A DNA stretch of 64,000 nucleotides from Moniliella sp. 'wahieum' (lineage: Eukaryota). This document shows positions 1 through 64,000 of the stretch, one piece after another. A program made the position numbers and the translations under genes. A model generated the notes under the pieces. That model made no database searches. It saw nothing but the letters and a program-made list of their open reading frames with translations, and was not told the origin of the DNA. Position 1 is the stretch's first letter; every line of letters starts with the position of its first letter. Location of the stretch: assembly GCA_003971905.1 (NCBI GenBank), contig RSEE01000021.1:248001-312000 (forward strand), read 5' to 3'.

Positions 1-119
1 GCCAAGGTGGGGCCGTGCAGGCCAAGGGACGCGGCAACGTCGGCCCAGTCCGAACGGGCAGCCGACTGGGGGCTGGAAAGGGCCGCCTGGGCGAGTTGGA
101 GGGACGCGTTGAAGGACAT
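1..119 (-). CDS. 5' end of an unidentified gene running off the left edge (MSFNASLQLAQAALSSPQSAARSDWADVAASLGLHGPTL...)
   Basis: ATG in gccATG context at 119-117, frame open to the window edge, TATATATA at ~210-218. No family recognised. Confidence 0.4.
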   Translation of the reverse strand, partial: MSFNASLQLAQAALSSPQSAARSDWADVAASLGLHGPTL

Positions 120-1174
120 GGCAGCACAGAGGTGTATGGGAGGGAGAGGTGGGCGCGTCTATCGCGGTAAGTGGGGGAATGCATGTATGTTGGTTCGTCG
201 GGGGTCGCATATATATATGACTGTGTTGCATGTTCACCACCGGTGCATGCGCCCCAGCATGCTAATCCCAGTCCCCATCGCCGCCGGGCCTTCCACGGAG
301 ACGGGAGTCGGTGGGATGAACCAAGGAGAGTATGTTGGTGTTGGGCGCGGCGGGCAACCGTGGGGGCGAATGGGCGGTAGGGGCCCGGGGATGTGCGGCG
401 CGGTCAGCGGGCGGCAGCGCAGTCTGGGGCGCAGCGCTGCGCAGTCTGCACTGGCGCACTGTCACAGACAGGACTAACGTTCAAACGTTCAAATCCCCAT
501 TGCTTGGCATGGGCGGAACGGAGGCTGGAAGCTGGGGCGGCGGGGCGGAAACGCCGCCGAGGAGAGCTGGGGTGTTTCCACCTTGAAGCTTGAAGCTTGA
601 TTTACCTTGGTTACAGCGCCGCGCTCGCCGGCCTGCAGTGGGGCGGCTGCGCTCGACCGTCTCCCAGTTGTCTGCCGTGCGCATGCCCGACGTCTTCCTG
701 CCACACGACGGTACGCGGGCTTGTCGTATGAAGGCAATGCAAACCTGTGGCGGCGTCAGCACTTGGGGAAAGGAGTATGAAGCGCGATGCTTGAAGGCGG
801 TATGGTCTAACGCTTCTCTTTCAACCCTTTATGCATCCTACACACCACAGAACTACCTCAGTGTTTCCTATCCTCAGTTCACCAGGACAGTGTCGATCTC
901 GATGCTTGAGAGGATAATGCATAGATAAGGCACACGCACCTTGCCGATAGATCGGTTTCTTATCGAATGTGACAGGAATTAGGTCTGCAGCGGTGTGTTT
1001 GCATCTTGTATGAATTTGTAGTTTTGGCGGTTAGGAGCTTGGCAATTGCGTTCACGTGTAGATTGATCGCGAGGTGGTATTGGCCGTCCATCGAGCAAAG
1101 ATTTGGGCAATAGATAAAAATCCACCGCAAAGCAATAACAAACGCAATAGGGGAACAAAGGTCGTCGTCAAGCT

Positions 1175-3380
1175 TCAAGCCCGTCGCTTCTCCAACTGCT
1201 TTTCAATGATTTCGCCCTCAACCTGACGCTCTTCTTCGCGGCGTTTCTCCTCCTCTTCCTCTGAGTCCTTAACGTCCTCTTCGATACCCACCTCGTGCTG
1301 TGAGGTCCAGAGCGACGAGTAGAGCCCCCCGGAGGCAAGAAGCTGGTCATGTGTGCCCTGCTCTAGCACGGTGCCATCCTTAAGGACAAAGATAATATCG
1401 GCATCCGCGATCGTCTTGAGCCGATGGGCAACAAAGAGCGAGGTACGCCGCTGGGTCAACAATGTTTGTCGGATGGAGCGCATCAACTCTGCCTCAGTTT
1501 GGCTGTCGAGCGCAGAGGTGGCCTCGTCAAAGAAGAGGATTTCGGGATTTTTAAGCAACAAGCGGGCAATTGCCAAACGTTGTTTCTCGCCTCCTGAGAT
1601 CATCAGGCCTCGTTCGCCCACTTGGGTCTCGTACCTTTCCGGAAGCTTTTGCACAATCTCATCCAGCTTGGCCCGACGAGAAGCATCGATAACTTCCTCG
1701 TCCGATGCTTCAAGACGGCCATAGCGGATGTTGTGCATAATGTCGTCATGGAACAAAGGCGTATCTTGGGGCACCACACCAATCGCACGGCGGATCGAGG
1801 CTTGACTCACTTCGCGAATGTCCTGCCCATCAATCGTGATCCGACCCGACTGGGGTTCGTAGAATCGGAAGAGAAGTCGGAAAATGGTTGACTTTCCACA
1901 ACCCGAGGGCCCAACAAAGGCCACCTTGCTCCCTGCGGAATGGTAAACGAAGCGCCCTTGAAGATGGGCCGTTCGGGGTGGTAGCCAAACCAAACATTTT
2001 CAAACTTGATCTCCCCGCGGGTCACTTGAAGTGGTGGCGCATTGGGAGGGTCGACCACATTAACGCGGACGCTTTCCAAGTTGAAGAGGGTTTCCATGTC
2101 AATCAGCGACTGGCGCAGCTCACGATACACGGACCCAAAAAGTTGAGTGGCAGACTGAGCTGGAAAACAAGTTGGTTGACCATGACCAGATCCCCAACGG
2201 TCATTGTGCCAGCCAATACCCCTTGGGCAGCCAACAACATCATAACAGTCAAACTGGTGCTAAAGATGATGTTCTGCCCCGAATTGAGCCCCGCGAGCGA
2301 GGTGGCGACCTTGACGCTGCTCTTCTCATAGTCTTTCAGCGCAGCATCGTACTTGGCCACCTCGTACGACTCATTGTTAAAGTGTTTGACCGCCTCGTAG
2401 TTGAGTAGACTGTCAACACTAGTTGTCGCAGCCCGGTTGTCGGCCGCATTCGCTTCACGGCGGAAGCGAGTACGCCATGCGGTGGTCTTGATGGTAAACC
2501 AAGAGTAGGCAGCCATGGTCAGAGCCGTAACCCCAGCAAAACAGGACCACACTTGTACGTCAAGATGCCGCAAACCATGGTGATCTCTAGTGCGGTGGGC
2601 ACAATGTGGAATACGACCGAGGTGAGAAGAAACGAGATGCCCTTGGTGCCACGATCAATGGCGCGAGTCAACCCCCCTGTTTGGCGGCTCAGGTGCCAGC
2701 CCAAATCGAGCTCGAGCAAATGGCGAAAGACCCACGGGCCACACGTCGGATGGAACGCTGGGCCACATTTGCAAAGACAGCGTTGCGCAGCTCGGAAAAC
2801 ACACTGGCTCCGATCCGCGCCATTCCGTATCCCAAAATAGCAGCTCCTACCACAGCAAACACGGTGGCGGGGTGGGTTGGGTCGAGGGGGATGGCGAGCG
2901 TGTCATTGAGTTGGTCAATGATCTGTTTAAAAAAGAAGGGACCTGCACATTGAGAAGCTTGCCCCCAATCAGCAAGCCAAGCGCAAGAAGAACCCTGCGC
3001 TTGGTGCTCCAATCGTCTTTGGGCCAGACATGCTGGAGAAGGCGGCGGATGATTTTCCAATCAGACCTGCGCTGTTGCTTGACTGACTTGTCCTCCACCT
3101 CGGTAATCGCTAGGGGATCGGCGCGCCCATCAGCCGCTTTGGAGGGGGGATGCGGAATGGATGTTTTTGGGGGAGACGTCGAGGCGAAGCGGGCACAAGG
3201 GAGGAGGGCAAGGAGGGAGCAAGGGACGAAGGTCGCCTGGGTCCCAACAGCCCCAGCTGGACACGGGGGGAGAAGCGGGGCGGAACCGGGCGGAGGAGCG
3301 TTGGCCGCCCACACATTGTGAGGCGCACAGGCAGCCCCCTGTGCACGGTGCGGCAAGTGCGGCAAGGGAGGCACGCGCAT
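1175..3380 (-). CDS. ATM1: Mitochondrial half-ABC transporter Atm1/ABCB7 (frameshifted in assembly)
   Basis: Successive ORF fragments give [45 protein letters not shown], Walker [10 protein letters not shown], signature ISGGEKQR, Walker [13 protein letters not shown] and the AHRL H-loop. Start approximate. Confidence 0.93.
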
Positions 3381-4214
3381 GCTCCGGATGCGGCCCAGAA
3401 AAAAAAACGGAGATGCACAAGAGGTGGTGGAGGCGAAGGCCAATACTGCGGAGGGCAGCCACGCGACGAGACACATCCTATCAGGTCGGGGGGCAGTGTC
3501 CTCGTCCGAGATCTGAATCTCGAGGCGGCTCAGCGCTCGGCGATGACGAGAGGCACATCATGCATCATGCATCATCCAGCAGGCAGGGTGTATTAGTGGG
3601 CCTAGGCTAAAGTTTGACGTTTCCACACTGAAATCCTGCACCCTGCATATATCACCAGCAACTTTCAGCATCATCAGATGGTCATCATCACAGTTGATGA
3701 TTGATGAGTCAGGCTGCCATTATCGATAGCCAGCGTGCTTAGATAGGTCTGCTGCGGGGTAAACTGTTCTGGACGTACTCTATAGTAGGACTCAATCAAC
3801 CAGGGCTGCCCAGCCGTAGTTACAGCCGCCCATGGTAGCGTCCGTCTCATAGATACCTGCATCTCATACACGCAGTGCATCCTGCTCAACGGCACTACCC
3901 CAGCACCTGACTGCCCTGCGCACAGATGCGTTGTAGGAGACCGTTCGCGCAGCTCACTGTGAGGTATATATAACCTCTCTCGCCGAGCGGCCCCCGGCTG
4001 AGGGCTGTAGTTGTGGTAGAAGGCTTACGAAGGAAACACCGTGTGTGTATGGGAAGCGCATATGCGTTACATCCAAACCATACGTTCTGCCGGCATCATT
4101 AACAAGGAGGTTTATTTTTGGATCCAGTTCAGTGGAAGGGGAGGGCATGGTATTGATCGTAAACCGGATATTTGCTTTCCCAACTCATACAGAGAAGGGG
4201 CTTGTCCATCCGCC

Positions 4215-6919
4215 TCACCAGTGGTTCGCATCCAACGTCTCGAACAGTCCACGCAGTTCGGCCAGCGGGATGGGGCCCATGTTCTGTTCCAGCCGGGGTC
4301 GGCGGGGCAGGTCCGGGCTGGTATCCTGCTCGGCCTGCTGCGAAGCTTGGGCATAGTCCCCGCGAATCCGCAGGGACACCGTCTCGGTCCGCGCTTCGTT
4401 TTCTCCCAATCACGGCAAAGTTGACGCGGTTGCCATGGGCACGACGGACCATCTTGCTCAAGCTGTCGCCCGATTTGTCCAGCTCAACATGGAAGACTTG
4501 GTTGGGACGGGGAGGCAGAGTTGCGTATTGAGCCAGGTTGCCGCCACTGCCGCCACTACTGGAAGTAGAGCGTTCGGTTCGTAGGCGGTTGGCCAACGCA
4601 GGACCAAGCGCGAGGTAGTCCCGCACAAATTGCGCATATTGGTCAATCTCTTCCGTATCCGACACAGGCAGCACAGCCGCTTGCCGTGGCGACAGCCAAA
4701 AGGCCCAGCGGCCGCGTGTGTGTTCGATCAGGATGGCCAAGAAACGCTCAACAGAGCCTAGGATGGCACGGTGCACCATCACAGGGCGGGTGCTGCCTTG
4801 GGGCGAGGCAGGGTCCAGGTACCGCAAGTCAAACCGCTGGGGAAGTTGAAAGTCGAGCTGAATCGTAGCCGTTTGGTGCTTCCTACCGGCTGCATCCATC
4901 AGACGGCAGTCAATCTTTGGGCCATAGAATGCCCCGTCGCCTGGGTTGATCGTCCAGGGGGTTCCGCTGGCGTCCATAGCCGAGCGTAGCGCCTCTTCTG
5001 CCTTGTCCCACTCCTCCACCTCACCCAAGAATTGAGGCGGACGGGTGGACAACACAAGTTCGATCTGTGTTGCCGGATCAAAGCCGAATCCACGGTACGC
5101 CGAGGCGAGCATGCGCAACATTGTCTGGATCTCCCCCTCAACTTGGTCGGGACGGCAAAACACATGCGCATCATCTTGATGGAAGCGTCGGACACGGGTC
5201 AAGCCACTGAGCGAGCCACTGCTCTCGTTCCGATGCAGGGGCGCAAACTCAGCCATTCGTACCGGCAGCTCACGGTACGACCGTTCCCGACTGGCAAAAA
5301 CAACGCAATGACCAGGACAGTTCATCGGCTTGAGCCCGAATTGATTCTCGCTGTCGAGAAAGGCATCCGCAGGCTCCGAATGGGAGTGAGCCGGGCAACA
5401 GTCTCGGTCAGGAAGGGGTGCAGGCGCACGACGAAAGACGCTCCGCTTGCTCCTGCGCCTCACGGAAACCTTGGGCTTGGAACATATCGTCGCGATAGTT
5501 GTCCCAATGGCCCGAGCGTTTCCACAATGCCGAACGAAACAGCTGCGGGGTCTGTACCTCGTGGTACCCAAACACATCGTACAGGTCTCGCACCACCCGC
5601 TCCATCTTGCGCGCCACCCGCATACCATGCGGAAGCATAAACGCCGATCCGGGCAGAGAGAATGGGTGGTCTCGTTTGACAGAAACAGGTCTTGCTCCCG
5701 CCCGATCACGCGATGATCCATCTGGGCGGCCTCCTTCACCTGCGCCTCGTATAACTTGAGTTGCTTTTCGTCGGGGAAAGCGACACCTCGAATGCGCATC
5801 ATGCGTTGAGGGATTTGGGCTGCGCTTGCCTCTTCGCTGGCGCCTTCCACCCCTGCCTCTGTGGGCCGGAGTGTCAGCGACTCGGGAAGCCACGTGATCG
5901 TAGACCACTGAGGCGTGGTGAGGGCTTTAAAATACCCAGTGCTGGAAGAAGAGGGAGCTCGTCAACCAACCGAATGTCCAAATACCTTCGTTTCTCTCCC
6001 TGGATCTCCACCACATCAACGGCTGCACCAGGCTCCAGAGCCCGCAGCCATTCGGCCTTGAATACATTGGCCCACCCATCAAGAGAGGCAAAGCGTCCGC
6101 GGCCGTCATGCGACGCAAGCCAAGTGGTGTATCAGATGCGACAATCTGCTGAAATTTGGCATGGACCTTGTCGAGATCTTGGGAAGTAAAAGTGCTGCTC
6201 GGGTGAGCAGCGTGGTGGAACAGTTGGGTGACCGAGCTGATCGCATCGCGCGCATGCGTAGGCATCGAGGGTGCTGGCTCGGTCGGGTGCGACCCTCGGA
6301 CAAAATCGTAGCTAAAACCTGCTCCGCCATGCACGTGCTCTGACAGCAAGGGCGCAACACCCAGCACAACATCGGCAGCGCATCCTGCACAGCCGCGCCG
6401 AATACGTACCCAGCCGATCGCCAAAACGCAGCCAGACCACGCAGCTGGCCTTGCGCCCAGCTCGAAGGATCCTGGGCCAAGCGAGCAGCTTGGATAGGGT
6501 CAGGAAGCATCCAAAAGTGCACATTGCCCCCGCGTACGGGCTCGGTCCAGGGAAGCAGTTGGCCCTCGGCATCGGTGGCGATGGGATAGCGCTGCCACGC
6601 CTTGGGGATTCGTTCTGGAGGGGGAGGACAGGTGGGGTGGAGTTAGGGGGAATGGAGTGATCGGAGCAGGGGGGCGCGGAAGAGACGCACGCTGGAGCAG
6701 GGTGAGGGGTGTTGCGTCGGCGGACGCTACAGGGACAAGGAGGGGCTTGGATGCCGGCGCGGGTTGCTTAGCGCTGGGAGCAGCCGCAGCGGCGAAGGCG
6801 CGGGCGGCGGCAGGTGGAAGGCATGGCGGGGGCGTGGAGAGGCGGTGGAGAAGGGGCAGGGCGCGCTGACGCGCCAGACGGCAGCCCTGGCGAACACTGA
6901 GCGCAGCAGCACGCGACAT
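4215..6919 (-). CDS. Threonyl-tRNA synthetase, probably mitochondrial (frameshifted in assembly)
   Basis: LWKRSGHWDNY, LKPMNCPGH, LHRNESSGSLSGLTRVRRFHQDDAH, GAFYGPKID, TIQLDFQLP, MVHRAILGSVER. N-terminus is Arg/Ala/Leu-rich and presequence-like (MSRAAALSVRQGCRLARQR). Confidence 0.9.
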
Positions 6920-8230
6920 GGCAGGCATGGTGGTTTTGCCTGGGCATGCTATGCGCTCCGTTCTTCCTAGCAGCCATGCCTTCATGAGCACGGACTCGGT
7001 ACTCACATTGAACGTTCAGTTGAACATTGAATGGACAGGCCGCCTCGTCTTTGGCCGGTGGCCGCGCTGAAATTGAAATCAGCATCCGCATTCAATTTTC
7101 ATCATGGCCCATCCGCGTTGCCTGTGGTGCAGATGGATGTGGCCTCTCTACCTTCCACCACCATCTCATTCTCCCAGTAACGAAGATGCCTTGACTTGAC
7201 CTGCATCCCCCGAGAGCGAGTCTGGAAAAAGGGACACTTTTCTCTGTTCTCATGCATGCCAGAGCACAATTTAACGTTTAATTGGGTCTGGGTTTATAGA
7301 TTCAGTCACAGTCGTCCGCAAAACTCATTCATTGTGTTTGGTATATCTCCGTACCTCGGCCTCAGGCCGTAGGGCCTCAGGCCTCATGAGCACTCCAAAG
7401 ACATGGCTGATGCATATATTTCGTGTACGCATGATGCATGTTGGTTGATGCACGTGGTTAGATGCATACTAAACGAGAGGTTATATACAGAGGCGCACTC
7501 ATCCACGGATACCCTTGCTTCGGCCACATAATGATTCATTGCGTTCAATACGTGTCTCGAAAACCACCGCGTAAAATATGATCGAGACGAATGCCCTATT
7601 AGCAATCTGACACCGTGGGCTGTTAGTACTATCTGGATTGGAGCAGTTCTGAGCCTCACAGAGCTCTCAGAACTCACAGTCTGTGAACATGTAAGAGCCC
7701 TCGAACATCCCTGGGTCACCGGCTTGTCACTATGACCATCACTGGCTGCTGCTCCAATCGGCTATGCAGGAATGGAGGCTGAAGCTTGAAGCTCTGGAGC
7801 GTATTGGACAGTAGCTTTCAGTTGAACGTTGACGCGGGCGTTGGTGTAGAAAGAAGCAGAAGGGGAGGGTGTTGAGCTACCTGGTGGTTCTGGTGTGCCC
7901 TGGTCAAAAGTCTCCTTTCTCAGTCCCTCTTCCTCTCAGGCGTAGGAGTTTCGTTGTTTTCTCGTTTCTCTCGGGTTTCGTTTGTTCCGCGGCCTGGCCC
8001 TTGGTGGCGACTGGCGGCTTGATGCTTGATGTCTCACTCTGCAGGTGATGCTGGTTGGCTTTGAATTTAGGCCCCCGCCACCCCCACCACTAGTGCGATT
8101 GCATCAGCCTCGCGGATCATCAGGACTCCCCCGGTGTTGTTAGAGGGAACCTGAAGGAAAAAGATTACTAGCCTCTTCCGCTGATCGCTTCAGAGCACTG
8201 AAGCGAAGCATGAAACTTGAAGCTTGACGC

Positions 8231-8270
8231 GATCAAGTCGATCAAGTCGATCAAGTCGATCAAGTCGATC
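8231..8270. repeat. 9-bp tandem repeat (GATCAAGTC)x4
   Basis: Directly visible in sequence. Confidence 0.9.
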
Positions 8271-9554
8271 TCTGTTTTGTGTGGCAGGGACTCGGTGGCC
8301 GGCACATGATTTGCAGAATGTAAAATGTCTAGGGCCGGAGGACTGCAGGCCGGGTGGCACATAGTGGCACGGGCCTGGATCGGCACGGGCGGCAGAGTGG
8401 CAAGAGGGGCAGCAGAGTTACTAGTGACTATGGTGACGCTAGTGACGCGTGACAAGGTCGTATGACACTGGTGCGACGTGTGTAGAAGAAGACGACGGCG
8501 ATCATTAATCGCGGTTCATCGCTGAGCGTTGAAGCTTGAAATTCCTGAAACTTGAAGCTTAAAGGCGCTGAAGCTCAGCAGACAGCAGCGCCCAGTCGGT
8601 GCTTGAGGCTTGTAACATGTATTCGGTCATCTACAGCCCATCGCCAGCGGCAGCCGCGCTGCGAACAGAGAGGGCCGCGCGGGGCCAAGAACGGCCAAGC
8701 GAGGGGCGGAGGGGAGTGTTGGTAGCGGGTGTACTTTAAGCGAAAAAGGGTGCACCAGGGTGCTCCATGCTGCCTAGCTTGGCATGGCCTGTGGCGTGGC
8801 ATGCGCAGTAAGTAGCATCATCGATGCATCATGCGTCAATATGCAATGTTCAACGTTCATGATTATCGATTATCTCGATTATCGACTGTCGATCAATGAT
8901 GCATGACGCGTGACGGAGGGCCACCGATCGCCCACACGCCGTCTGCCCCGGGCGCATTCGGCTCGGCTGGCCCATCTCAAATCCGGCCGTTCTTCGTGCG
9001 TGCCCCCGCAGCCCATCGGCCATCGCACATACGCGGTGCATATCCGTCTCCCATCCCGCCTTCTGGCCTGCCCACCCGGCCTAAGCGAAGCGATGCGTGA
9101 AGCTCGAGCAAACCTTGACAGGAGACGAGACACTGGCAGCTGCTCCGTGGTTCGGCAGCATCCCACATTACACGCATCACACATTGCATAACACACGTCA
9201 CATGTCACTGACCACACGTCACGCGTCACGCGTCTCTCGGCACGCGTCAGGCATTTTGCCTGGCTGGCTGGCGTAGCCGCTCGGCTTGCAAGTGCCGCGT
9301 CCAGACCTGCACGCCCGCCCTTCCCCCGCACACCCCTCCCGTGTTCTTGCGTTTTCTTCCTCCTCCTCCTTCTTCGCCGCCGCCTCCTCCCCTTCCTCGT
9401 TCTCCGTCCGGCCGTGGTGCGCATTCGACTTGCCTGCACATCGCGTCCTTCTTCCCCTCGCCAGTCAACCGACCCACCCCCGCACCACACGCGTCTCAGC
9501 TGGGTGTGACTACCTGCGCCTTGTTGCAACGCCCTCTCGACACGCGCCTCGGCC

Positions 9555-12500
9555 ATGCCCTCGGCCGTTGCCCATGCGGCTGCCTCTGGACTAGCACACA
9601 ACGACCGCTCCCCCTCCTCACCCCCTCCTCCTCCTCCGCCACCGCCGCCACAACGCGTCCCTCCGCCGCAAGCCCCACCCACTTCCTCACCGTCCTTCCC
9701 CGCCCGAGTACGTCTCTGCATGCCTCCACCCTCAAATGCTGTGGCTACTACGTTGAATGCTTACCCTTTTCCCTCTCCAGACTCTGTGTCCTCCTCACCC
9801 AAGCCTCTCCCCCATATTCCCGGGCCGCCGGCGCAGGCAAGACCGCCTCCTCTCACCTCGCACGGGCTGCCTCCTGCCGCTCTTCCCCACCCTGGGTGGA
9901 CAGCTGCATGCGATTGCGCGCGAGTACGGCCTACCCTCTATCGGCGGCATCAGCATCTACCTCGTGGACGATGGCTTTGGTGCATTGGGCCCATGTGTCG
10001 GTGACAGCGTGTGGCGCGCCATGTGGGCACCCTACTTTGGCCCGTATCCTCATCCTCATTCCCCTCCGCCCCCACCCAACCTGTACGACGACCTCGTCCT
10101 CCCGTCACAGCACCGGCCCATAGTCGCGCGCATCGAATGGGCCGTTGAGCCCAGCCGTGCTCCGTGGTGGCCTGCTTGGCTCGACAACGCTGTGGCGCGC
10201 GCCACTGGCTCCCCCCGGACTGCCGTGCTCGATCCCCACCTGGGCCATGTTGGGAAGCTGGCTCCCAGACCCCTAGCCTTACTCGCTCCGGTGGCTCTCG
10301 TTCTGCCACTTGCAGCCCCACCTGGCGCTCCACTGTATCTAGAGAACATGCCACCACCTCACCCCTTCTCTCCCGCACCGCCCCGCCCCACTAAGAGCGA
10401 CGACGCCATGCCCTCATTCGCCGCCACCCGCACCCGCTCCCTGTCTGTGCAGGAGCGGCACGCCCTGTCACGATCCCCTAATACCTCTACCCTCTTTCGC
10501 CGCCCCCAAGGGAAAGGCCCCCCAATTCTTCGCCACTCCCCGCCGTTCCACTACCGGCCTCCAACGCTACTACTGCCCCGGTGCCGTCACCACCTTCGCC
10601 GGAGCCATCTCTTCGTCAATCCAACCTACCTGGTTGGAGCAACCTCAGACTTGCTCATCTCCTCGCTTTCCATCTCTATTACCCCCTTCCATGTCGGCGT
10701 CCTCCTTGGCTCTTTCCCTGTCAGGGATGGCAATTGAAATGGAACCCAAGAGCTGCCATGAAGCTGCGGTGGACACCTACACCACCCTGGCCCCACCCGG
10801 CCCCTGCAGCCTTCGCACTGCCAAAGGGAGCAGTAGCAGCCACTCGTCCACTCTGCTCCCCTACTCCCCAGCCCCACTGGAGGTGCCTAATTCGTCGCTG
10901 TTGTCCCCCCTGCAGCTCGATAAGTCTCAATTTCCCTCGAGGGAGGAGCAGGAACCGATGCCGGAGGAGCAGGAACCGGTCATGGAGGATAAAGGAGAGG
11001 AAAGGGGCCAAGCATCGCTGAGGATACTCCAACCCGGTGCCGTCCACCCTCCGAGGACCCATCTCACTTTGAGGCGCCTAACTCTCTTGGCGTGGACTTG
11101 TCCGAACCTGCAGCTGTTCGTCCAGACGAGGTGCAGGGGAACATGACGACTTCGTTTAGTGAATGGAGCTTGCCTACATCCAGTCTTTGACTGCGGAGGA
11201 CCAGGCGGCGGTGGCGGAGATCATCGGCCACCCCCTTCTCCCACAAAGAGTGAGTGTTGCTCTTCAGGAGGTCACATCGGATCTGCCTACACCACCCCAG
11301 TCGGACCCTGGTTCACCGTCCGGGTACGAATTGCTGTACGGGAACCCTAGCGCAGGCGCCCTTGCGCCTTTCCAGAAGCCTCCCTACCTTTCGTCTCCCC
11401 CGTCGAACGCGGTTCCACCCTTGGACCCTTCTTGTTTTCTATTAATCGTCGTCGGGAGGTTTCAGTTCTCCACCCCATGTCACCTCCAGTCACTGCTGCC
11501 AGCGAGGCTTTCTCGGATGGGCCTGCCGTCTCCCCACCTGCAGAGTCATCTCTCACCACGCCCAAGGGGGTGAGATCCCCAACGGCAGCGATCCAGAGAA
11601 TCTCTCAACCCGAAATCACACCCGCTCTGACTGAACGTACTGAGCTGCGTCCCTCAATTGCTGAGGACGCCAACCACACCGGACCCGACTTGTTACGTTC
11701 GAGCGAATCATCTACCTGGGACCGTGTGATGCAAGCGCTCAACAATCCCTGGCATCCGTCGGACGATACCGGTACTTCCATTCTCCCGCAACCCTCGGAC
11801 CGGAGCTCAGTATCGGCCTCAAGCCAAGAAAAGGAGAATGTGACCGTGATGCGGGCGACGTCCGACCCCACTTGACCTTCCCAACTAACAAGGATGTTCG
11901 TATTGTCGCAAACAGGACCCAGCCGGCCCATACCCAGCCTGCACGGCAGCAGGATTCTTCCCTAGTGCAACTGAACGTCGCTCTCTCATCCTCTACTTCT
12001 GAGGTTGTGACTCAAGCCGTTTCACCACTGCCTGAGAGGGACATGGGTCTCCCCTCGGCTGCACCAAACGGGCAGGATGAATCAATCTCGCCGAGTCTTA
12101 GCTTATCGCCCGTGGATACCCCAAGGCCGCATGGGTCGCGTTCCGGGCATTTCTCGGTTTCGAATCGCGATTCGGGCCATTTGGATGACCTGCCCGATTG
12201 CCAGCAGCCCTTGTCTCGTGTTTCTCCATCAACCAGCCCGCGGGCGTGGTCGCATCCAAGTACCCAGGACACCCTGTTGAGCAAGAGCGCAAGCCAAGGG
12301 AGTGACTCGACTCAGTTTACCACCCGATCGATCCAGGACGTGGATGAATCGACAACGTCGGTACTGCCTTCGGGCTTGACATCGGGCTTGGCATCCGATA
12401 GCGAGAACCTTGAAGCATCTACACCTTCCTTAAGAGAGACGATGCCTACGATGGGTAAGGAGGGCAAGAAACCTCACGACCAAGGTGAGGGGGAACATGA

Positions 12501-14332
12501 CATTTTGTACGGGCCCAAAGACCTTTCCCCCCCTGTCGTCGGCGTCAATGTGCCCCCTCCTCTCCCCCTAGGCCAGGCGCATCCGGTGCCCCTATCCACT
12601 CTGCAGTCAAAATCCCCTGTTCCCCTGCCGAGCCCCGCTCGGGTCGATATTCGCCAAATGATCTGCGCGCCCCTTCTTCGGCCCTCCCTACGCGAGAGAG
12701 AGAGCAGAGCGTGGCCCCGATCCCATCATCAACGGATGCATCCACGTCCACTCGAAGGGAAGTGATGCTGACGGCGCAGCGTGCTTTGCTTGGGATCCTC
12801 GATCGTCAAGGCTATTGTTCGTATTTTCTACTAATTTCTTGCGATGCATATCCATAAAGCTGACTTTGTTTTTGGTTTTGCTTGTGCAGTTCACGAAGTC
12901 ACCCGAGCGTGGGGAGCCAATCGAGCGGATACAACAGTTCCTCCCAGCGAATCCCCTCACTCTCTTCACAATGCCAACTTGAAGCAAACGAAAGGTTTGG
13001 GGGAGGACCAGCACGGCGAAGACCCACGCCTTGGCCTGGGCCTGATTTGGGATAGCCAAGAGCGATCTGGGCACCCTGCCGCACTAGGGCTAGACCATGC
13101 CGTGTTTGTCACGCCAACGATTAACTCGACAATGCCTCCATCCGCGCCTGAATCGCGTACTTCCTCGGACGATCATACTCGCCGCCCCATCCCCTTGTCT
13201 CTCATTGGCGACAACGATATGGAATCGCCCCTGGACAACATTATGGATCACGCTGCTGCGCCTCCCAATCCGGTTGGGATTCAGCACAGTAGTACCTTGT
13301 CCCTAGAGCCAGACCATTCTTCTGCGCGGCCGTCAGCGACTCATGGCTCACCTGGGACGCCATCGCCCGCAAAAATGGCATCTCCTCTAATCTCTCCCCT
13401 TCCGTTCACGTGGAAATGGGCCGCGCTGTTCCTTCTTCTCCCGACGAGGGTCTCCAACGCACCCCACCTTGAGCCATACGATACCTAAGCCCCAAGAGTT
13501 GTACGCTACTCTTCTCGGTACCAGTGTTATGGACATGCACTCTGGTCCTATCAAGCAGCAGACCCGCCTTGACTCCCTTGCAAGCAAAGGGCTTCCCATT
13601 CTACCCGTGGGGAAAGAAAAATATGGCTTTCCTTCCTCTCCTTCTCTCAACCTCGATCCGGTTCCCAGATCTGGCAATAGGTGGCCCAATTCCTTGCCTC
13701 GCCGCTCCCCTCGTCTCCTGAGATGGGGACTTGGAATACAACCGCGGCAAGGCGACCCGCTACGTCCCACTCCTCCGCCAAATCTCCGCCCCCTCCGCAT
13801 CGCGACCGAGCCACCCAGCCACCTCAGGGCTCCCCATCACGCCACAGAGGAACCAAGGCACGCCATGGGGTATGCCCGTCCCTGCGATGACCCTCTCTGC
13901 GCCCACGACACCGCTCGTGGGCAGCGAAACCCCTCTGCCACCACCAGCCAGCCGAGACGGGGAGCCGCTTCGTTCGATGCTCTTACAGGGCACGGCAAGT
14001 AGCCACAATCACCTCCCACTCCCAGCGCGGCCCAGCGTGACATGGAGTCCGACGGTCATTGACCGAGTCCGGGCGCCGAGTAGTGGAGCGGTCGGCAAGG
14101 CGTCAAAGCACCTTCTTCCGCCACCTCTTCCCCCTCTGTTGCCTCTTCGTCCCGCGCCCGACGCGCTTTGGCCGCAGCTGCCTCCTCTCTCCGCCGCACC
14201 CATACCGGTCCCCTTAGTCCCCACTTGCCCTCCAGCAAGTTGGACACGGCTGCGCCGCCCTCGGCCGCATCCCCAAGCGTGTCTCCGCGCCTGGCGTTAG
14301 CACGCATGCCAATGCCGCGCAAACCCTCGTAG
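9555..14332 (+). CDS. Long Pro/Ser-rich uncharacterised protein with a short globular-looking N-terminal block (frameshifted; probable intron ~12782-12888)
   Basis: Block GCLLPLFPTLGGQLHAIAREYGLPSIGGISIYLVDD...GPCVGDSVWRAMW...PIVARIEWAVEPSRAPWWPAWL resembles uncharacterised basidiomycete proteins from memory. A chain of overlapping + strand S/P-rich ORFs follows. Limits approximate. Confidence 0.55.
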
Positions 14333-14399
14333 CACCCTGCGCCGGGGGCAGGCGATCCGAACTTACCAAAAGGGCCGTCTCCAGGATACCCAAAATGTT

Positions 14400-14401
<2 letters not shown>

Positions 14402-14453
<52 letters not shown>
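14402..14453. repeat. (CT)n microsatellite, about 26 units
   Basis: Directly visible in sequence. Confidence 0.97.
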
Positions 14454-14456
<3 letters not shown>

Positions 14457-14873
14457 GTCTTAGTAGCGCTGTTGCTCTTACCCTTGCGTTAGTTTTGGTT
14501 TGCTTGTTGTGTGCCCCCTCAGGCTCCTCCCCCTCCTCCACCACCTCCACTCCCCGCTTTCCTCTCTGTCCCCTTTACGCTTCGCCGATTCATGTTGACG
14601 AGATAGTATACTAATCCTGCTGCCCCCTCTGTCCGAGCTGGTGCCTGTAAGAGGTACGTTTGGAGAACCAGAACAGCAGACATTTGATATTTTGGTGCTG
14701 CCTTGTCCGATAAAAAGAGCAGCACGTGAGTAGTAATAGGGTCCGATGGAGGAAACCAGTGCTAAGTACCTAATGAACCGCCGTTTCCCGCGGTCCCAAC
14801 ACAAGTGATTGTCAATGTGTGAGAGCCATGCGAGCCGACATTCGATCTGTTGGGCAGTCTCGTGCAAACTATG

Positions 14874-15800
14874 TGGAAACGCACACCCCTGTAGTTTAGG
14901 GGTACAACCCCGTGGACGGCCAATCGGAGCAACGTATAGATAAGGCTGTACGTCAGTGGCATCAGAGCCTAGCTGAACCCAGAGCGGATGTAGAGGCGAG
15001 GGAGAGACCCTCCAATTTGAGTGGCTGCCTGTGGGTGCAAAAGCCGCAGAGCTCCGACCCTCCGAGGAAGGGGAAGCGTCCCTAGGGCGTCAGACCCGTT
15101 GAAGGGGCCTCAAAACTCCGGGGTAACGTGGTTACCGTCTGGGGCGTTACTATACTCGACGCGCTGTCATGCATCTAATGGGGGGAATCAGACGGAGTCC
15201 TACTAACGAAGAGTAAGCGATATTACTGAGAGTAGCCGCGGCTTGCAGGGTATAACTGACGTGAGTCGTGCATTCGTAAGGGGGGTATGGGAACAGGAGA
15301 TGAACAGGATGAACCGCGGTTGAACAGGGTGAACAGAAGGATGATCAGTACGTACCACAGCGAGCAAGTCCAATAGTAGACGCGGCTACTTATATACAAA
15401 AGGAACCAGGCCTCGCAACTAAGTGCCTCAGGCCTCATGATGCATGACAGGCACTATAACAAACAGAATGTAAGAGAACTTTCCAGAGAAGTACAGACTA
15501 AGATATACAGCCCGTGCTCTCAAAGGCGCTGTCACTACGCAATCGGGCGCAGCAGGTAAAGGGTGCTGTTACGACCAGTGGGCGCGATGGGCACAAAAAG
15601 CATCCCATCTCGTACCAATGAGTCCATATGCGATCAGGGCGGTGGGCGGAGGGGATGATATACTACTGCAGCATGAATAAAAGGTGTCCGCTGGCTCTCT
15701 CTCGCTAATCAAACGGTACTTACGCGTATGTAGATGAGTCGTCTACGACATGCTGATCTCTGCGTCCGGAAATAGTCGGAACGCCCCGTAACCTGTAACA
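14874..15800. mobile_element. Solo-LTR-like element, copy A (left end truncated)
   Basis: Colinear with 18857-19455, 24401-25848 and the reverse complement of 28937-29700. Ends ...CGCCCCGTAACCTGTAACA followed by GGCCA. Confidence 0.7.
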
Positions 15801-16426
15801 GGCCATATATGCTATACCTCTTTTCGCGCCATATATATGGCCTAGATGAGAGTTGTATATATACCAACACAAGTAATACGTGCTGTGGCCAACCATATTC
15901 ATCTCTGCTTCCGTCGGTGCCATGCAGTGGGCCGCGCCAGCATTCGTGCATCGTCAAGACCGAAGTCATATATATGTTGAACGTTGGTGTGGCCAACATA
16001 TGTACATCGTGCATCATGCATCAACACGTGCGTTGCGGCCTTTGTTGAAGTTATATAGGGTTAGCATCTGAGGAGGCGGTGAGATCTGAGTAGGGAAAGA
16101 GTTCAAGTTGAGCGCTGTGGGATGTTGGCGCAGCCGAAGAAGCAATAAGCGCCCGATATGACATGTGACAGGTGAAAGAGAGGCTGATAATACACGCTTA
16201 TACGGCTCGTGGCCTATGGTAGTGCCGGCGTGGTGGATGGCCCGGCTGCGCACTTCCAAAATGCAGCCATCAACCAGAGGCAAGGCGCAAAGTAGATATA
16301 GAATGATGCCAAATGGGTATCTGCACCAACAACCCCCCAACAAACCCATCCTCCAACCCCACAACAATCCTCTCCTCCAGCCTCCCCAGTCCCTCCCCTT
16401 CTCCACACCCTCCTTCCCCCCTTGCC

Positions 16427-18209
16427 ATGCCGAATACGGCAATTGGCATCGATCTCGGCACTACCTTCTCGCGCGCTGCTGTTTGGCAGAACGACCGGGC
16501 TAAGGTCATTCCCAACCACCTGGGCAACAGCACCACCCCCTCCTGTGTAGCCTTCAACGAACGCGAGCGCCTCATGGGAGAGGCCGCCATTTCCCAGATC
16601 GGGATGAACGTGGACAACACGGTGTTTGACGTCAAGCGACTCATCGGTCGCCGGTTTGATGATAAGGTGGTCCAGGAGGGCATGAAGCATTGGCCATTCA
16701 AGGTGATTAACGTCGACGGTCAGCCGATCATTCAAATTGAGTACAAGGAAAAGACCAAGCAGTTCACCCCCGAGGAAATCACGGCCATGATGCTAGTCCA
16801 CATGCGCAAGACGGCCGAAATGTACCTTGACGCACCAGTACAGAACGCCGTGGTGACTGTGCCTGCCTATTTCGACAAGATGCAACGTGAGGCTACGAAG
16901 GACGCCTGCACCATTGCGGGTCTTCCCGTCTTGCGCATTATCAACGAGCCAACTGCCGCCGCCATGGCGTACGGGTTGGACACATTGACTGATACTGAGC
17001 GCACCGTCCTCACATTTAATCTGGGTGTCCGTACCTTTGACGTGTCCCTGCTGGCTATGCGCTCAGGAGAGTTCCAAGTTTTGGCCACCAACGGTGACAC
17101 CCACCTCGGTGGCGAGGACTTTGACACTCGTCTGGTCGAGCATTGCATCGAGATATTCGAACGCAAAAGCAAGCCGAATAAGGGTCTCAGATCCAACGCT
17201 CGTGCCATTCGCCGTCTCCGCACTGCATGCGAGGTCGCAAAGTGCAACCTCTCTTCCGTCACCCATACCGCGATCGACATCGGCTATCTGCACGAAGGGA
17301 TCGACTTTGAGTGTGGCATCACCCGAAGCCGCTTTGAAGAGATGTGCGACGACTTGTTTCGCGGTATCATTGGCTCTCTCGAGAAGGTCTTGAGGGACGG
17401 CAGAGTCAAGAAGAGACAGGTCAACCCAATTGTTATGGGGGAGGTTCAACACGGATTCCCCGTGTGCAACGTATTGTCTCTGAATTCTTCAACGGACGCG
17501 ACCTCAACAAGTCGATCAACCCGGATGAAGTTGTTGCCGTTGGAGCTGCCATCCAGGCTGCCATCCTCTCGGGCCACCTTACGAAGAAAACAGAGGACCT
17601 GAATAACCCCTTGTCTTTGGGAACGAGCGTGGATGGGAATTTGTTCGATCCACTGATCAAGCGCAATACGAAGACTGTACCTCCAAAAACGACCAAAGTC
17701 CATGTTACTGTTGATGACAATCAGGACGGAATCATGATCGATGAGGCTAAGACTACGATGACGTTTTATGTGGACGCCAATTCGATCCTGACGATGTCAA
17801 CAAATCACAACAGATCGTCATCAAAAATAATGGTCGTCTGTCAAAGCAGGACATTACGCGCATGGTATCGGACGCGAAGCAGTACAAGGCGGATGATGAA
17901 GCTGAACGCGCACGAATTAGGGCCAAAACTGACCTCCAGTCGTACGCACAGCGCCTGCGCGATGAACCGGCCATGAGGGGCAACCTCAATAATCGCGAAA
18001 AGAAGGCGCTGGAAACGGCCATCAAGGAGACACTTAAATGGGTGGATGACTCAGACGAGGTTTCTAAGGATGTGTATGAGGATAAGCAGAAGGAACTGGA
18101 GGATATGGCCCACCGCCCTCAGAAGCGGGCTGAAAATCGTGGCCAGCGAAGAGGCCACCATCGTGGGCCACGAGGAGGGCGAGGCCGCCCGCGGGCGAAA
18201 CAAGGGTGA
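16427..18209 (+). pseudogene. Hsp70 copy 1, degenerate
   Basis: [22 protein letters not shown] and THLGGEDFD present. Phosphate-2 motif DLGGGTFD is changed to NLGVRTFD, linker LLDVV is missing, and the SBD has an 87-nt in-frame deletion (~17742) and a ~19-nt frameshifting deletion (~17799). Confidence 0.8.
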
Positions 18210-18856
18210 ACCCCTCTCCCCCCCCTTCATCTGAATGATGCAGGCCCTATCGATCGTTTCACGTCCATTTGGAAGAGTGGTCCAGGCCCTGGATTGGGCA
18301 CAATCATCGAAGGTGTCCGCTGTCTTCCCTAACTTTTGCTTCGCGTCGCAAAAGGTCAAACCCCTCATGGAAGCAACAATTACTATGCCCTACAAGCTGC
18401 TTTGATCATGCTCTTCTTCTATCCCATCCTGATCTGATTCCACCCACCATCTACTGTTACAAGATAACCGCGGTCCCACGAATCCCCTTGGGCCAGTGGT
18501 TATGAGATGAGTGCATTCATCATCCTTTTGAATCAAGTTGCTTGCATCCAGAGACCACAGCATCACAGCCTTCCCAACACGGTTGATGCAATATAGATGT
18601 TACGGGACGCGTCAGATCTGATCCGAGCTGGTTCAACCTGAGGCCCGTCTACTGTACCCATGCCCCCCAAAGAGCTCGTTCCCAATCCCCAACTATAACG
18701 TGCGACCATGCTGTGGCGCCTCCATTGTAAGCCGCCCGTGTAGGAGACACCGCTGGCGCATTCCTCTGTTCTTTTTCCTATCACCGCTGCCAGGGCCTAC
18801 TCCCATGTCTCAATCACCACCCCACTGCATGAAGCTCTAAATAGTTGAAAAGGCCA

Positions 18857-19455
18857 TGTCATGAGGGGAGTCCTCCCGAGGTGAAACCCACACCCCTGTA
18901 TTAGTTTATTAGAGGTATAAACGTTATTAAACCGTGGACGGTCAATCGGAGCAACGTACGGCGGTACGTCTGTGGCTTCCGATCCTAGCTGAACGCCGCG
19001 CTGAACGCTGAACGTGCTGAATCCTGAAGCCCGAGCGGGTGTAGAGGCAAGGGAGAGACCCTCCAGGTTGGGTGGCGTCTGCGTGCAAAGGGCGCTCTGA
19101 CCCTCCGCCGGAGGAAGGAGCAACGTACGTAGGTCGTCAGATCCATTGAAGTGGCCCCGAAACTCCGGGGTACCGTGGTTACCTGCTGGGACGTTACCAC
19201 ACTCGACGCGCTGTATTGGGCCGAATCAGACGGAGCCCTAACGAAGAGCGAGCGCTATACTGAGAGTAACCGCGGCTTGCAGCCTGTAACCGACGTGAGT
19301 CGTGCATTCGTAAGGGGGGTATAGAAGGTGGTACAGGAAACTGGATGCACTGCTTGAGTCAATACGTATACCACAGCGAGCAAGCATTATAGTAGACAGG
19401 GCTACTTATATACTACAAAAGGAAGGGCTGGAACGCCCCGTAACCTGCTGTAACA
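18857..19455. mobile_element. Solo-LTR-like element, copy B (internally deleted)
   Basis: GGCCA|TGTCATGAGGGG... start and ...GCCCCGTAACCTGCTGTAACA end. Lacks the segment matching ~15405-15775 of copy A. Confidence 0.72.
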
Positions 19456-19677
19456 CTGAGGCCATATATATGCTATACCTCTTTTCGCATCATATATGGC
19501 CTATATGAGAGTTGTATATACCAATAGTGTAGTACGTGTTGGTCAACTTGATATCGGGAGATAGAGAGATGAAGGCTAGAAATCATATTCATCTCATTGT
19601 GGATGCTTCCGTCGATGCCCAGAAGGCAGTGGGCCGCGCCAGCATTCGTCCATCGTCAAGACCAATGTCATAATATA

Positions 19678-21403
19678 CGAGGAGACCCCCGGGCCTACGG
19701 CCCGGTCAGCTGGGGCTTCGCCCCAGCTGCCGTTCTCCCTTCGCCACCGTAGCCACCGTTCCACCGTCGCCAACACCGACATCTCTTAGTTCTATATCGG
19801 AGGGTCCACCAAAAAGTGTGCAACCCTACTGCTCCCCGACCTGGGCTGGCTGCGCCAATCATCGGGCATATGACAGAGTCGCGTCGACGGGTCCCTCCCA
19901 TACCTTACAAGGGGAGCGTCGGTGGCGCAATAGTAACCGTGGCACAAGGCAGAGTGGTGGTGCAAGGAGGAGATATGGAGAGCAATTGAGGGGGGAGGCA
20001 AGGGGGGACAAGAAGTGGAGGGGGACAAAGGGTCGGTGGAACAAGGGAAGGGTTGGAGCAAGGATGATCGGTAGACCGGGGGGCTCTCACCCAGGTTGAT
20101 GGGGTACAATAGGTGAAGGACAACTCACGGTAGTTTCGGGTTTGGGCTGTTTGGTGGCTTGAATCCCCCGTACGGTGGCAAGGCTGCGTATGCGCCGGAT
20201 TGAGGGTAGTAGCGTGTCTGAAGCCTCCGGGGCCTTTTTAGGGACGGAAAACACTGCCAGAGCTGAAGCTGGGAAGGGCCAGCAGTCGACGTAGCTGTGA
20301 AAGTAACCCACGCGATATGCTGCGGTACGGGGAACCGACGCGGCTGATGGACGGCTCGCGCGACTGGGCAGATGGAAAGCTGGAGGACGAGGTTGGATGA
20401 TGAAGATGGTGCAGCTAAGTGAAGACGAGAGGTTGCCTGTATTACTGAATCAATTGGCTGGAAACGTTCAGGAGTTGGACAGGAAAGGCGGGAAGGGACG
20501 AGAACGGAAGGTGGGATAAAGGATTCCCATCAATCAAGGATGCTGACTGTTGGTTGGCCCCTTTTTGGTAACCCCCTTCTGTCTAAGCCCCATCACACTG
20601 GGGTAGATGTTGACAGAGCGAAGCAGACGAAGCTGCTACAGAGTGCGACATGGGAGTACTCGCGATCCATGGATCAGCTGCAAAGTAACCGTCAGACAAG
20701 GCGTGAAGGAAAAGTTCAAGCACCATCTGAATTGAAGGGACGGAGACAGGAGAGAGAGATGCAAAGATGTTGACAGAGCGAAACAGAGGCGAAGCTGCTA
20801 GAATGGTTCAGCTGCAAAGCAGCCTTCAGACAAAGCGTGAAGGCAAAGTGGTGGGCCATAAGTCTTCAGGTAACATCTGAAGGGAAAAGGAGACAGAAGA
20901 GAGAGAAGGGGGACGAAGCGAGCAGGGCGCGCGCGCCCTGCGAGCGGAACTCTTCCGCCCGGTTAAGTGAGCGTCACCGATCCACCGAGGGCCGTGCAAG
21001 GGAACCCCAGCACTACCCTCCAACAGAAGCAAGCGAAGGCTGCAAAGGCACTAAGAATGTCATCCGATAGCACTTCCTCGTATAGAAATAATATCCCCTT
21101 CTTCGTTCTGGCTGCAGGGGGCGTAGAACGTGGCAAGGGGCAGCTGATGTAAAAAGTGCACAGGGCTAAAGGAGGAATAATATAACTTAGGGATACATTG
21201 GACGTTTTGGTGGCCATATTGTTGTGTGGATGAATTGTGTCCTACACTGGTGACATGCGACCAGTGGCACTGCAGCAATAGTGCTCTTGTTTTTCTTCTT
21301 CTTGTTCCTATTATACCTGCCCATGGGAGCATAGCTCTTGTGGGAGCTATGCAGTGAATGTTATGACTTTGCCACCTCCATCCCCAGTTAGTAACTGCAC
21401 AAT
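19678..21403 (-). mobile_element. ~1.7 kb composite insertion upstream of Hsp70 copy 2, with a Helitron-like 3' terminus
   Basis: Interrupts sequence that is contiguous upstream of copies 1 and 3. Two perfect GC hairpins (19689-19705, 19707-19729) precede CTCG|T on the minus strand. Shares a 27-nt GGTGG-repeat block with 24964-25199. 5' end not identified. Confidence 0.55.
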
Positions 21404-21840
21404 CCATATGTACATCACGGGCGGTGGGGCCTCTGTTGTTGGTGCTATATAGGGTTAGCAGCTGAGGAAGTGGTGAGAAGGGAATGATTTGAACGCTGTG
21501 TTATGTTGGCGCAGCCGAAGATTGAAGCAATAAGCGCCAGATATGATAGGTGAAAGAGGCTGGTACGCTTGTAGGGCCCGTGGCCTTGCTAGTGCCGGCG
21601 TGATGAATGGCCCGGCTGTGCACATCCAATGCAGCCATCAACCATAGGCGAGGCGCAAAGTATATTATAATGAGGCGAAATGGGCATCTGCACCCACCCC
21701 CCACCAACCCCCACGGCTCCGACCCCCAACAATCCTCTCCTCCAACAACTCCACAACAATCCTCTCCTCCAGCCTGCCAACAATCCTCTCCTTCAGCCTC
21801 CCATAACAGTCCCCTTCTCCACACTCCTTCCCCCCTTGCC

Positions 21841-23741
21841 ATGTCGAACAAGGCAATTGGCATCGATCTCGGCACTACCTTCTCGTGCGTTGCCGTTTGG
21901 CAAAAGGACCGGGCTAACGTCATTCCCAACCACCTGGGCAACCGCACCACCCCCTCCTGTGTAGCCTTCAACGAACGCGAGCGCCTCATGGGAGAGGCTG
22001 CCAGTAACCAGATCGGGATGAACGTGGACAACACGGTGTTTGACGCCAAGCGACTCATCGGTCGCCGGTTTGATGATGAGGTGGTCCAGAAGGACATGAA
22101 GCATTGGCCATTCAAGGTGATTAACGTCGACGGTCAGCCGATCATCCAAGTTGAGTACAAGAAAGAGACCAAGAAGTTCACCCCCGAGGAAATCTCGGCC
22201 ATGGTGCTAAACCACATGCGCGAGACGGCCGAAGAGTTCCTTGGCGCAAAAGTACAGGACGCCGTGGTGACTGTGCCTGCCTATTTCGACAACATGCAAC
22301 GCCAGGCGACCAAGGACGCTGCTACCATTGCAGGTCTCCGAGTCTTGCGCATCATCAACGAGCCGACTGCCGCCGCCATGGCGTACGGGTTGGACACATT
22401 GACTGAGACTGAGAACACCGTCCTCATCTTTGATTTGGGTGGTGGTACCTTTGACGTGTCCCTACTGAAGATGCGCACCGGAGAGTTCCAAGTTTTGGCC
22501 ACCAACGGTGACACCCACCTCGGTGGTGAGGACTTTGACACTCGTCTGGTCGAGCATTTCATCAAGATATTCGAACGCAAAAACCCGAATCAGGATCTCA
22601 GATCCAGCCCTCGTGCCATTCGCCGTCTCCGTACTGCATGCCAGCGCGTAAAGTGCACCCTCTCTTCTGCCACCCATGCCTCGATCGACATCGACTCTCT
22701 GCACGGAGGAATCGACTTTCAATGTGGCATTAGTCGAAGCCGCTTTGAAGAGATGTGCGACGACTTATTTCGCTGTATCATTGGCCCTCTCGAGATGGTC
22801 CTGAGGGACGGCGAAGTCAAGAAGAGACAGGTCAACGCAATTGTTATGGTGGGCGGTTCAACGAGGATTCCCCGTGTGCAACGTATTGTCTCTGAATTCT
22901 TTAACGGGCGCGACCTCAACAAGTCGATCAACCCGGATGAGGCTGTTGCCGTTGGAGCGGCCATCCAGGCTGCCATCCTCTCGGGTCACCTTACTAAGAA
23001 AACAAAGAACCTGAACTGCTAGACGTGGTCCCCTTGTCTCTGGGAACGAGCTTGAGAGGGAAGTTTTTCGATCCACTGATCAAGCGCAACACGGCTGTGC
23101 CTACAAAAACGTCCAAAGTCTATGTTACTATGGAAGACAATCAGGAAGGATTCACTATCGATGCGTACGAGGGAGAGCGGTCGCTTATTGCGGACAATCG
23201 CTTTCTCGGAAAGTTTAACCTTGATGGCATCCCACCCAAGCCCCGTGGCGAGGCTGAAACTACGGTAACGTTTTATGTGGACGCCAACTCGATCCTGACG
23301 ATGTCAGCCGTCGACATGCAGACGAAAAAGTCACAACAGATCGTCCTCAAAAATAATGGTCGTCTGTCAAAGCAGGACATTGCGCGCATGGTATCGGAGG
23401 CGAAGAAGTACAAGGCGGATGATGAAGCTGAACGCGCCCGAATTAAGGCCAAAACTGACCTCCAGTTGTACGCACAGCGCCTACGCAATGAGCCGGCCAT
23501 GAGGGGCAACCTCAATAATCGCGAAAAGAAGGCGCTGGAAACGGCCATCAAGGAAACACTTAAATGGGTGGATGACTCAGACGAGGTTTCTAAGGATGTG
23601 TATGAGGATAAGCAGAAGGAAGTAGAGGCTATTGCCCCCCCTCAGAACCAGGCTGAGAATCGTGGGCGACGAGGCCGCCCTCGTGGGCAGCGAGAAGGTC
23701 GCAAGGCTGAACCCCTCTCCCCCACCCCTTCATCGGAATGA
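21841..23741 (+). CDS. Atypical cytosolic-type Hsp70, copy 2 (one 1-nt frameshift at ~23014, probably a sequencing error)
   Basis: NBD motifs intact ([40 protein letters not shown]); SBD and lid follow in ORF 23025-23741. Frameshift is ctgaactg versus ctgaaactg in copy 3. No EEVD. Confidence 0.9.
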
Positions 23742-24963
23742 TGCTGGTCCTATCGATAGCTTGACGTCCTTTTGGAAGAGTGGTCCAGGCACTGGATTGG
23801 TCACAGTCATCCAAGGTTTCCGCCGTTTCCCCTATATTTCCTTCGCGTCGCAAGGTCAAACCACTCGTGGAAGCAACTGCTCTCACCTTACAGGCTGCTT
23901 TGATCATGCCCTTCTTCTATCCCATCCTGATCTGATTCCACCCACCATCTACTGTCACAAGATAACCGCGGTCCCACGGATCCCCTTGGGTCTGTGGTTA
24001 TGAGACGAGTGCATTCATCATCCTTTTGAATTTGGTTGCTTGGATAGTAGGGATCGGAATGCTTTAGAATCCTCCTTCGCAGAGACCACAGAGCATCACA
24101 GCTTCCCCAACACGGTTGATGCAATATAGATGTTACGGGACGCGTCAGATCTGATCCGAGCTGGTTCAACCTGAGGCCCGTCTACTGTACCCATGCCCCA
24201 CAAAGAGCTCGTTCCCAATCCCCAACTAAAACGTGTGACCATGCTGTGGTGCCTCCACACTGTTCTCGAATTGTAAGCCGTCCGTGTAGGAGACACCGCT
24301 GGCGCATTCCTCTGTTCTTTCCTATCACCGCTGCCCGGGCCTACTCCCATGCCTCGATCACCACCCCACTGCATGAAGCACTAAATAGTTGAAAAGGCCA
24401 TGTCATGAGGGAAGTCCTCCCGAGGTGAAACCCACACCCCTGTAGTTTATTAGAGGTATATATACCGTGGACGGCCAATCGGAGCAACGTACGGCGTCTG
24501 GCTTCAGATCCTAGCTGAACGGCGCGCTGAACGTTGAACGTTGAACGTACGTTGAAACCCGAGCATGTGTAGAGGCAAGGGAGAAACCCTCCAGGTTGGG
24601 TGGCGTCTGCGTGCAAAGGGCGCAGCTCTGACCCTCCGTCGGAGGAAGGAGCAACGTACGTCGGTCGTCAGATCCATTGAAGGGGCTTCGAAACTCCGGA
24701 GTATAACGTAGTTACCTGTTGGGGTGTTACTACACTCGACGCGCTGTGGCGGAATCAGACGGAGTCCTAACGAAGAGCAAGCGCTATTATATACTGAGAG
24801 TAACCGCGGCTTGCAGTGTAACCGACGTGAGTCGTATATTCGTAAGGGGGGTATAGAAGGTGGGACATGATGAACAGAATGAACGCGCAGTTAAACGGAG
24901 TGAACCGAAGGATGGTCGATACGTACCACAGCGAGCAAGTCTTATGGTAGACAGGGCTACTTA

Positions 24964-25199
24964 TCTCTCTTTTATAAAAGAGCGGCGGCTTGTTCGCCAG
25001 CTGCAGTTTCTGACACTTCATGCCACCTGGCACGTTCCAGGCCCAGGCCGATGCACATGGGTGAAAAATTCGCCCCTCCAGCGTGGAACGGTGGACCGGT
25101 GGAACGGTGGACCGGTGGAACGGTGGCTACGGTGGCGAAGGTGACCGGTGGAACGGTGGCTAAGGTGGCGACGGTGCACCAGCACCAAGCTGCTTTCTA
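24964..25199 (+). mobile_element. ~236-bp non-autonomous Helitron-like insertion
   Basis: Inserted at A|T within CTACTTA|TATAC of copies A and B. Starts TC, no TSD, internal GGTGGAAC/GGTGGCTAC repeats, short hairpin GGTGC-ACCA-GCACC before a CTA end. Confidence 0.55.
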
Positions 25200-25398
25200 T
25201 AATACAAAATGAATCGGCCTCTCAAGTGTCTCATGATCATGACAGAAACAGAATGTGGGAGAACTTTCCAGAGAGGTACAGACTACTAAGATACGCAACC
25301 CATGCTCTCAAAGGCGCTGACACTACGCAATCGGGCGCAGCAGTTAAAGGGTGCTGCCGATAAGACCAGTGTGGGGCGCGATGGGCATAAAAAACATG

Positions 25399-25648
25399 TG
25401 TAGCGACGCGTGAAGGGCTCTGACCTGGAGACACCTAGTCTCTAAACCACAGACGATCAGCGAGTAGGAATCAAGTAACGAGGTGAGCGAGAAGAAGGGA
25501 AAGGGGGAAGGAGAGGTGGTGGCGAAGAGGACAGAGCAAGCAGTGGACAGGAATGTACACCTGGCCTGCTGGCCTGCGCGCGGCAACTCTAGGGTCTAGC
25601 ATTCACATCTACGGATCAGGCGAGGCACCGGTGGGTGACGTGGCAACA
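25399..25648. mobile_element. 250-bp solo LTR of a second family, nested in copy C
   Basis: TGTAGCGACG...CGTGGCAACA (TG..CA, 8/10 inverted termini), flanked by ACATG/ACATC. Absent from copy A. Confidence 0.75.
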
Positions 25649-26548
25649 ACATCACATCGTATGCCGATGAGCCATGCGACCATGGCGAGCCGCGGATGAC
25701 ATATCTGCAGCCTGAATAAAAATGTCCGCTGGCTCTCTCTCGCGAATCAAACGGTACTTACGCGTATTTGGTTGAGCCGTCTACGACATGCTTGTCTCTA
25801 ATACATACTACGTCAGGAGGTAACCAGAACGCCCCGTAACCTGTACCAGGCCATACATGCCACCACGCACCATATATGGCCAATAGATGAGAGTTGCATA
25901 TACCAAGTAATACGTGCTGTGGCCAACTTGTTATCAGGAGACAGAGAGATGAAGGCTAGAAATCATATTCATCTCAGTGTGGATGCTTCCGTCGGTGCCA
26001 GGCAGTGGGCCGCGCCAGCATTCGTGCGTCGTCAAGCTTCAAGACCGAAGTCATATACGTGTTGAACGTTGGTGGCCATATGTACATCGTGCATCAGGCA
26101 TCAACACGTGCGTTGCGGCCTTTGTTGAAGTTATATAGGGTTAGCATCTGAGGAGGCGGTGAGATCTGAGAAGGGAACGAGTTCATCCACGTTGAACGCT
26201 GTGGGATGTTGGCGCAGCCGAAGAAGCAATAAGCGCCCGATATGATAGGTGAAAGAGAGGCTGCTAATAGGTTTCTAGGGATCGCGGCCTATGGTAGTGG
26301 CGGCGTGGTGGATGGCCCGGCTGCGCACTTCCAATGCAGCCATCAACCATCAGATGCGAGGCGCAAAGTATATATAGAAATGATGCGAAATGGGCATCGG
26401 CACCAACCCCCCACCAATCCCTCCTCCAACCCCGCAACAGTCCTCTCCCCCAACCCCGCAACAACAGTCCTCTCCCCCAACCCCGCAACAGTCCTCTACT
26501 CCAATCTCCCCACAGTCCCCTTCTGCACGCCCTCCCTCCCCTCTTGCC

Positions 26549-28430
<1,882 letters not shown>

Positions 28431-28936
28431 ACCCCCCTCCCCCCCTTTCCTCTGAAAGATGCTGGCCCTATCGATAGCTGGCGTCCTTCTGAAGGAGTGG
28501 TCCAGGTACTGGATTTTGGTCACAGTCATCCAAGGTGTCCGCCGTTTCCCCTGCATTTTCCTTCGCGTCGCAAGGTCAAACCCCTCGTGGAAGCAACTAT
28601 TACTATCGCCCTACAAGCTGCTTTGATCATGCTCTTCTTCTATCCCATCCTGATCTGATTCCACCCACCATCTACTGTCACAGATAATCGGTCCCACGGA
28701 TCCCCTTGGGTCAATGGTTATGAGCTGAGTGCATTCATGATCCTTTTGGAATTTCGTTGCTTGCATAGGGATCGGAATGCTTTAGAAGCCTCCTTCGCAG
28801 AGACCACAGCATCACAGCGTCCCCAACACGGTTGATGACGTTGATGCAATAGAGATGTTTTACGAGCCGTGTCGATCTGCTCCCAACTGGTTCAACCTGA
28901 GAGGCGCCCGTCTGCTGTACCCAAGCCCTACAAACT

Positions 28937-29700
28937 GTTACGGGGCGCTTCGGTTATCTCCAGACTCTGAGCCCCGCACGTCATAGACATTTCAGCCCAA
29001 CTTGCGTCAGTCCGGTTAGACTAGCGAGAGAGCCAGTCGACACTGCCTTTTCCATGTTGCGGATACCAACCGCGGTCCGCCATGGTCGCATGGGCTTATC
29101 GGTACGATGCTTTGTGCCCATTGCGGCGAGTCTTTTGCTGGAAGAACCCTTCCTGCTGCGCCCGACTATGCAGCGCCAGCGCCTTTGAGAGCAAGGGCCT
29201 GTGCCCTCTCTGGAAAGTGCCCCGCATTCTGTCCATAATACCTGTCATGGGGCACTTGAGGCCTGGTTCCTTCTGTATATACGCAGCCATGTCCAGGGCT
29301 TTTGCTAGTAGCTGTGGTCCTGGACGACCATCCGGTCTTTGGTCTCCCCCACTACCCGTTCCTCCCTCGCCCTTGCACCTTCTACCACCCTTACCGCTTA
29401 CGAATTTACATCTTACGTCGAGTACGCTGCAAGCCGAGTAACTTCGGAGCCCCTGGACCTCGTCAACTAGTCTAACGACCTACGTACGCGGCTCCTACTA
29501 CCTCGGAGGCTCTGAGCTGCGGCCTTTGCACGTAGGCAGCCACCCAAACTAGAGGCTTTCTCCCTGCATCTCTACTAACATCCGCTCGGTTTAACCATCA
29601 GGATATGAAGCATGACCTAACGTACCAGACCGATTGGCCTCTGTGCAAGGGTTTAACGTTTATACCCCTTAGCTACAGGGGAGGCCCCACCTCGGGACCC
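28937..29700. mobile_element. Solo-LTR-like element, copy D, inverted and more diverged
   Basis: Starts TGTTACGGGGCG. Its reverse complement is colinear with copy A (shared blocks CTGGCTCTCTC, TGCTCTCAAAGGCGCTG, CTTTCCAGAGA, AAGGAACCAGGCCTC, CGGCTTGCAG, GGCCAATCGG). Confidence 0.72.
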
Positions 29701-30086
29701 CCCACCCCCCCGAAACTGGCGGCGCGGCCCGTGCCAGTAGCCTAATGTTTTTGAGCTAGTATCATCATTAGCACACAACTCCTCCTCTGAGATCTGACCG
29801 TCCTTGTGATTGTTGGTTTTATGCTCATCGTCCACACATTCTACAACACTACCTTCTTTCTGTCTCTTCGCTGTGATGAAAGAGGGAATCGTAATAAATT
29901 TTGTGTTCTTGACTTGGTTTGGGGGGTTGGTTTTGTCGAAGGAGAAGAAAAGCGGATAAAGAAGGGGAGCGTGTATGCATTATGCGCGAACCCTTTTTGC
30001 CGCCCCGATCTTCCAGCCCCTGAAGGGCGCAACATAAAGCAGTCATGGCAAAAAAAACAGCCAACCAGACGCTAGACATCCACTGC

Positions 30087-31890
30087 TCAAACGATCAGAG
30101 CGGGGGTTTCGTTGCACTGCCCAGGACGCAGCGCGCAATACAACGGTTGCAGTGGCCGAGCGGCCACGCCGCGGTCGGCCATGCGGAAGCGCACGTCATG
30201 CAAGCGTGGCAAGGCCAGAGTAAGGTTACGCGTCCCCTCCGTCCCCTCACTTTGGTACGACGCACCAGTCCAAAACACTTCGGCCGCCGAGGCAGCACGG
30301 GGCCAGATGGTGGCATCAAGCGAAGGTCCATCCACCGTCTCGGACCACAACGCAGCTTCGCCACCCAGGATACGCTCCTTGCCCCCCGGTACGGTGCTGG
30401 TACCATTGTACGGATCAAATTCGTACATCTTGCTCCATGACACGTACGGGCACCAGTAGGTCGCGTTGCCCGGTGCGCCAGTCACCCACGCACCGGCGGT
30501 GCCGCAGTCGAGATAAAAGTAATCCGACGAGGCTACAATCACCTTGACGCCCGGATTGGCCTCCAGGATCTGGGTCGCGGCCGAGGCGGTGGTCCAGGCT
30601 TCGACGATCGTGCCGTTGCGCAGCGACTTGCCCGTCTCGGGAAAGGTAACTGCCATCTCTTCCCACACCATCGGCGTCTTGCCCAGTTTTTCCAGGGCAT
30701 CATGAGCGGTGTTGAGAAAGGGTTTGACGCCGGTTGCGTCAATGTCGGTTGCGTTGGTCACATTGTAGCAACCCAGATTGACCTCATCGCCCCCGGTGCC
30801 AAAGAGCGGGCTGGGGAAAAGCGGGGCCACCTTCTGGAGCAAGCCAGTGATGTACTGGCTTACGGCGGGATGGTTGAGCTTGAGCGAGCCTGGCGGCGGC
30901 TCGTTGGCCACCGTCCACCACTCAGCTTCGCCCTCGCACTGAAGCAGATCGGGGCAAAGTCCTTGACCCCTTCGTACTCGTGTCCCGGCATGTCGATCTC
31001 GACGTTGACGTTGATTCCGCGTTCGGTAGCATAGGCAACCACACTGGCTACATCGGCCCGGGAGTACGTCAAGCCTGGGCTTGAGGCACCCTTTTGTGCC
31101 AAGACGGAATAGTTGCCATCCAGCTCAAGCGGGAAGCTTTGCGAGTCGGAAATGTGCCAGTGAAACTATAGAAGTAACCATGGAGAGCGTAACGGGGTTC
31201 AGTTAGGTGGGGGGGAAGGTTGGGAGAACGTGACAGGCGTATAATACGTACTTGGTTGAGCTTGACGAGAGACATCGTGTCGAGCTGGTGCTGAATTTCT
31301 GCGATTGAATAATAGTTCGCCCCGTGTCGAGCAGAAAACCGCGGTAGGGGAATGCTGGTTTGTCCTGGATGGAATAGGGAACGTTGGGGATGTACTTGGA
31401 GGAGCCATCGGGGAGGGCGAAAACCAGTTGCTGGAAGGTAGTCAAACCCCGCAGGGCGCCCAGGGCCGTGTTGGCCGATACAATCGCTGCCGTGCCATCG
31501 GCGGGTACGGTGAGGTTGTACACCTCGTCGTACTTTTCGGGCAGCTTGGACAATTCTCCAGCGAGGGAAGAAGGATTGGAGGGAAGGTGAACCTGCACAG
31601 AGGTGAGGGTGGGCGCGGTGTGAAGGTGTGCCGCCTGGCTAGCTCCCCGGTCGACGACGAGGGCAAGCATGTTGGAGGCCTTGATCTCGGACACGATGCG
31701 TTGGGCGCATTTTGGAGATCAGCGGGTGCGCCGGAAGGAAGGTGGATGGCGAGATGGGCCGCATCGAGGCGGACCGACTGCTTGCCCGAGTGGACGGAAG
31801 CAGGCTGCGGCCAAAGAGCATGGGCTGTGGGCAGCATGTGCAGCACGGCGAACGCCGAGGCGAGGGTGAGGGGCCATGAGGGAGGATCAT
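30087..31890 (-). CDS. Secreted beta-N-acetylhexosaminidase, GH20 (intron 31166-31251; frameshifted)
   Basis: Signal-like N-terminus before LWPQP, then DKPAFPYRGFLLDTGR, KLNQ|FHWHISDSQSFP, EIDMPGH, catalytic GGDE, ILGGEAALWSE and IWPRAASAAEVFW. Confidence 0.93.
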
Positions 31891-32724
31891 GGCGGGCAGA
31901 GGTGGTGGGGGACGGCGAGGAAAGGACGGGTGGAGAGGGGGGATATATATCGCCGCATCCGACATGTACCCGAGAGAGGCGGAGGATGAGTTGTTGACTG
32001 CCGGCCGCAGCTATTAGAGGGATGGGTGACCGGTGATGGGTCGCTTGGGGGGCTGCTGCTGTCGGTCGTCTCTGCTCCGAGGAAACGCCGAGGCGCATTA
32101 TGTGGGCGTCACGCGCGTCATGGCCGTGCGCCTCTATAATGAGGCGCTGTCTTGATCGGCCCTTGATCGACGATTCCAGCGACGCTCTTCCGATGGATGG
32201 CTGCCACGGCAATGATATAGCCAGTGGCATACCAGCGCTCGGCCCCAGGAGCCATGCAGCACTGTTTGCGCATGGATATTCGTGCGAGCGCTCTGCCCCA
32301 CCGCCCGCTTTCCGCAGCGGGTACACTCCAACCCCACTGTCCTTCTCCGATGGAAGGTGCCTTGTCCCGGTCGCGAGGTACATACTCCGCCCTAATACCC
32401 CCTTCCATATCAGAAGCATCGCAGCTAGCGGGCGGCACCACATCACAAGCACATCATGGGGTGTCTGAACATTTCATGCTGCAGATGCACCGACGCCGTC
32501 GTCATCGATTACTGATCATCCGATCGTCATCGACTCATCTGCCATGTGAAAGTTTCGTCGCAGCCCAGTGATTTTTTTTGTGCGGCTGTAAAAAAAGCAA
32601 AAGCCAGTGGGCGCTGAGCTGGGCACCACTCTGCTTCAGCTGCTGGTGCGTGCCAGAGCCCACAAACCCATCGTGCGTCCCATCTCCTTTCTCTTCTTCT
32701 CCTGCTGCCCCCATCCGCATCCCC

Positions 32725-35591
32725 ATGTCGTCCCGCACCGAAAGGCTGGCTCCAAGTTCAAGCCCATGCTGGGGCGCAGGCCTGCCCCCGCCCCGCCAAG
32801 CCCTCGTCCTCTGCCCCTCGCCTCCCGCCTCCCGCCTCAGCACGCTCCCGCCCCGTCTTCGTCGGGCACCGGGCCAGGCGAGGCATCGGCCGTGTCCTCG
32901 GCACTGCCTCCGACGCCCGTCGCCCAGGCACACGCCACAGCCACTTCCCAGCCGTCCACGATGCCTCGTCCCTGGCCAGCGCCATGCCCATCCATCCTTC
33001 CGCCCCCCCTGCCTCTTCCCTCCCTGCCCCGCCTCGCGTGGCCGGACCCGCGCTTGCGCGACCAAGAATGACCCCCACGCCATCTCGGCCCCCTCCAGGG
33101 CAGGCATGCCACGACCATCCCTCTCCCTTGCGCAGCCCATGCCTCCACTCTCTTGCCTCTCGCCCCATGGGCAGTGGCGCCCGAGTGCCCGTTCCCACCC
33201 GCCAGGTCCCCGGCCACACCGTGCCACCACCTCGAGCCCCCTCGCCCCTCTTCAAGCGGCGCCAATGCCACCCCCCCCCACCACCACCACCACTAGCGAC
33301 CATTCCCCCACCCCTTCTCCTGCGCTCCCAGAGACTGCCTTGTTCGACCTCGAGGGCATGCTGCAAGCTCCGCTGCCCTCCCTTCCTGGGTTGCCTCACC
33401 TCGACGCCTCTGGGTCAAGCGGCATCGATGGTATGGGCGCTGCTTCTGGCATGGTGGCTCAGGAGCCTGTGCCGATTCCAATGGATCTTGCCGATCTGGC
33501 GGGCAAACCAGCTCTGCGCCTTCCTCGCCCGCTTCATCCTCACCCCACCAGCGCGCGAAGCGGGCCCAAGCGGAATCAGGCAGTAACGTGGCCTCTCTTC
33601 CCGACTCGGACGGGGGCGGATCTAAGAGTGGGTCGTTGTGACAGGATCGGCGGCGGGATCGGTGGCGGGATCGGTATCAAGGCGGCGGGGCAAGAGGAGG
33701 GCCCACCATCCTGTCCTGCCCACTATTCGGAAGAGAAGGAGCGGTGGCAAGAAGTGTGGGGGAGTACCAAGCGCGGGTGGAGGCGCATGCCAAGTGCGGG
33801 CGGAGAAGGCGGAGGTGCGTGCGGCGCGGAGGGAGGTAGGGTCGGACGTGGAGGATACCACGTCCGAGTCGGAGCAGGATGAGCCGCAGTTGCACTTGCC
33901 GCCCGATATGCAGGGTCCCTCCGATTCGGCGAGCATGGCCGATTTGACGTCGATGCGGTGGGTGCGCGGCGTGCCGCGGGACAAGACGTTTGAGCTGAGC
34001 GAACGCCATGCTCAATGGCGCAAGGGCAAGGCCGACCTTGCGGCACGGGCCCAGCGTCGGCTCGAGCGCCGCATCGCTCGTGGTAAGGAGTACTGGGAGC
34101 GCGACGGCCATAGCGAGGAGTCGGCTTCGGAAGAGGAAGAAGCCGAGCCAGCTGATGCCAATGGCGATGCGCACCTTAACCCGTGACGGTCAAGCAAGAA
34201 GGAGCTCACTCGGACCCTCGTCTTCACCCGCAAACGGAACCGTGGTGGGCCGGTATGAAGAGGAGGAGGAAGAGGTGGTGGGCATGCTGGACGGTACTAC
34301 GGCGGAGGACGAGGCAGAAGACGAGACTGTCCCTCCATCTCGTGGTCAGGGTAAGGGCAAAGGTAAGGCAAGGCAAATCCCGAGGCTACCGGTCTGCCTT
34401 CCCGCGCCTGCGCAAGTTCCAAGAATCGAACACCACCGCCCAATTCGCATCCGAGACGACGGGACGATTGATGGGATCCCGACTCGCTTCTGGTCGATCG
34501 GAACAAGGAAGCCTGGGACCAAGCCAGGATGATGCACTGGACCCGACATCATTGGAGACGAGTGGACATTTACCAACAGTGCCTCGTTTGCAGCGACGAC
34601 GCGGCGAGGTAAGAGCCTAGCGATCACCAAGGACGGCGAATCCGCCCTGGCGCGGAGCAAGCGGTGGAGCAAGCAAGAGACCCAGCAGTTCCTCTCTGCT
34701 GTGCGCTTGTGGGGGACCGACTTTGGCATGGTCGCTCGTGCGTTTCCCGAACGCACCCGAACCCAATCGTGGCCAAATGGCGTAAAATGGAAACCGAGGA
34801 TCCGGGCGCACTAGATGCCGCATTCAAAAAGAAGACACCACTCAAGCGCACCTGCTCGCCGGGCTCGTCGCGTGCCTTCACCCCAGCCCTGGGTGCGTCT
34901 CGGTCCAACACGCCTTCGGTCGGCCTGCGTGCCGAGACGCCAGCTTCGATGCTGAGCCGCTCGCATACCCCGCTCACGTCCGTCTCTACCCCAGGCACGA
35001 TGGCAGACACCCAGCGCCTGAGGAGCCCTTGGACAAGCGCCCTATTCCTGCGTCGCTGAGGCGGAAGAGGAGACGGAGGAGCCCGGGAGCCCGAGGCAAG
35101 CTGCTATGGAACCGCCTGCATTTCACAAAGAATCTGCCAATCCCGAGCTTTTCCCTGACGAACCCGTCCAAGGACTAGAGCCAGAGGAGAGTGGAGCGAT
35201 GACGATTGAGGACTGGGCTCGGGTTGCCAAGGTGGATCTTGATCTACCTGCCCCGCCAATCGAGTTGCCGCTGCACGTCAAGGCTTCGCTCGAGGAGGAG
35301 GCCGAGCGGGAAGCGGCGCTTGGGCGTAAAGGCATCAAGCGATCCCGCTCTCAGGTCGAAGAGACGACGCGTGGGAAGAGGAGGAGGAAGTGGAAGTGTT
35401 GCCGGACGGGTCGCAGCGGGTCACCCTGGTCCGGGTCAAGAAGCGCCGTGCTGCTCAGCGCCGAGCAAGAAGGTTCCTCAGGCACGCGAGATGGTCGCCC
35501 GTCTCGCGACCACGCCCATCGGGCCGATGTGCTGGCTCGACAGGCCGGCTTGGCGGCGGGCGAATCGGAAGAATTTGTGGGGTCCTACTAA
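32725..35591 (+). CDS. BDP1: TFIIIB B'' subunit Bdp1, SANT domain (frameshifted)
   Basis: SANT-type segment at ~34657-34825 reading SKRWSKQETQQFLSAVRLWGTDFGMVARAFPERTRTQ...AKWRKMETEDPGALDAAF, with long low-complexity flanks. Confidence 0.8.
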
Positions 35592-35839
35592 ACCCGAAAA
35601 ACAATAAACTGCATTGCTACATCCACACTCTGCCCTCCTTGGCTCTTGCGGTGTCGCACCATAAACCTAGCATCACCATTGCATCAATTGAATCATCAAA
35701 TGCATCCTCATCTCTCTATCCGCCAAACAGCCCACACGATCTTAGGCGACATAAAAAACAGCCCAGGGGAGCGGGGACAAGGCAGGAGGAGGCACAAACG
35801 CAACCCAAGTGTGAAGCTCTGCCGGGCCAAACCAAACTA

Positions 35840-37510
35840 TCAAGCGACGGAAACGCGTCGCCTTAGCCCCCGTGTTCTGCTTTGGCGCCGGGGTGGGAGT
35901 GGAAGAGCCACTTTGCCGCGCGGCAAGGAGGGGGACGCGGGGCGGCCGGTCGGGCTGGCCGAGGCAGGCGACGCTGGGTTGGCTCCAGGACCAAAGGGGA
36001 AACTTGGCATCATCCCGCCCATGGGCATGAGCGGAGCTTGGGGGAAAGCCATGCGGGGCATCATTCCAAACCCACCTCCAGCCCCCGACGGCGGCCCCGA
36101 AGGGGAGCCTGCCGGGGAACCTGCCGTCGCACTGGGCGCTTGGGCTTGGGATTGAGGTTGAGGTTGAGGTTGAGGTGGGGCTTGAGGTGGACTGGGGGTT
36201 GGGCTGTTGATCGAGGTAAGAATGTTGATCACCGTTGTGAGTTGGGGAGGGGAGAGCTTGTCCCACCGAATGGAGACGTGGAGGATCTGGACGGGAGGCG
36301 AACCGGGGCGGTGGGGGGAACGACTTGGGTCAGGCCGACAAGTACCGCAGGTTCCTTTTGATCCAGTGCCGGCGGACGCGGAGCGGTTTCAGGGCCAACT
36401 CGGACGCCAGTGTGGGTGCCGGAAGCCAAGGCAGACGAGGTAGGGTCGGGAAGAGGGTGAATGCCGGCCTGCGTGAGACGGGTGAGCCAGGTTAAGGGGA
36501 TCTGGAGAACAAAGGAACACCATTTCGTGGGGTGCTGAAGCAGCCGGCGCAGTCGCAGTCGGGGCGGGGGCCGCCGACGAACCCATGCCGGGGAAAACAG
36601 GGAGATGCACCATGCCAGAAAGTTCATTGGCACGCCTGCGGCGGAATGCCAGCCCCGGGTCCAGGGAAGGGAGGCGTGCACCGAGGCCAACGCCCGCTCC
36701 TCACCCGCTCCTGGTCCAGCACTGGGCCACCAACGGGCGAAGGGGAAGACGCGCTGTTCGGCACACCGCCACCCGCCAGAGCTGCAGCTGCAGCTGCCGC
36801 AGCAGCTGCCAACTCGGACTTGGATTTCCTTCCTCTCTTTCTAGGTGGTGGCTTGGGCCAGGCTGGTGGGGTATGAGTCGAAGGTCCCGAAGACGACGAG
36901 GCGGGTGCAGGCGCCGGAGTAGATGCAGCGGGACCGCTGGTGGCAGACGCCGTGGTTGAGACGTTGGGGCTGGCGTTCCGGATGGAGGGGAGGCAGCAAG
37001 CTGGGGGATGGTGGTCGTCTTGAGGGGCGGGGCGGAGGTGCTGCTGGGAAGGGTGGCGCGTAGACGGGGGTTGGCACGCGTCCAGCCGTCGTACTCGGCA
37101 CGCGTGCGCGCTAAGGTGGCGGCCTCGCTAGCCAGCAGCGCGTTCATCCTCGGTGGCCAGGTGGTCGAGCTGGAGCAGCATGCTGGTGGCGCATGGGGTG
37201 CGGGTGTCGCCGCCGTCGGCGCGGACGAGGGCGTGGCGGTAGCGTGTTTGGAGGGCAGAGAAGCGAGACCAGAGCGCGGTGCAGCGGTGGTCCTCGTCGA
37301 CGGGCGCTTCGAGCGCGCCGTCGTCGGGCGCAACGGTCTGCCAGACGTGGTAGGGCAGCAGGCGGGCCACGGCATCCTGTGCGCTGGCAAACGGCGTGGC
37401 AGCGGCGGGCGCGAGGGCGGCGTGCTGGTCGTGGGCGAGGGCGCGGGCGCTGTGGGTGGCGTGCTGGTGGCCAGCGCCTCCCACTCGGGCAGCGCCGCGT
37501 CGAGCGCCAT
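35840..37510 (-). CDS. GLTSCR1-domain (BICRA-like) protein (frameshifted)
   Basis: PAAATPFASAQDAVARLLPYHVWQ matches the GLTSCR1 domain core. Pro/Ala-rich remainder. 3' end approximate. Confidence 0.72.
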
Positions 37511-37747
37511 GGACTCAGGCTGGGACGCTCGTGCGCTTATAGGCAATGGAATTCTCCTCGCTCGCCTGCCGCGCCCTCTCCCAGCGGGTCCAGCATCTGC
37601 CTCCCGGCCTGCGTGCCTGCGCCAATTCCCCGCCCGCCTATATGTCCCCGCCCATTCCGCCCTACTTTATTGCAGCACCGTACATCCAGCACAGGCTCGT
37701 GGCAAGCAGGCGCACAGCGGTCATTGATGATGCCCCCTTGGCCTCCT

Positions 37748-38497
37748 CTAGTCTAGCTCCAGCTCGTGCGTCTCGAGCGGCGTCTGCGCGGCCCCCCGCC
37801 TGCCCGTCTTCTCCTCAACGGGAACGGCCGCCGCCTCGGGCGCGGTCGCCGCAGGCGCCGTCCCCCACTGGTACACCTCCTTGACGTTCCGGGCAACGAG
37901 TGAGATGACGCGCTTGCACGCCATTGACCTATAGTTTGGGAAAGGCAGGGCCATGGCCATGTCAGTACTGGGTCCCCCCGTCCAAGTCAGATGCTAGAGG
38001 AAGAATCACGCACCACACAGTAGCGCTCACCGCGCCAGAAGGAGCACCAGGGAGGCTGAGGAACCTACCCAACGGGCCCAGCCACTCGCCTCGGCCCGAG
38101 TCGGGAGGCAGGTAGAATATGGGCGTCTTGCGATGCCAGGTAGTGATGAGCATGGGGAAGATGGTGGTGAGGAAAAACATCACGACCTTGAATACCAGCG
38201 TAAATCCGGTCCTTGACGTGGCCAGCTTCGCATTCACTTTTTCCAGTTGAGCCAAAGACTTGTCACTGTGGCGCTTGAGCCGAGCCCACTTGGCAAACTG
38301 GTCTTTGGAGCTGGTTTTGGAAAGCTGGCTTTTGGTAGCGAGGATTCCTTGCGGAGGCGGGTGCGCTCGCGGATGGTGGAGCGCTGGACGACGTGCATGT
38401 ACACGACGTGCAGGCCTTCCAGCAGCACATCATGGCCCACCCACGCAACCGCCTGGGCAAGGAAGCACACGACGAGAATCAGCAGTGCTGGGTGCAT
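37748..38497 (-). CDS. GET1: Guided entry of tail-anchored proteins factor Get1/WRB (intron ~37929-38012)
   Basis: N-terminal TM, TSSKDQFAKWARLKR coiled coil, TM2, HRKTPIFYLPP...WLGPLGRFLSLPGAPSGAVSATVW|SMACKRV. Confidence 0.88.
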
Positions 38498-39252
38498 CGC
38501 AGCTGCTGGCAACGCTTTCGGTGGGCGGGCGGGGTGATCGGGGCTGGGTGCAACGGTCACCTCAAGCCGACAGGTCGACTGGTGGTTGCTTGGACCGGGA
38601 TGGGCCGTGCAAAGCACCATTCACCCTTCCGCATCGCAGCGGACGTGGCAGGCTGAACGTTTGGGTCGAACGTTCAATTGAGGAGGTACTAAGGGTGGGG
38701 ACGGATGACGTAACCGGGGAGGCTGATTGAAACGCAGCCCCTCGGACGGGGACTTTTAAGGACAAGGAATGGGAAGCAGTGCGATTTGAAAGTTGAACAT
38801 TGAACTGGGAAGATGGCAGTGACATGTGGCATGCGAATGGTGCCACGACCGGGACCAATTAATTAACGCTGCGGCGATTGGGGAAGGTGATCGATGATCG
38901 ATGATCGATGATCGACGATCAATCAATCGTCCATCCTCCAGTTCCGCCAGGTTCCGCCTTGGCCGCTCCAGCTTTCGGAAGAGCAACAGTGGAGCAACTG
39001 CGCGGAGTTGGCTGCCGCCGTGCAGGGGGCAAGTCGCTCCTGCGCTCGAACCGCAGCTACACTGCTCCTGTGCCTGGGATCGCTCCCTGCCATCACTCCA
39101 GCCTATAATTCTTCGCCGCTGAGACTCGCCAAGCCGCCGTCGAGCTCTTGGCGCTCGTGCCCTCTTGCTTCTCGATGGCCAATTCAGATCTCGTTCCTCC
39201 CACCCTCTCTTCGTTGGCTCCTTAGGCACACCACCCCTTCTGTCCCGTCGCG

Positions 39253-39957
39253 ATGTGGATCCTCCGGCTCGTCCAACCCATCGCCTTCGTCTTCCTTGCT
39301 CTGACTGTGGCTTTGGGTGCACAGGCCCAAAGCCCAGCAGCAGCAAGCAAGTCTTCCTCCATCAGCATCCCACCCTCCGCCCCCGACGGTGCCATCAGTA
39401 TGATCAAGCCAGGGCAAACGGGCGACGCATCGTACTACAAGATTGGGCAGGGCAACCTCATCAGCTTTGCATGGAACTACTCGGACGTCATTATTACCCC
39501 CTCCACCTTGCATATCTCGGCTTTCTGCAGTGCCAATGCAGTTACCTACGACCTCGGCGGCGTTGATGGTGCATCTACTGAGTTTGTCTTCGACCCATAC
39601 CAGTACAAATGAATGCTCCCAAGTCCCAGCTACCCAGCTGATGCAGGCCAGCTACCGCTTGCTGATTACCAATCCGGACGCCACAGCCTCAGCCCAGGTG
39701 TGGCCGCGGGCAACTCAAAAGTCACCTTTGCCATGTACCATCCGCAAGCGTACACGCCCTTGTCAGGTACGTCCCTCCTTCTATGGTTGCTTCAGTTTTG
39801 ACCTAACATTCTGAGGATATCAGAATGGACGTGCGCACAATGTAGCGGCGTAAGTAGATTTCTCCCCACCAAACCGTTAGTGCTGGGCGCACTCGTCTCT
39901 TTTGTCGCCATGGTGTTGGGGGGATATAATGTCCTCTCACGCACCTTGGGCATCTAG
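39253..39957 (+). CDS. Conserved fungal secreted/membrane-anchored protein of unknown function (intron 39767-39823)
   Basis: Signal peptide, GAISMIKP...YYKIG...SFAWNYS, FAMYHPQAYTPLS|EWTCAQC and a C-terminal hydrophobic segment. Canonical GTACGT..CTAAC..CAG intron. Confidence 0.8.
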
Positions 39958-41363
39958 CCCCACACCATTCCGTTCGCAAGGCAACATCTCTCCCAACGTG
40001 AAAAGAAACACAATGCCCTATTTCTTTTACGGACTCACAACATCATGTCTTTTGTTCGCACATCATCCCCTCACCAATGATCATGATCGGTTGTACTTCA
40101 GTCTCCGTTGTCAGATTTCAGGCTCTTTCCCGTTATATTAAGCAGGATCTACACGCTGAACTGCATGGGCCGTCGTCGAAGTGTTGGCAGGGATTAGTCA
40201 GGGGTGGTTGACATCCCTGTCCTCGGAGCGGACGGAGAGTATTGGTCACTCTTCCCTACTAACACAGGGCTCAATAGCAAGGAGGAAGAAGAAGCAGTGA
40301 AGTGATGGCCGATAAGAAGCGTGACGAAGGGATGAAGCTCCGTTGCCTAGAGAAAAGCCTCAATTTGATGGTACTCGATGAAGAGGAAAGTGGTTATGCG
40401 AGCCAGCCCCGGAGGATGGAGCACCGTTCTGCGCTTGGTTCTCTAGGTTCGAAAAAAGCAATGTTGTCTTCCGGAGCCCGCTTCTCTCCGCGGTCCTGAG
40501 AAAGGCTCGATGAGCAAAAGTTCGATTCCCCTTTGATGGTACACAGCTCTGGCATTTGCTCTGATGATGAGAGAAAGAAATATCGATGCGCACCACAAGG
40601 GCGGATCTCATGTCTCTCCCCCTACACAGGCCAACGCGTTTCTGATGTTGCGGTGGCTACTACTGTCGATGATGACAACGAGACAGCCCGTAGAGCTCTC
40701 GGTCTCCTGGTGTGGAAGACCTGGACTTGGACTTTATCTCGGCCTCCGTCCCAGCACTTGTGCCCGCTGCTTGCTTCCAACTTCCCTCTGACTCTGACTC
40801 TGATCTTACTGACTTATCCTTTCCCTGTGACGTGATGGGCACGTCAACCACTGTCGAAGACGGTACGTTCTCCCCTGTCTCAGAACAAACGACTCATTGA
40901 GGATGGGGGAGGCGAGCCGAAACTTTGGTCCCAGGACGGGGACCAACCCGTCCAGCACTCGATCATGTCGCGTCCGCGCCCGAAGAGAACTTACTGCGGA
41001 TGAGGCGGGTCTCTTCCGTTTTCAAATTTGGATGCACCAGTAGTCGTGCCTAAACTCACGGCACCATCCAAGTATGCTTCCTGTGCGCCTCCCATCCTCC
41101 CACCCAAGTCACCCAGCCAGGCTGAAAACAGTGGGTAGAGAGGGGGATGCTGGAGAAGGGGACGCAATGATACTTGCGGGCCGAGTGACCGGTTGTCCGG
41201 TGACCCGATGAGACCAGATCGATCGGTGACCCGATGAGCTTAATGAGCATTTGCAATTGTTTTTTTTTTCTTTTTTCAAATGCCGACCTATCTAGACCGA
41301 CCCCGGCCAAGTTTTTGTTGTGGCTACAATCGGACACGAGTACCATTCACTTACTTACCCACC

Positions 41364-42116
41364 ATGTCCAGGCCAAGACAGCCATCGCAGACGACAACCG
41401 ATGCCGCTTTACAACCATCCTCCGAAACTTCCCATACCATGATCCCTGACGTGCCTCCTCCGCCAGGGCGCACACTTGCTGATCGGAAGGCGGCGCTGGA
41501 ACGGCTCAAGGTGGCCAAAGGCCAAGCTGGTCGGGCCAATGCCAAAGCGCTGGCTGCGTCCGAAGCTGGGTCCAAGAAGGCGCCCATGGGGCGGACGAGC
41601 GAGCACAAGGCACGCAAATTGGCTGCAGCACAGACTGAGCTAGACCGGCTCGAGGCGGAGGCGAGGGGGGAGGATGCAGATCGGTTGGCGCATTGGAACT
41701 ACTCGGTCGAAGAGACGGAACGCTGGAGCGCCAAGATGGACGCCAAAGCGGCGGTAAAAGATCAAGGTGCCGTGGACCATACGACCGCGGCAGAGAGAGC
41801 GTATGCGCGCAAGGTGCGTGCCCTCCCTTGCCCGCCTACGTCCCAGCGGGACACGGGGCGGCAGGCGGGTGAGGAGCCAGAGGAAGGATATGGCTCGCAT
41901 GCCCCTTCCGCCGAGGCGGTGGATGCGGTTGTGGAGCACATGGCTGCTGAAGCGACCAATCGCGCGTCGCGCAGCCGCAAGCGCGCTACCGACCCCGAAG
42001 CCGAAGTCACTTACATTAACGAACGTAACCGTCAGTTCAACGACCGTGTGTCGCGCTTCTACGACCGCTACACCAAGGAAATCCGAGACAATCTTGAGCG
42101 CGGCACCGCACTTTAG
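41364..42116 (+). CDS. SYF2: Pre-mRNA splicing factor Syf2
   Basis: Uninterrupted ORF with GEDADRLAHWNYSVEETERW and VTYINERNRQFNDRVSRFYDRYTKEIRDNLERGTAL*. Confidence 0.93.
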   Translation: MSRPRQPSQTTTDAALQPSSETSHTMIPDVPPPPGRTLADRKAALERLKVAKGQAGRANAKALAASEAGSKKAPMGRTSEHKARKLAAAQTELDRLEAEARGEDADRLAHWNYSVEETERWSAKMDAKAAVKDQGAVDHTTAAERAYARKVRALPCPPTSQRDTGRQAGEEPEEGYGSHAPSAEAVDAVVEHMAAEATNRASRSRKRATDPEAEVTYINERNRQFNDRVSRFYDRYTKEIRDNLERGTAL

Positions 42117-43131
42117 CAAACCGAACCTGTACATATATACATCGTCGCCCCCTACTTAACTCTGTACTTGCCCCATGGTTATTGGCATGATGATTCCACA
42201 CCTTCAGTAGATAGATGGTATGCCTCAGAATGACAGAGTGAGATTGGGTCAGGTGCCACTAGGCGGGAACGCATCGCACGCCGTTACGAACCAACCCGGC
42301 ACAGAGGAGGGACACATCGGTCAGAGGGCAGGGGGGGATGCATTTTGAGATAGAAAATTGTCGAGCAGAGCCAGGCCACGGAGGCCAAGGGAAAGGGGGG
42401 ATGGGATGACCAGCAAGGAGAAAAGGGGGAGAACCGAAAAGCAAAAAAGAGATGGAGCATGGGTATGCTGAGGTCAAAGCAAAAGCTAGTGGAGAGATGA
42501 ACGAGTGTGTGACCAGCGACAGGCTGGAGAAGAGAGCAAACTATACGTTTCCCTTAGTCCTTGGCCGCAGGCCAGGGTGTGATAAGGATGGGTGTAGCCG
42601 CTGAACGAAAAGCCTCATGAGGGAGGGAAGAATGCAAGGCAAGCAAGCCTTCGCCCCGGAAATTGCCAGTGAGGCAGAAAGACGTGATTGCAACTACCTC
42701 AAGCGGAGGGGGAGGCACAATCGAAAGGCATTGCGAACCTAGAAAGTGGCGAGAACAAGAAACGAAATGTGTGGCCCGTCAAACTCTGCTCCTCACAATG
42801 AAAAGCGAGTACGAGGCATGCTGGAAAAGAATAAGGGGGGCGTCCGTAGCAGAGCAACACAAATAACAGCGGCTGGAATTGTGAGCATTGTCGAGCGATG
42901 ATGAGGCAGCGGCTGCGGTGCATGCTGCCAGACAGGACAGACAATGAAAGAAGAGGAGAGGGGCCAGCCCTGGCACCGAGAGTTGGGGAAACGGAGAAAG
43001 TGGGCCAAGCCCCTTTTCGGCCGAAAGAGATATTGAGAAAGCGAACAAAGAGCGAGCAACGGGTCTGAAGATAGGAGGGCGATCAAACCCGCTGCGCTAG
43101 ACGAGGCTGGGAGAGAACGGGGTTTGGGCTT

Positions 43132-44462
43132 TTAAGCAGCGCAGCCACACGTAAGGAATTTGATGAAGCCGGACGGCTTGGGCGGTGCCTCGGCGACAGG
43201 CACTCCTCCTGGAGGAAGAGTGGCACCTTTTCCCATCGTGCCCTCGGTTCCCGGGGGAGGACCAGGCGTGGCTGGAGCATGCGAGTCCCGCATCGTTCCA
43301 TCATGCAGCGCAATGTTGCTAGCTGTGGGCGCGCCCAGCCCAGCAGTAGCAGGGGCGCCATCGGCAGGACGACGGCCACGGGAGCGGGGGTCTTGACCCC
43401 ACTGGTCGCCCGACAGACCTTGTGGCCGAGCAGCGGCAGCAGAAGGGCCTGTGGTGGCGGTGCTGGGGTGGAAACAGGAACGGCAGCAGGCGGGGGTCGC
43501 AGCGGGACCAGGGGTGGAATGAGACGAGCGAGCGTCCCAGCCTTGTCCGCCGTGGAGCAGCATCCAATCGTACTGTTGGTCCTCCACCTCGCCCTGGTGC
43601 TTCAGCACTTTGGCGAAAAGCTCCCGCAAAAAGTCGTAGTCGGGTTCCTCATCAAAGCCAAGTTTGCGAACGTAGTTGAGGTAGATGGAAAACTCCTCAG
43701 GGAAGCCATCACAAAGATCCTTGATGGGAGTGGTTTGCTTCTTTTCTCCAATCTTCTCGTAACGTTGCTTGTTAGTGTTGGCTTGAGGCCCTGCCACGGC
43801 AGAGCGCCGCGGAGAAAGTACATAAACACGTGACCCAGCGACTCGAGGTCATCGCGGCGCGACTGCTCGCGGCCCAAGTGGGTGTTGATGGACATGTACC
43901 GAGCTGTGCCCGAAAGCGACTTGCGCTCGCGATAGGGGATGTGCACCTTGGTCTTGGGGTCTCGGTAGAGCTTGGCCATGCCCAGGTCAATGATATGGAT
44001 GACATTGGCGTTGCGGGTGCCCGGACGGCCGATGAGGAAGTTGTCAGGTTTAATGTCGCGGTAGATGAGGTTCTTTTCGTGCACGGTCTGCACCCGTGTA
44101 ATCATCTGGCGGGCGGTCATGCACACTGTCTTGACAGAAAACTTGCGGCCACACATGTCGAACAGGTCCTCGAGCGACGGGCCGAGCAGGTCAATGACGA
44201 GGATGTTGTGCAACCCCTCCTGGCCAAAGTAGTACACCTGCGGCACGCCGAGACAGCCCGAAAGGATCTTGTACGAACGATACTCGTCGCGCAGCTGGGC
44301 GCATCGCTTGCGCGGCTCGAACTTGATGGCGACTGTCTGGCTGTTGAGCAGGTTGGTGCCCTCAAAGATGACGCCAAACGAGCCTCGCCAATTGCGTCCG
44401 ACGCGGTAGTGGACTCCGACGACGCTTGTCGTGGCTCCGGAATAGCCCGCGTGCGACGTCAT
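43132..44462 (-). CDS. Casein kinase I, Yck/Cki membrane-anchored type (frameshifted)
   Basis: [60 protein letters not shown], with a Cys-containing tail FLTCGCAA*. Confidence 0.95.
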
Positions 44463-47400
44463 GGGGAACAGAGGCGGATGGAGAGGACGGGCAGGGAGAG
44501 GGTGGTGGGGGGGGAGGGGCGTCAGATGGGGGCTGGATCTGCATCAGCGATGACGCCAGCGCGGCTGGCGGTAGAACGATGGCCTGCAATTGAAACTGGA
44601 TCGCCGGGTGGTGCGCCAGAGCCAGCCAGGACCACCCGCTGCCCCTGTGCCCGCCGGCGCCCCCGTCCGCGCCACCCGGCAGCGCCTCAGCCTGCCGCGC
44701 CCCGCACAGCGCCGTCTCCGCCGCTGCTCCACGCTCCCCCGCGGGTGGGACGGTGAGCAGACTGCCCCTGCCGTGTTGTTCCTGCATCCCGCCCGCCCGC
44801 GCACCACGCATCAGGCGACACGTGCCATGTATCATGCATCCACATCACGCATTCTCATCCATCGGGCGCGTTGGTACACGCAGCTCGGCGGCCGTGTGCG
44901 CAGATGCGCCCAAGCCATCACACCGCAGTCACCTGCATCACCATGCTGATCCGCTGGGGCAAATCATCCCCCCCCACCAGCTGGTGGGCCTCCTGGTGGT
45001 TGGACACCCAGGTGGAGAACCATCGGCATCTCGACCACCAGCCACCGGCCGTTTGACCTGAGCCCTCCGTCACTCTTTTTAACCTCGGACGTGTCTAAAA
45101 CCGCATGGGATGGAAGATGAGGGCGTAGAGCATATTTTTTCTCTTGGACAGAGACACTTTTCCAGCCCGTTGTGGCATGTTGTACCCATGAGTGATGACT
45201 GTTTGCGTTGGGAAGAGGGGAAGACTTTTTCTTTCGGTCTATAGGCACAGCTCGTTCGAAATAGTTGACAGCTTACAACTCAACCTGCTCAACCGCTAGG
45301 GTGCTCAGGCGCTTCTAGAGCAAAACAGGCATGCACTTTAACAATTAACGAGTGTGAGGACGAGATGTCGCACCAACGCTTGTGCCTACTAAAAAGCTCG
45401 CTTATCCTCTGGTGTGTGCTAGCTATTAACTCGGGCCAGATATAGCTTGCCCAAACTGACACGCACTGGGGCGCAGCGGGCAGCCCGCGCGTGCGCGGGG
45501 CCTCCCTTCCCGTCCTTTTCTCCCTCCTGTCCGCCGCCCACGCCCTCTTCGTTCCACTCAATACATCCGTAGGCATACCTCTCATAACATGTAACATCTG
45601 GTCTGATACTCATAACGCCAGCCGAGAGTGTGTTGCCAATGTTAAAGTCCCCGGCGCAAACAATCCCAGAGGATCCCCGTGCCCCCGCACACATGTGTCA
45701 CATGCCGTTGAACGTTGACTACGTTGACTACGTTGACTGCCATTGACTCGAACGTGTGTGGGTGCCTATATTGAAATTTGAGCAGCCCAGCCCTTGATCG
45801 TTTATGAGCGAAAGCTCCCTATAACTACGTGCCGACCACAACATAGCGGACCCAACCATCGAGCGGTAGGCGAGATTATCGTCGCGTGCGATTGCGGTTC
45901 TCGTGTTCGGGGGACGCTGGGGTGGAGGAAGAGTGTGGGAGACGTCGAGGATGATCGGGGTCATGCATCATGTCGTGGGTGGCAAGCGTTTCAGCAGTAA
46001 ATTTCGGCTGGTGGCCCTCACATAGAGGCGCGTCCACCAATGCAGTCGTACTGGCATCCGAGAGGTGGAAACGAAGGGGTGCCATTGGGTTTAATCTCAA
46101 TATGGCTGCGAAGCTCCACAAGGAGGTAATCGTAGACTTCCCCGAACGGCGAGCAACAAGGAAATCGTCAGTGTGGATTGCCAGGAAACGGGGTCTAAGG
46201 AATCGGTGCGCGGCGAATAGGGCAAAATTGGAGGGGAGTTATGGGTTTGGCTACAGGACGGGAGGAACAGGCAACGTCGGAAGAGTGGGGAACTTGCGTC
46301 TGGCGTCTCCTCAGCCTTCCCGAACCCATGGGGAGGGAAGAAGTTAAGTGGGGGAGCTGATCAAGGGAGATATGGTTCCACTGCTCATGGGTCCGGGGGA
46401 CCTTCCCAAAACCAGGGAGGACCGGTACTGTCAGACTCACGCCGTGCTAGGGGCCCCTTGGCCACTAGACCGTATGGGCACTATGGCGTGATTCTTATCA
46501 GTTGGGAGATCCTGTGTCCACCTCTCGACTGTGCCCCTTCCTGAGGAGGTACATATACCTCCTCTGCGTCCATAGATGTATGCAATCCATCTGCGCCCTT
46601 TCCCCCATCTCCGTATCCTGACAGGTACAGGTAACATGCATATAGAATGAGCAACGCCAATGCCATCGGCGTGCACGGCGTCTACCTGCAAGGACTATAT
46701 AGAAGCATGACTAGGATGGAGTGAAGTAAACGCATTCTTGTCCTTGACGACGGACAGACGTGCGCCCGAATCGTGTTGCGCGGGGAGGGTGGTGGCGGAA
46801 GACTCCCGCGCATTCCTATTTGTGGCCATGAGGGAAAGTTTGGGCACAATGAGGCGATCGGGGACGGTTACAGGGAGAAATATACGGAGGCAGTACTAAG
46901 GAAAAGTAGGGGAAGGGACCCACCGTCGGAAAATTGAGTCTCAGTTCGCAGAGGAGTGTGAGATCCACGAACCCAGCTCAACCCCCCTCCCCTTTTGATC
47001 CGGTACCACGCAGGACGCCGGCGCCCTGGCTCACTCCGCTTCCCACTGGGATGAACCACCGCCCCGAGAGGATCGGCCTGCTCGAGAAGAATTACCCCCC
47101 CAAAAAGGGGTGTGACCACGTGCTTTACGTCCAGACGCTCATCCCTGAGAAAACACCGGAGGCCGTATGGCTTCACCACGCGCGAGATGACCGTCAAAAG
47201 ACGGCCATAGTCTTCATCCGCTTGGCACGCTGCAAAACTTGGATCGTGCAAACCATTGAGCAAACATGAGCAGAATAGCAAATCAGGGACAGGTTGAGCA
47301 CGCGAGCGGATCCATAGCTTGTAAACGATGCTGCGATGGCGCTCATCGTACTTGGTGGCGGACAAAGTGCCAATGCTAAGGTCCAGAAGTTGCCGCAAAA

Positions 47401-48133
47401 AGGAAAAGAGGTCCGCTGGTGATGATGACCGTAGCGTTGACAAAATTCAGAACAACGTGGACGCCATGCCTCCAGTTTCAGCAGAAATGCTGTTGGTCGA
47501 GCTCAGACGTTTGGTGGAAGGCGGTACGCAAGTCGTTGAAGTGGCGCGCGACGGACATTTGGGAAGACCGAATCAGGAAGAGAAAGAAAACACGAAACTC
47601 CAAGCCCTGAGGAAGAAGTGAAGGGACGTTGGCCAAAGCACGAGCCACCCGGTGGCTCAACGGAGCCGCCAGACTCAGTATCAGCATATATTTTCAGGCT
47701 CCAGTTGTTTGGCTTCAAGAGCAGTACAAAAGCAGACGTTGACCTGTCAACCGCCACGATCGTGCTGATGAACGCGCAGCACCACAACGCACAGAAAAAA
47801 AGGCAACCCCCCCTTCTTCTCTTGGTTGTGGCCGGGCTGCCAGTGATAGGTCGCTCCGGGACTGGTGGGCTTTCCTTGGTGCATCAGGATAAACTGCGGG
47901 CGACACCACTGACCTCTCGATTGGGTTTGAGCGAACAGAGTGAGCCTACTGTGGTATATAAAAGCGCAGCGTTTATCTTTTTTTGTGCTGGTTCATTCAG
48001 AATGCGGAGTCGGACGCGCGGAATTAGTAATTCCACGCCATATTTTTTTTTCAGTGCGCTACACCCTCTTGAGCTGCGGCAAGCCGGGGTTAACTCTGTC
48101 TCTACCATCCCGTACCCGTTTTCAAGCAGCGCA

Positions 48134-48582
48134 ATGGCCCCACGAGCAACTCCTGGTACGTCCCACACATACAGGAAGTTTTCAGGTTCCATGCGACTAA
48201 CGTTTGGATACAGACAAGATTGGCTCTCTGCTGTTTTGCAGTGCTTGCGGCAGCTTGCTGGACATGGTGTCGGATGACGATGTGATCAAGTGCGGTGCCT
48301 GCGGGACAGGACAAGATGCTCATGTTATGATGGGTTGACTGTCGGAACCCGTTCGCATGCGTCTGCATTTCCCTCGGTGCTCCGGCAAAAGGGCAGCTCG
48401 TATCGACGGTCCGGGAGGATGGGGAGGGCGGAGGAGAAAAGGCGGCGACGATCAACGAGCGTTGTCCGAAATGCAACCACCCCGAGTTGATGTCCAACTT
48501 CCAGCTCCGCTCGGCCGACGAGGGCTCCACTGTCTTTTACGACTGCCCAAAATGCGGATACTCGTTTAGCCAAAACAACTGA
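48134..48582 (+). CDS. RPA12: RNA polymerase I subunit A12 (intron 48156-48213; frameshifted)
   Basis: KIGSLLFCSACGSLLD...CGACG zinc ribbon and TFIIS-like ribbon ERCPKC...QLRSADEGSTVFYDCPKCGYSFSQNN*. Confidence 0.92.
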
Positions 48583-50161
48583 CCGCCGCAAGGGTCTTTC
48601 TTACGTTGTTGCCAATGTGTCTTTACTTTCATGGACATGCTGGGGGGGGTTGGGATGGTTGATGACAACGCGATCGATGAGTTGGAAGGTTAGTCGACAA
48701 TGCCTGGTTGGTCATGTGACTGCGCAGGTCGGTATGCCGCGAGGAGGGACCGTGGACACAATTCGGCACTTTCCGAAATGATTAATGAGCCCCAGCAGGC
48801 AGCGTCACGTGGACGTTGTTTTCGCAAGGCGGCTTGGCTAATTGAAAGAATGGGAAAGGGCGGGGGTTCGCTGGTGTCTGCTGTCGGAGTTGCTGCATGG
48901 AGAGATGGTGGCCCAGATCTTGGTTGCACTGATGGATGGCACAGTCAAGCATAAAGCTCTTCAAGACCGCCGCGATCGCGGATTTGCCGGTTACCGGTTA
49001 CCCCGACCCAAGAGCTGGCTGGGACTGTGGGGTTGTGGTTGTGGATGGGTTCGGTGTGCATGTGAGCGCTTACTCATAGGCCTGGTCGTTAAATTGAAAC
49101 GTTGAACGTTGACGGCCGTAAAAACATGCAGCGCTAATAAGCGCTAGCGGGCACGCGTAACCGGCAACGTGTAACGCAGCTGACGCAGATGGCGTCTGGA
49201 AAGAGGATGGAGGGCATGCGCCTCAGCTGGGGCCGGTGCTGGTGGCCACGTCTTGGTCGACGTGGATTGGGCTGCGCCTTGCCAACGGGTGTGATGGCTG
49301 AGATGGAGGTGAGATGCGAGCATGTGAGATGTATATTGATGTTGAGCAACCCTAAGGCGGAAGCGCAGACGCAGAGCAGGGGAGGCCCAGCGCACGGGGC
49401 GCAGCGGAGCTAATGCGCGCATGCACGTGCCTGGGCATTGTGCTCCCGTGCCTGGCGCCGCCAATGTGAATGCGAGGCGGGTCCAATTCTGAGATCTGAT
49501 CGATGATCGAGATGATCGATCTGAGTAGGCTTTAAGCGCAAGCGTACCGCGTACGCCTCTGCGCCCTTGCAGCTTGCAGCATGGAGTGCGAGCAGCGATT
49601 AGGCCGGTTAATTAGTAAGGGCGGCGCTGCACGCACTGGCGGCGTCCCAGCTGCAGCGCTGCAGCCCAGCAGCGGCTCAGCGCGACGGACAGCCTTGGCC
49701 CGCCCGTCGCTGCTGCCACCCGCAGACGGGCCAGTGCCGCCGGGTGCATGCAGCACCAGGCCGCACGCAAGGGGCGCTGCGCTCAGCCGCTCAGCGGTCA
49801 GTTGGCCCACACGCGTGACGCATGATGCCTGACGCGCAAGGCACCAGGCCACACCCGGCGTACCCCACATCCCCAGAATGCATGGGCATCATGCATCACG
49901 CTTCCGCTCTGCAGCAGTGTGCGGCGAAAGCGGACACAAGCACAGCGCATCTCCCTCTGCGCAGCTGCTCAGCGCTCACGCTCACCCAGCCGTCACGCGT
50001 CACCAGCCATTGGCCACCTCCCCCGCCCGCCGCCACCACCGCCGCCGCCACGCCCACCGTCCCCACCAACCGCGGTCGCCTCCACGCTCCTGCCCTCCTG
50101 TGTCCGCTGCGGCTGGCTGCCCCCCCCGCAGTCTCTGCCTGCCGCACACATCCTACGCCCC

Positions 50162-53100
50162 ATGCCCACCCACACCGTCGCCGCGGCGGTCCCCAGTCTG
50201 CCCCGCCCTCCCCCTGCCCTTCCGCGAATCCTCCCCGCCCGAGTTGACGCGCAACACGCCCTCCCCCACCAGCTCCGCGCCCGTCACAACCAGCAGCGAC
50301 GGCGTCCCCAGCGACCCTGAACGCGACGCCGCCCCATCCGCCCTCAAGCAGCACGCCCCGTCTGCTTCGCGTGCCCACGCCACGCCCATGCACTCGGACA
50401 ATGCCCCGGGCTCCTCCGATGCTCTTTCGAACACCCGCTCCTGGCAGCCCGACATGGCTGGTGCTCTGTCGCACGCCCACCCACCCACACCCCGTCAAGC
50501 TTGAAGCATCGGGCCACGACGCCATGTTTGACGAGATGATCTGCTCTGACAGTGTTGGGTACGTACCATCATGCATCATGCCCTCATCCAGTTCGAGTTT
50601 GCCCGTCGCCCTGCGCGCTGACCTCCCCCCCCCATCCATAATTTGCATGTTGCAGTCCCGCCATCTCGCAGGCTGCCGCTGCTGCCACGCCCCTCGCCCA
50701 AGCCCCCTGGGACCCCCCCCCACTACACCCCAGCGTATCGGCTACCGAGTTCCGAGACGACGCTTCGGCGGTCGGCTCGTCTGTGACGGGCAGGAGCGCG
50801 TATAGTCGTGCCATGCGGAAACGGGGATCCGATGCATCTACGAACCTGGCTCAATTTGGTGTGGGCTCCCACTATAGCCACACCAGCGACGCCGATCTAG
50901 GCTACACGGCCAAGACCATTGTTCGCCCTCCCCGAGACCAGCTGGGCAAACTGCAAGTTCACGTGCATGGCGTAGCACTCATTGGGGCCAAGAGTCGTGT
51001 GGAGACGCAAATCCGCATGCGCATCGAACTCGTTCGCAACAAGGTGTATTCCGCCGGAAGTTCCGATCCTCAGTATGCAGAGGAATTGGCACCTGCCTTG
51101 GGTATGTCCTCGAGCCAAGCGGCTAGCACTGCCCAGGCCCGCTTTGGACCCCCAGAGTTGTGGCAGCGCATTGGAAGCTTCACCCACGTCAAGTTTACCT
51201 CCGGGAACAGGAACTCGGCGGAAAAGCCGCAAGTTTAAGGAGCCGCAGGTTGATCCACAACAGACGTTGTTTCTCGATGCAACTGTGGTCAACGCTACCT
51301 CACCTCACGACCGCGTCTATGTTTGTGAGGGATGCCGGACGAGGGAGCGCAAGCGTATCCTCCGGATGAAGGGCCGATCGAAGCACAACGGTGACACAAA
51401 CAAGGCTACCAGTACCGGCGACAGTGCCGGCGACACGGGTAGTGCGGACGGAGCCGAGGCGACCGTAAGGGTTCTGGGCTTGAGGCCGAGGAACCCCCAC
51501 CGTGGAGGAGATCCAAGCGCTTGGCATTGATCCTTCTTCCAAATGCGGTCCAGCTAGCTTTGGGAGTACGGGAAGAGCGGGCACGGGAGCGCGTTGTTGT
51601 GTTCAACACGGGCGACTTTGTCGAGTTTCACAATGGCGAGGCTGTCCTGCCCACTCGCATCACCTGCTACTGTCGGCATCACAAGGAGAAAATTGGCTTT
51701 TGCATTATCTTCACCCTGCGAGACTGGACAGGGCAGCTGCTTGCCACGGGCACTACTCCGCCCATTATGATCACTGACGATCACAAGACCTCTCAAGGCC
51801 CTCAAGCCCAGGCCCAAATACAAGCCCAGGCCGATGCTCTCGCCGAGGTGCTCACCCAAGCCCGCGCTAATAGGGCGGCCAGCCTTCGTGCGCAAGGATT
51901 CACTCCTCCTCCGCCATTCAACTTGGACCGCGACACTTCTTCTTCCATGTCGTCCCAGCCGATGGCCCGTCCCCCATATGGGTTGGATAGTGCGGGCAGC
52001 ATCCCCGTCCAGGACAGCACTGCAGGTCGCATGTCTAAAGAGCGGCGTAAGAGCTCAAGTTCGCGATCGAAGCCATACGCCCGCCGGGCTAGCTATGCTT
52101 CCTCGTCGCAGACGATGGGTTCTGCACACGCACGTCCGCCACATCGACACCCTTCTCGCTCCTCCTCCCGCCACAGCCGACACGCTCATGTCCCTGATTC
52201 GAACGATGGGGTTGTGCCGGAATTTGATCCTCGCATGTCGATAACCTCGACGGCTTCGCTTCAGCCCCCTGATGCCTCGCTTCACTCGCGCAAGAGTGTC
52301 GTCAGTCCGCTGTCTGCCCCGGAAGCGCAGCACGTCGATTCGCCCGTCTCCAGTCATGGCACAGTGCCAACGGGCCCGGTGCCTATATCCGCGCTCCAAT
52401 CCGGTTGGCACCAGGTACGCTTCAACCTTTGTCCGAACCAGAGGCGTTCTCTGCACTGAACCCTCCCGATGATAATTTCCCGGTCTATCCGGACTCGGCC
52501 ATGCTTCTTCAAGCCTATTCGTTGCTCAGGCTCAGGCCGAAGCGACGTTTGGGAACAACCCCATGTTTTTCAATAGCCAAGGCCAGCCCAATCCGCATGG
52601 TATGCCGCCATGCTCTCTGCGATGCAATCGCTTCGCAATGGGCCACAGGCCAACACGGCTGGGGAGAACCCATCTGTGCCTCTTCCCCCCGCCCTTTCGA
52701 CTGTTCCCCCGGTCCCCCCTAGCCCTCGAGCTAGCGTGGCTGGGCTGGTCGACGTGCCAATGGACACATCGGGGAGTCAGGCCAGTGTGCAACCCACATC
52801 GCAGACTCCCAATGGGGAAAGCCTTGCTATTGTCCGCCCAAGATTACCCAACTCATCCCGTACGAGGGCCCTATTACGGGAGGAATTGAAGTTACTGTGC
52901 TGGGGACAATTTTGTCGAGGGCATCAGCGCCGTCTTTGGAGACTCTCCGGCCATCTCTACTAAGTATGGGCCAAGAACACGCTGGTCTGTCTTCTTCCTC
53001 CCGCATGCACCCCAGGTCCGGTGGTTGTCAGCCTGCGTCTACCCGACATGCGAAGCCCCTATCCTTCCGAAACTGATGATCACGCGGCCCCACTGGCCTT

Positions 53101-54887
53101 CTTTACCTACGTGGACCATGCGGACCGTTCGTTGATGGAACTCGCTCTGCAAGTGGTGGGGCTCAAGATGACTGGTCAGATGCACTCGGCGCGGGATGTT
53201 GCGATGCGCGTGGTTGGGTCCGGCGCTGGGAATGGGGTCTTTCAGCCGGGATGGGGCGGGGCTCGTCGACGGCTGGGGTAGATGGGCAGGAACGCTTGGC
53301 CGACGAGGACGGGTTGCATCACCGTTTTCCGGCCTTGCTCACCTCGCTGGCGCCCAGTCGTCCAAACCGTTCAACTTGCAAGATTCGCTCTTATCGTTAC
53401 TGGCGCTGTCGGATGAGCGCGTTGCGGTTCCGCCTTGGCCTGCCGAAACCGAGGAGTCTGCCGCGCCATGGTGCTCCTCTGCCCGCCTGGCTCCCCACCA
53501 GCGCGGGCGTGCGATTGGCCTGACCAATCCCGCTGGGCAAACGCTGCTTCACCTGGCTGTCGTGCTGGACTTGCCACGGCTGGTGGACGAGTGCTTGCTG
53601 CGTCGGGGCGCGCCGGTGAACGCGCAAGATGCATGTGGCCTCACCCCGCTCCACTTTGCCGCCCTCCAGGGCGCACGGACGTGGCGCGTCCTTGTTGCGC
53701 CACTTTGCCAACCCCTGGGCGCTGACGCGCACGCGCCTTTCGCCTCTCCACCTCGCTTGCTCCGCCGGACACGACGAGGTGGCGGTGCTCCTCGAGACGC
53801 ATGTTGCCCTTGTTGGTGCTGCGCCGTGGGCACGCGTGCCCATGCCCACGACGCACACGGCGCACACCGAAGCTGGTCGGAATCGGAATCAGAATCAGAA
53901 TCAGAGGCCGAGTCGGAATCCGACTCGTCCTCCGCTGCCCAGGAGCGCGAAAGCCAGAGTGACGCTGGCGTCGCGGAAGTATCACGTACCCCCGCCTGGT
54001 GGCCCTGGGGCCCCGGTGCACCTCGGTGGATGAAGACAACATGTCATCCAGCTGCCGGTCCGCGTCCGCGTCCGAGTCCGAGTCTGCGTCCGAGTCTGAT
54101 TTGGACGCGCGTCCGGCTCGTGTCCAGGCTCCTGCGCCCGTGGTCTGCTCGGATTGGCAAGCCGGGTTGGGTTCCTTGGCAAGGGAAAAGCCAGAAGCGA
54201 TGGTGGGTCCATCAAGGAGGCAGTGTCCCCCGAGAAGTTGGCCGGGTCGGAAAAGAGGGCAGTGTGTCGGAGGAAAAGAAAGCTCTTGCGGCCCGCTTGG
54301 CGGGAACGGCCTCCATGTCGATGTCCATGGCAGGGGAGACCAAGGCAGGAGCGGTCCCGTCGGTCAAGGCGGCTGCCGAGAAGCCACCGCGCTCCTTTGG
54401 CCTGTCCAAGTTGCAGCACTTCTCCCCTGCTGCCTTTACCGCTGCACCCATCTCGGTCTTCACGTGGCGTTCCCTCGAGCGAGCACGTGGGGATGCAGAG
54501 GCAGAGATCAGCAAGGAGGTTGGGCCCCAGCCTCCGGCCTACGATACCGCCGCAGCTTCCTCCTTACCCGTGTCGCACCCTCCTCCCCGGCGCGGCTCTT
54601 CTTCCGGCGGGGCGGGCGGGACCGCGATGCGCAAGCGCGGGTCCAAGGGCAAGTCCAAGGATGATGGTTGGGATCCGTCCGCAGCGCGGCTCATGGCTTC
54701 CACTGGGGGTCAAGTCGGCCAGGGGAGGGCGCGCCCTGCCTGGTGGGAGGACCGGATGTTGGTGCTGTTTTGGGTGCCGGCTCTGCTGGTGGCACTAGTG
54801 GTTTTTGGTCGTCTCTTCGGGCCGGTGGTGCACCTGTTCGAGGCCCTGCGCCAAGGAAGCCTGTTCAAGCTGTATCCTGATGCGTGA
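50162..54887 (+). CDS. Mga2/Spt23-family ER-anchored transcription factor (frameshifted)
   Basis: KSRVETQIR, VCEGCRTRERKR, RITCYCRHHKEK, PPIMITDDHK, IPT/TIG domain (EGPITGGIEVTVLG), LMELALQVVGLKMTG, ankyrin repeats GQTLLHLA/GLTPLHFAA and TM DRMLVLFWVP. Start approximate. Confidence 0.9.
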
Positions 54888-55091
54888 CGAACGTCCACGT
54901 CAGATGGGAGTCTGCCTTTCATCCCACCCACCCCCTGTCCTCGTCCCTTCGAAAATATTAAGTGGGGGCCCCGCTACCGCGTCCCTCCGCCCGCTCCTGT
55001 GGCCGTTTGCCCGTCGTCCTTGGCCCTTTTGACTTTTTGTACCGTTGTTTGCCCGCACGTTATGCATTTGCCGTTCTTGTTTGCCTTTATG

Positions 55092-55167
55092 CTTCTGTTT
55101 CTGTTTCTGTTTTTTCTGTTTCTGTTTTCTGTTTTCTGTTTCTGTATCGGTTTCGGTTTCGGTTTCC
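55092..55167. repeat. Imperfect (TTTCTG)n/(TTTCGG)n hexamer repeat downstream of the Mga2-like gene
   Basis: Directly visible in sequence. Confidence 0.8.
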
Positions 55168-56216
55168 GTATTGGCCTTTCGCCACCTTGGCTCTTGGAGC
55201 ACGGGCCCGCCAGCCCTGCGCCATCCAACCCCTTGAGCGAGCATGGCTTGGGACGATGGAGGTGATGTGCTGGGCGTGCCCACGATGGTGCGAGAGACAT
55301 TCCTTCCCCCTGTGGGCATATCACTCTGGCGATATCCACGCCCACGATGCTTGTGTACCCCTTCCCCCTTCTTCGTGGACTTATAACTTGTACCCCCCCC
55401 CATGTCCAAGCGAAAATCGTTGCCTAGAATCGACCCGTATTGAAATGAAAAGTACACGGTCCAAATAGGAGCGCGTCCCTTGCCGCGGGAATCGCGCCAA
55501 CAGAGTACGCTCGCTATCCATCCGTGTTCCTGCCTTTTCCTACCTTTTCCTACGAAAGGCACCGGCCGCCTGTCGCACACGACAGACGAGACGGAGAGAA
55601 AAGCAAAGCAACCAACGCAAGCTGGAAGGGGGGGCAGTGTTGTGGTGTCGTCATCGCCGTCATCGAATCGGTCCTCCAGACGGCCATATTACGGCGAGGG
55701 GAAGGCAGAAGGATCAAGACGAGAATGTCCCAGTGGCTGCTGCGTCCACCTCGTGATGGTTGGTTGGGTTGGGTCCCAGTCCAGGGCCCACAGAAGCGTA
55801 CATGGATGGGTGTCTGGAGATTTTGATGCCATATCCTGCTCCTCTGTTATATAACACCCAACAGAGTCGTCTCGACTACTAAGCGTGCGGGGGGTCGTTT
55901 GGCTCAAGGGATGAAAAAAGTGGCTGAGCTTCTCCTCCAGGCCAGTCCAAGGCATCGCAATCGCAAGGAGACCAAACCCATGCACAGATGGCAGAGAATC
56001 ATGCCTTCGTTCAACAGATAGGCGTAGGAGAGAAGGTGGAACTGAGAGATCTGGGCTACTAGTGAGTTCACCGTTTGGATGAAAGCAAGTGGCTATAATG
56101 CTCACTGGTCTAAGTATACCGACCAAGCGATCTGTAGATACTCCCGAACATCAGCCCATGGCTCTGGCCCAAATCAGACCGACATATATGAAGCACATTG
56201 TGGGAGCTTCTGGAGC

Positions 56217-57206
56217 TCAAGCAGGTAACAAGTTGCTCCCGTGCAACCCTCGCGCACCAAGAGAGGAGTGCCACTGAAAGCATACGAACCAGTGGACGAA
56301 AAAGAACCGGCGTCGGCGGACCAGGCCGATGCTGTGCCCATCCCATCCCCACCCGGCCGTGACGCGCTGGCGGAGTGCCGACTGTGTTCTGTGCTCTTTG
56401 GGAGGCTGCAACCCGAGTGCATCATCATGCATAGACAAGTTGTAGCGCGATAAGAGATGCGGGATAGCGGCCAGTTGAGGACCGTAGCGTGCGCATTGTC
56501 GTAGAGCTCAAACAGTGGGACCGCCAACAATTTCATGTTCTTTGGCACGGCCAAGACTTGCTCCATAGCAAGCGCGGGTGCGCTGGGTTAGTACGATGCA
56601 GGCCACACTCTGTGGTGGGGAATAGCCCACGCAGCGGAAGAGCAGACGCACTGGTGGTAGGCATGTTGATAGGTTACAGTCGCTTGCATTCTTTGGGCTT
56701 GGTGATGTGGGGCGGGATGTAGGGATACATAAATGTCTCGAACGCAGGGCGCCACCACTGGGACAGAATGTCGCCAATGTCCCAGTCGCCCCCGGTGCCA
56801 GCATCGGGCCCATCGGGCCCATAGGAAGAAGGGTCGGTCGGGTCGGGGGCTAGACGGCGGTCCATGCGTTCCCGCAAGCCCTCCACCTCGTCCTCGCCTG
56901 GGCGGAGGTAGTCGCCAGGCCTAGGCATCGAACCTGCGGTCAGCCAATCCGTGTACACACACGCAGTTCACACAGGCACACGTACAGCTTGAAGAACGAG
57001 TTGGCAATCTGCAGCATCAACACATGAGGATGGCCGTGGTCGTGGACCAGAAGCACGCCCTCGACGGTGCGACGCATGCCGTAGTCCTCGTAGTTGTTCT
57101 GCAGGCGCTGCAGACGCGCCGCCACGCTCGGATCCTCCTCGGGCTGCGCATCCTTGGTGGTGAAGGTGAACGCCGAGAGCGGCTGGAGGATGATTGTCGA
57201 CGCCAT
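56217..57206 (-). CDS. NUDT21: Cleavage factor Im 25 kDa subunit, Nudix-like (introns 56921-56985 and ~56563-56651)
   Basis: GMRRTVEGVLLVHDHGHPHVLMLQIANSFFKL|PGDYLRPGEDEVEG, QWWRPAFETFMYPYIPPHITKPKE, VPKNMKLLAVPLFELYDN. 3' end approximate. Confidence 0.93.
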
Positions 57207-57473
57207 CGCCGCGTGGTGGAGTGGGGCGGCCGGCGCGACGGGGGCGGCCCGAAGGCGGCGAGCGGCGGCCAGGGTGGCTCATTAAAATCGGCGCGGAATT
57301 GAATGCCGCCCCGCCCATTCCGCCCGTCCCGTCGCCCTGGCCTGGCGCAGCGCCGCCCAGGCGGCCCTTCGTTGAACGTTCAAGTCGCGTGAACATTCGC
57401 CTCCGTCGAGCCCAGGCCCCACCTTTTTTTTCGCCCCCAGCCGGCCACCCCCCCCCCACTCGACCGACACACC

Positions 57474-58239
57474 ATGTCCGGACGAGGCGGTCGCGGCGGC
57501 TTTCGCGGAGGCCGTGCCGGACGGTCGCGGCGGTGGGCGTGACATGCCCATGGGAGACATCTCGTTCCAGGAAATGCAGGACGCCGCACGCGCAGCTGCC
57601 CAGCTCCATCCCGTGCGTCCTCCCTTCCCCTCCCTCCCATTCTCGTCTTCCCTCACCCTTGGCTTCTTTCCGCCAGCTACTTGACTAACACTTGCACATT
57701 CTCTACAGAACAAGGATACGGTGCCTGTGCTGGCAGCGCCGACGGACAAAGAGGTGCGCAATGCCCTCTTTCAGCTAAGCTACCTCCGCCGCCAGCGGTT
57801 TTCCCCCTACTGGCCTACCATCACCCCCCCCAAGACGGCTGCGACAACAGCCAAGGCGAGCGCAACCTTGACGGGTCCATCGGCATCCTCTTCTCCCCAG
57901 CCAGCCAGCCTGAAGGAGGTCAAGATGCAAAAGGAGGTGTTTCCGCAAGATGTTTGGCGGATGTACATGGAGGGCGAGACCAAACGTGCGCTGCGGGCCG
58001 CGCGTCGCCAGGCGCGGACGAAGATTGATTGGGCCGTGTTTGACGTGGCTGGAGCTGGTGAGGGTGCTGGTGGTGAAGCAGGAGCTGCGGACGCTGCGGG
58101 CGGCTTGTCGGAGGAAGAGGTTGGGGATTATGAGGACGAGGTCGACGATGATTACAACCAAAACTACTTTGACCCAGGCGACGACGACGGCGACGATGGC
58201 GACGATGGTGGCGACGATGGTGGGGGCACATTCGAGTAG
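57474..58239 (+). CDS. RPC31: RNA polymerase III subunit C31/Rpc7 (intron ~57612-57708)
   Basis: MSGRGGRGG start, RFSPYW, FPQDVW and acidic tail DDDYNQNYFDPGDDDGDD. Confidence 0.85.
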
Positions 58240-59053
58240 CCCCTGCTCCCACCCCACACATCCTCCAAACATACCCTCCTTCCTTGCCATTCCTAGTTGG
58301 CGTCTTTGGGGTCCACCGAAACGCTCAACGTTCCATGGCACCGCCCCTATTGTCGCTTGGCTGACCGCACGAATCAATCTGTACCTCTATCCACATACGC
58401 ACACGCGCGTTCGTGCCTACGCGCGAGTCCTCTTCGTTCCGGATAGTACACCGACAGGTCAAGCTACGTTTCCTAGAGCCTCGGCATGGCACGCAAAATG
58501 CGGTCTGTAAGGTGGCAAGCTACGTGCAACGTTGACAGGAACAATCGCAATGTGATGGCCGTCGAAGAGAAAAAGGTCGGGGAAGAGAAGCAAGGAAGGT
58601 CCGTTTGGCCACCGCAGGTAGCAACACTGGGGGGAAGGGGACAGAGCACGCACATGCATACGTCGACATCAACGTACAAGAGGCTGAGCCACACGCATCC
58701 CCGTGCCCTGTCCCACGAGAACCATCTCCGTCCTCGACGCACAGGAGGCGCAAGCATCCTTGGGGGTGCATGGCTGCTAGTACGGGGCAGGTAGAGCAAT
58801 ACAGCATTCCTTCGTCGAACCAGAACGGGGCGAAAGGAGCCGAAGATCGGAGAATGAGACATAATGAATGAATGTTCCAGGGAGGAGCGGATGGGGGGAG
58901 CGAAAAGGTGGGGTAGATGGTAGTGGTATACAGGCGTGGCAGCGACAGGGACGAGCAAGACGAGTGAGGTCCCCACTCTGCTGCGCCAGGTTCATTTTGG
59001 TCGGATGAGCTTGGGGGCAACGCAAAAAAACGAGCAGGAACCCAGGCCACCGC

Positions 59054-59788
59054 CTAGAGGATGATGCATCCGCCGCAGCAGCCGGAACTGTGGGCGCCAT
59101 CGTCGGTTTGCATGGGCTGCATGCCACCGGCAATGCCTGCGCCCGCAGGCATCATCCCACCCGCTGTTCCCGCACCGGAGGTGGCGCCGACGCCCGCTCC
59201 CAGGCCGTACCCTGGGCCGGCGGTCCCCGTGCCCAGGTGACCGGCTGTCAGTTCGCGGTTGAAGCGGCGGATCTCGCGGACCAAGTTGTAGAACGCCTCG
59301 TCCACATTGATCCGCTGCTTGGCACTCGTCTCGGTGAACCGGCAGCCAAAGAGCTTGGCCAGTTCCCGGCCTTCGTGCGACCCAACCTGCCGCTCGTACT
59401 CCAGGTCGCACTTGTTGGCAACAACAACGACGGGGAAACGGTCCTTGTCCTTGACACGCAGGATCTGTTGGTGGAACGTACTAATCTCGTCAAACGAGCT
59501 GCGGCTGGTGATCGAGTAGACCAGCAGGAAGCCCTCTCCGGTGCGCATGTACTGCTCACGCATAGCCGAGTACTCTTCCTGGCCCGCAGTGTCGAGCACG
59601 TCGAGGAGGGCGACCTCGTCGTCAATGACGCATTGCTTGCGGTACGAGTCCTCGATGGTGGGGTCGTACTCGTCGACAAAGTGGGACTGGATGAACTGGA
59701 TGGTGAGAGCGCTCTTTCCCACACCGCCGCCGCCAACGACAACGAGCTTGTACTCGCGCAAGAACTGGGCGGGCATGACGCCAGACAT
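59054..59788 (-). CDS. RAS1: Ras GTPase, Ras1-type, 244 aa, intronless
   Basis: [33 protein letters not shown] and C-terminal GCCGGCIIL (palmitoylation Cys plus CaaX). Confidence 0.97.
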
Positions 59789-62775
59789 GGTGGGGGGGGC
59801 AGCAGGAGAGAGGGCGGGGGGACGAGCAAGGGGCGGGGGGGTGGGGCAGAGGGGTGGCGCTGGCGAGGGCCGGTCAAGGGAACGTTGAACGTTGAACTGG
59901 ACGCTGAACGTGGAACGGCGGCAGGCGGGCCGCGTGACCAGGGAGGGGTCATGTGACCGATGAACATTGCACGTTGAATATGGGGCGGCATGGTCCCGTT
60001 GAACGTTCAAGTTGGACTTTGCGCGGACCCATGCATCCATGCGCGCCCAGCCAGCGCCACCCAGTGCCACGCCACGCACCCCACCGCACCCTACTGCACC
60101 CGCTCATGTCAGGCCCAGGCAAGCGTCTCTGTAATCGATGCCCACAGTGGAGGCAGCGTTTCTCTCAGGTAAGAAAACCAATGATGGATCGATGAGCTTC
60201 AACAAAACAGGGTGATGCCCACAGAGAGCCATATATACTGTACCAATTCCAAAGATAAGGACGAACAAGAGGGCTTTGGCCTGGGATGACATACTGTGGC
60301 AGAAATTAAAAGGGAAGAGAGGCAAATCCCAAAGCGAACCTCAGCTGGACGACGGACCGCAACAGCGAAGCAAATGCCATCAACGGTGATCCCAATTGTG
60401 CCTGTTGCGTGTAGTGTTGCATAATGCCTAAGCCCTCTTAACCCCGTTGCCATCTGAGTCAGCACTATGCGCAGATACCCTACCATATAAAAGTGGCAAA
60501 ATGGCACACGCACATATATACGTGCATGGCACCGTGATATGGCGGGAGAGGGAAGATTTATATTTGACACGGCGAGAATACGATCAAGTCTGCCAAGCCA
60601 GCCAGGTCAAATAGTGGGAGCGGTTGCACGAACCAGGGCACAGTGAACGTGGAGAGCCTGGACAAGACACAAAGCGAAAGAGATAGCATCGATAGGATTC
60701 GAGAGCGGAGAGCGCGATCTGCGGGGGAGGCGCCGCCAATTGAAAATTGCGCTGTTCCCAACCGGCCTTTTTCTCAAAGCACAGTCAGCTGCCAGCGGCC
60801 AGTCAGCCAATGACATTGGCAACGATGGTCGATGACAGAGATGAAGGGGTGCAAACGGGGCTCACCGTGAGCCGCCAGAAGGTAGTGTGTTCAAGGGTGT
60901 CTACGCCGGAGAGACATTGATGTGACGTTGCAACACGGGTGGTCGGGGTCCACCTATATTTTCCGGCGGGAGCCGCACAGGTGTTTTGGACCCTGCTTGA
61001 GTGTGCACTATATATACGCCGTGGCTTTCGCGTGACACTATCAAGCATCAAGTGCATCAAGCATCATGCATCAAGCACGCATACCGGGCATCTGTCGGTT
61101 CGACCTGTGCTACACACCCTTCTACACCCGACTCGCGTTCGTATACTCGGTTGAAATTCCAAAAGCTATAGTATCGTTCTTCAGACCGTAGCTGAGAGAT
61201 GATGGAGTTTTTTGAAGAGGGAGAGAGAGGTGTGGTCTTTCAAACCTACTATAAGGCTGCTGTTGTTTTGTCATCAACATATGCCAATCGAGCGCAATGC
61301 GTCATGCGTGTAAGAGAACCAATGCAGCAGGAGTTGCGACAGTTGCCACGGAAGGGCCCGTCCTTGATTATCGATTACTCGATTACTGGAAGCGCCCAAC
61401 AGGTTGCCATCCCTGCGACTATATTACTGGCTATACACTTCGAGTACTGAGTTACTGAGAGTACTGGGTACTGACTGACGTGTGTGACGTGTGACATGCA
61501 TGCCATGTGACATGTGACGTGGCTGACAAGTGGGACCTGGGGAGCGGCACTGAGGCTGTGTCTATTCTGACAGATGACTTTACGATCACTGATCGCTGGA
61601 GAGAGCCTTTGAGATTCGGAGATCTGAACCACGGTTGGCAGAACACGCGTTACGCGTTTGACGCGGTAAAATTGATAAACGATAAACGTTTTACGTTAAC
61701 GTTTAACCGGTAACCGTCAAAACGCTAAACGTGAGTTAGCGTTAGTCACACTGTTGCAACCGAACTCTCGAGTGTATTGTATGACGGAACCTGTCAGAGA
61801 TACGCTGGTCGGAGCGAGAATCCATTGCAAAGTCCGTCGGCGATGTGATGGGCGCGAAGTGGCGGAATGGTGCGGGCAGTTCCGCGCGCCAAACCCCCGA
61901 TGGCAAGTGGTGCCACATCCTGCATCCAACACCCCAACTTCTTTTACAGGAGGGGTGTTGTTCGCAGGGTTTTGTGGCGGAGGAGCCGAAGCAATAAGGA
62001 CGAGATAATGACCTTTTGGGGAGCCGAAGCCATAAATACGCGACCCTGAGGCCGGCAGGGTCTGAGGCTGCTGGACCATGCACCCGGGCTGTACCTGCTA
62101 TGTACGTCATGCATCAGTACTCCATTGCCTCTCTAGTTGCCAGAGGTGGAGGATGGCAGCGACGATTGCGTCACTAGTCACCCAGTCACTGGGCCCTGTT
62201 GCTGGCTGGGCCCGCAGTGCCACCACCCACCACCGGCACCCCGCACCACGCTGAGCTCAGCCGCCAATCATCATCATCAATCACCACAATCACCAATCAA
62301 ACGCATAATCACTAGATCACTCGCCAACATGCTCAAACGGAGCCGAGTGGCGTGGCGGGAGACCCGGTGACGGTGACGTGGGGCGTGGGAGGCGTGAATG
62401 TGACTGGCGAGCCAAGCTGGCAGCTTCGCGTGGCTACCGGTGGCTGATGTCGATGGCCACGGGGGCAGTGTTGGGACGCGGTTGCCTTTGTCGCATGCCA
62501 CGCCCGCCTCCCTATCCGTCTCTGGCTGCGTCAGCGGCATCCCATCCTCCCCGCCTCGCCTCTCCCGCCCGCTGTCCTGCGCCTCCGCCCGCCGAGCCAA
62601 GCCATCGCCCATCTCGCCCGCCTCGCGCCCGCCCCCGCCCGCTTCTCGCCCGCTCTTCGCCCCCGCTATTTTGGGCCTTCGTATATATCTGTCCGCGTCT
62701 CTGCCCTCCCTCCCCCCACCGACCGCTTCTTCCCCCGTCTTTCTTCCTGGCCTCTCCCTTGCCCCAGCGAACAAC

Positions 62776-64000
62776 ATGGCTACTGCAATCTCGGCCGCCC
62801 CTGCGCCATCCGACGCCCCTCCCCGTCCGCAAGTCCCCTCCTAACAATAACCTCACCTCCGCCGCCGCCGCCCACGCCAACTCTTCCCGCCCCTCGGCGG
62901 CAAACCACAGGACTGCTGCCGCTCCTGTGTCATCAAAGCCACCCACAGCCGGCGGCTGTGTCCGCCAGAACCTCGTGACCCGTACTATGGCTTTGGACGT
63001 ACGTTTTGCCTCCTTTTCCTTGCCCCCTCCGCCATCACCGTGCTGTCTGTACACTGTGCTTGAACCCGAGTTGCTGACCGTAGTTCGTGATGCATGGTGC
63101 AACAGGCATGTCCCTTTTGTCGGAGCGGTTGATCAACATTCTCTTTGGTTGTTCCAGTACCAGTACGGAGAGGCCTCCAGCGCCCTCGGAGGCTGGATCT
63201 GCACAACGTCCTGTGCCCCCGCCTCTTGCCAAATTTGTGGCGTATGCGCTGTACCGCACCCGCTTGCCCGAAGCAGTAAGCTACCACGCCCTGTACCTGC
63301 TCATGCGGTTGAAACAGTACTTCCCGCAAGCACGCGGCACGTGTGGCCACTCGCTTTACATTAGCGCCCTGATGTTGGCCAGCAAGGCGCTGTGCGATGA
63401 CACGTACAGCAACAAGAGCTGGACCATTGTTAGCCAAGGTCTCTATTCGCTCACCGAGGTCAACCATATGGAACGCGAACTGATTGGCTTTCTCAATTAC
63501 AATGTCAACGTCGACCCGTTCCAGTTGCACCAATTTATCCAAGCGCTTTCCCACCCCTCTGTCGACTTGGTCCAGTATCTCCACCGGGCTTGTATTGCGC
63601 GCTCTTGTGCCTCGCCTTTGCCCCCAAGCCCTGCCACGACCGCATCGGACCTGCCATCCTCTCTTTCGGAGCGTTCGCAGCATGGCGTGAGCTGTAGCCC
63701 GGCGGCGCGCTGCGAGGCTCTCTCGACCCAACCTGCGTGTGGCGCATCGACCCCACCGTGCGCGGCACAAAGGGAATCCAACCCGTCACACCAGCCAGTC
63801 TCTCACCTACTACCGCTGTGAAGCTCCTTGCTATTACCCTGCCGCACCGCCCCCCGCTGCCTTGGCCCATCACATTCCTTGGTCCACGATGCAGAGTGGG
63901 AGTTGAGCATGTCGGAGATGCCGCGCCTGTCGTGCTCTTCGGCAGCCAGCAGCACTTCGGGACTGAGCAACCTGGAAATGCTCTCGCCGTTGGGGCACCA
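62776..64000 (+). CDS. Pho85-type (Pcl-like) cyclin (intron 62999-63105; probably continues past the window)
   Basis: DPYYGFG|RMSLLSERLI, FVAYALYRTRL, ALMLASKALCDDTYSNKSW and EVNHMERELIGFLNY cyclin box. Confidence 0.88.

Follow-up and report, generated by a model that had tools for sequence, protein, structure and literature searches.

Self-BLAST and direct-repeat families delimit a repeat region (14876..29589) within the 64-kb window, i.e. the whole stretch of DNA analysed, consisting of three tandem units and an inverted partial copy of their spacer at the right end. As the earlier note had proposed, three Hsp70 copies lie head to tail (ATGs at 16427, 21841 and 26549), all in direct orientation by tblastn and repeat analysis, with unit start-to-start distances of ∼5.41 and 4.70 kb. 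All three belong to Pfam family PF00012 (HSP70) and align to canonical proteins without an intron interruption, in agreement with their description as intronless. The upstream and 3′ flanks are indeed common to the copies, at 83–90% identity (self-BLAST, repeat families), and the coding sequences are 90.0–91.5% identical; therefore, the copies are distinct loci and were not created by duplication in the assembly. Indel errors demonstrably occur in this assembly, but it is hardly credible that the three copies stem from haplotypes that were collapsed or expanded, or from mis-assembly of a repeat, since the units differ by 8.5–10% in the coding sequence and 10–17% in the flanks and carry private large indels (12, 87, 19 and 1735 nt), differences that far exceed those of haplotypes or assembly duplicates. 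A tblastn search with the consensus of the copies found no further Hsp70 copy in the 64-kb window.

A non-coding spacer piece of 0.4–0.5 kb precedes each copy, at 14876..15405 (forward strand; self-BLAST identity 73–75%, ORFs without a Pfam domain), 19024–19424 (unit-level match from 18883) and 24427–24964. Its inverted partial copy (28937..29589, reverse strand) closes the array on the right and matches 15384–15792 (to 29288–28937, 65%), 19031–19141 (to 29589–29471, 75%) and 25655–25840 (to 29109–28937, 69%). Unit 2 alone has a non-coding insert of 1735 nt upstream of copy 2 (19678..21412; self-BLAST and ORF domain search), with internal direct repeats spaced ∼150 nt at 20605–20906. Tandem Repeats Finder detected a 24-nt C/A/T-rich repeat immediately before the ATG of copy 1 (16330..16379, forward strand, 2.1 copies), and the same repeat before copy 2 (21717–21821, 3.5–3.7 copies) and copy 3 (26403–26518, 4.8 copies).

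The spacer had been described as solo-LTR-like and the locus as a transposon relic. The piece recurs ahead of every copy and a further time, inverted, at the right end, the G+C content is lower in the array (0.53–0.55 versus ∼0.58–0.65 in the flanks), and unit 2 has the 1.7-kb insert; these features might suggest that the Hsp70 gene was transposon cargo, or sat in an island of transposon relics, and that transposition and not unequal crossing-over multiplied it. However, no Pfam domain of a transposase, reverse transcriptase or integrase, nor any other related to transposons, occurs in the 27 spacer ORFs (27/27), the sole match at E ≤ 0.05 being weak and unrelated (E 0.043), and neither an Rfam match nor a tRNA was found. 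Furthermore, the order is strictly head to tail, whole units are homologous, RIP-like or CpG mutation bias is absent, and self-BLAST found no array sequence recurring elsewhere in the 64-kb window. The LTR and transposon labels are thus unsupported, and multiplication by transposition is very improbable: the recurring spacer piece belongs to the tandem unit, with one inverted partial copy, and is confined to the array within the window.

The flanking genes look ordinary, as had been stated, encoding threonyl-tRNA synthetase (ThrRS), a GH20 hexosaminidase, SYF2, Ras and SPT23/MGA2. ThrRS and GH20 carry 1-nt frameshifts inside conserved motifs, demonstrating that the assembly itself has indel errors. 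In ThrRS, the conserved N-terminal motif is broken at 5660..5670 (reverse strand, frames 11 nt apart), with main-frame residues 81–103 aligning to 4ttv_A 12–34 and frame-2 residues 87–153 to 4ttv_A 27–92. The GH20 gene (reverse strand) has a frameshift at 31317, where the Arg codon closing ..LLDTGR overlaps the Asn codon opening NYYS.. by one base (CGAAC) and Pfam profile positions 13–35 continue in the other frame. A second one lies at a C run (30954..30955), between profile positions 111 (up to 30956 in one frame) and 112 (from 30953 in another). At least one of these control frameshifts (in GH20) is an A3→A2 change. Together they give a control rate of 0.85 per kb, i.e. 3 frameshifts in conserved motifs per ∼3.5 kb of flanking conserved coding sequence, a rate that rests on three events only. 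Since coding sequence in the assembly carries roughly one frameshift error in each kb, 'intact gene' and 'pseudogene' calls in this genome need read-level confirmation.

As assembled, the reading frame is broken in 3/3 copies, a point overlooked in the earlier note; the break in copy 2 lies within the control error rate, and the large deletions of copy 1 and the frameshift count of copy 3 lie beyond it. The description as 'three genes' in the earlier note is wrong, with copy 1 dead and copy 3 probably dying. Copy 1 (16427..18209, forward strand) is a pseudogene by its indels and lost invariant columns. It has deletions of 1 nt (after 17438), 12 nt in the linker (after 17603), 87 nt in the SBD-beta (after 17742) and 19 nt (after 17801), the large ones of which look real and not like assembly errors, and its phosphate loop is changed from DLGGG to NLGVR. 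We defined invariant columns over 26 canonical proteins, 253 of which are kept by the majority consensus of the three copies. Copy 1 lost 19 of these 253 columns (26.5 expected), and the three codon positions have similar shares of its unique substitutions (38/25/31).

Copy 2 (21841..23741, forward strand) is the best-preserved. It is read as two ORFs, 21841–23022 (NBD, 393 aa) and 22998–23741 (SBD, lid and tail; 247 aa), both matching Pfam HSP70 (NBD, E 5.6e-166, profile 1–380; SBD, E 8.4e-49, profile 382–590); for fragments of copies 1 and 3 the E values are 5.5e-124 and 2e-99. The split is due to one base missing from an A run after 23015. This only frameshift of copy 2 (23015..23016, forward strand; A3→A2) reads CTGAA-CTG where copy 3 has CTGAAACTG, it is of the same class as the A3→A2 frameshift in GH20, and the count of 1 compares with 1.6 expected from the control rate. 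Because 1-nt frameshifts of this kind also disrupt conserved motifs in the flanking genes, the break is probably an artefact. Copy 2 lost only 5/253 invariant columns versus 16.4 expected (P = 9e-5), and third codon positions are over-represented among its unique substitutions (16/19/33, P = 0.026). The invariant changes include the adenine-side motif ERAKR (QRVKC in copy 2), and a 19-nt deletion after 23701 has rewritten the last ∼10 residues of the tail. We conclude that copy 2 probably remains a gene; for it to be live, its one frameshift must be an assembly error.

Copy 3 (26549..28430, forward strand) has nine 1–2-nt deletions in the coding sequence (after 26696, 26712, 26783, 26892, 26996, 27011, 27179, 28041 and 28295) and a tenth in the tail (after 28442). 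Given the errors in the flanking housekeeping genes, all 1–2-nt indels in the array might be assembly errors, perhaps worsened by mis-mapping of repeat reads, which would leave copies 2 and 3 as intact expressed paralogues and only copy 1 damaged. In agreement with this, the small indels of copy 3 are all deletions, seven of them clustered within 480 nt (26696–27179), and its substitutions resemble those of a constrained gene: dN/dS is 0.46, no worse than in copy 2 (0.48), third positions are favoured and 11/253 invariant columns are lost versus 19.2 expected (P = 0.0095). However, the 9–10 frameshifts exceed the 1.6 expected from the control rate (P = 0.0054 for 9, P = 0.0024 for 10), they lie mostly outside homopolymer runs, unlike the clearest control error (A3→A2), and the invariant residues lost are twice those of copy 2. 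We therefore consider it distinctly unlikely that every small indel is an error; the deletion excess of copy 3 looks real, and the copy is probably dying. Its dN/dS nonetheless fits badly with decay lasting long enough for ten deletions, and the indels may be partly local assembly errors, or very recent.

The three copies point back to a working ancestor. Their majority consensus is an intact ORF of 631 codons despite 36–42% amino-acid divergence, and no lesion is common to more than one copy, which supports the view that the common ancestor was a selected, functional gene. None of the three copies has a nonsense codon in the consensus frame; unique substitutions creating a stop number 0–1 of 239, against 7.2 expected under neutrality (P = 0.006), and 83 of the 239 are synonymous, against an expected share of 0.266 (P = 0.003). 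Pairwise dN/dS is 0.45–0.56 at a dS of 0.15–0.16. The earlier note had named a dN/dS of about 1 throughout as the sign of neutral decay; copy 1 alone comes near it (0.71–0.79), and the other copies lie at 0.33–0.66. A dN/dS of ∼0.5 is far above that of canonical Hsp70s, and constraint was possibly weak throughout. Runs of sites with the same copy as the odd one out reveal a gene-conversion mosaic, and such conversion blurs all per-copy counts.

Alternatively, the whole array could be dead, copy 2 being one more pseudogene from a burst of tandem duplication, with no full-length chaperone expressed. The broken frame of every assembled copy would fit this, as would a dN/dS around ten times that of canonical Hsp70s, the tail deletion and five changed invariant columns of copy 2, and the lack of a heat-shock element, none of which was found beyond chance. 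In contrast, copy 2 has a single GH20-type break in 1.9 kb, below the control rate, its substitutions avoid invariant sites and favour third positions, and nonsense substitutions in the consensus frame are absent from all copies. Death of the entire array is therefore unlikely.

Few known proteins evolve as slowly as cytosolic SSA/Hsc70. In a maximum-likelihood tree of 32 rows rooted on BiP, comprising canonical cytosolic proteins and the copies but neither SSB nor SSC, the outgroup was separated at 100/100 and the copies formed a 100/100 clade inside the Ustilaginomycotina SSA group (90/97), consistent with the proposed derivation from SSA. The stem branch of the copies has 1.13 changes per column versus 0.01–0.2 for canonical branches, and placement is uncertain for a branch this long. 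In agreement with the tree, a PDB sequence search scored Hsc70 and HSPA1A above BiP, mitochondrial Hsp70, SSB1 and DnaK (Hsc70, E 5.6e-164; HSPA1A SBD, E 4e-55; SSB1 only 2e-34), and the best database relatives were canonical SSA/HSS1 proteins. The consensus is 58–64% identical to the 26 canonical proteins. Fungal members are 79–99.8% identical among themselves, and the copies fall short of the ∼80% or more that marks the fungal SSA subfamily. Among 5.8 billion proteins, the closest reached 69% (NBD) and 56% (SBD) at most, bearing out the suggestion of a lineage-specific family.

The copies resemble canonical fungal SSA/HSS1 proteins (Tilletia, Meira, Acaromyces, Ustilago) in Pfam family, domain order, ATP motifs and tree nesting, but differ from them in identity, stem length, linker, SBD-beta and tail. 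The order of NBD, linker, SBD-beta and helical lid is kept, and the N-terminus is placed as in canonical SSA. The ATPase motifs, including NPDEAVA, presumably with their usual catalytic roles, are retained in the consensus and in copies 2 and 3 (alignment to 1yuw_A), whereas the phosphate loop of copy 1 is ruined. The joint divergence of linker, peptide cleft and tail claimed in the earlier note proved real when the consensus was compared with the 26 canonical proteins. Changes at invariant columns affect 37/227 positions in the NBD, 3/7 in the linker, 22/68 in the SBD-beta and 6/19 in the lid. The linker reads NLKLLDV versus DLLLLDV in the Tilletia protein, including a change of Leu to Lys, and many SBD-beta changes are to charged residues; we take the changed linker and SBD-beta positions to line the peptide cleft. 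An RG-rich tail is found in the three copies and the consensus in place of the G/P-rich tail ending in EEVD/EEID, and no EEVD-like end occurs in any frame of the three copies or the consensus.

We propose, with a probability of about 0.58, that the array is a tandem triplication of a fast-evolved, lineage-specific cytosolic Hsp70, an offshoot of SSA, now in a birth-and-death phase; the behaviour of the copies fits the birth-and-death family suggested earlier. The lineage would have split from the SSA/Hsc70 line of a smut-like fungus (Ustilaginomycotina) and, evolving very fast thereafter, would have given a working ancestral gene with its ATP-binding motifs kept and its linker, client-peptide loops and pocket, and tail altered. 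Its protein would still cycle ATP and bind clients that are different and more polar, and TPR co-chaperones such as Sti1/Hop would be unable to dock without an EEVD end. The unit would then have been duplicated twice at a dS of ∼0.15, with segments later exchanged by gene conversion, leading to the present state of one dead copy, one probably dying and copy 2 probably still a gene. The analysis itself demonstrates the arrangement of the copies, their lesions, their place in the tree, the signals of selection and the control for assembly errors; ATPase activity, an altered client range, lost co-chaperone docking and any expression are predictions from the sequence. As the evidence stands, the array is mostly decaying and any function is putative. 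If the proposal is true, an open-frame derivative with a third of its residues changed, re-tuned at 22/68 invariant positions of the client-binding domain and at the co-chaperone docking end, would be a natural experiment on the limits of Hsp70 re-tuning.

The one feature that would hint at an RNA/RNP-associated or host-interaction role, as the earlier note had imagined, is the RG-rich tail. A bolder version, speculative and improbable, is that copy 2, and perhaps copy 3, represents an undescribed kind of cytosolic Hsp70 of one smut-like lineage. This would be an ATP-driven clamp with a charged cleft and altered linker, and with an RG/RGG-like tail instead of EEVD, for which RNA, RNP granules or the nucleus are conceivable destinations. 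An N-terminal extension may be present as well, running from an in-frame ATG further upstream (MGIC.., perhaps a signal for acylation) into 8-residue P/T/Q/S repeats, and the array would be a fast-turnover family under diversifying pressure, e.g. host interaction, and not a graveyard.

Tandem duplication, a gene-conversion mosaic and decaying copies recall the birth-and-death evolution of Ascomycota SSA genes. The survey of these genes describes taxon-specific duplicates and putative pseudogenes, put down to stochastic retention and loss, and paralogues equivalent in function with little divergence (mean identity 81.7 ± 4.8%), and concerted evolution is among its keywords (Kominek et al. 2013, PMC3879978). 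In contrast, strong divergence preceded duplication here, in a basidiomycete-like genome outside that survey. Plant Hsp70T proteins of the T1 lineage, described as the one more similar to full-length cytosolic Hsp70, are cytosolic and EEVD-less, with variable C-termini, tandem clusters and transcripts that are hard to detect (Chen et al. 2023, PMC10687569). The likeness lies in a cytosolic derivative without EEVD in a tandem cluster, but the origin is independent, and the fungal copies are also altered in cleft and linker and have their tail replaced by an RG-rich one, not truncated. TbHsp70.c of Trypanosoma brucei shows that such an EEVD-less, altered-linker design can work: it is a lineage-specific cytosolic/nuclear Hsp70 without GGMP repeats and EEVD, with an atypical linker, unusual (acidic) substrate-pocket residues and no Sti1 binding, yet with an active ATPase stimulated by a J-protein (PMC8269394). 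It is a conserved kinetoplastid gene of unrelated origin, whereas the fungal copies are a decaying tandem array known from sequence alone. If our proposal is true, the EEVD-less Hsp70s known from plants and trypanosomes would have a counterpart in fungi.

The region at ~14876–28934 consists of three direct repeats with units of 4.0–5.5 kb and start-to-start spacings of ~5.41 and 4.70 kb, and each unit carries one plus-strand Hsp70-like coding region (copies 1–3). The start codons that the earlier note had placed at 16427, 21841 and 26549 are borne out by the reading frames of the copies, and its description of shared flanks and intronless genes also holds: 200-nt flanks are 83–90% identical, homology extends ~0.8 kb upstream and ~1.2 kb downstream, and the copies align without introns to ordinary SSA/Hsc70 proteins (hereafter canonical). 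All pieces of the three copies gave a strong Pfam HSP70 match, the coding sequences are 90.0–91.5% identical pairwise, and tblastn with the majority consensus of the copies found no fourth Hsp70 copy within the window. The array could in principle be an artefact in which the assembly duplicated one locus. This is scarcely credible, because the units carry private indels of 12, 19, 87 and ~1735 nt and are therefore separate loci.

A non-coding spacer piece of 0.4–0.5 kb recurs at 14876–15405, 19024–19424 and 24427–24964, and these direct repeats would be sufficient for unequal crossing-over. An inverted partial copy of the spacer (28937–29589; 65–75% identity) starts exactly at the end of unit homology and could have arisen by inversion or as another copy of a dispersed element. 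Unit 2 alone contains a 1.7-kb insert upstream of its coding region (19678–21412), with no Pfam domain and with internal direct repeats ~134–162 nt apart at 20605–20906. A (CT)26 microsatellite without interruptions lies immediately to the left of the array (14402–14453), and the spacer before copy 3 contains a G-rich 33-nt tandem repeat with an 8/16-nt sub-period (25083–25176).

The array had been described as lying in a transposon-relic island, which was not upheld: no transposon-related Pfam domain was detected in 27 spacer ORFs, where the lone match at E ≤ 0.05 was weak and unrelated (E 0.043). That the Hsp70 triplet was carried as transposon cargo is very improbable, since such signatures are absent from these ORFs. 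There was no match to Rfam families, no tRNAs were found, and RIP-like or CpG bias was absent among the copies (rate 0.066 at CpG vs 0.089 elsewhere). The substitutions unique to each copy show a strand asymmetry that does not depend on CpG or RIP context: copies 1, 2 and 3 have 21, 17 and 19 G>A changes on the coding strand and about half as many C>T changes (9, 8 and 8).

The earlier note had counted three genes but missed that no copy has an open full-length frame. Copy 1 carries four deletions: 1 nt after 17438, 12 nt after 17603 (with loss of part of the interdomain linker), 87 nt after 17742 in the β-domain of the substrate-binding domain (SBD-β) and 19 nt after 17801. In place of the DLGGG phosphate-binding loop of copies 2 and 3, it has NLGVR. 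In copy 2, one base is missing after 23015 (CTGAA-CTG vs CTGAAACTG in copy 3), which splits the gene into a nucleotide-binding domain (NBD) ORF of 393 aa and an SBD ORF of 247 aa; loss of 19 nt after 23701 also alters the final ~ten residues. A programmed frameshift or small intron at the copy 2 break was ruled out, as there are conserved residues immediately on either side of the site. The copy 3 coding sequence has nine 1–2-nt deletions and a tenth in the tail (span 26696–28442). None of the lesions is common to two or more copies, and their majority consensus yields an unbroken ORF of 631 codons.

As these lesions are mostly single-base deletions, the conserved flanking genes were checked as an assembly control. 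In the threonyl-tRNA synthetase gene (ThrRS, minus strand), main-frame residues 81–103 align to residues 12–34 of the human enzyme (4ttv_A) and the counterpart of residues 27–92 is encoded in another frame, with only 11 nt between the frames (5660–5670), which is too short for an intron. In the GH20 hexosaminidase gene (minus strand), the Arg codon of ..LLDTGR and the Asn codon of NYYS.. share base 31317, where CGAAC is read and CGAAAC is needed (A3->A2). A second GH20 break lies at a C run (30954–30955), where the frame changes between Pfam profile position 111, whose match runs to 30956, and position 112, whose match begins at 30953. Two further frame changes in ThrRS and GH20 span GT..AG intervals of 83–100 nt and are ordinary introns, and the Ras (161 profile positions) and SYF2 genes are uninterrupted. 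In total, the checked conserved flanking coding sequence has 3 frameshifts in ~3.5 kb (0.85 per kb). It is far less likely that ThrRS and GH20 are adjacent housekeeping-type pseudogenes than that the assembly is in error, and frameshifts within such conserved motifs indicate that it makes 1-nt errors, at least partly in short homopolymers. A second ThrRS frameshift near 4409, suspected from a motif, was unconfirmed by Pfam and PDB searches, and supposed upstream ThrRS exons had no PDB match. With an apparent error rate of ~0.85 indels per coding kb, ORF-based calls in this genome need read support. The large 'gene' left of the array (9200–14300, plus strand) is a series of long ORFs that change frame and match no Pfam family, and given these errors its exon structure is unreadable from ORFs alone.

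The control rate predicts 1.6 frameshifts for each Hsp70 copy. The single one in copy 2 is an A3->A2 change of the same class as the GH20 error. Copy 3 has 9–10 (p 0.0054 for 9, 0.0024 for 10), most of them outside homopolymer contractions, and the 12-, 19- and 87-nt deletions of copy 1 are not of the error type. The copies were also compared at the 253 columns where 27 canonical proteins are invariant and the consensus agrees with them, with expectations derived from each copy's unique non-synonymous changes. Copy 2 changed 5 of these columns (16.4 expected; p 9e-5), copy 3 changed 11 (19.2 expected; p 0.0095) and copy 1 changed 19 (26.5 expected; p 0.038), three of them in the phosphate loop. 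Counted at first, second and third codon positions, the unique substitutions number 16, 19 and 33 for copy 2 (p 0.026), 20, 23 and 34 for copy 3 (p 0.12), and 38, 25 and 31 for copy 1 (p 0.26). These independent signals order the copies as their lesions do. With a probability of about 0.58, we favour a lineage-specific, fast-evolving SSA offshoot undergoing birth-and-death, in which copy 2 is probably live, copy 1 is dead and copy 3 is probably dying. All three copies being dead would agree with their broken frames and is a possible but unlikely alternative, set against the single error-like frameshift and the sparing of invariant columns in copy 2. Somewhat more doubtful is that copies 2 and 3 are both live and every small indel is an error: the assembly does make such errors, but 1.6 are expected and copy 3 has 9–10.

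The dN/dS values to the consensus (0.71, 0.48 and 0.46 for copies 1, 2 and 3) run counter to a clean story of decay, as copy 3 is no higher than copy 2; either its deletions are recent, or some are local assembly errors. Sites with one odd copy come in long runs between 21600 and 23900 (copy 2 coordinates), and the odd copy differs by segment: copy 1 is odd at 21/26 sites in 22200–22399 and copy 2 at 20/29 in 22600–22799. These runs indicate gene conversion or unequal exchange among the copies, and conversion blurs the per-copy counts. Pairwise dN/dS is 0.45–0.56 and dS is 0.15–0.16, similar to flank divergence. Synonymous changes make up 83/239 of the unique substitutions (0.266 expected under neutrality; p 0.003), and stops in the consensus frame are absent from every copy, where 7.2 nonsense changes are expected under neutrality, with one single-step nonsense candidate in copy 3 (deficit p 0.006). 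Together, dN/dS, the synonymous excess and the nonsense deficit argue for some purifying selection over much of the time since duplication, although this selection is far weaker than for canonical Hsp70.

Derivation from SSA, proposed from the sequence alone, was supported by a maximum-likelihood tree of 32 rows (the three copies, 27 canonical proteins and two plant BiP outgroups), in which the copy clade (100/100) is nested within the SSA group of Ustilaginomycotina (support 90/97, not starred). The clade's stem measures 1.13 changes per column vs 0.01–0.2 for canonical branches, and a branch of this length is hard to place with certainty. Among 5.8 billion proteins, the closest relatives found were ordinary fungal SSA/HSS1 proteins, with Tilletia species among the top SBD matches and identities of at most 69% over the NBD and 56% over the SBD; HMMER, run exhaustively against 1.84 billion cluster representatives, turned up none closer. 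An NBD search restricted to longer proteins was uninformative, as its matches were all fused or over-predicted long proteins. The ORFs of copy 2 and the window's Ras ORF have no exact match in the protein collection, so the source genome is probably unannotated or absent from it, which weakens the result of no close relative; close relatives may exist in unsampled species. The Ras-type GTPase (59057–59788, minus strand) is an intact single exon of 244 aa that matches profile positions 1–161 of 162 and has a C-terminal CaaX-like end; its exact protein is absent from a 15-billion-sequence collection. The consensus is 58–64% identical to 26 canonical proteins, whose fungal members share 79–99.8% identity with one another, and it keeps 190/227 invariant columns in the NBD and 46/68 in SBD-β. 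Since the 631-codon frame is open despite this divergence and length differences from SSA are in-frame, the stem lineage was a selected gene as opposed to a drifting pseudogene.

The consensus and copies 2 and 3 keep motifs totalling 30 residues (not shown) and NPDEAVA, which form the ATP-binding and catalytic core of Hsp70. Alignment to canonical proteins confirmed that the copies depart together in the linker, the SBD loops and pocket, and the tail. In the NBD, YFNDSQ is replaced by YFDKMQ and ERAKRT by EVAKCN (QRVKCT in copy 2), and the linker DLLLLDV reads NLKLLDV. In the SBD, the first loop changes from IETAGGV to TSVDGKL, the pocket from TYADNQPGVLIQVY to TMDDNQEGFIIDAY and a further stretch from PRGVPQIEVTFD to PRGEAKTTVTFY, with one residue deleted before GRLS. 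The canonical G/P-rich tail with its acidic end is replaced by an RG-rich stretch of ~25 residues. As judged from its predicted sequence, the protein is an SSA-derived Hsp70 that differs from SSA in conservation, in linker and cleft, and at the EEVD end. It would act as an ATP-driven clamp whose more polar cleft would give it a different client range, interdomain coupling may be weakened, and docking of TPR co-chaperones through EEVD would be impossible. The RNA or RNP role suggested by the earlier note is hinted at by the RG-rich tail, the one feature that points to it. Unusual as this protein design is, the greater part of the array is decaying.

Known systems offer parallels. Trypanosome TbHsp70.c combines these departures with ATPase activity and does not bind Sti1 (PMC8269394), so such a design can work. 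Parts of PMC3879978 report birth-and-death of SSA genes in Ascomycota, with taxon-specific copies and putative pseudogenes, and parts of PMC10687569 describe EEVD-less cytosolic Hsp70s in plants, in tandem clusters with barely detectable transcripts. No description of the array's lineage was found in the open-access literature searched.

Matches to the heat-shock element consensus (≤1 mismatch) numbered 9 in the window vs 10.6 expected, and those nearest the copies lie 950–1290 nt upstream of the ATGs, giving no support for such an element. The regions directly before the ATGs (16313–16426, 21679–21840 and 26390–26548 for copies 1, 2 and 3) share a conserved upstream ATG (ATGGGyATC, reading MGIC/MGIG), whose frame matches that of the Hsp70 ORF in copies 1 and 3 but not in copy 2. 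It is followed by 2.1 to 4.8 copies of a 24-nt (8-codon) C/A/T-rich tandem repeat, and C-rich homopolymers lie between it and the Hsp70 ORF. The repeat region could be a CT-rich leader or promoter or, alternatively, could encode an N-terminal extension rich in P, T, Q and S that might bear an acylation signal.

Follow-up and report, generated by a model that had tools for sequence, protein, structure and literature searches.

The closest described counterparts of the locus reported here are point mutants of canonical Hsp70s and lineage-specific copies of fungal Hsp70 genes. In the accessible parts of the reports concerned, the DnaK V436F mutant is described as defective in substrate interaction (PMC3413357; PMC11804706), and the HSC70 V438F exchange, which lies in the hydrophobic pocket, lowers substrate binding (PMC7392334). 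The statement of a preliminary description of this DNA, that both exchanges weaken binding, agrees with these sources. Two of the three Hsp70 copies analyzed here, copies 2 and 3, have Phe at the same aligned position as the DnaK V436F and HSC70/HSP70 V438F mutants. The mutants, however, are established proteins in which a single residue of a canonical cleft has been exchanged; in the putative protein of copy 2 the Phe is accompanied by at least nine further losses of invariant SBD residues as well as changes at I401, S427, Y429 and I472.

The fungal SSA subfamily includes taxon-specific copies and putative pseudogenes and shows birth-and-death evolution, as stated in the accessible sections of Kominek et al. 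2013 (PMC3879978). According to these sections, SSC3/Ecm10 may be either a nascent pseudogene or an atypical Hsp70, SSQ1 has become specialised via changes in its cleft, and the atypical Hsp70s in general have higher dN/dS and little or no canonical client cycling. The survey covers Ascomycota, with four Basidiomycota as outgroup only, and the residue at the V436 site is not mentioned in the sections accessible. With the fungal SSA copies and pseudogenes, SSC3/Ecm10 and SSQ1, as portrayed there, the present array shares lineage-specific duplication, relaxed selection, divergence centred on the cleft and the uncertainty whether a copy is a pseudogene, canonical or atypical. It differs from the cases in these sections by its Ustilaginomycotina-like host, its tandem arrangement, gene conversion and the Phe at V436. 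SSE/Hsp110, SSZ and LHS are the atypical Hsp70s, and the idea put forward in the preliminary description would place the copies in this functional class. The copies are, however, not members of any of the three groups, as their nearest relatives are SSA proteins and the SBD of copy 2 has canonical length and a closed DnaK-like model. The plant truncated Hsp70T proteins, in the accessible part of PMC10687569, are like the copies cytosolic-type paralogues without EEVD, although from a different kingdom.

The copies agree with the cytosolic SSA-type Hsp70s (yeast Ssa1-4, human HSPA1A/HSPA8) in the order of their domains, in the ATPase motifs and in having a beta-sandwich and a helical lid. Unlike these proteins, they have an SBD of only about 50% identity, a linker shortened to KLLDV, a replaced pocket and arch including the change of V to F, and an RG-rich tail in place of GGMP/EEVD; omega is 0.6-0.85 and the frames are broken as assembled.

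Results

The window, that is the whole stretch of 64 kb which was analyzed, comes from an Ustilaginomycotina-like basidiomycete (smut-fungus group). A tblastn search with a canonical fungal Hsp70 as query finds three Hsp70 loci in it and no others. They are arranged as follows.

14876..28934, + strand, tandem Hsp70 array with repeat units of about 4.7-5.4 kb, each consisting of one Hsp70 copy and a spacer in which no gene was detected
16427..18209, + strand, Hsp70 copy 1, degenerate (ATG at 16427, stop at 18207-18209)
21841..23022, + strand, NBD frame of Hsp70 copy 2 (ATG at 21841, TAG at 23020-23022)
23025..23741, + strand, SBD-beta, lid and tail of Hsp70 copy 2, shifted to the -1 frame with respect to the NBD
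26549..28455, + strand, Hsp70 copy 3, a probable pseudogene (ATG at 26549)

The units of the array are 78-91% identical, the spacers too (self-BLAST), and the three intronless copies have about 88% DNA identity. Spacers and large deletions differ among the units. Eight open reading frames of the spacer between copies 1 and 2 (18051-21497) were searched and gave no Pfam match, and an Rfam search of positions 14000-30000 gave no match either. About 1 kb upstream of every copy there is an HSE-like site with one mismatch; heat-shock elements were nevertheless discarded as evidence, as nine in the window against a chance mean of 10.6 is not an excess. GC3 was likewise uninformative on decay and on a foreign origin, its values in the copies (0.60-0.70) lying inside the range of the neighbouring genes (0.585-0.83).

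Copies 1 and 3 each match the canonical query in three frames, copy 1 in three pieces. Copy 1 has a 1-nt deletion after 17438, lacks 12 nt after 17603, which removes the linker LLDV, lacks 87 nt after 17742, corresponding to DnaK 440-468, and has a 19-nt deletion after 17801; its frame-shifting indels number two. Its DLGGG motif is destroyed by D194N, G197V and G198R, which leaves the checked set of catalytic and phosphate-binding residues (DnaK D8, K70, E171, D194, G196-198, T199 and D201) incomplete. EEVD is absent from its translated tail. With the linker and 29 SBD codons gone and the phosphate-binding loop destroyed, copy 1 is evidently dead.

Copy 2 matches the Pfam profile HSP70 (PF00012) with both of its open reading frames, the NBD at profile positions 1-380 (E 1.1e-165) and the SBD at positions 390-590 (E 6.5e-46). 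The frames are parted by a single 1-nt deletion after 23015, at the NBD-SBD linker, by which the NBD frame comes to end at the TAG; at the site of the missing base copy 3 reads CTGAAACTG and copy 2 CTGAACTG. This is the one frame-shifting indel of copy 2, to which a 19-nt indel in the tail has to be added. Two ways across the break were considered and rejected. A 38-nt GT..AG span near 22985 would restore the frame if it were an intron, but its length is insufficient, its 5′ site is weak and its removal would take the linker with it; moreover, copy 3 reads straight through the equivalent sequence. For programmed -1 frameshifting or transcriptional slippage, the stretch 22998-23020 offers no slippery heptamer, just a run of four A.

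Copy 3 has nine frame-shifting deletions of 1-2 nt, seven of which fall in the NBD (after 26696, 26712, 26783, 26892, 26996, 27011, 27179, 28041 and 28295). Other genes of the window, housekeeping genes included, have 6 frame breaks in 6254 nt (0.96 per kb); genes with breaks include ThrRS (~4408), GH20 (~30950) and an ABC transporter (~2540). Copies 1 and 2 are at this background and only copy 3 is in excess, with 9 frameshifts vs 1.8 expected (P 1.2e-4, or 0.0057 at the rate of ThrRS alone). On account of its nine frameshifts copy 3 is probably dead. As housekeeping genes are broken too, frames alone read neither as an intact chaperone nor as a pseudogene. The lone frameshift of copy 2 is not above the error rate of the assembly itself, and copy 2 may thus be alive. 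The small frame breaks in the Hsp70 copies are deletions throughout; in an assembly that breaks housekeeping genes, the damage to copy 3 may be overstated.

The preliminary description had taken copies 2 and 3 for ATPase-competent Hsp70s with poor peptide binding or a remodelled specificity. In its full form this reading holds that copy 2, and possibly copy 3, are working Hsp70s, that the Phe pocket was selected and that the frame breaks are errors of the assembly. The proteins would then either be atypical Hsp70s which have given up the cycling of ordinary hydrophobic clients (regulators or co-chaperone-like), or be chaperones specific for new clients, and every paralogue would retain a cleft of its own. 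We regard this full form of the reading as unlikely. It speaks for working proteins that the one break of copy 2 is at the background rate and that, in the ancestral frame, all the catalytic and phosphate-binding residues named above are kept in copies 2 and 3. None of the frames, however, is intact as assembled, and copy 3, put forward as a second ATPase-competent Hsp70, has its seven deletions inside the NBD. The excess of frameshifts in copy 3 and a sister, copy 1, which is plainly dead, count against working proteins. According to the opposite reading all three copies, copy 2 too, are already pseudogenes, no working protein ever contained the Phe, and the cleft changed only after the founder had been inactivated. 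We consider this improbable. At least one frame break is found in each copy as assembled, as would be expected of pseudogenes, but in an assembly such as this little reliance can be placed on frame breaks.

The Phe codons and the segment that surrounds the first of them are given below.

23151-23153, + strand, Phe codon TTC of copy 2, aligned with DnaK V436 and Hsc70/Hsp70 V438
27852-27854, + strand, Phe codon TTT of copy 3, at the V436 site
23040..23159, + strand, cleft-forming segment of copy 2, corresponding to DnaK 399-438 (loop L1,2, strand beta-3 and loop L3,4)

Both codons, and the Ile codon of copy 1 at the same site (ATC, 17731-17733), were confirmed when reread from the sequence. The site had been correctly assigned: in a phmmer search against the PDB, residues 2-217 of the copy 2 SBD frame align with HSPA1A 397-616 and, ungapped before it, Phe43 falls on V438 in dnqpgvliqvyeger, and MAFFT with E. 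coli DnaK (from NC_000913.3) places the Phe on V436. This column is Val in all 238 canonical relatives aligned there (240 listed). That the Phe codons or even the copies are artefacts of sequencing or repeat mis-assembly is extremely improbable. Other genes of the assembly do contain errors, but these are indels and not substitutions; the two Phe codons differ, as was rightly argued before against a sequencing error, and stand in copies which differ at about 12% of positions; and both their spacers and their large deletions set the three units apart. TTC and TTT are one synonymous transition apart, and around the site copies 2 and 3 are 87-90% identical, nearer to each other than either is to copy 1. 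For both reasons the Phe codons are not independent events.

The SBD of copy 2 matches human Hsp70 SBDs in the PDB (phmmer, E 8e-53). Its AF2 model (pLDDT 89.1) matches 4po2_B (TMt 0.86), and on 1dkz_A, the DnaK SBD with NRLLLTG, it superimposes with TMt 0.86 and rmsd 1.9 over 203 columns, a comparison for which the tool gives no residue-level structural equivalence. As modelled, copy 2 keeps the Hsp70 SBD fold, closed, DnaK-like and of canonical length. The confident modelling as a closed SBD is a point for a working protein.

The amino acids within this fold are less well kept. Of the 61 SBD columns without variation among 80 canonical Hsp70s, 15 are changed in copy 2. For a given invariant site a change is thus an event of about 1 in 4, and a Phe here is unsurprising. 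In the beta-sandwich the losses are E402S, T403L, G406K, T409D, F426Y, V436F, V440A, P470A, D477Y and V486M, the first six of them inside the cleft segment. The invariant-residue losses in the SBD cluster in the cleft and most are common to all three copies. In the DnaK-NRLLLTG structure the pocket and arch are formed by DnaK I401, T403, M/A404, F426, S427, A/Y429, V436, I438, V440 and I472. The corresponding residues, in this order, are T, L, R, Y, V, M, F, I, A, T in copy 2 and T, D, E, Y, V, T, F, I, A, T in copy 3; I438 is the sole residue retained in both. The Phe is thus not the only notable change, as I401, T403, A/M404, F426, S427, Y/A429, V440 and I472 are replaced as well. Proteins from copies 2 and 3, if made, should bind canonical hydrophobic peptides poorly, because of the analogy with V436F/V438F and the changes at I401, T403, F426, S427 and V440.

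Outside the cleft, the linker of copy 3 is NLKLLDV and not the canonical (D/E)LLLLDV, and copy 2 has the identical linker only if it is read across its frameshift. EEVD is the C-terminal motif for TPR co-chaperones. It is absent from copy 2, which ends in an RG-rich tail, and the tails of the copies differ by a 19-nt indel; both the missing motif and the differing tails argue against working Hsp70s.

Nowhere do the three copies diverge more than in the cleft segment. Its nonsynonymous density is 0.18-0.20 vs 0.054-0.083 in the NBD (Fisher p 5.6e-5, copies 2 vs 3). With a pN/pS of 0.66-1.12 no constraint is detectable in it, and pN/pS is not above 1 beyond noise, the sign of positive selection looked for here. 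Synonymous divergence is raised in the cleft segment too (0.16-0.31). In view of these values, a remodelled specificity, as proposed earlier, has at least an equal in plain loss of function, and the selected pocket of a working protein is disfavoured, the cleft being neutral. For the NBD, pN/pS between copies 2 and 3 is 0.37, which together with the divergence of the cleft and its escape from gene conversion counts in favour of working proteins. Gene conversion has homogenised the cleft segment least of all parts of the copies. A least-homogenised cleft could mean that selection keeps the clefts distinct.

Pairwise dN/dS among the copies is 0.34-0.76. The lineage omega of copy 1 is 0.85 (p 0.27, neutrality not rejected); copies 2 and 3 both have 0.58 (p 0.021 and p 0.017, respectively). 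Selection on the copies is thus relaxed (lineage omega 0.58-0.85), and an omega below 1 in copies 2 and 3 indicates some constraint for part of their history. For the NBD of an Hsp70, values of 0.5-0.6 are very high. Relaxed selection in every lineage would suit a family of pseudogenes, while for working Hsp70s the significant departure of 0.58 from 1 is favourable and its height unfavourable. In the ancestral frame none of the copies has a nonsense codon in about 575 shared codons. About 2 stops per copy are the neutral expectation (P(zero) 0.095, 0.171, 0.134); the absence of stops from three copies argues against pseudogenes throughout and for working proteins. Repeat-induced point mutation (RIP) was rejected as a source of the private substitutions, just 54-58% of which are transitions, with a mild GC-to-AT excess.

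Of the invariant columns, copy 2 retains 93 of 105 in the NBD and 46 of 61 in the SBD; in the variable columns of the NBD it matches the majority in 167 of 286 (58%). A founder NBD conserved to this degree in its invariant columns, with variable columns down to 58%, requires purifying selection after the divergence from SSA. The cleft changes common to all copies would, by that fact, be older than the triplication. Both points tell against inactivation before the cleft changed, since most of these changes predate the triplication and were followed by an omega below 1 in two lineages.

The nearest relatives of the copy 2 NBD are SSA-type fungal Hsp70s with at best 69% identity (8000 scored candidates). 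The top named matches are fungal HSS1, SSA1 and hsp71-like proteins at 66-69%, and the assignment as SSA-type rests on such best matches and not on a tree. For the SBD the best identity among long proteins is 51%, and when 1.84 billion representatives were scanned exhaustively with HMMER it did not exceed 55% in the best 150 matches, where clusters at 50% identity could hide members nearer to copy 2. A metagenome scan with six peptide patterns yielded 48 loci with 35-49% identity over most of the SBD; three loci (L045-L047) reach up to 59%, in short partial segments only. No relative with the same cleft was found in the 5.8 billion clustered proteins, the 1.84 billion representatives or the metagenome contigs. 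This speaks against working Hsp70s, and the absence of both the locus proteins and close relatives from the protein collections is in line with pseudogenes. On the other side, atypical Hsp70s are an accepted category, and SSQ1 provides a precedent for a changed cleft in the accessible sections of PMC3879978.

Discussion

We suggest, with some preference, that the array is a young, lineage-specific tandem family of three SSA-derived paralogues which evolves by birth and death under relaxed selection, and that the Phe is a by-product. The founder would have diverged from a canonical SSA-type Hsp70 before the triplication. It would have kept its ATPase domain and lid under constraint, exchanged the EEVD tail for an RG-rich tail and lost the constraint on its peptide-binding cleft. 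The Phe at the V436 site would have arisen once, in the ancestor of the cleft segment common to copies 2 and 3. As one among at least ten replaced invariant SBD residues it would be a neutral by-product and not selected. In the present state copy 1 would be dead, copy 3 probably dead, and copy 2 may still code. Several observations run counter to this birth-and-death origin, namely the zero count of nonsense codons, the omega below 1 in copies 2 and 3, the restriction of the small frame breaks to deletions in an assembly with broken housekeeping genes, the cleft as the segment least homogenised by gene conversion, and the Phe that copies 2 and 3 both retain with synonymously different codons.

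A bolder interpretation is a diversifying family of atypical Hsp70s in which the ATPase domain and lid are constrained and gene conversion acts everywhere except on the cleft. The members would serve private, non-hydrophobic clients, perhaps directed by the RG tail, or be client-blind regulators, and the frame breaks would be assembly errors. We hold this to be quite improbable. In such a family each copy would hold its own set of loop L1,2 and L3,4 residues, with a natural Phe that fills the pocket among them.

Provided that it is expressed, copy 2 would represent a natural Hsp70 with the classic substrate-binding-null substitution, a rebuilt cleft and an intact ATPase. It would then test what an Hsp70 does without canonical client binding and show how an atypical Hsp70 originates from SSA. 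On present evidence, following the birth-and-death origin which we prefer, the locus chiefly illustrates the birth-and-death evolution of Hsp70 paralogues. The pocket Phe is a modest curiosity among many unconstrained changes in fast-evolving gene copies whose decay is partial or complete, and not the mark of a new kind of chaperone. Sporadic cases of Phe at the V436 site are also found among other divergent Hsp70-like sequences.

Three Hsp70-like loci and the residue at the pocket

With a canonical fungal Hsp70 as tblastn query, three Hsp70-like loci are found in the window and none besides:

16427-18110, plus strand, Hsp70 copy 1 (tblastn match, ATG at 16427)
21841-23642, plus strand, Hsp70 copy 2 (tblastn match, ATG at 21841)
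26549-28440, plus strand, Hsp70 copy 3 (tblastn match, ATG at 26549)

At each locus the match is spread over two or three frames, and intron-like gaps were found in none of the three copies. Judged by sequence, they are members of the Hsp70 family, of SSA-type (cytosolic) descent. Direct reading gives TTC at 23151-23153 in copy 2, in the frame of the open reading frame 23025-23741 which carries the substrate-binding domain (SBD), lid and tail, TTT at 27852-27854 in copy 3 and ATC (Ile) at 17731-17733 in copy 1, just as in the preliminary description, which took the two Phe codons as a natural equivalent of the pocket-blocking DnaK exchange V436F.

Residues 2-217 of the copy 2 SBD align to HSPA1A 397-616 (7kw7_C) in a phmmer search against PDB sequences. 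The printed alignments are gap-free before the site, with the copy 2 segment over 'dnqpgvliqvyeger', and therefore Phe43 of the copy 2 SBD corresponds to V438. A MAFFT alignment with E. coli dnaK (NC_000913.3) likewise places the Phe on DnaK V436, between the shared DNQ and (Y/L)(E/Q)GER motifs. Modelled by AlphaFold2 from 56 aligned sequences, the copy 2 SBD has a mean pLDDT of 89.1 (beta-sandwich blocks 91-98). The best PDB matches to the model are the human Hsp70 SBD (4po2_B, TMt 0.86, rmsd 2.0) and the DnaK SBD with bound NRLLLTG (1dkz_A, TMt 0.86, rmsd 1.9 over 203 columns). The predicted structure is the closed Hsp70 SBD fold. The proposed position is borne out by both alignments, ungapped at the site, and agrees with the overall superposition on the DnaK-NRLLLTG complex; that the whole feature is an artefact, in an assembly whose frames are unreliable (see below), we consider very improbable.

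The original paper behind V436F/V438F is reportedly Mayer et al. 2000, which the later V436F/V438F literature cites. DnaK V436F is described as defective in substrate interaction (PMC3413357; PMC11804706), and HSC70 V438F as lying in the hydrophobic pocket and substantially reducing substrate binding (PMC7392334), in agreement with the weakened binding that the preliminary description gives for a Phe at this site. In the V436F and V438F papers examined the exchange is an engineered mutant throughout. A search of the V436F, V438F and Hsp70-paralogue/Basidiomycota literature yielded no published description of a natural Phe at V436/V438.

Among 240 canonical relatives listed, all 238 aligned over the site have Val. 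From the best 150 divergent relatives listed in an exhaustive representative search, 146 are aligned over the site and have V (120), I (11), M (5), F (3), L (3), C (2), A (1) and N (1). The three with Phe come from the rotifer Adineta ricciae, a Logan contig and Rhynchospora tenuis; in addition, two proteins of Juncus effusus have Phe at the site in a second Hsp70-like stretch. A natural Phe is rare, then, and not unique, occurring in odd, uncharacterised proteins that are predicted to be Hsp70-like.

Erosion of the substrate-binding cleft

We compared copy 2 with the invariant columns of 80 canonical cytosolic Hsp70s. The ATPase domain (NBD) keeps 93 of 105 such columns, as against a majority match of only 58% at variable columns, and thus the ATPase domain of the founder, the inferred ancestor before triplication, was under purifying selection after its divergence from SSA. 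The SBD keeps 46 of 61, the losses being E402S, T403L, G406K, T409D, T417A, F426Y, V436F, V440A, T448I, P470A, D477Y, V486M, I501L, N537T and E540Q. Most are common to all three copies and are therefore older than the triplication. Pocket and arch positions have changed too (I401 to T, S427 to V, Y/A429 to M/T/V, I472 to T). As about one quarter of the invariant SBD columns have changed, Phe436 would be one expected outcome in a cleft without constraint.

Nonsynonymous differences among the copies are densest in the segment DnaK 399-438, where they reach 0.18-0.20 per site; the NBD has 0.054-0.083 (for copies 2 versus 3, Fisher p 5.6e-5). The pN/pS of the segment is 0.66-1.12 with synonymous divergence raised as well, and the plain reading is a cleft without detectable constraint. 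To a diversifying family of atypical Hsp70s we give a small chance.

Lesions and the reliability of frames

A three-way DNA alignment with an indel catalogue gave the lesions. Copy 1 has deletions of 1 nt after 17438, of 12 nt (linker LLDV lost), of 87 nt (DnaK 440-468 lost) and of 19 nt after 17801, and its phosphate-binding DLGGG motif carries D194N, G197V and G198R. In copy 2 a single 1-nt deletion after 23015 (CTGAACTG versus CTGAAACTG in copy 3) creates a TAG at 23020, exactly at the NBD-SBD linker, and leaves the SBD in the -1 frame. Copy 3 has nine frame-shifting deletions of 1-2 nt, seven of them within the NBD, and does not hold up as the second ATPase-competent example it had been thought to be. 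Thus, as assembled, none of the copies encodes a full-length Hsp70. Whereas cytosolic Hsp70 ends in GGMP/EEVD, copies 1 and 2 have tails rich in Arg and Gly (18110-18206 and 23640-23738); the tails differ by a 19-nt indel, which changes the extreme tail of copy 2.

Frame breaks also occur in other genes of the window:

4218-6603, minus strand, threonyl-tRNA synthetase gene, frame changes at about 4408, 5940, 6100 and 6367
about 30950, minus strand, GH20 hexosaminidase, contiguous Pfam match across two frames
about 2540, minus strand, ABC-transporter membrane domain, contiguous Pfam match across two frames
51398-51572, plus strand, SPT23/MGA2 DNA-binding domain, profile positions contiguous across a gap of about 173 nt

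The closest named protein to the synthetase is from Tilletiaria anomala (51% identity; 59-68% to contig-derived relatives), and the source organism is a basidiomycete near Ustilaginomycotina. None of the four frame changes in the synthetase gene has an intron-sized gap. The break at about 4408 adjoins a G run and divides the homologue's NFAVIVGEHEAR between two frames, yet the 64 residues downstream retain 77% identity to the closest relative, a pattern that points to an assembly error and not to decay. All four look like assembly indels, and the switches in the hexosaminidase and transporter genes are probably assembly indels as well. The SPT23/MGA2 gap looks like a real intron, so that introns can be told from frame breaks here.

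Over the 6254 nt of coding DNA that homology covers, 6 breaks were counted, which puts the background at 0.96 per kb. Copy 2 (1 break, 1.8 expected) and copy 1 (2 breaks, 1.7 expected) are unremarkable; copy 3 with 9 breaks exceeds it (P 1.2e-4; 0.0057 with the synthetase-only rate). Frames in this assembly are unreliable and breaks alone are not diagnostic for copy 2; frame-based calls in this genome require read support. For reasons apart from its frame breaks copy 1 is dead; copy 3 probably is as well.

Selection and gene conversion

Identity in sliding windows is a mosaic in which, block by block, the closest pair is 1-2 (94-95%), 2-3 (95.5-96.5%) or 1-3 (97.5-98%), mapped to 21861-22858 of copy 2 and the corresponding stretches of the other two. 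Homogenisation is weakest (78-90%) in the cleft-coding segment (about 22958-23354). Such sequence patterns indicate gene conversion and a reticulate history, and the majority-rule ancestor is therefore approximate. With this ancestor and the 575 codons shared, copies 2 and 3 each have a lineage omega of 0.58 (p 0.021 and p 0.017, respectively), and copy 1 has 0.85 (p 0.27, indistinguishable from neutral). Between copy pairs dN/dS is 0.34-0.76. Constraint on Hsp70 is normally far tighter than in these copies. Read in the ancestral frame, all three copies are free of nonsense codons, where neutrality would predict about 2 in each (P of zero 0.095, 0.171 and 0.134 for the three copies). The copies are under weak constraint and have not been drifting freely since the duplications; that all three are long dead, as the lesions might suggest, we regard as improbable.

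The main alternative to the history proposed below is that copies 2 and perhaps 3 are live atypical Hsp70s whose remodelled cleft is selected. Their omega of 0.58 has to be weighed together with the unconstrained cleft and the broken NBD frame of copy 3, and we find this rather unlikely.

Proposed history

The most likely account, in our opinion slightly more probable than not, is a lineage-specific SSA paralogue that lost the constraint on its cleft, was triplicated in tandem and is being lost copy by copy. The paralogue would have kept ATPase and lid, traded EEVD for the RG-rich tail and been released from constraint on canonical peptide binding. Unequal crossing-over, suggested by homologous spacers, would then have produced the triplication, and the copies would now be disappearing one after another. 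To the anatomy, position equivalence, relaxed selection, cleft erosion and frame unreliability observed here, this history adds two inferences: any product of copy 2 would hydrolyse ATP but have a poor hold on typical hydrophobic peptides, and Phe436 would be a by-product and not an adaptation. The observation in the preliminary description stands; its interpretation is supported only in part.

The copies differ from a canonical client-cycling SSA protein in cleft residues, full linker, EEVD and intact frame as assembled, and belong to none of SSE, SSZ and LHS. The closest described situation is the birth-and-death dynamics of fungal SSA genes. In the part of PMC3879978 available, taxon-specific SSA copies and putative pseudogenes are reported, and the status of SSC3 among 'pseudo, canonical or atypical' is left unresolved there. 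The array adds a case to a known kind, lineage-specific relaxed Hsp70 paralogues or pseudogenes.

Upstream regions

About 1 kb 5′ of each copy lies an HSE-like site with one mismatch (15476-15488, 20791-20803 and 25261-25273), identical in sequence ahead of copies 1 and 3; window-wide the count of such sites is not above chance. A pyrimidine-rich leader abuts each ATG (16313-16426, 21607-21840 and 26390-26548) and differs in length among the copies. In frame with the ATG the leader is open, and its translation would give an extension rich in Pro, Ser and Gln; more likely it is a CT-rich 5′ leader or promoter rather than coding.
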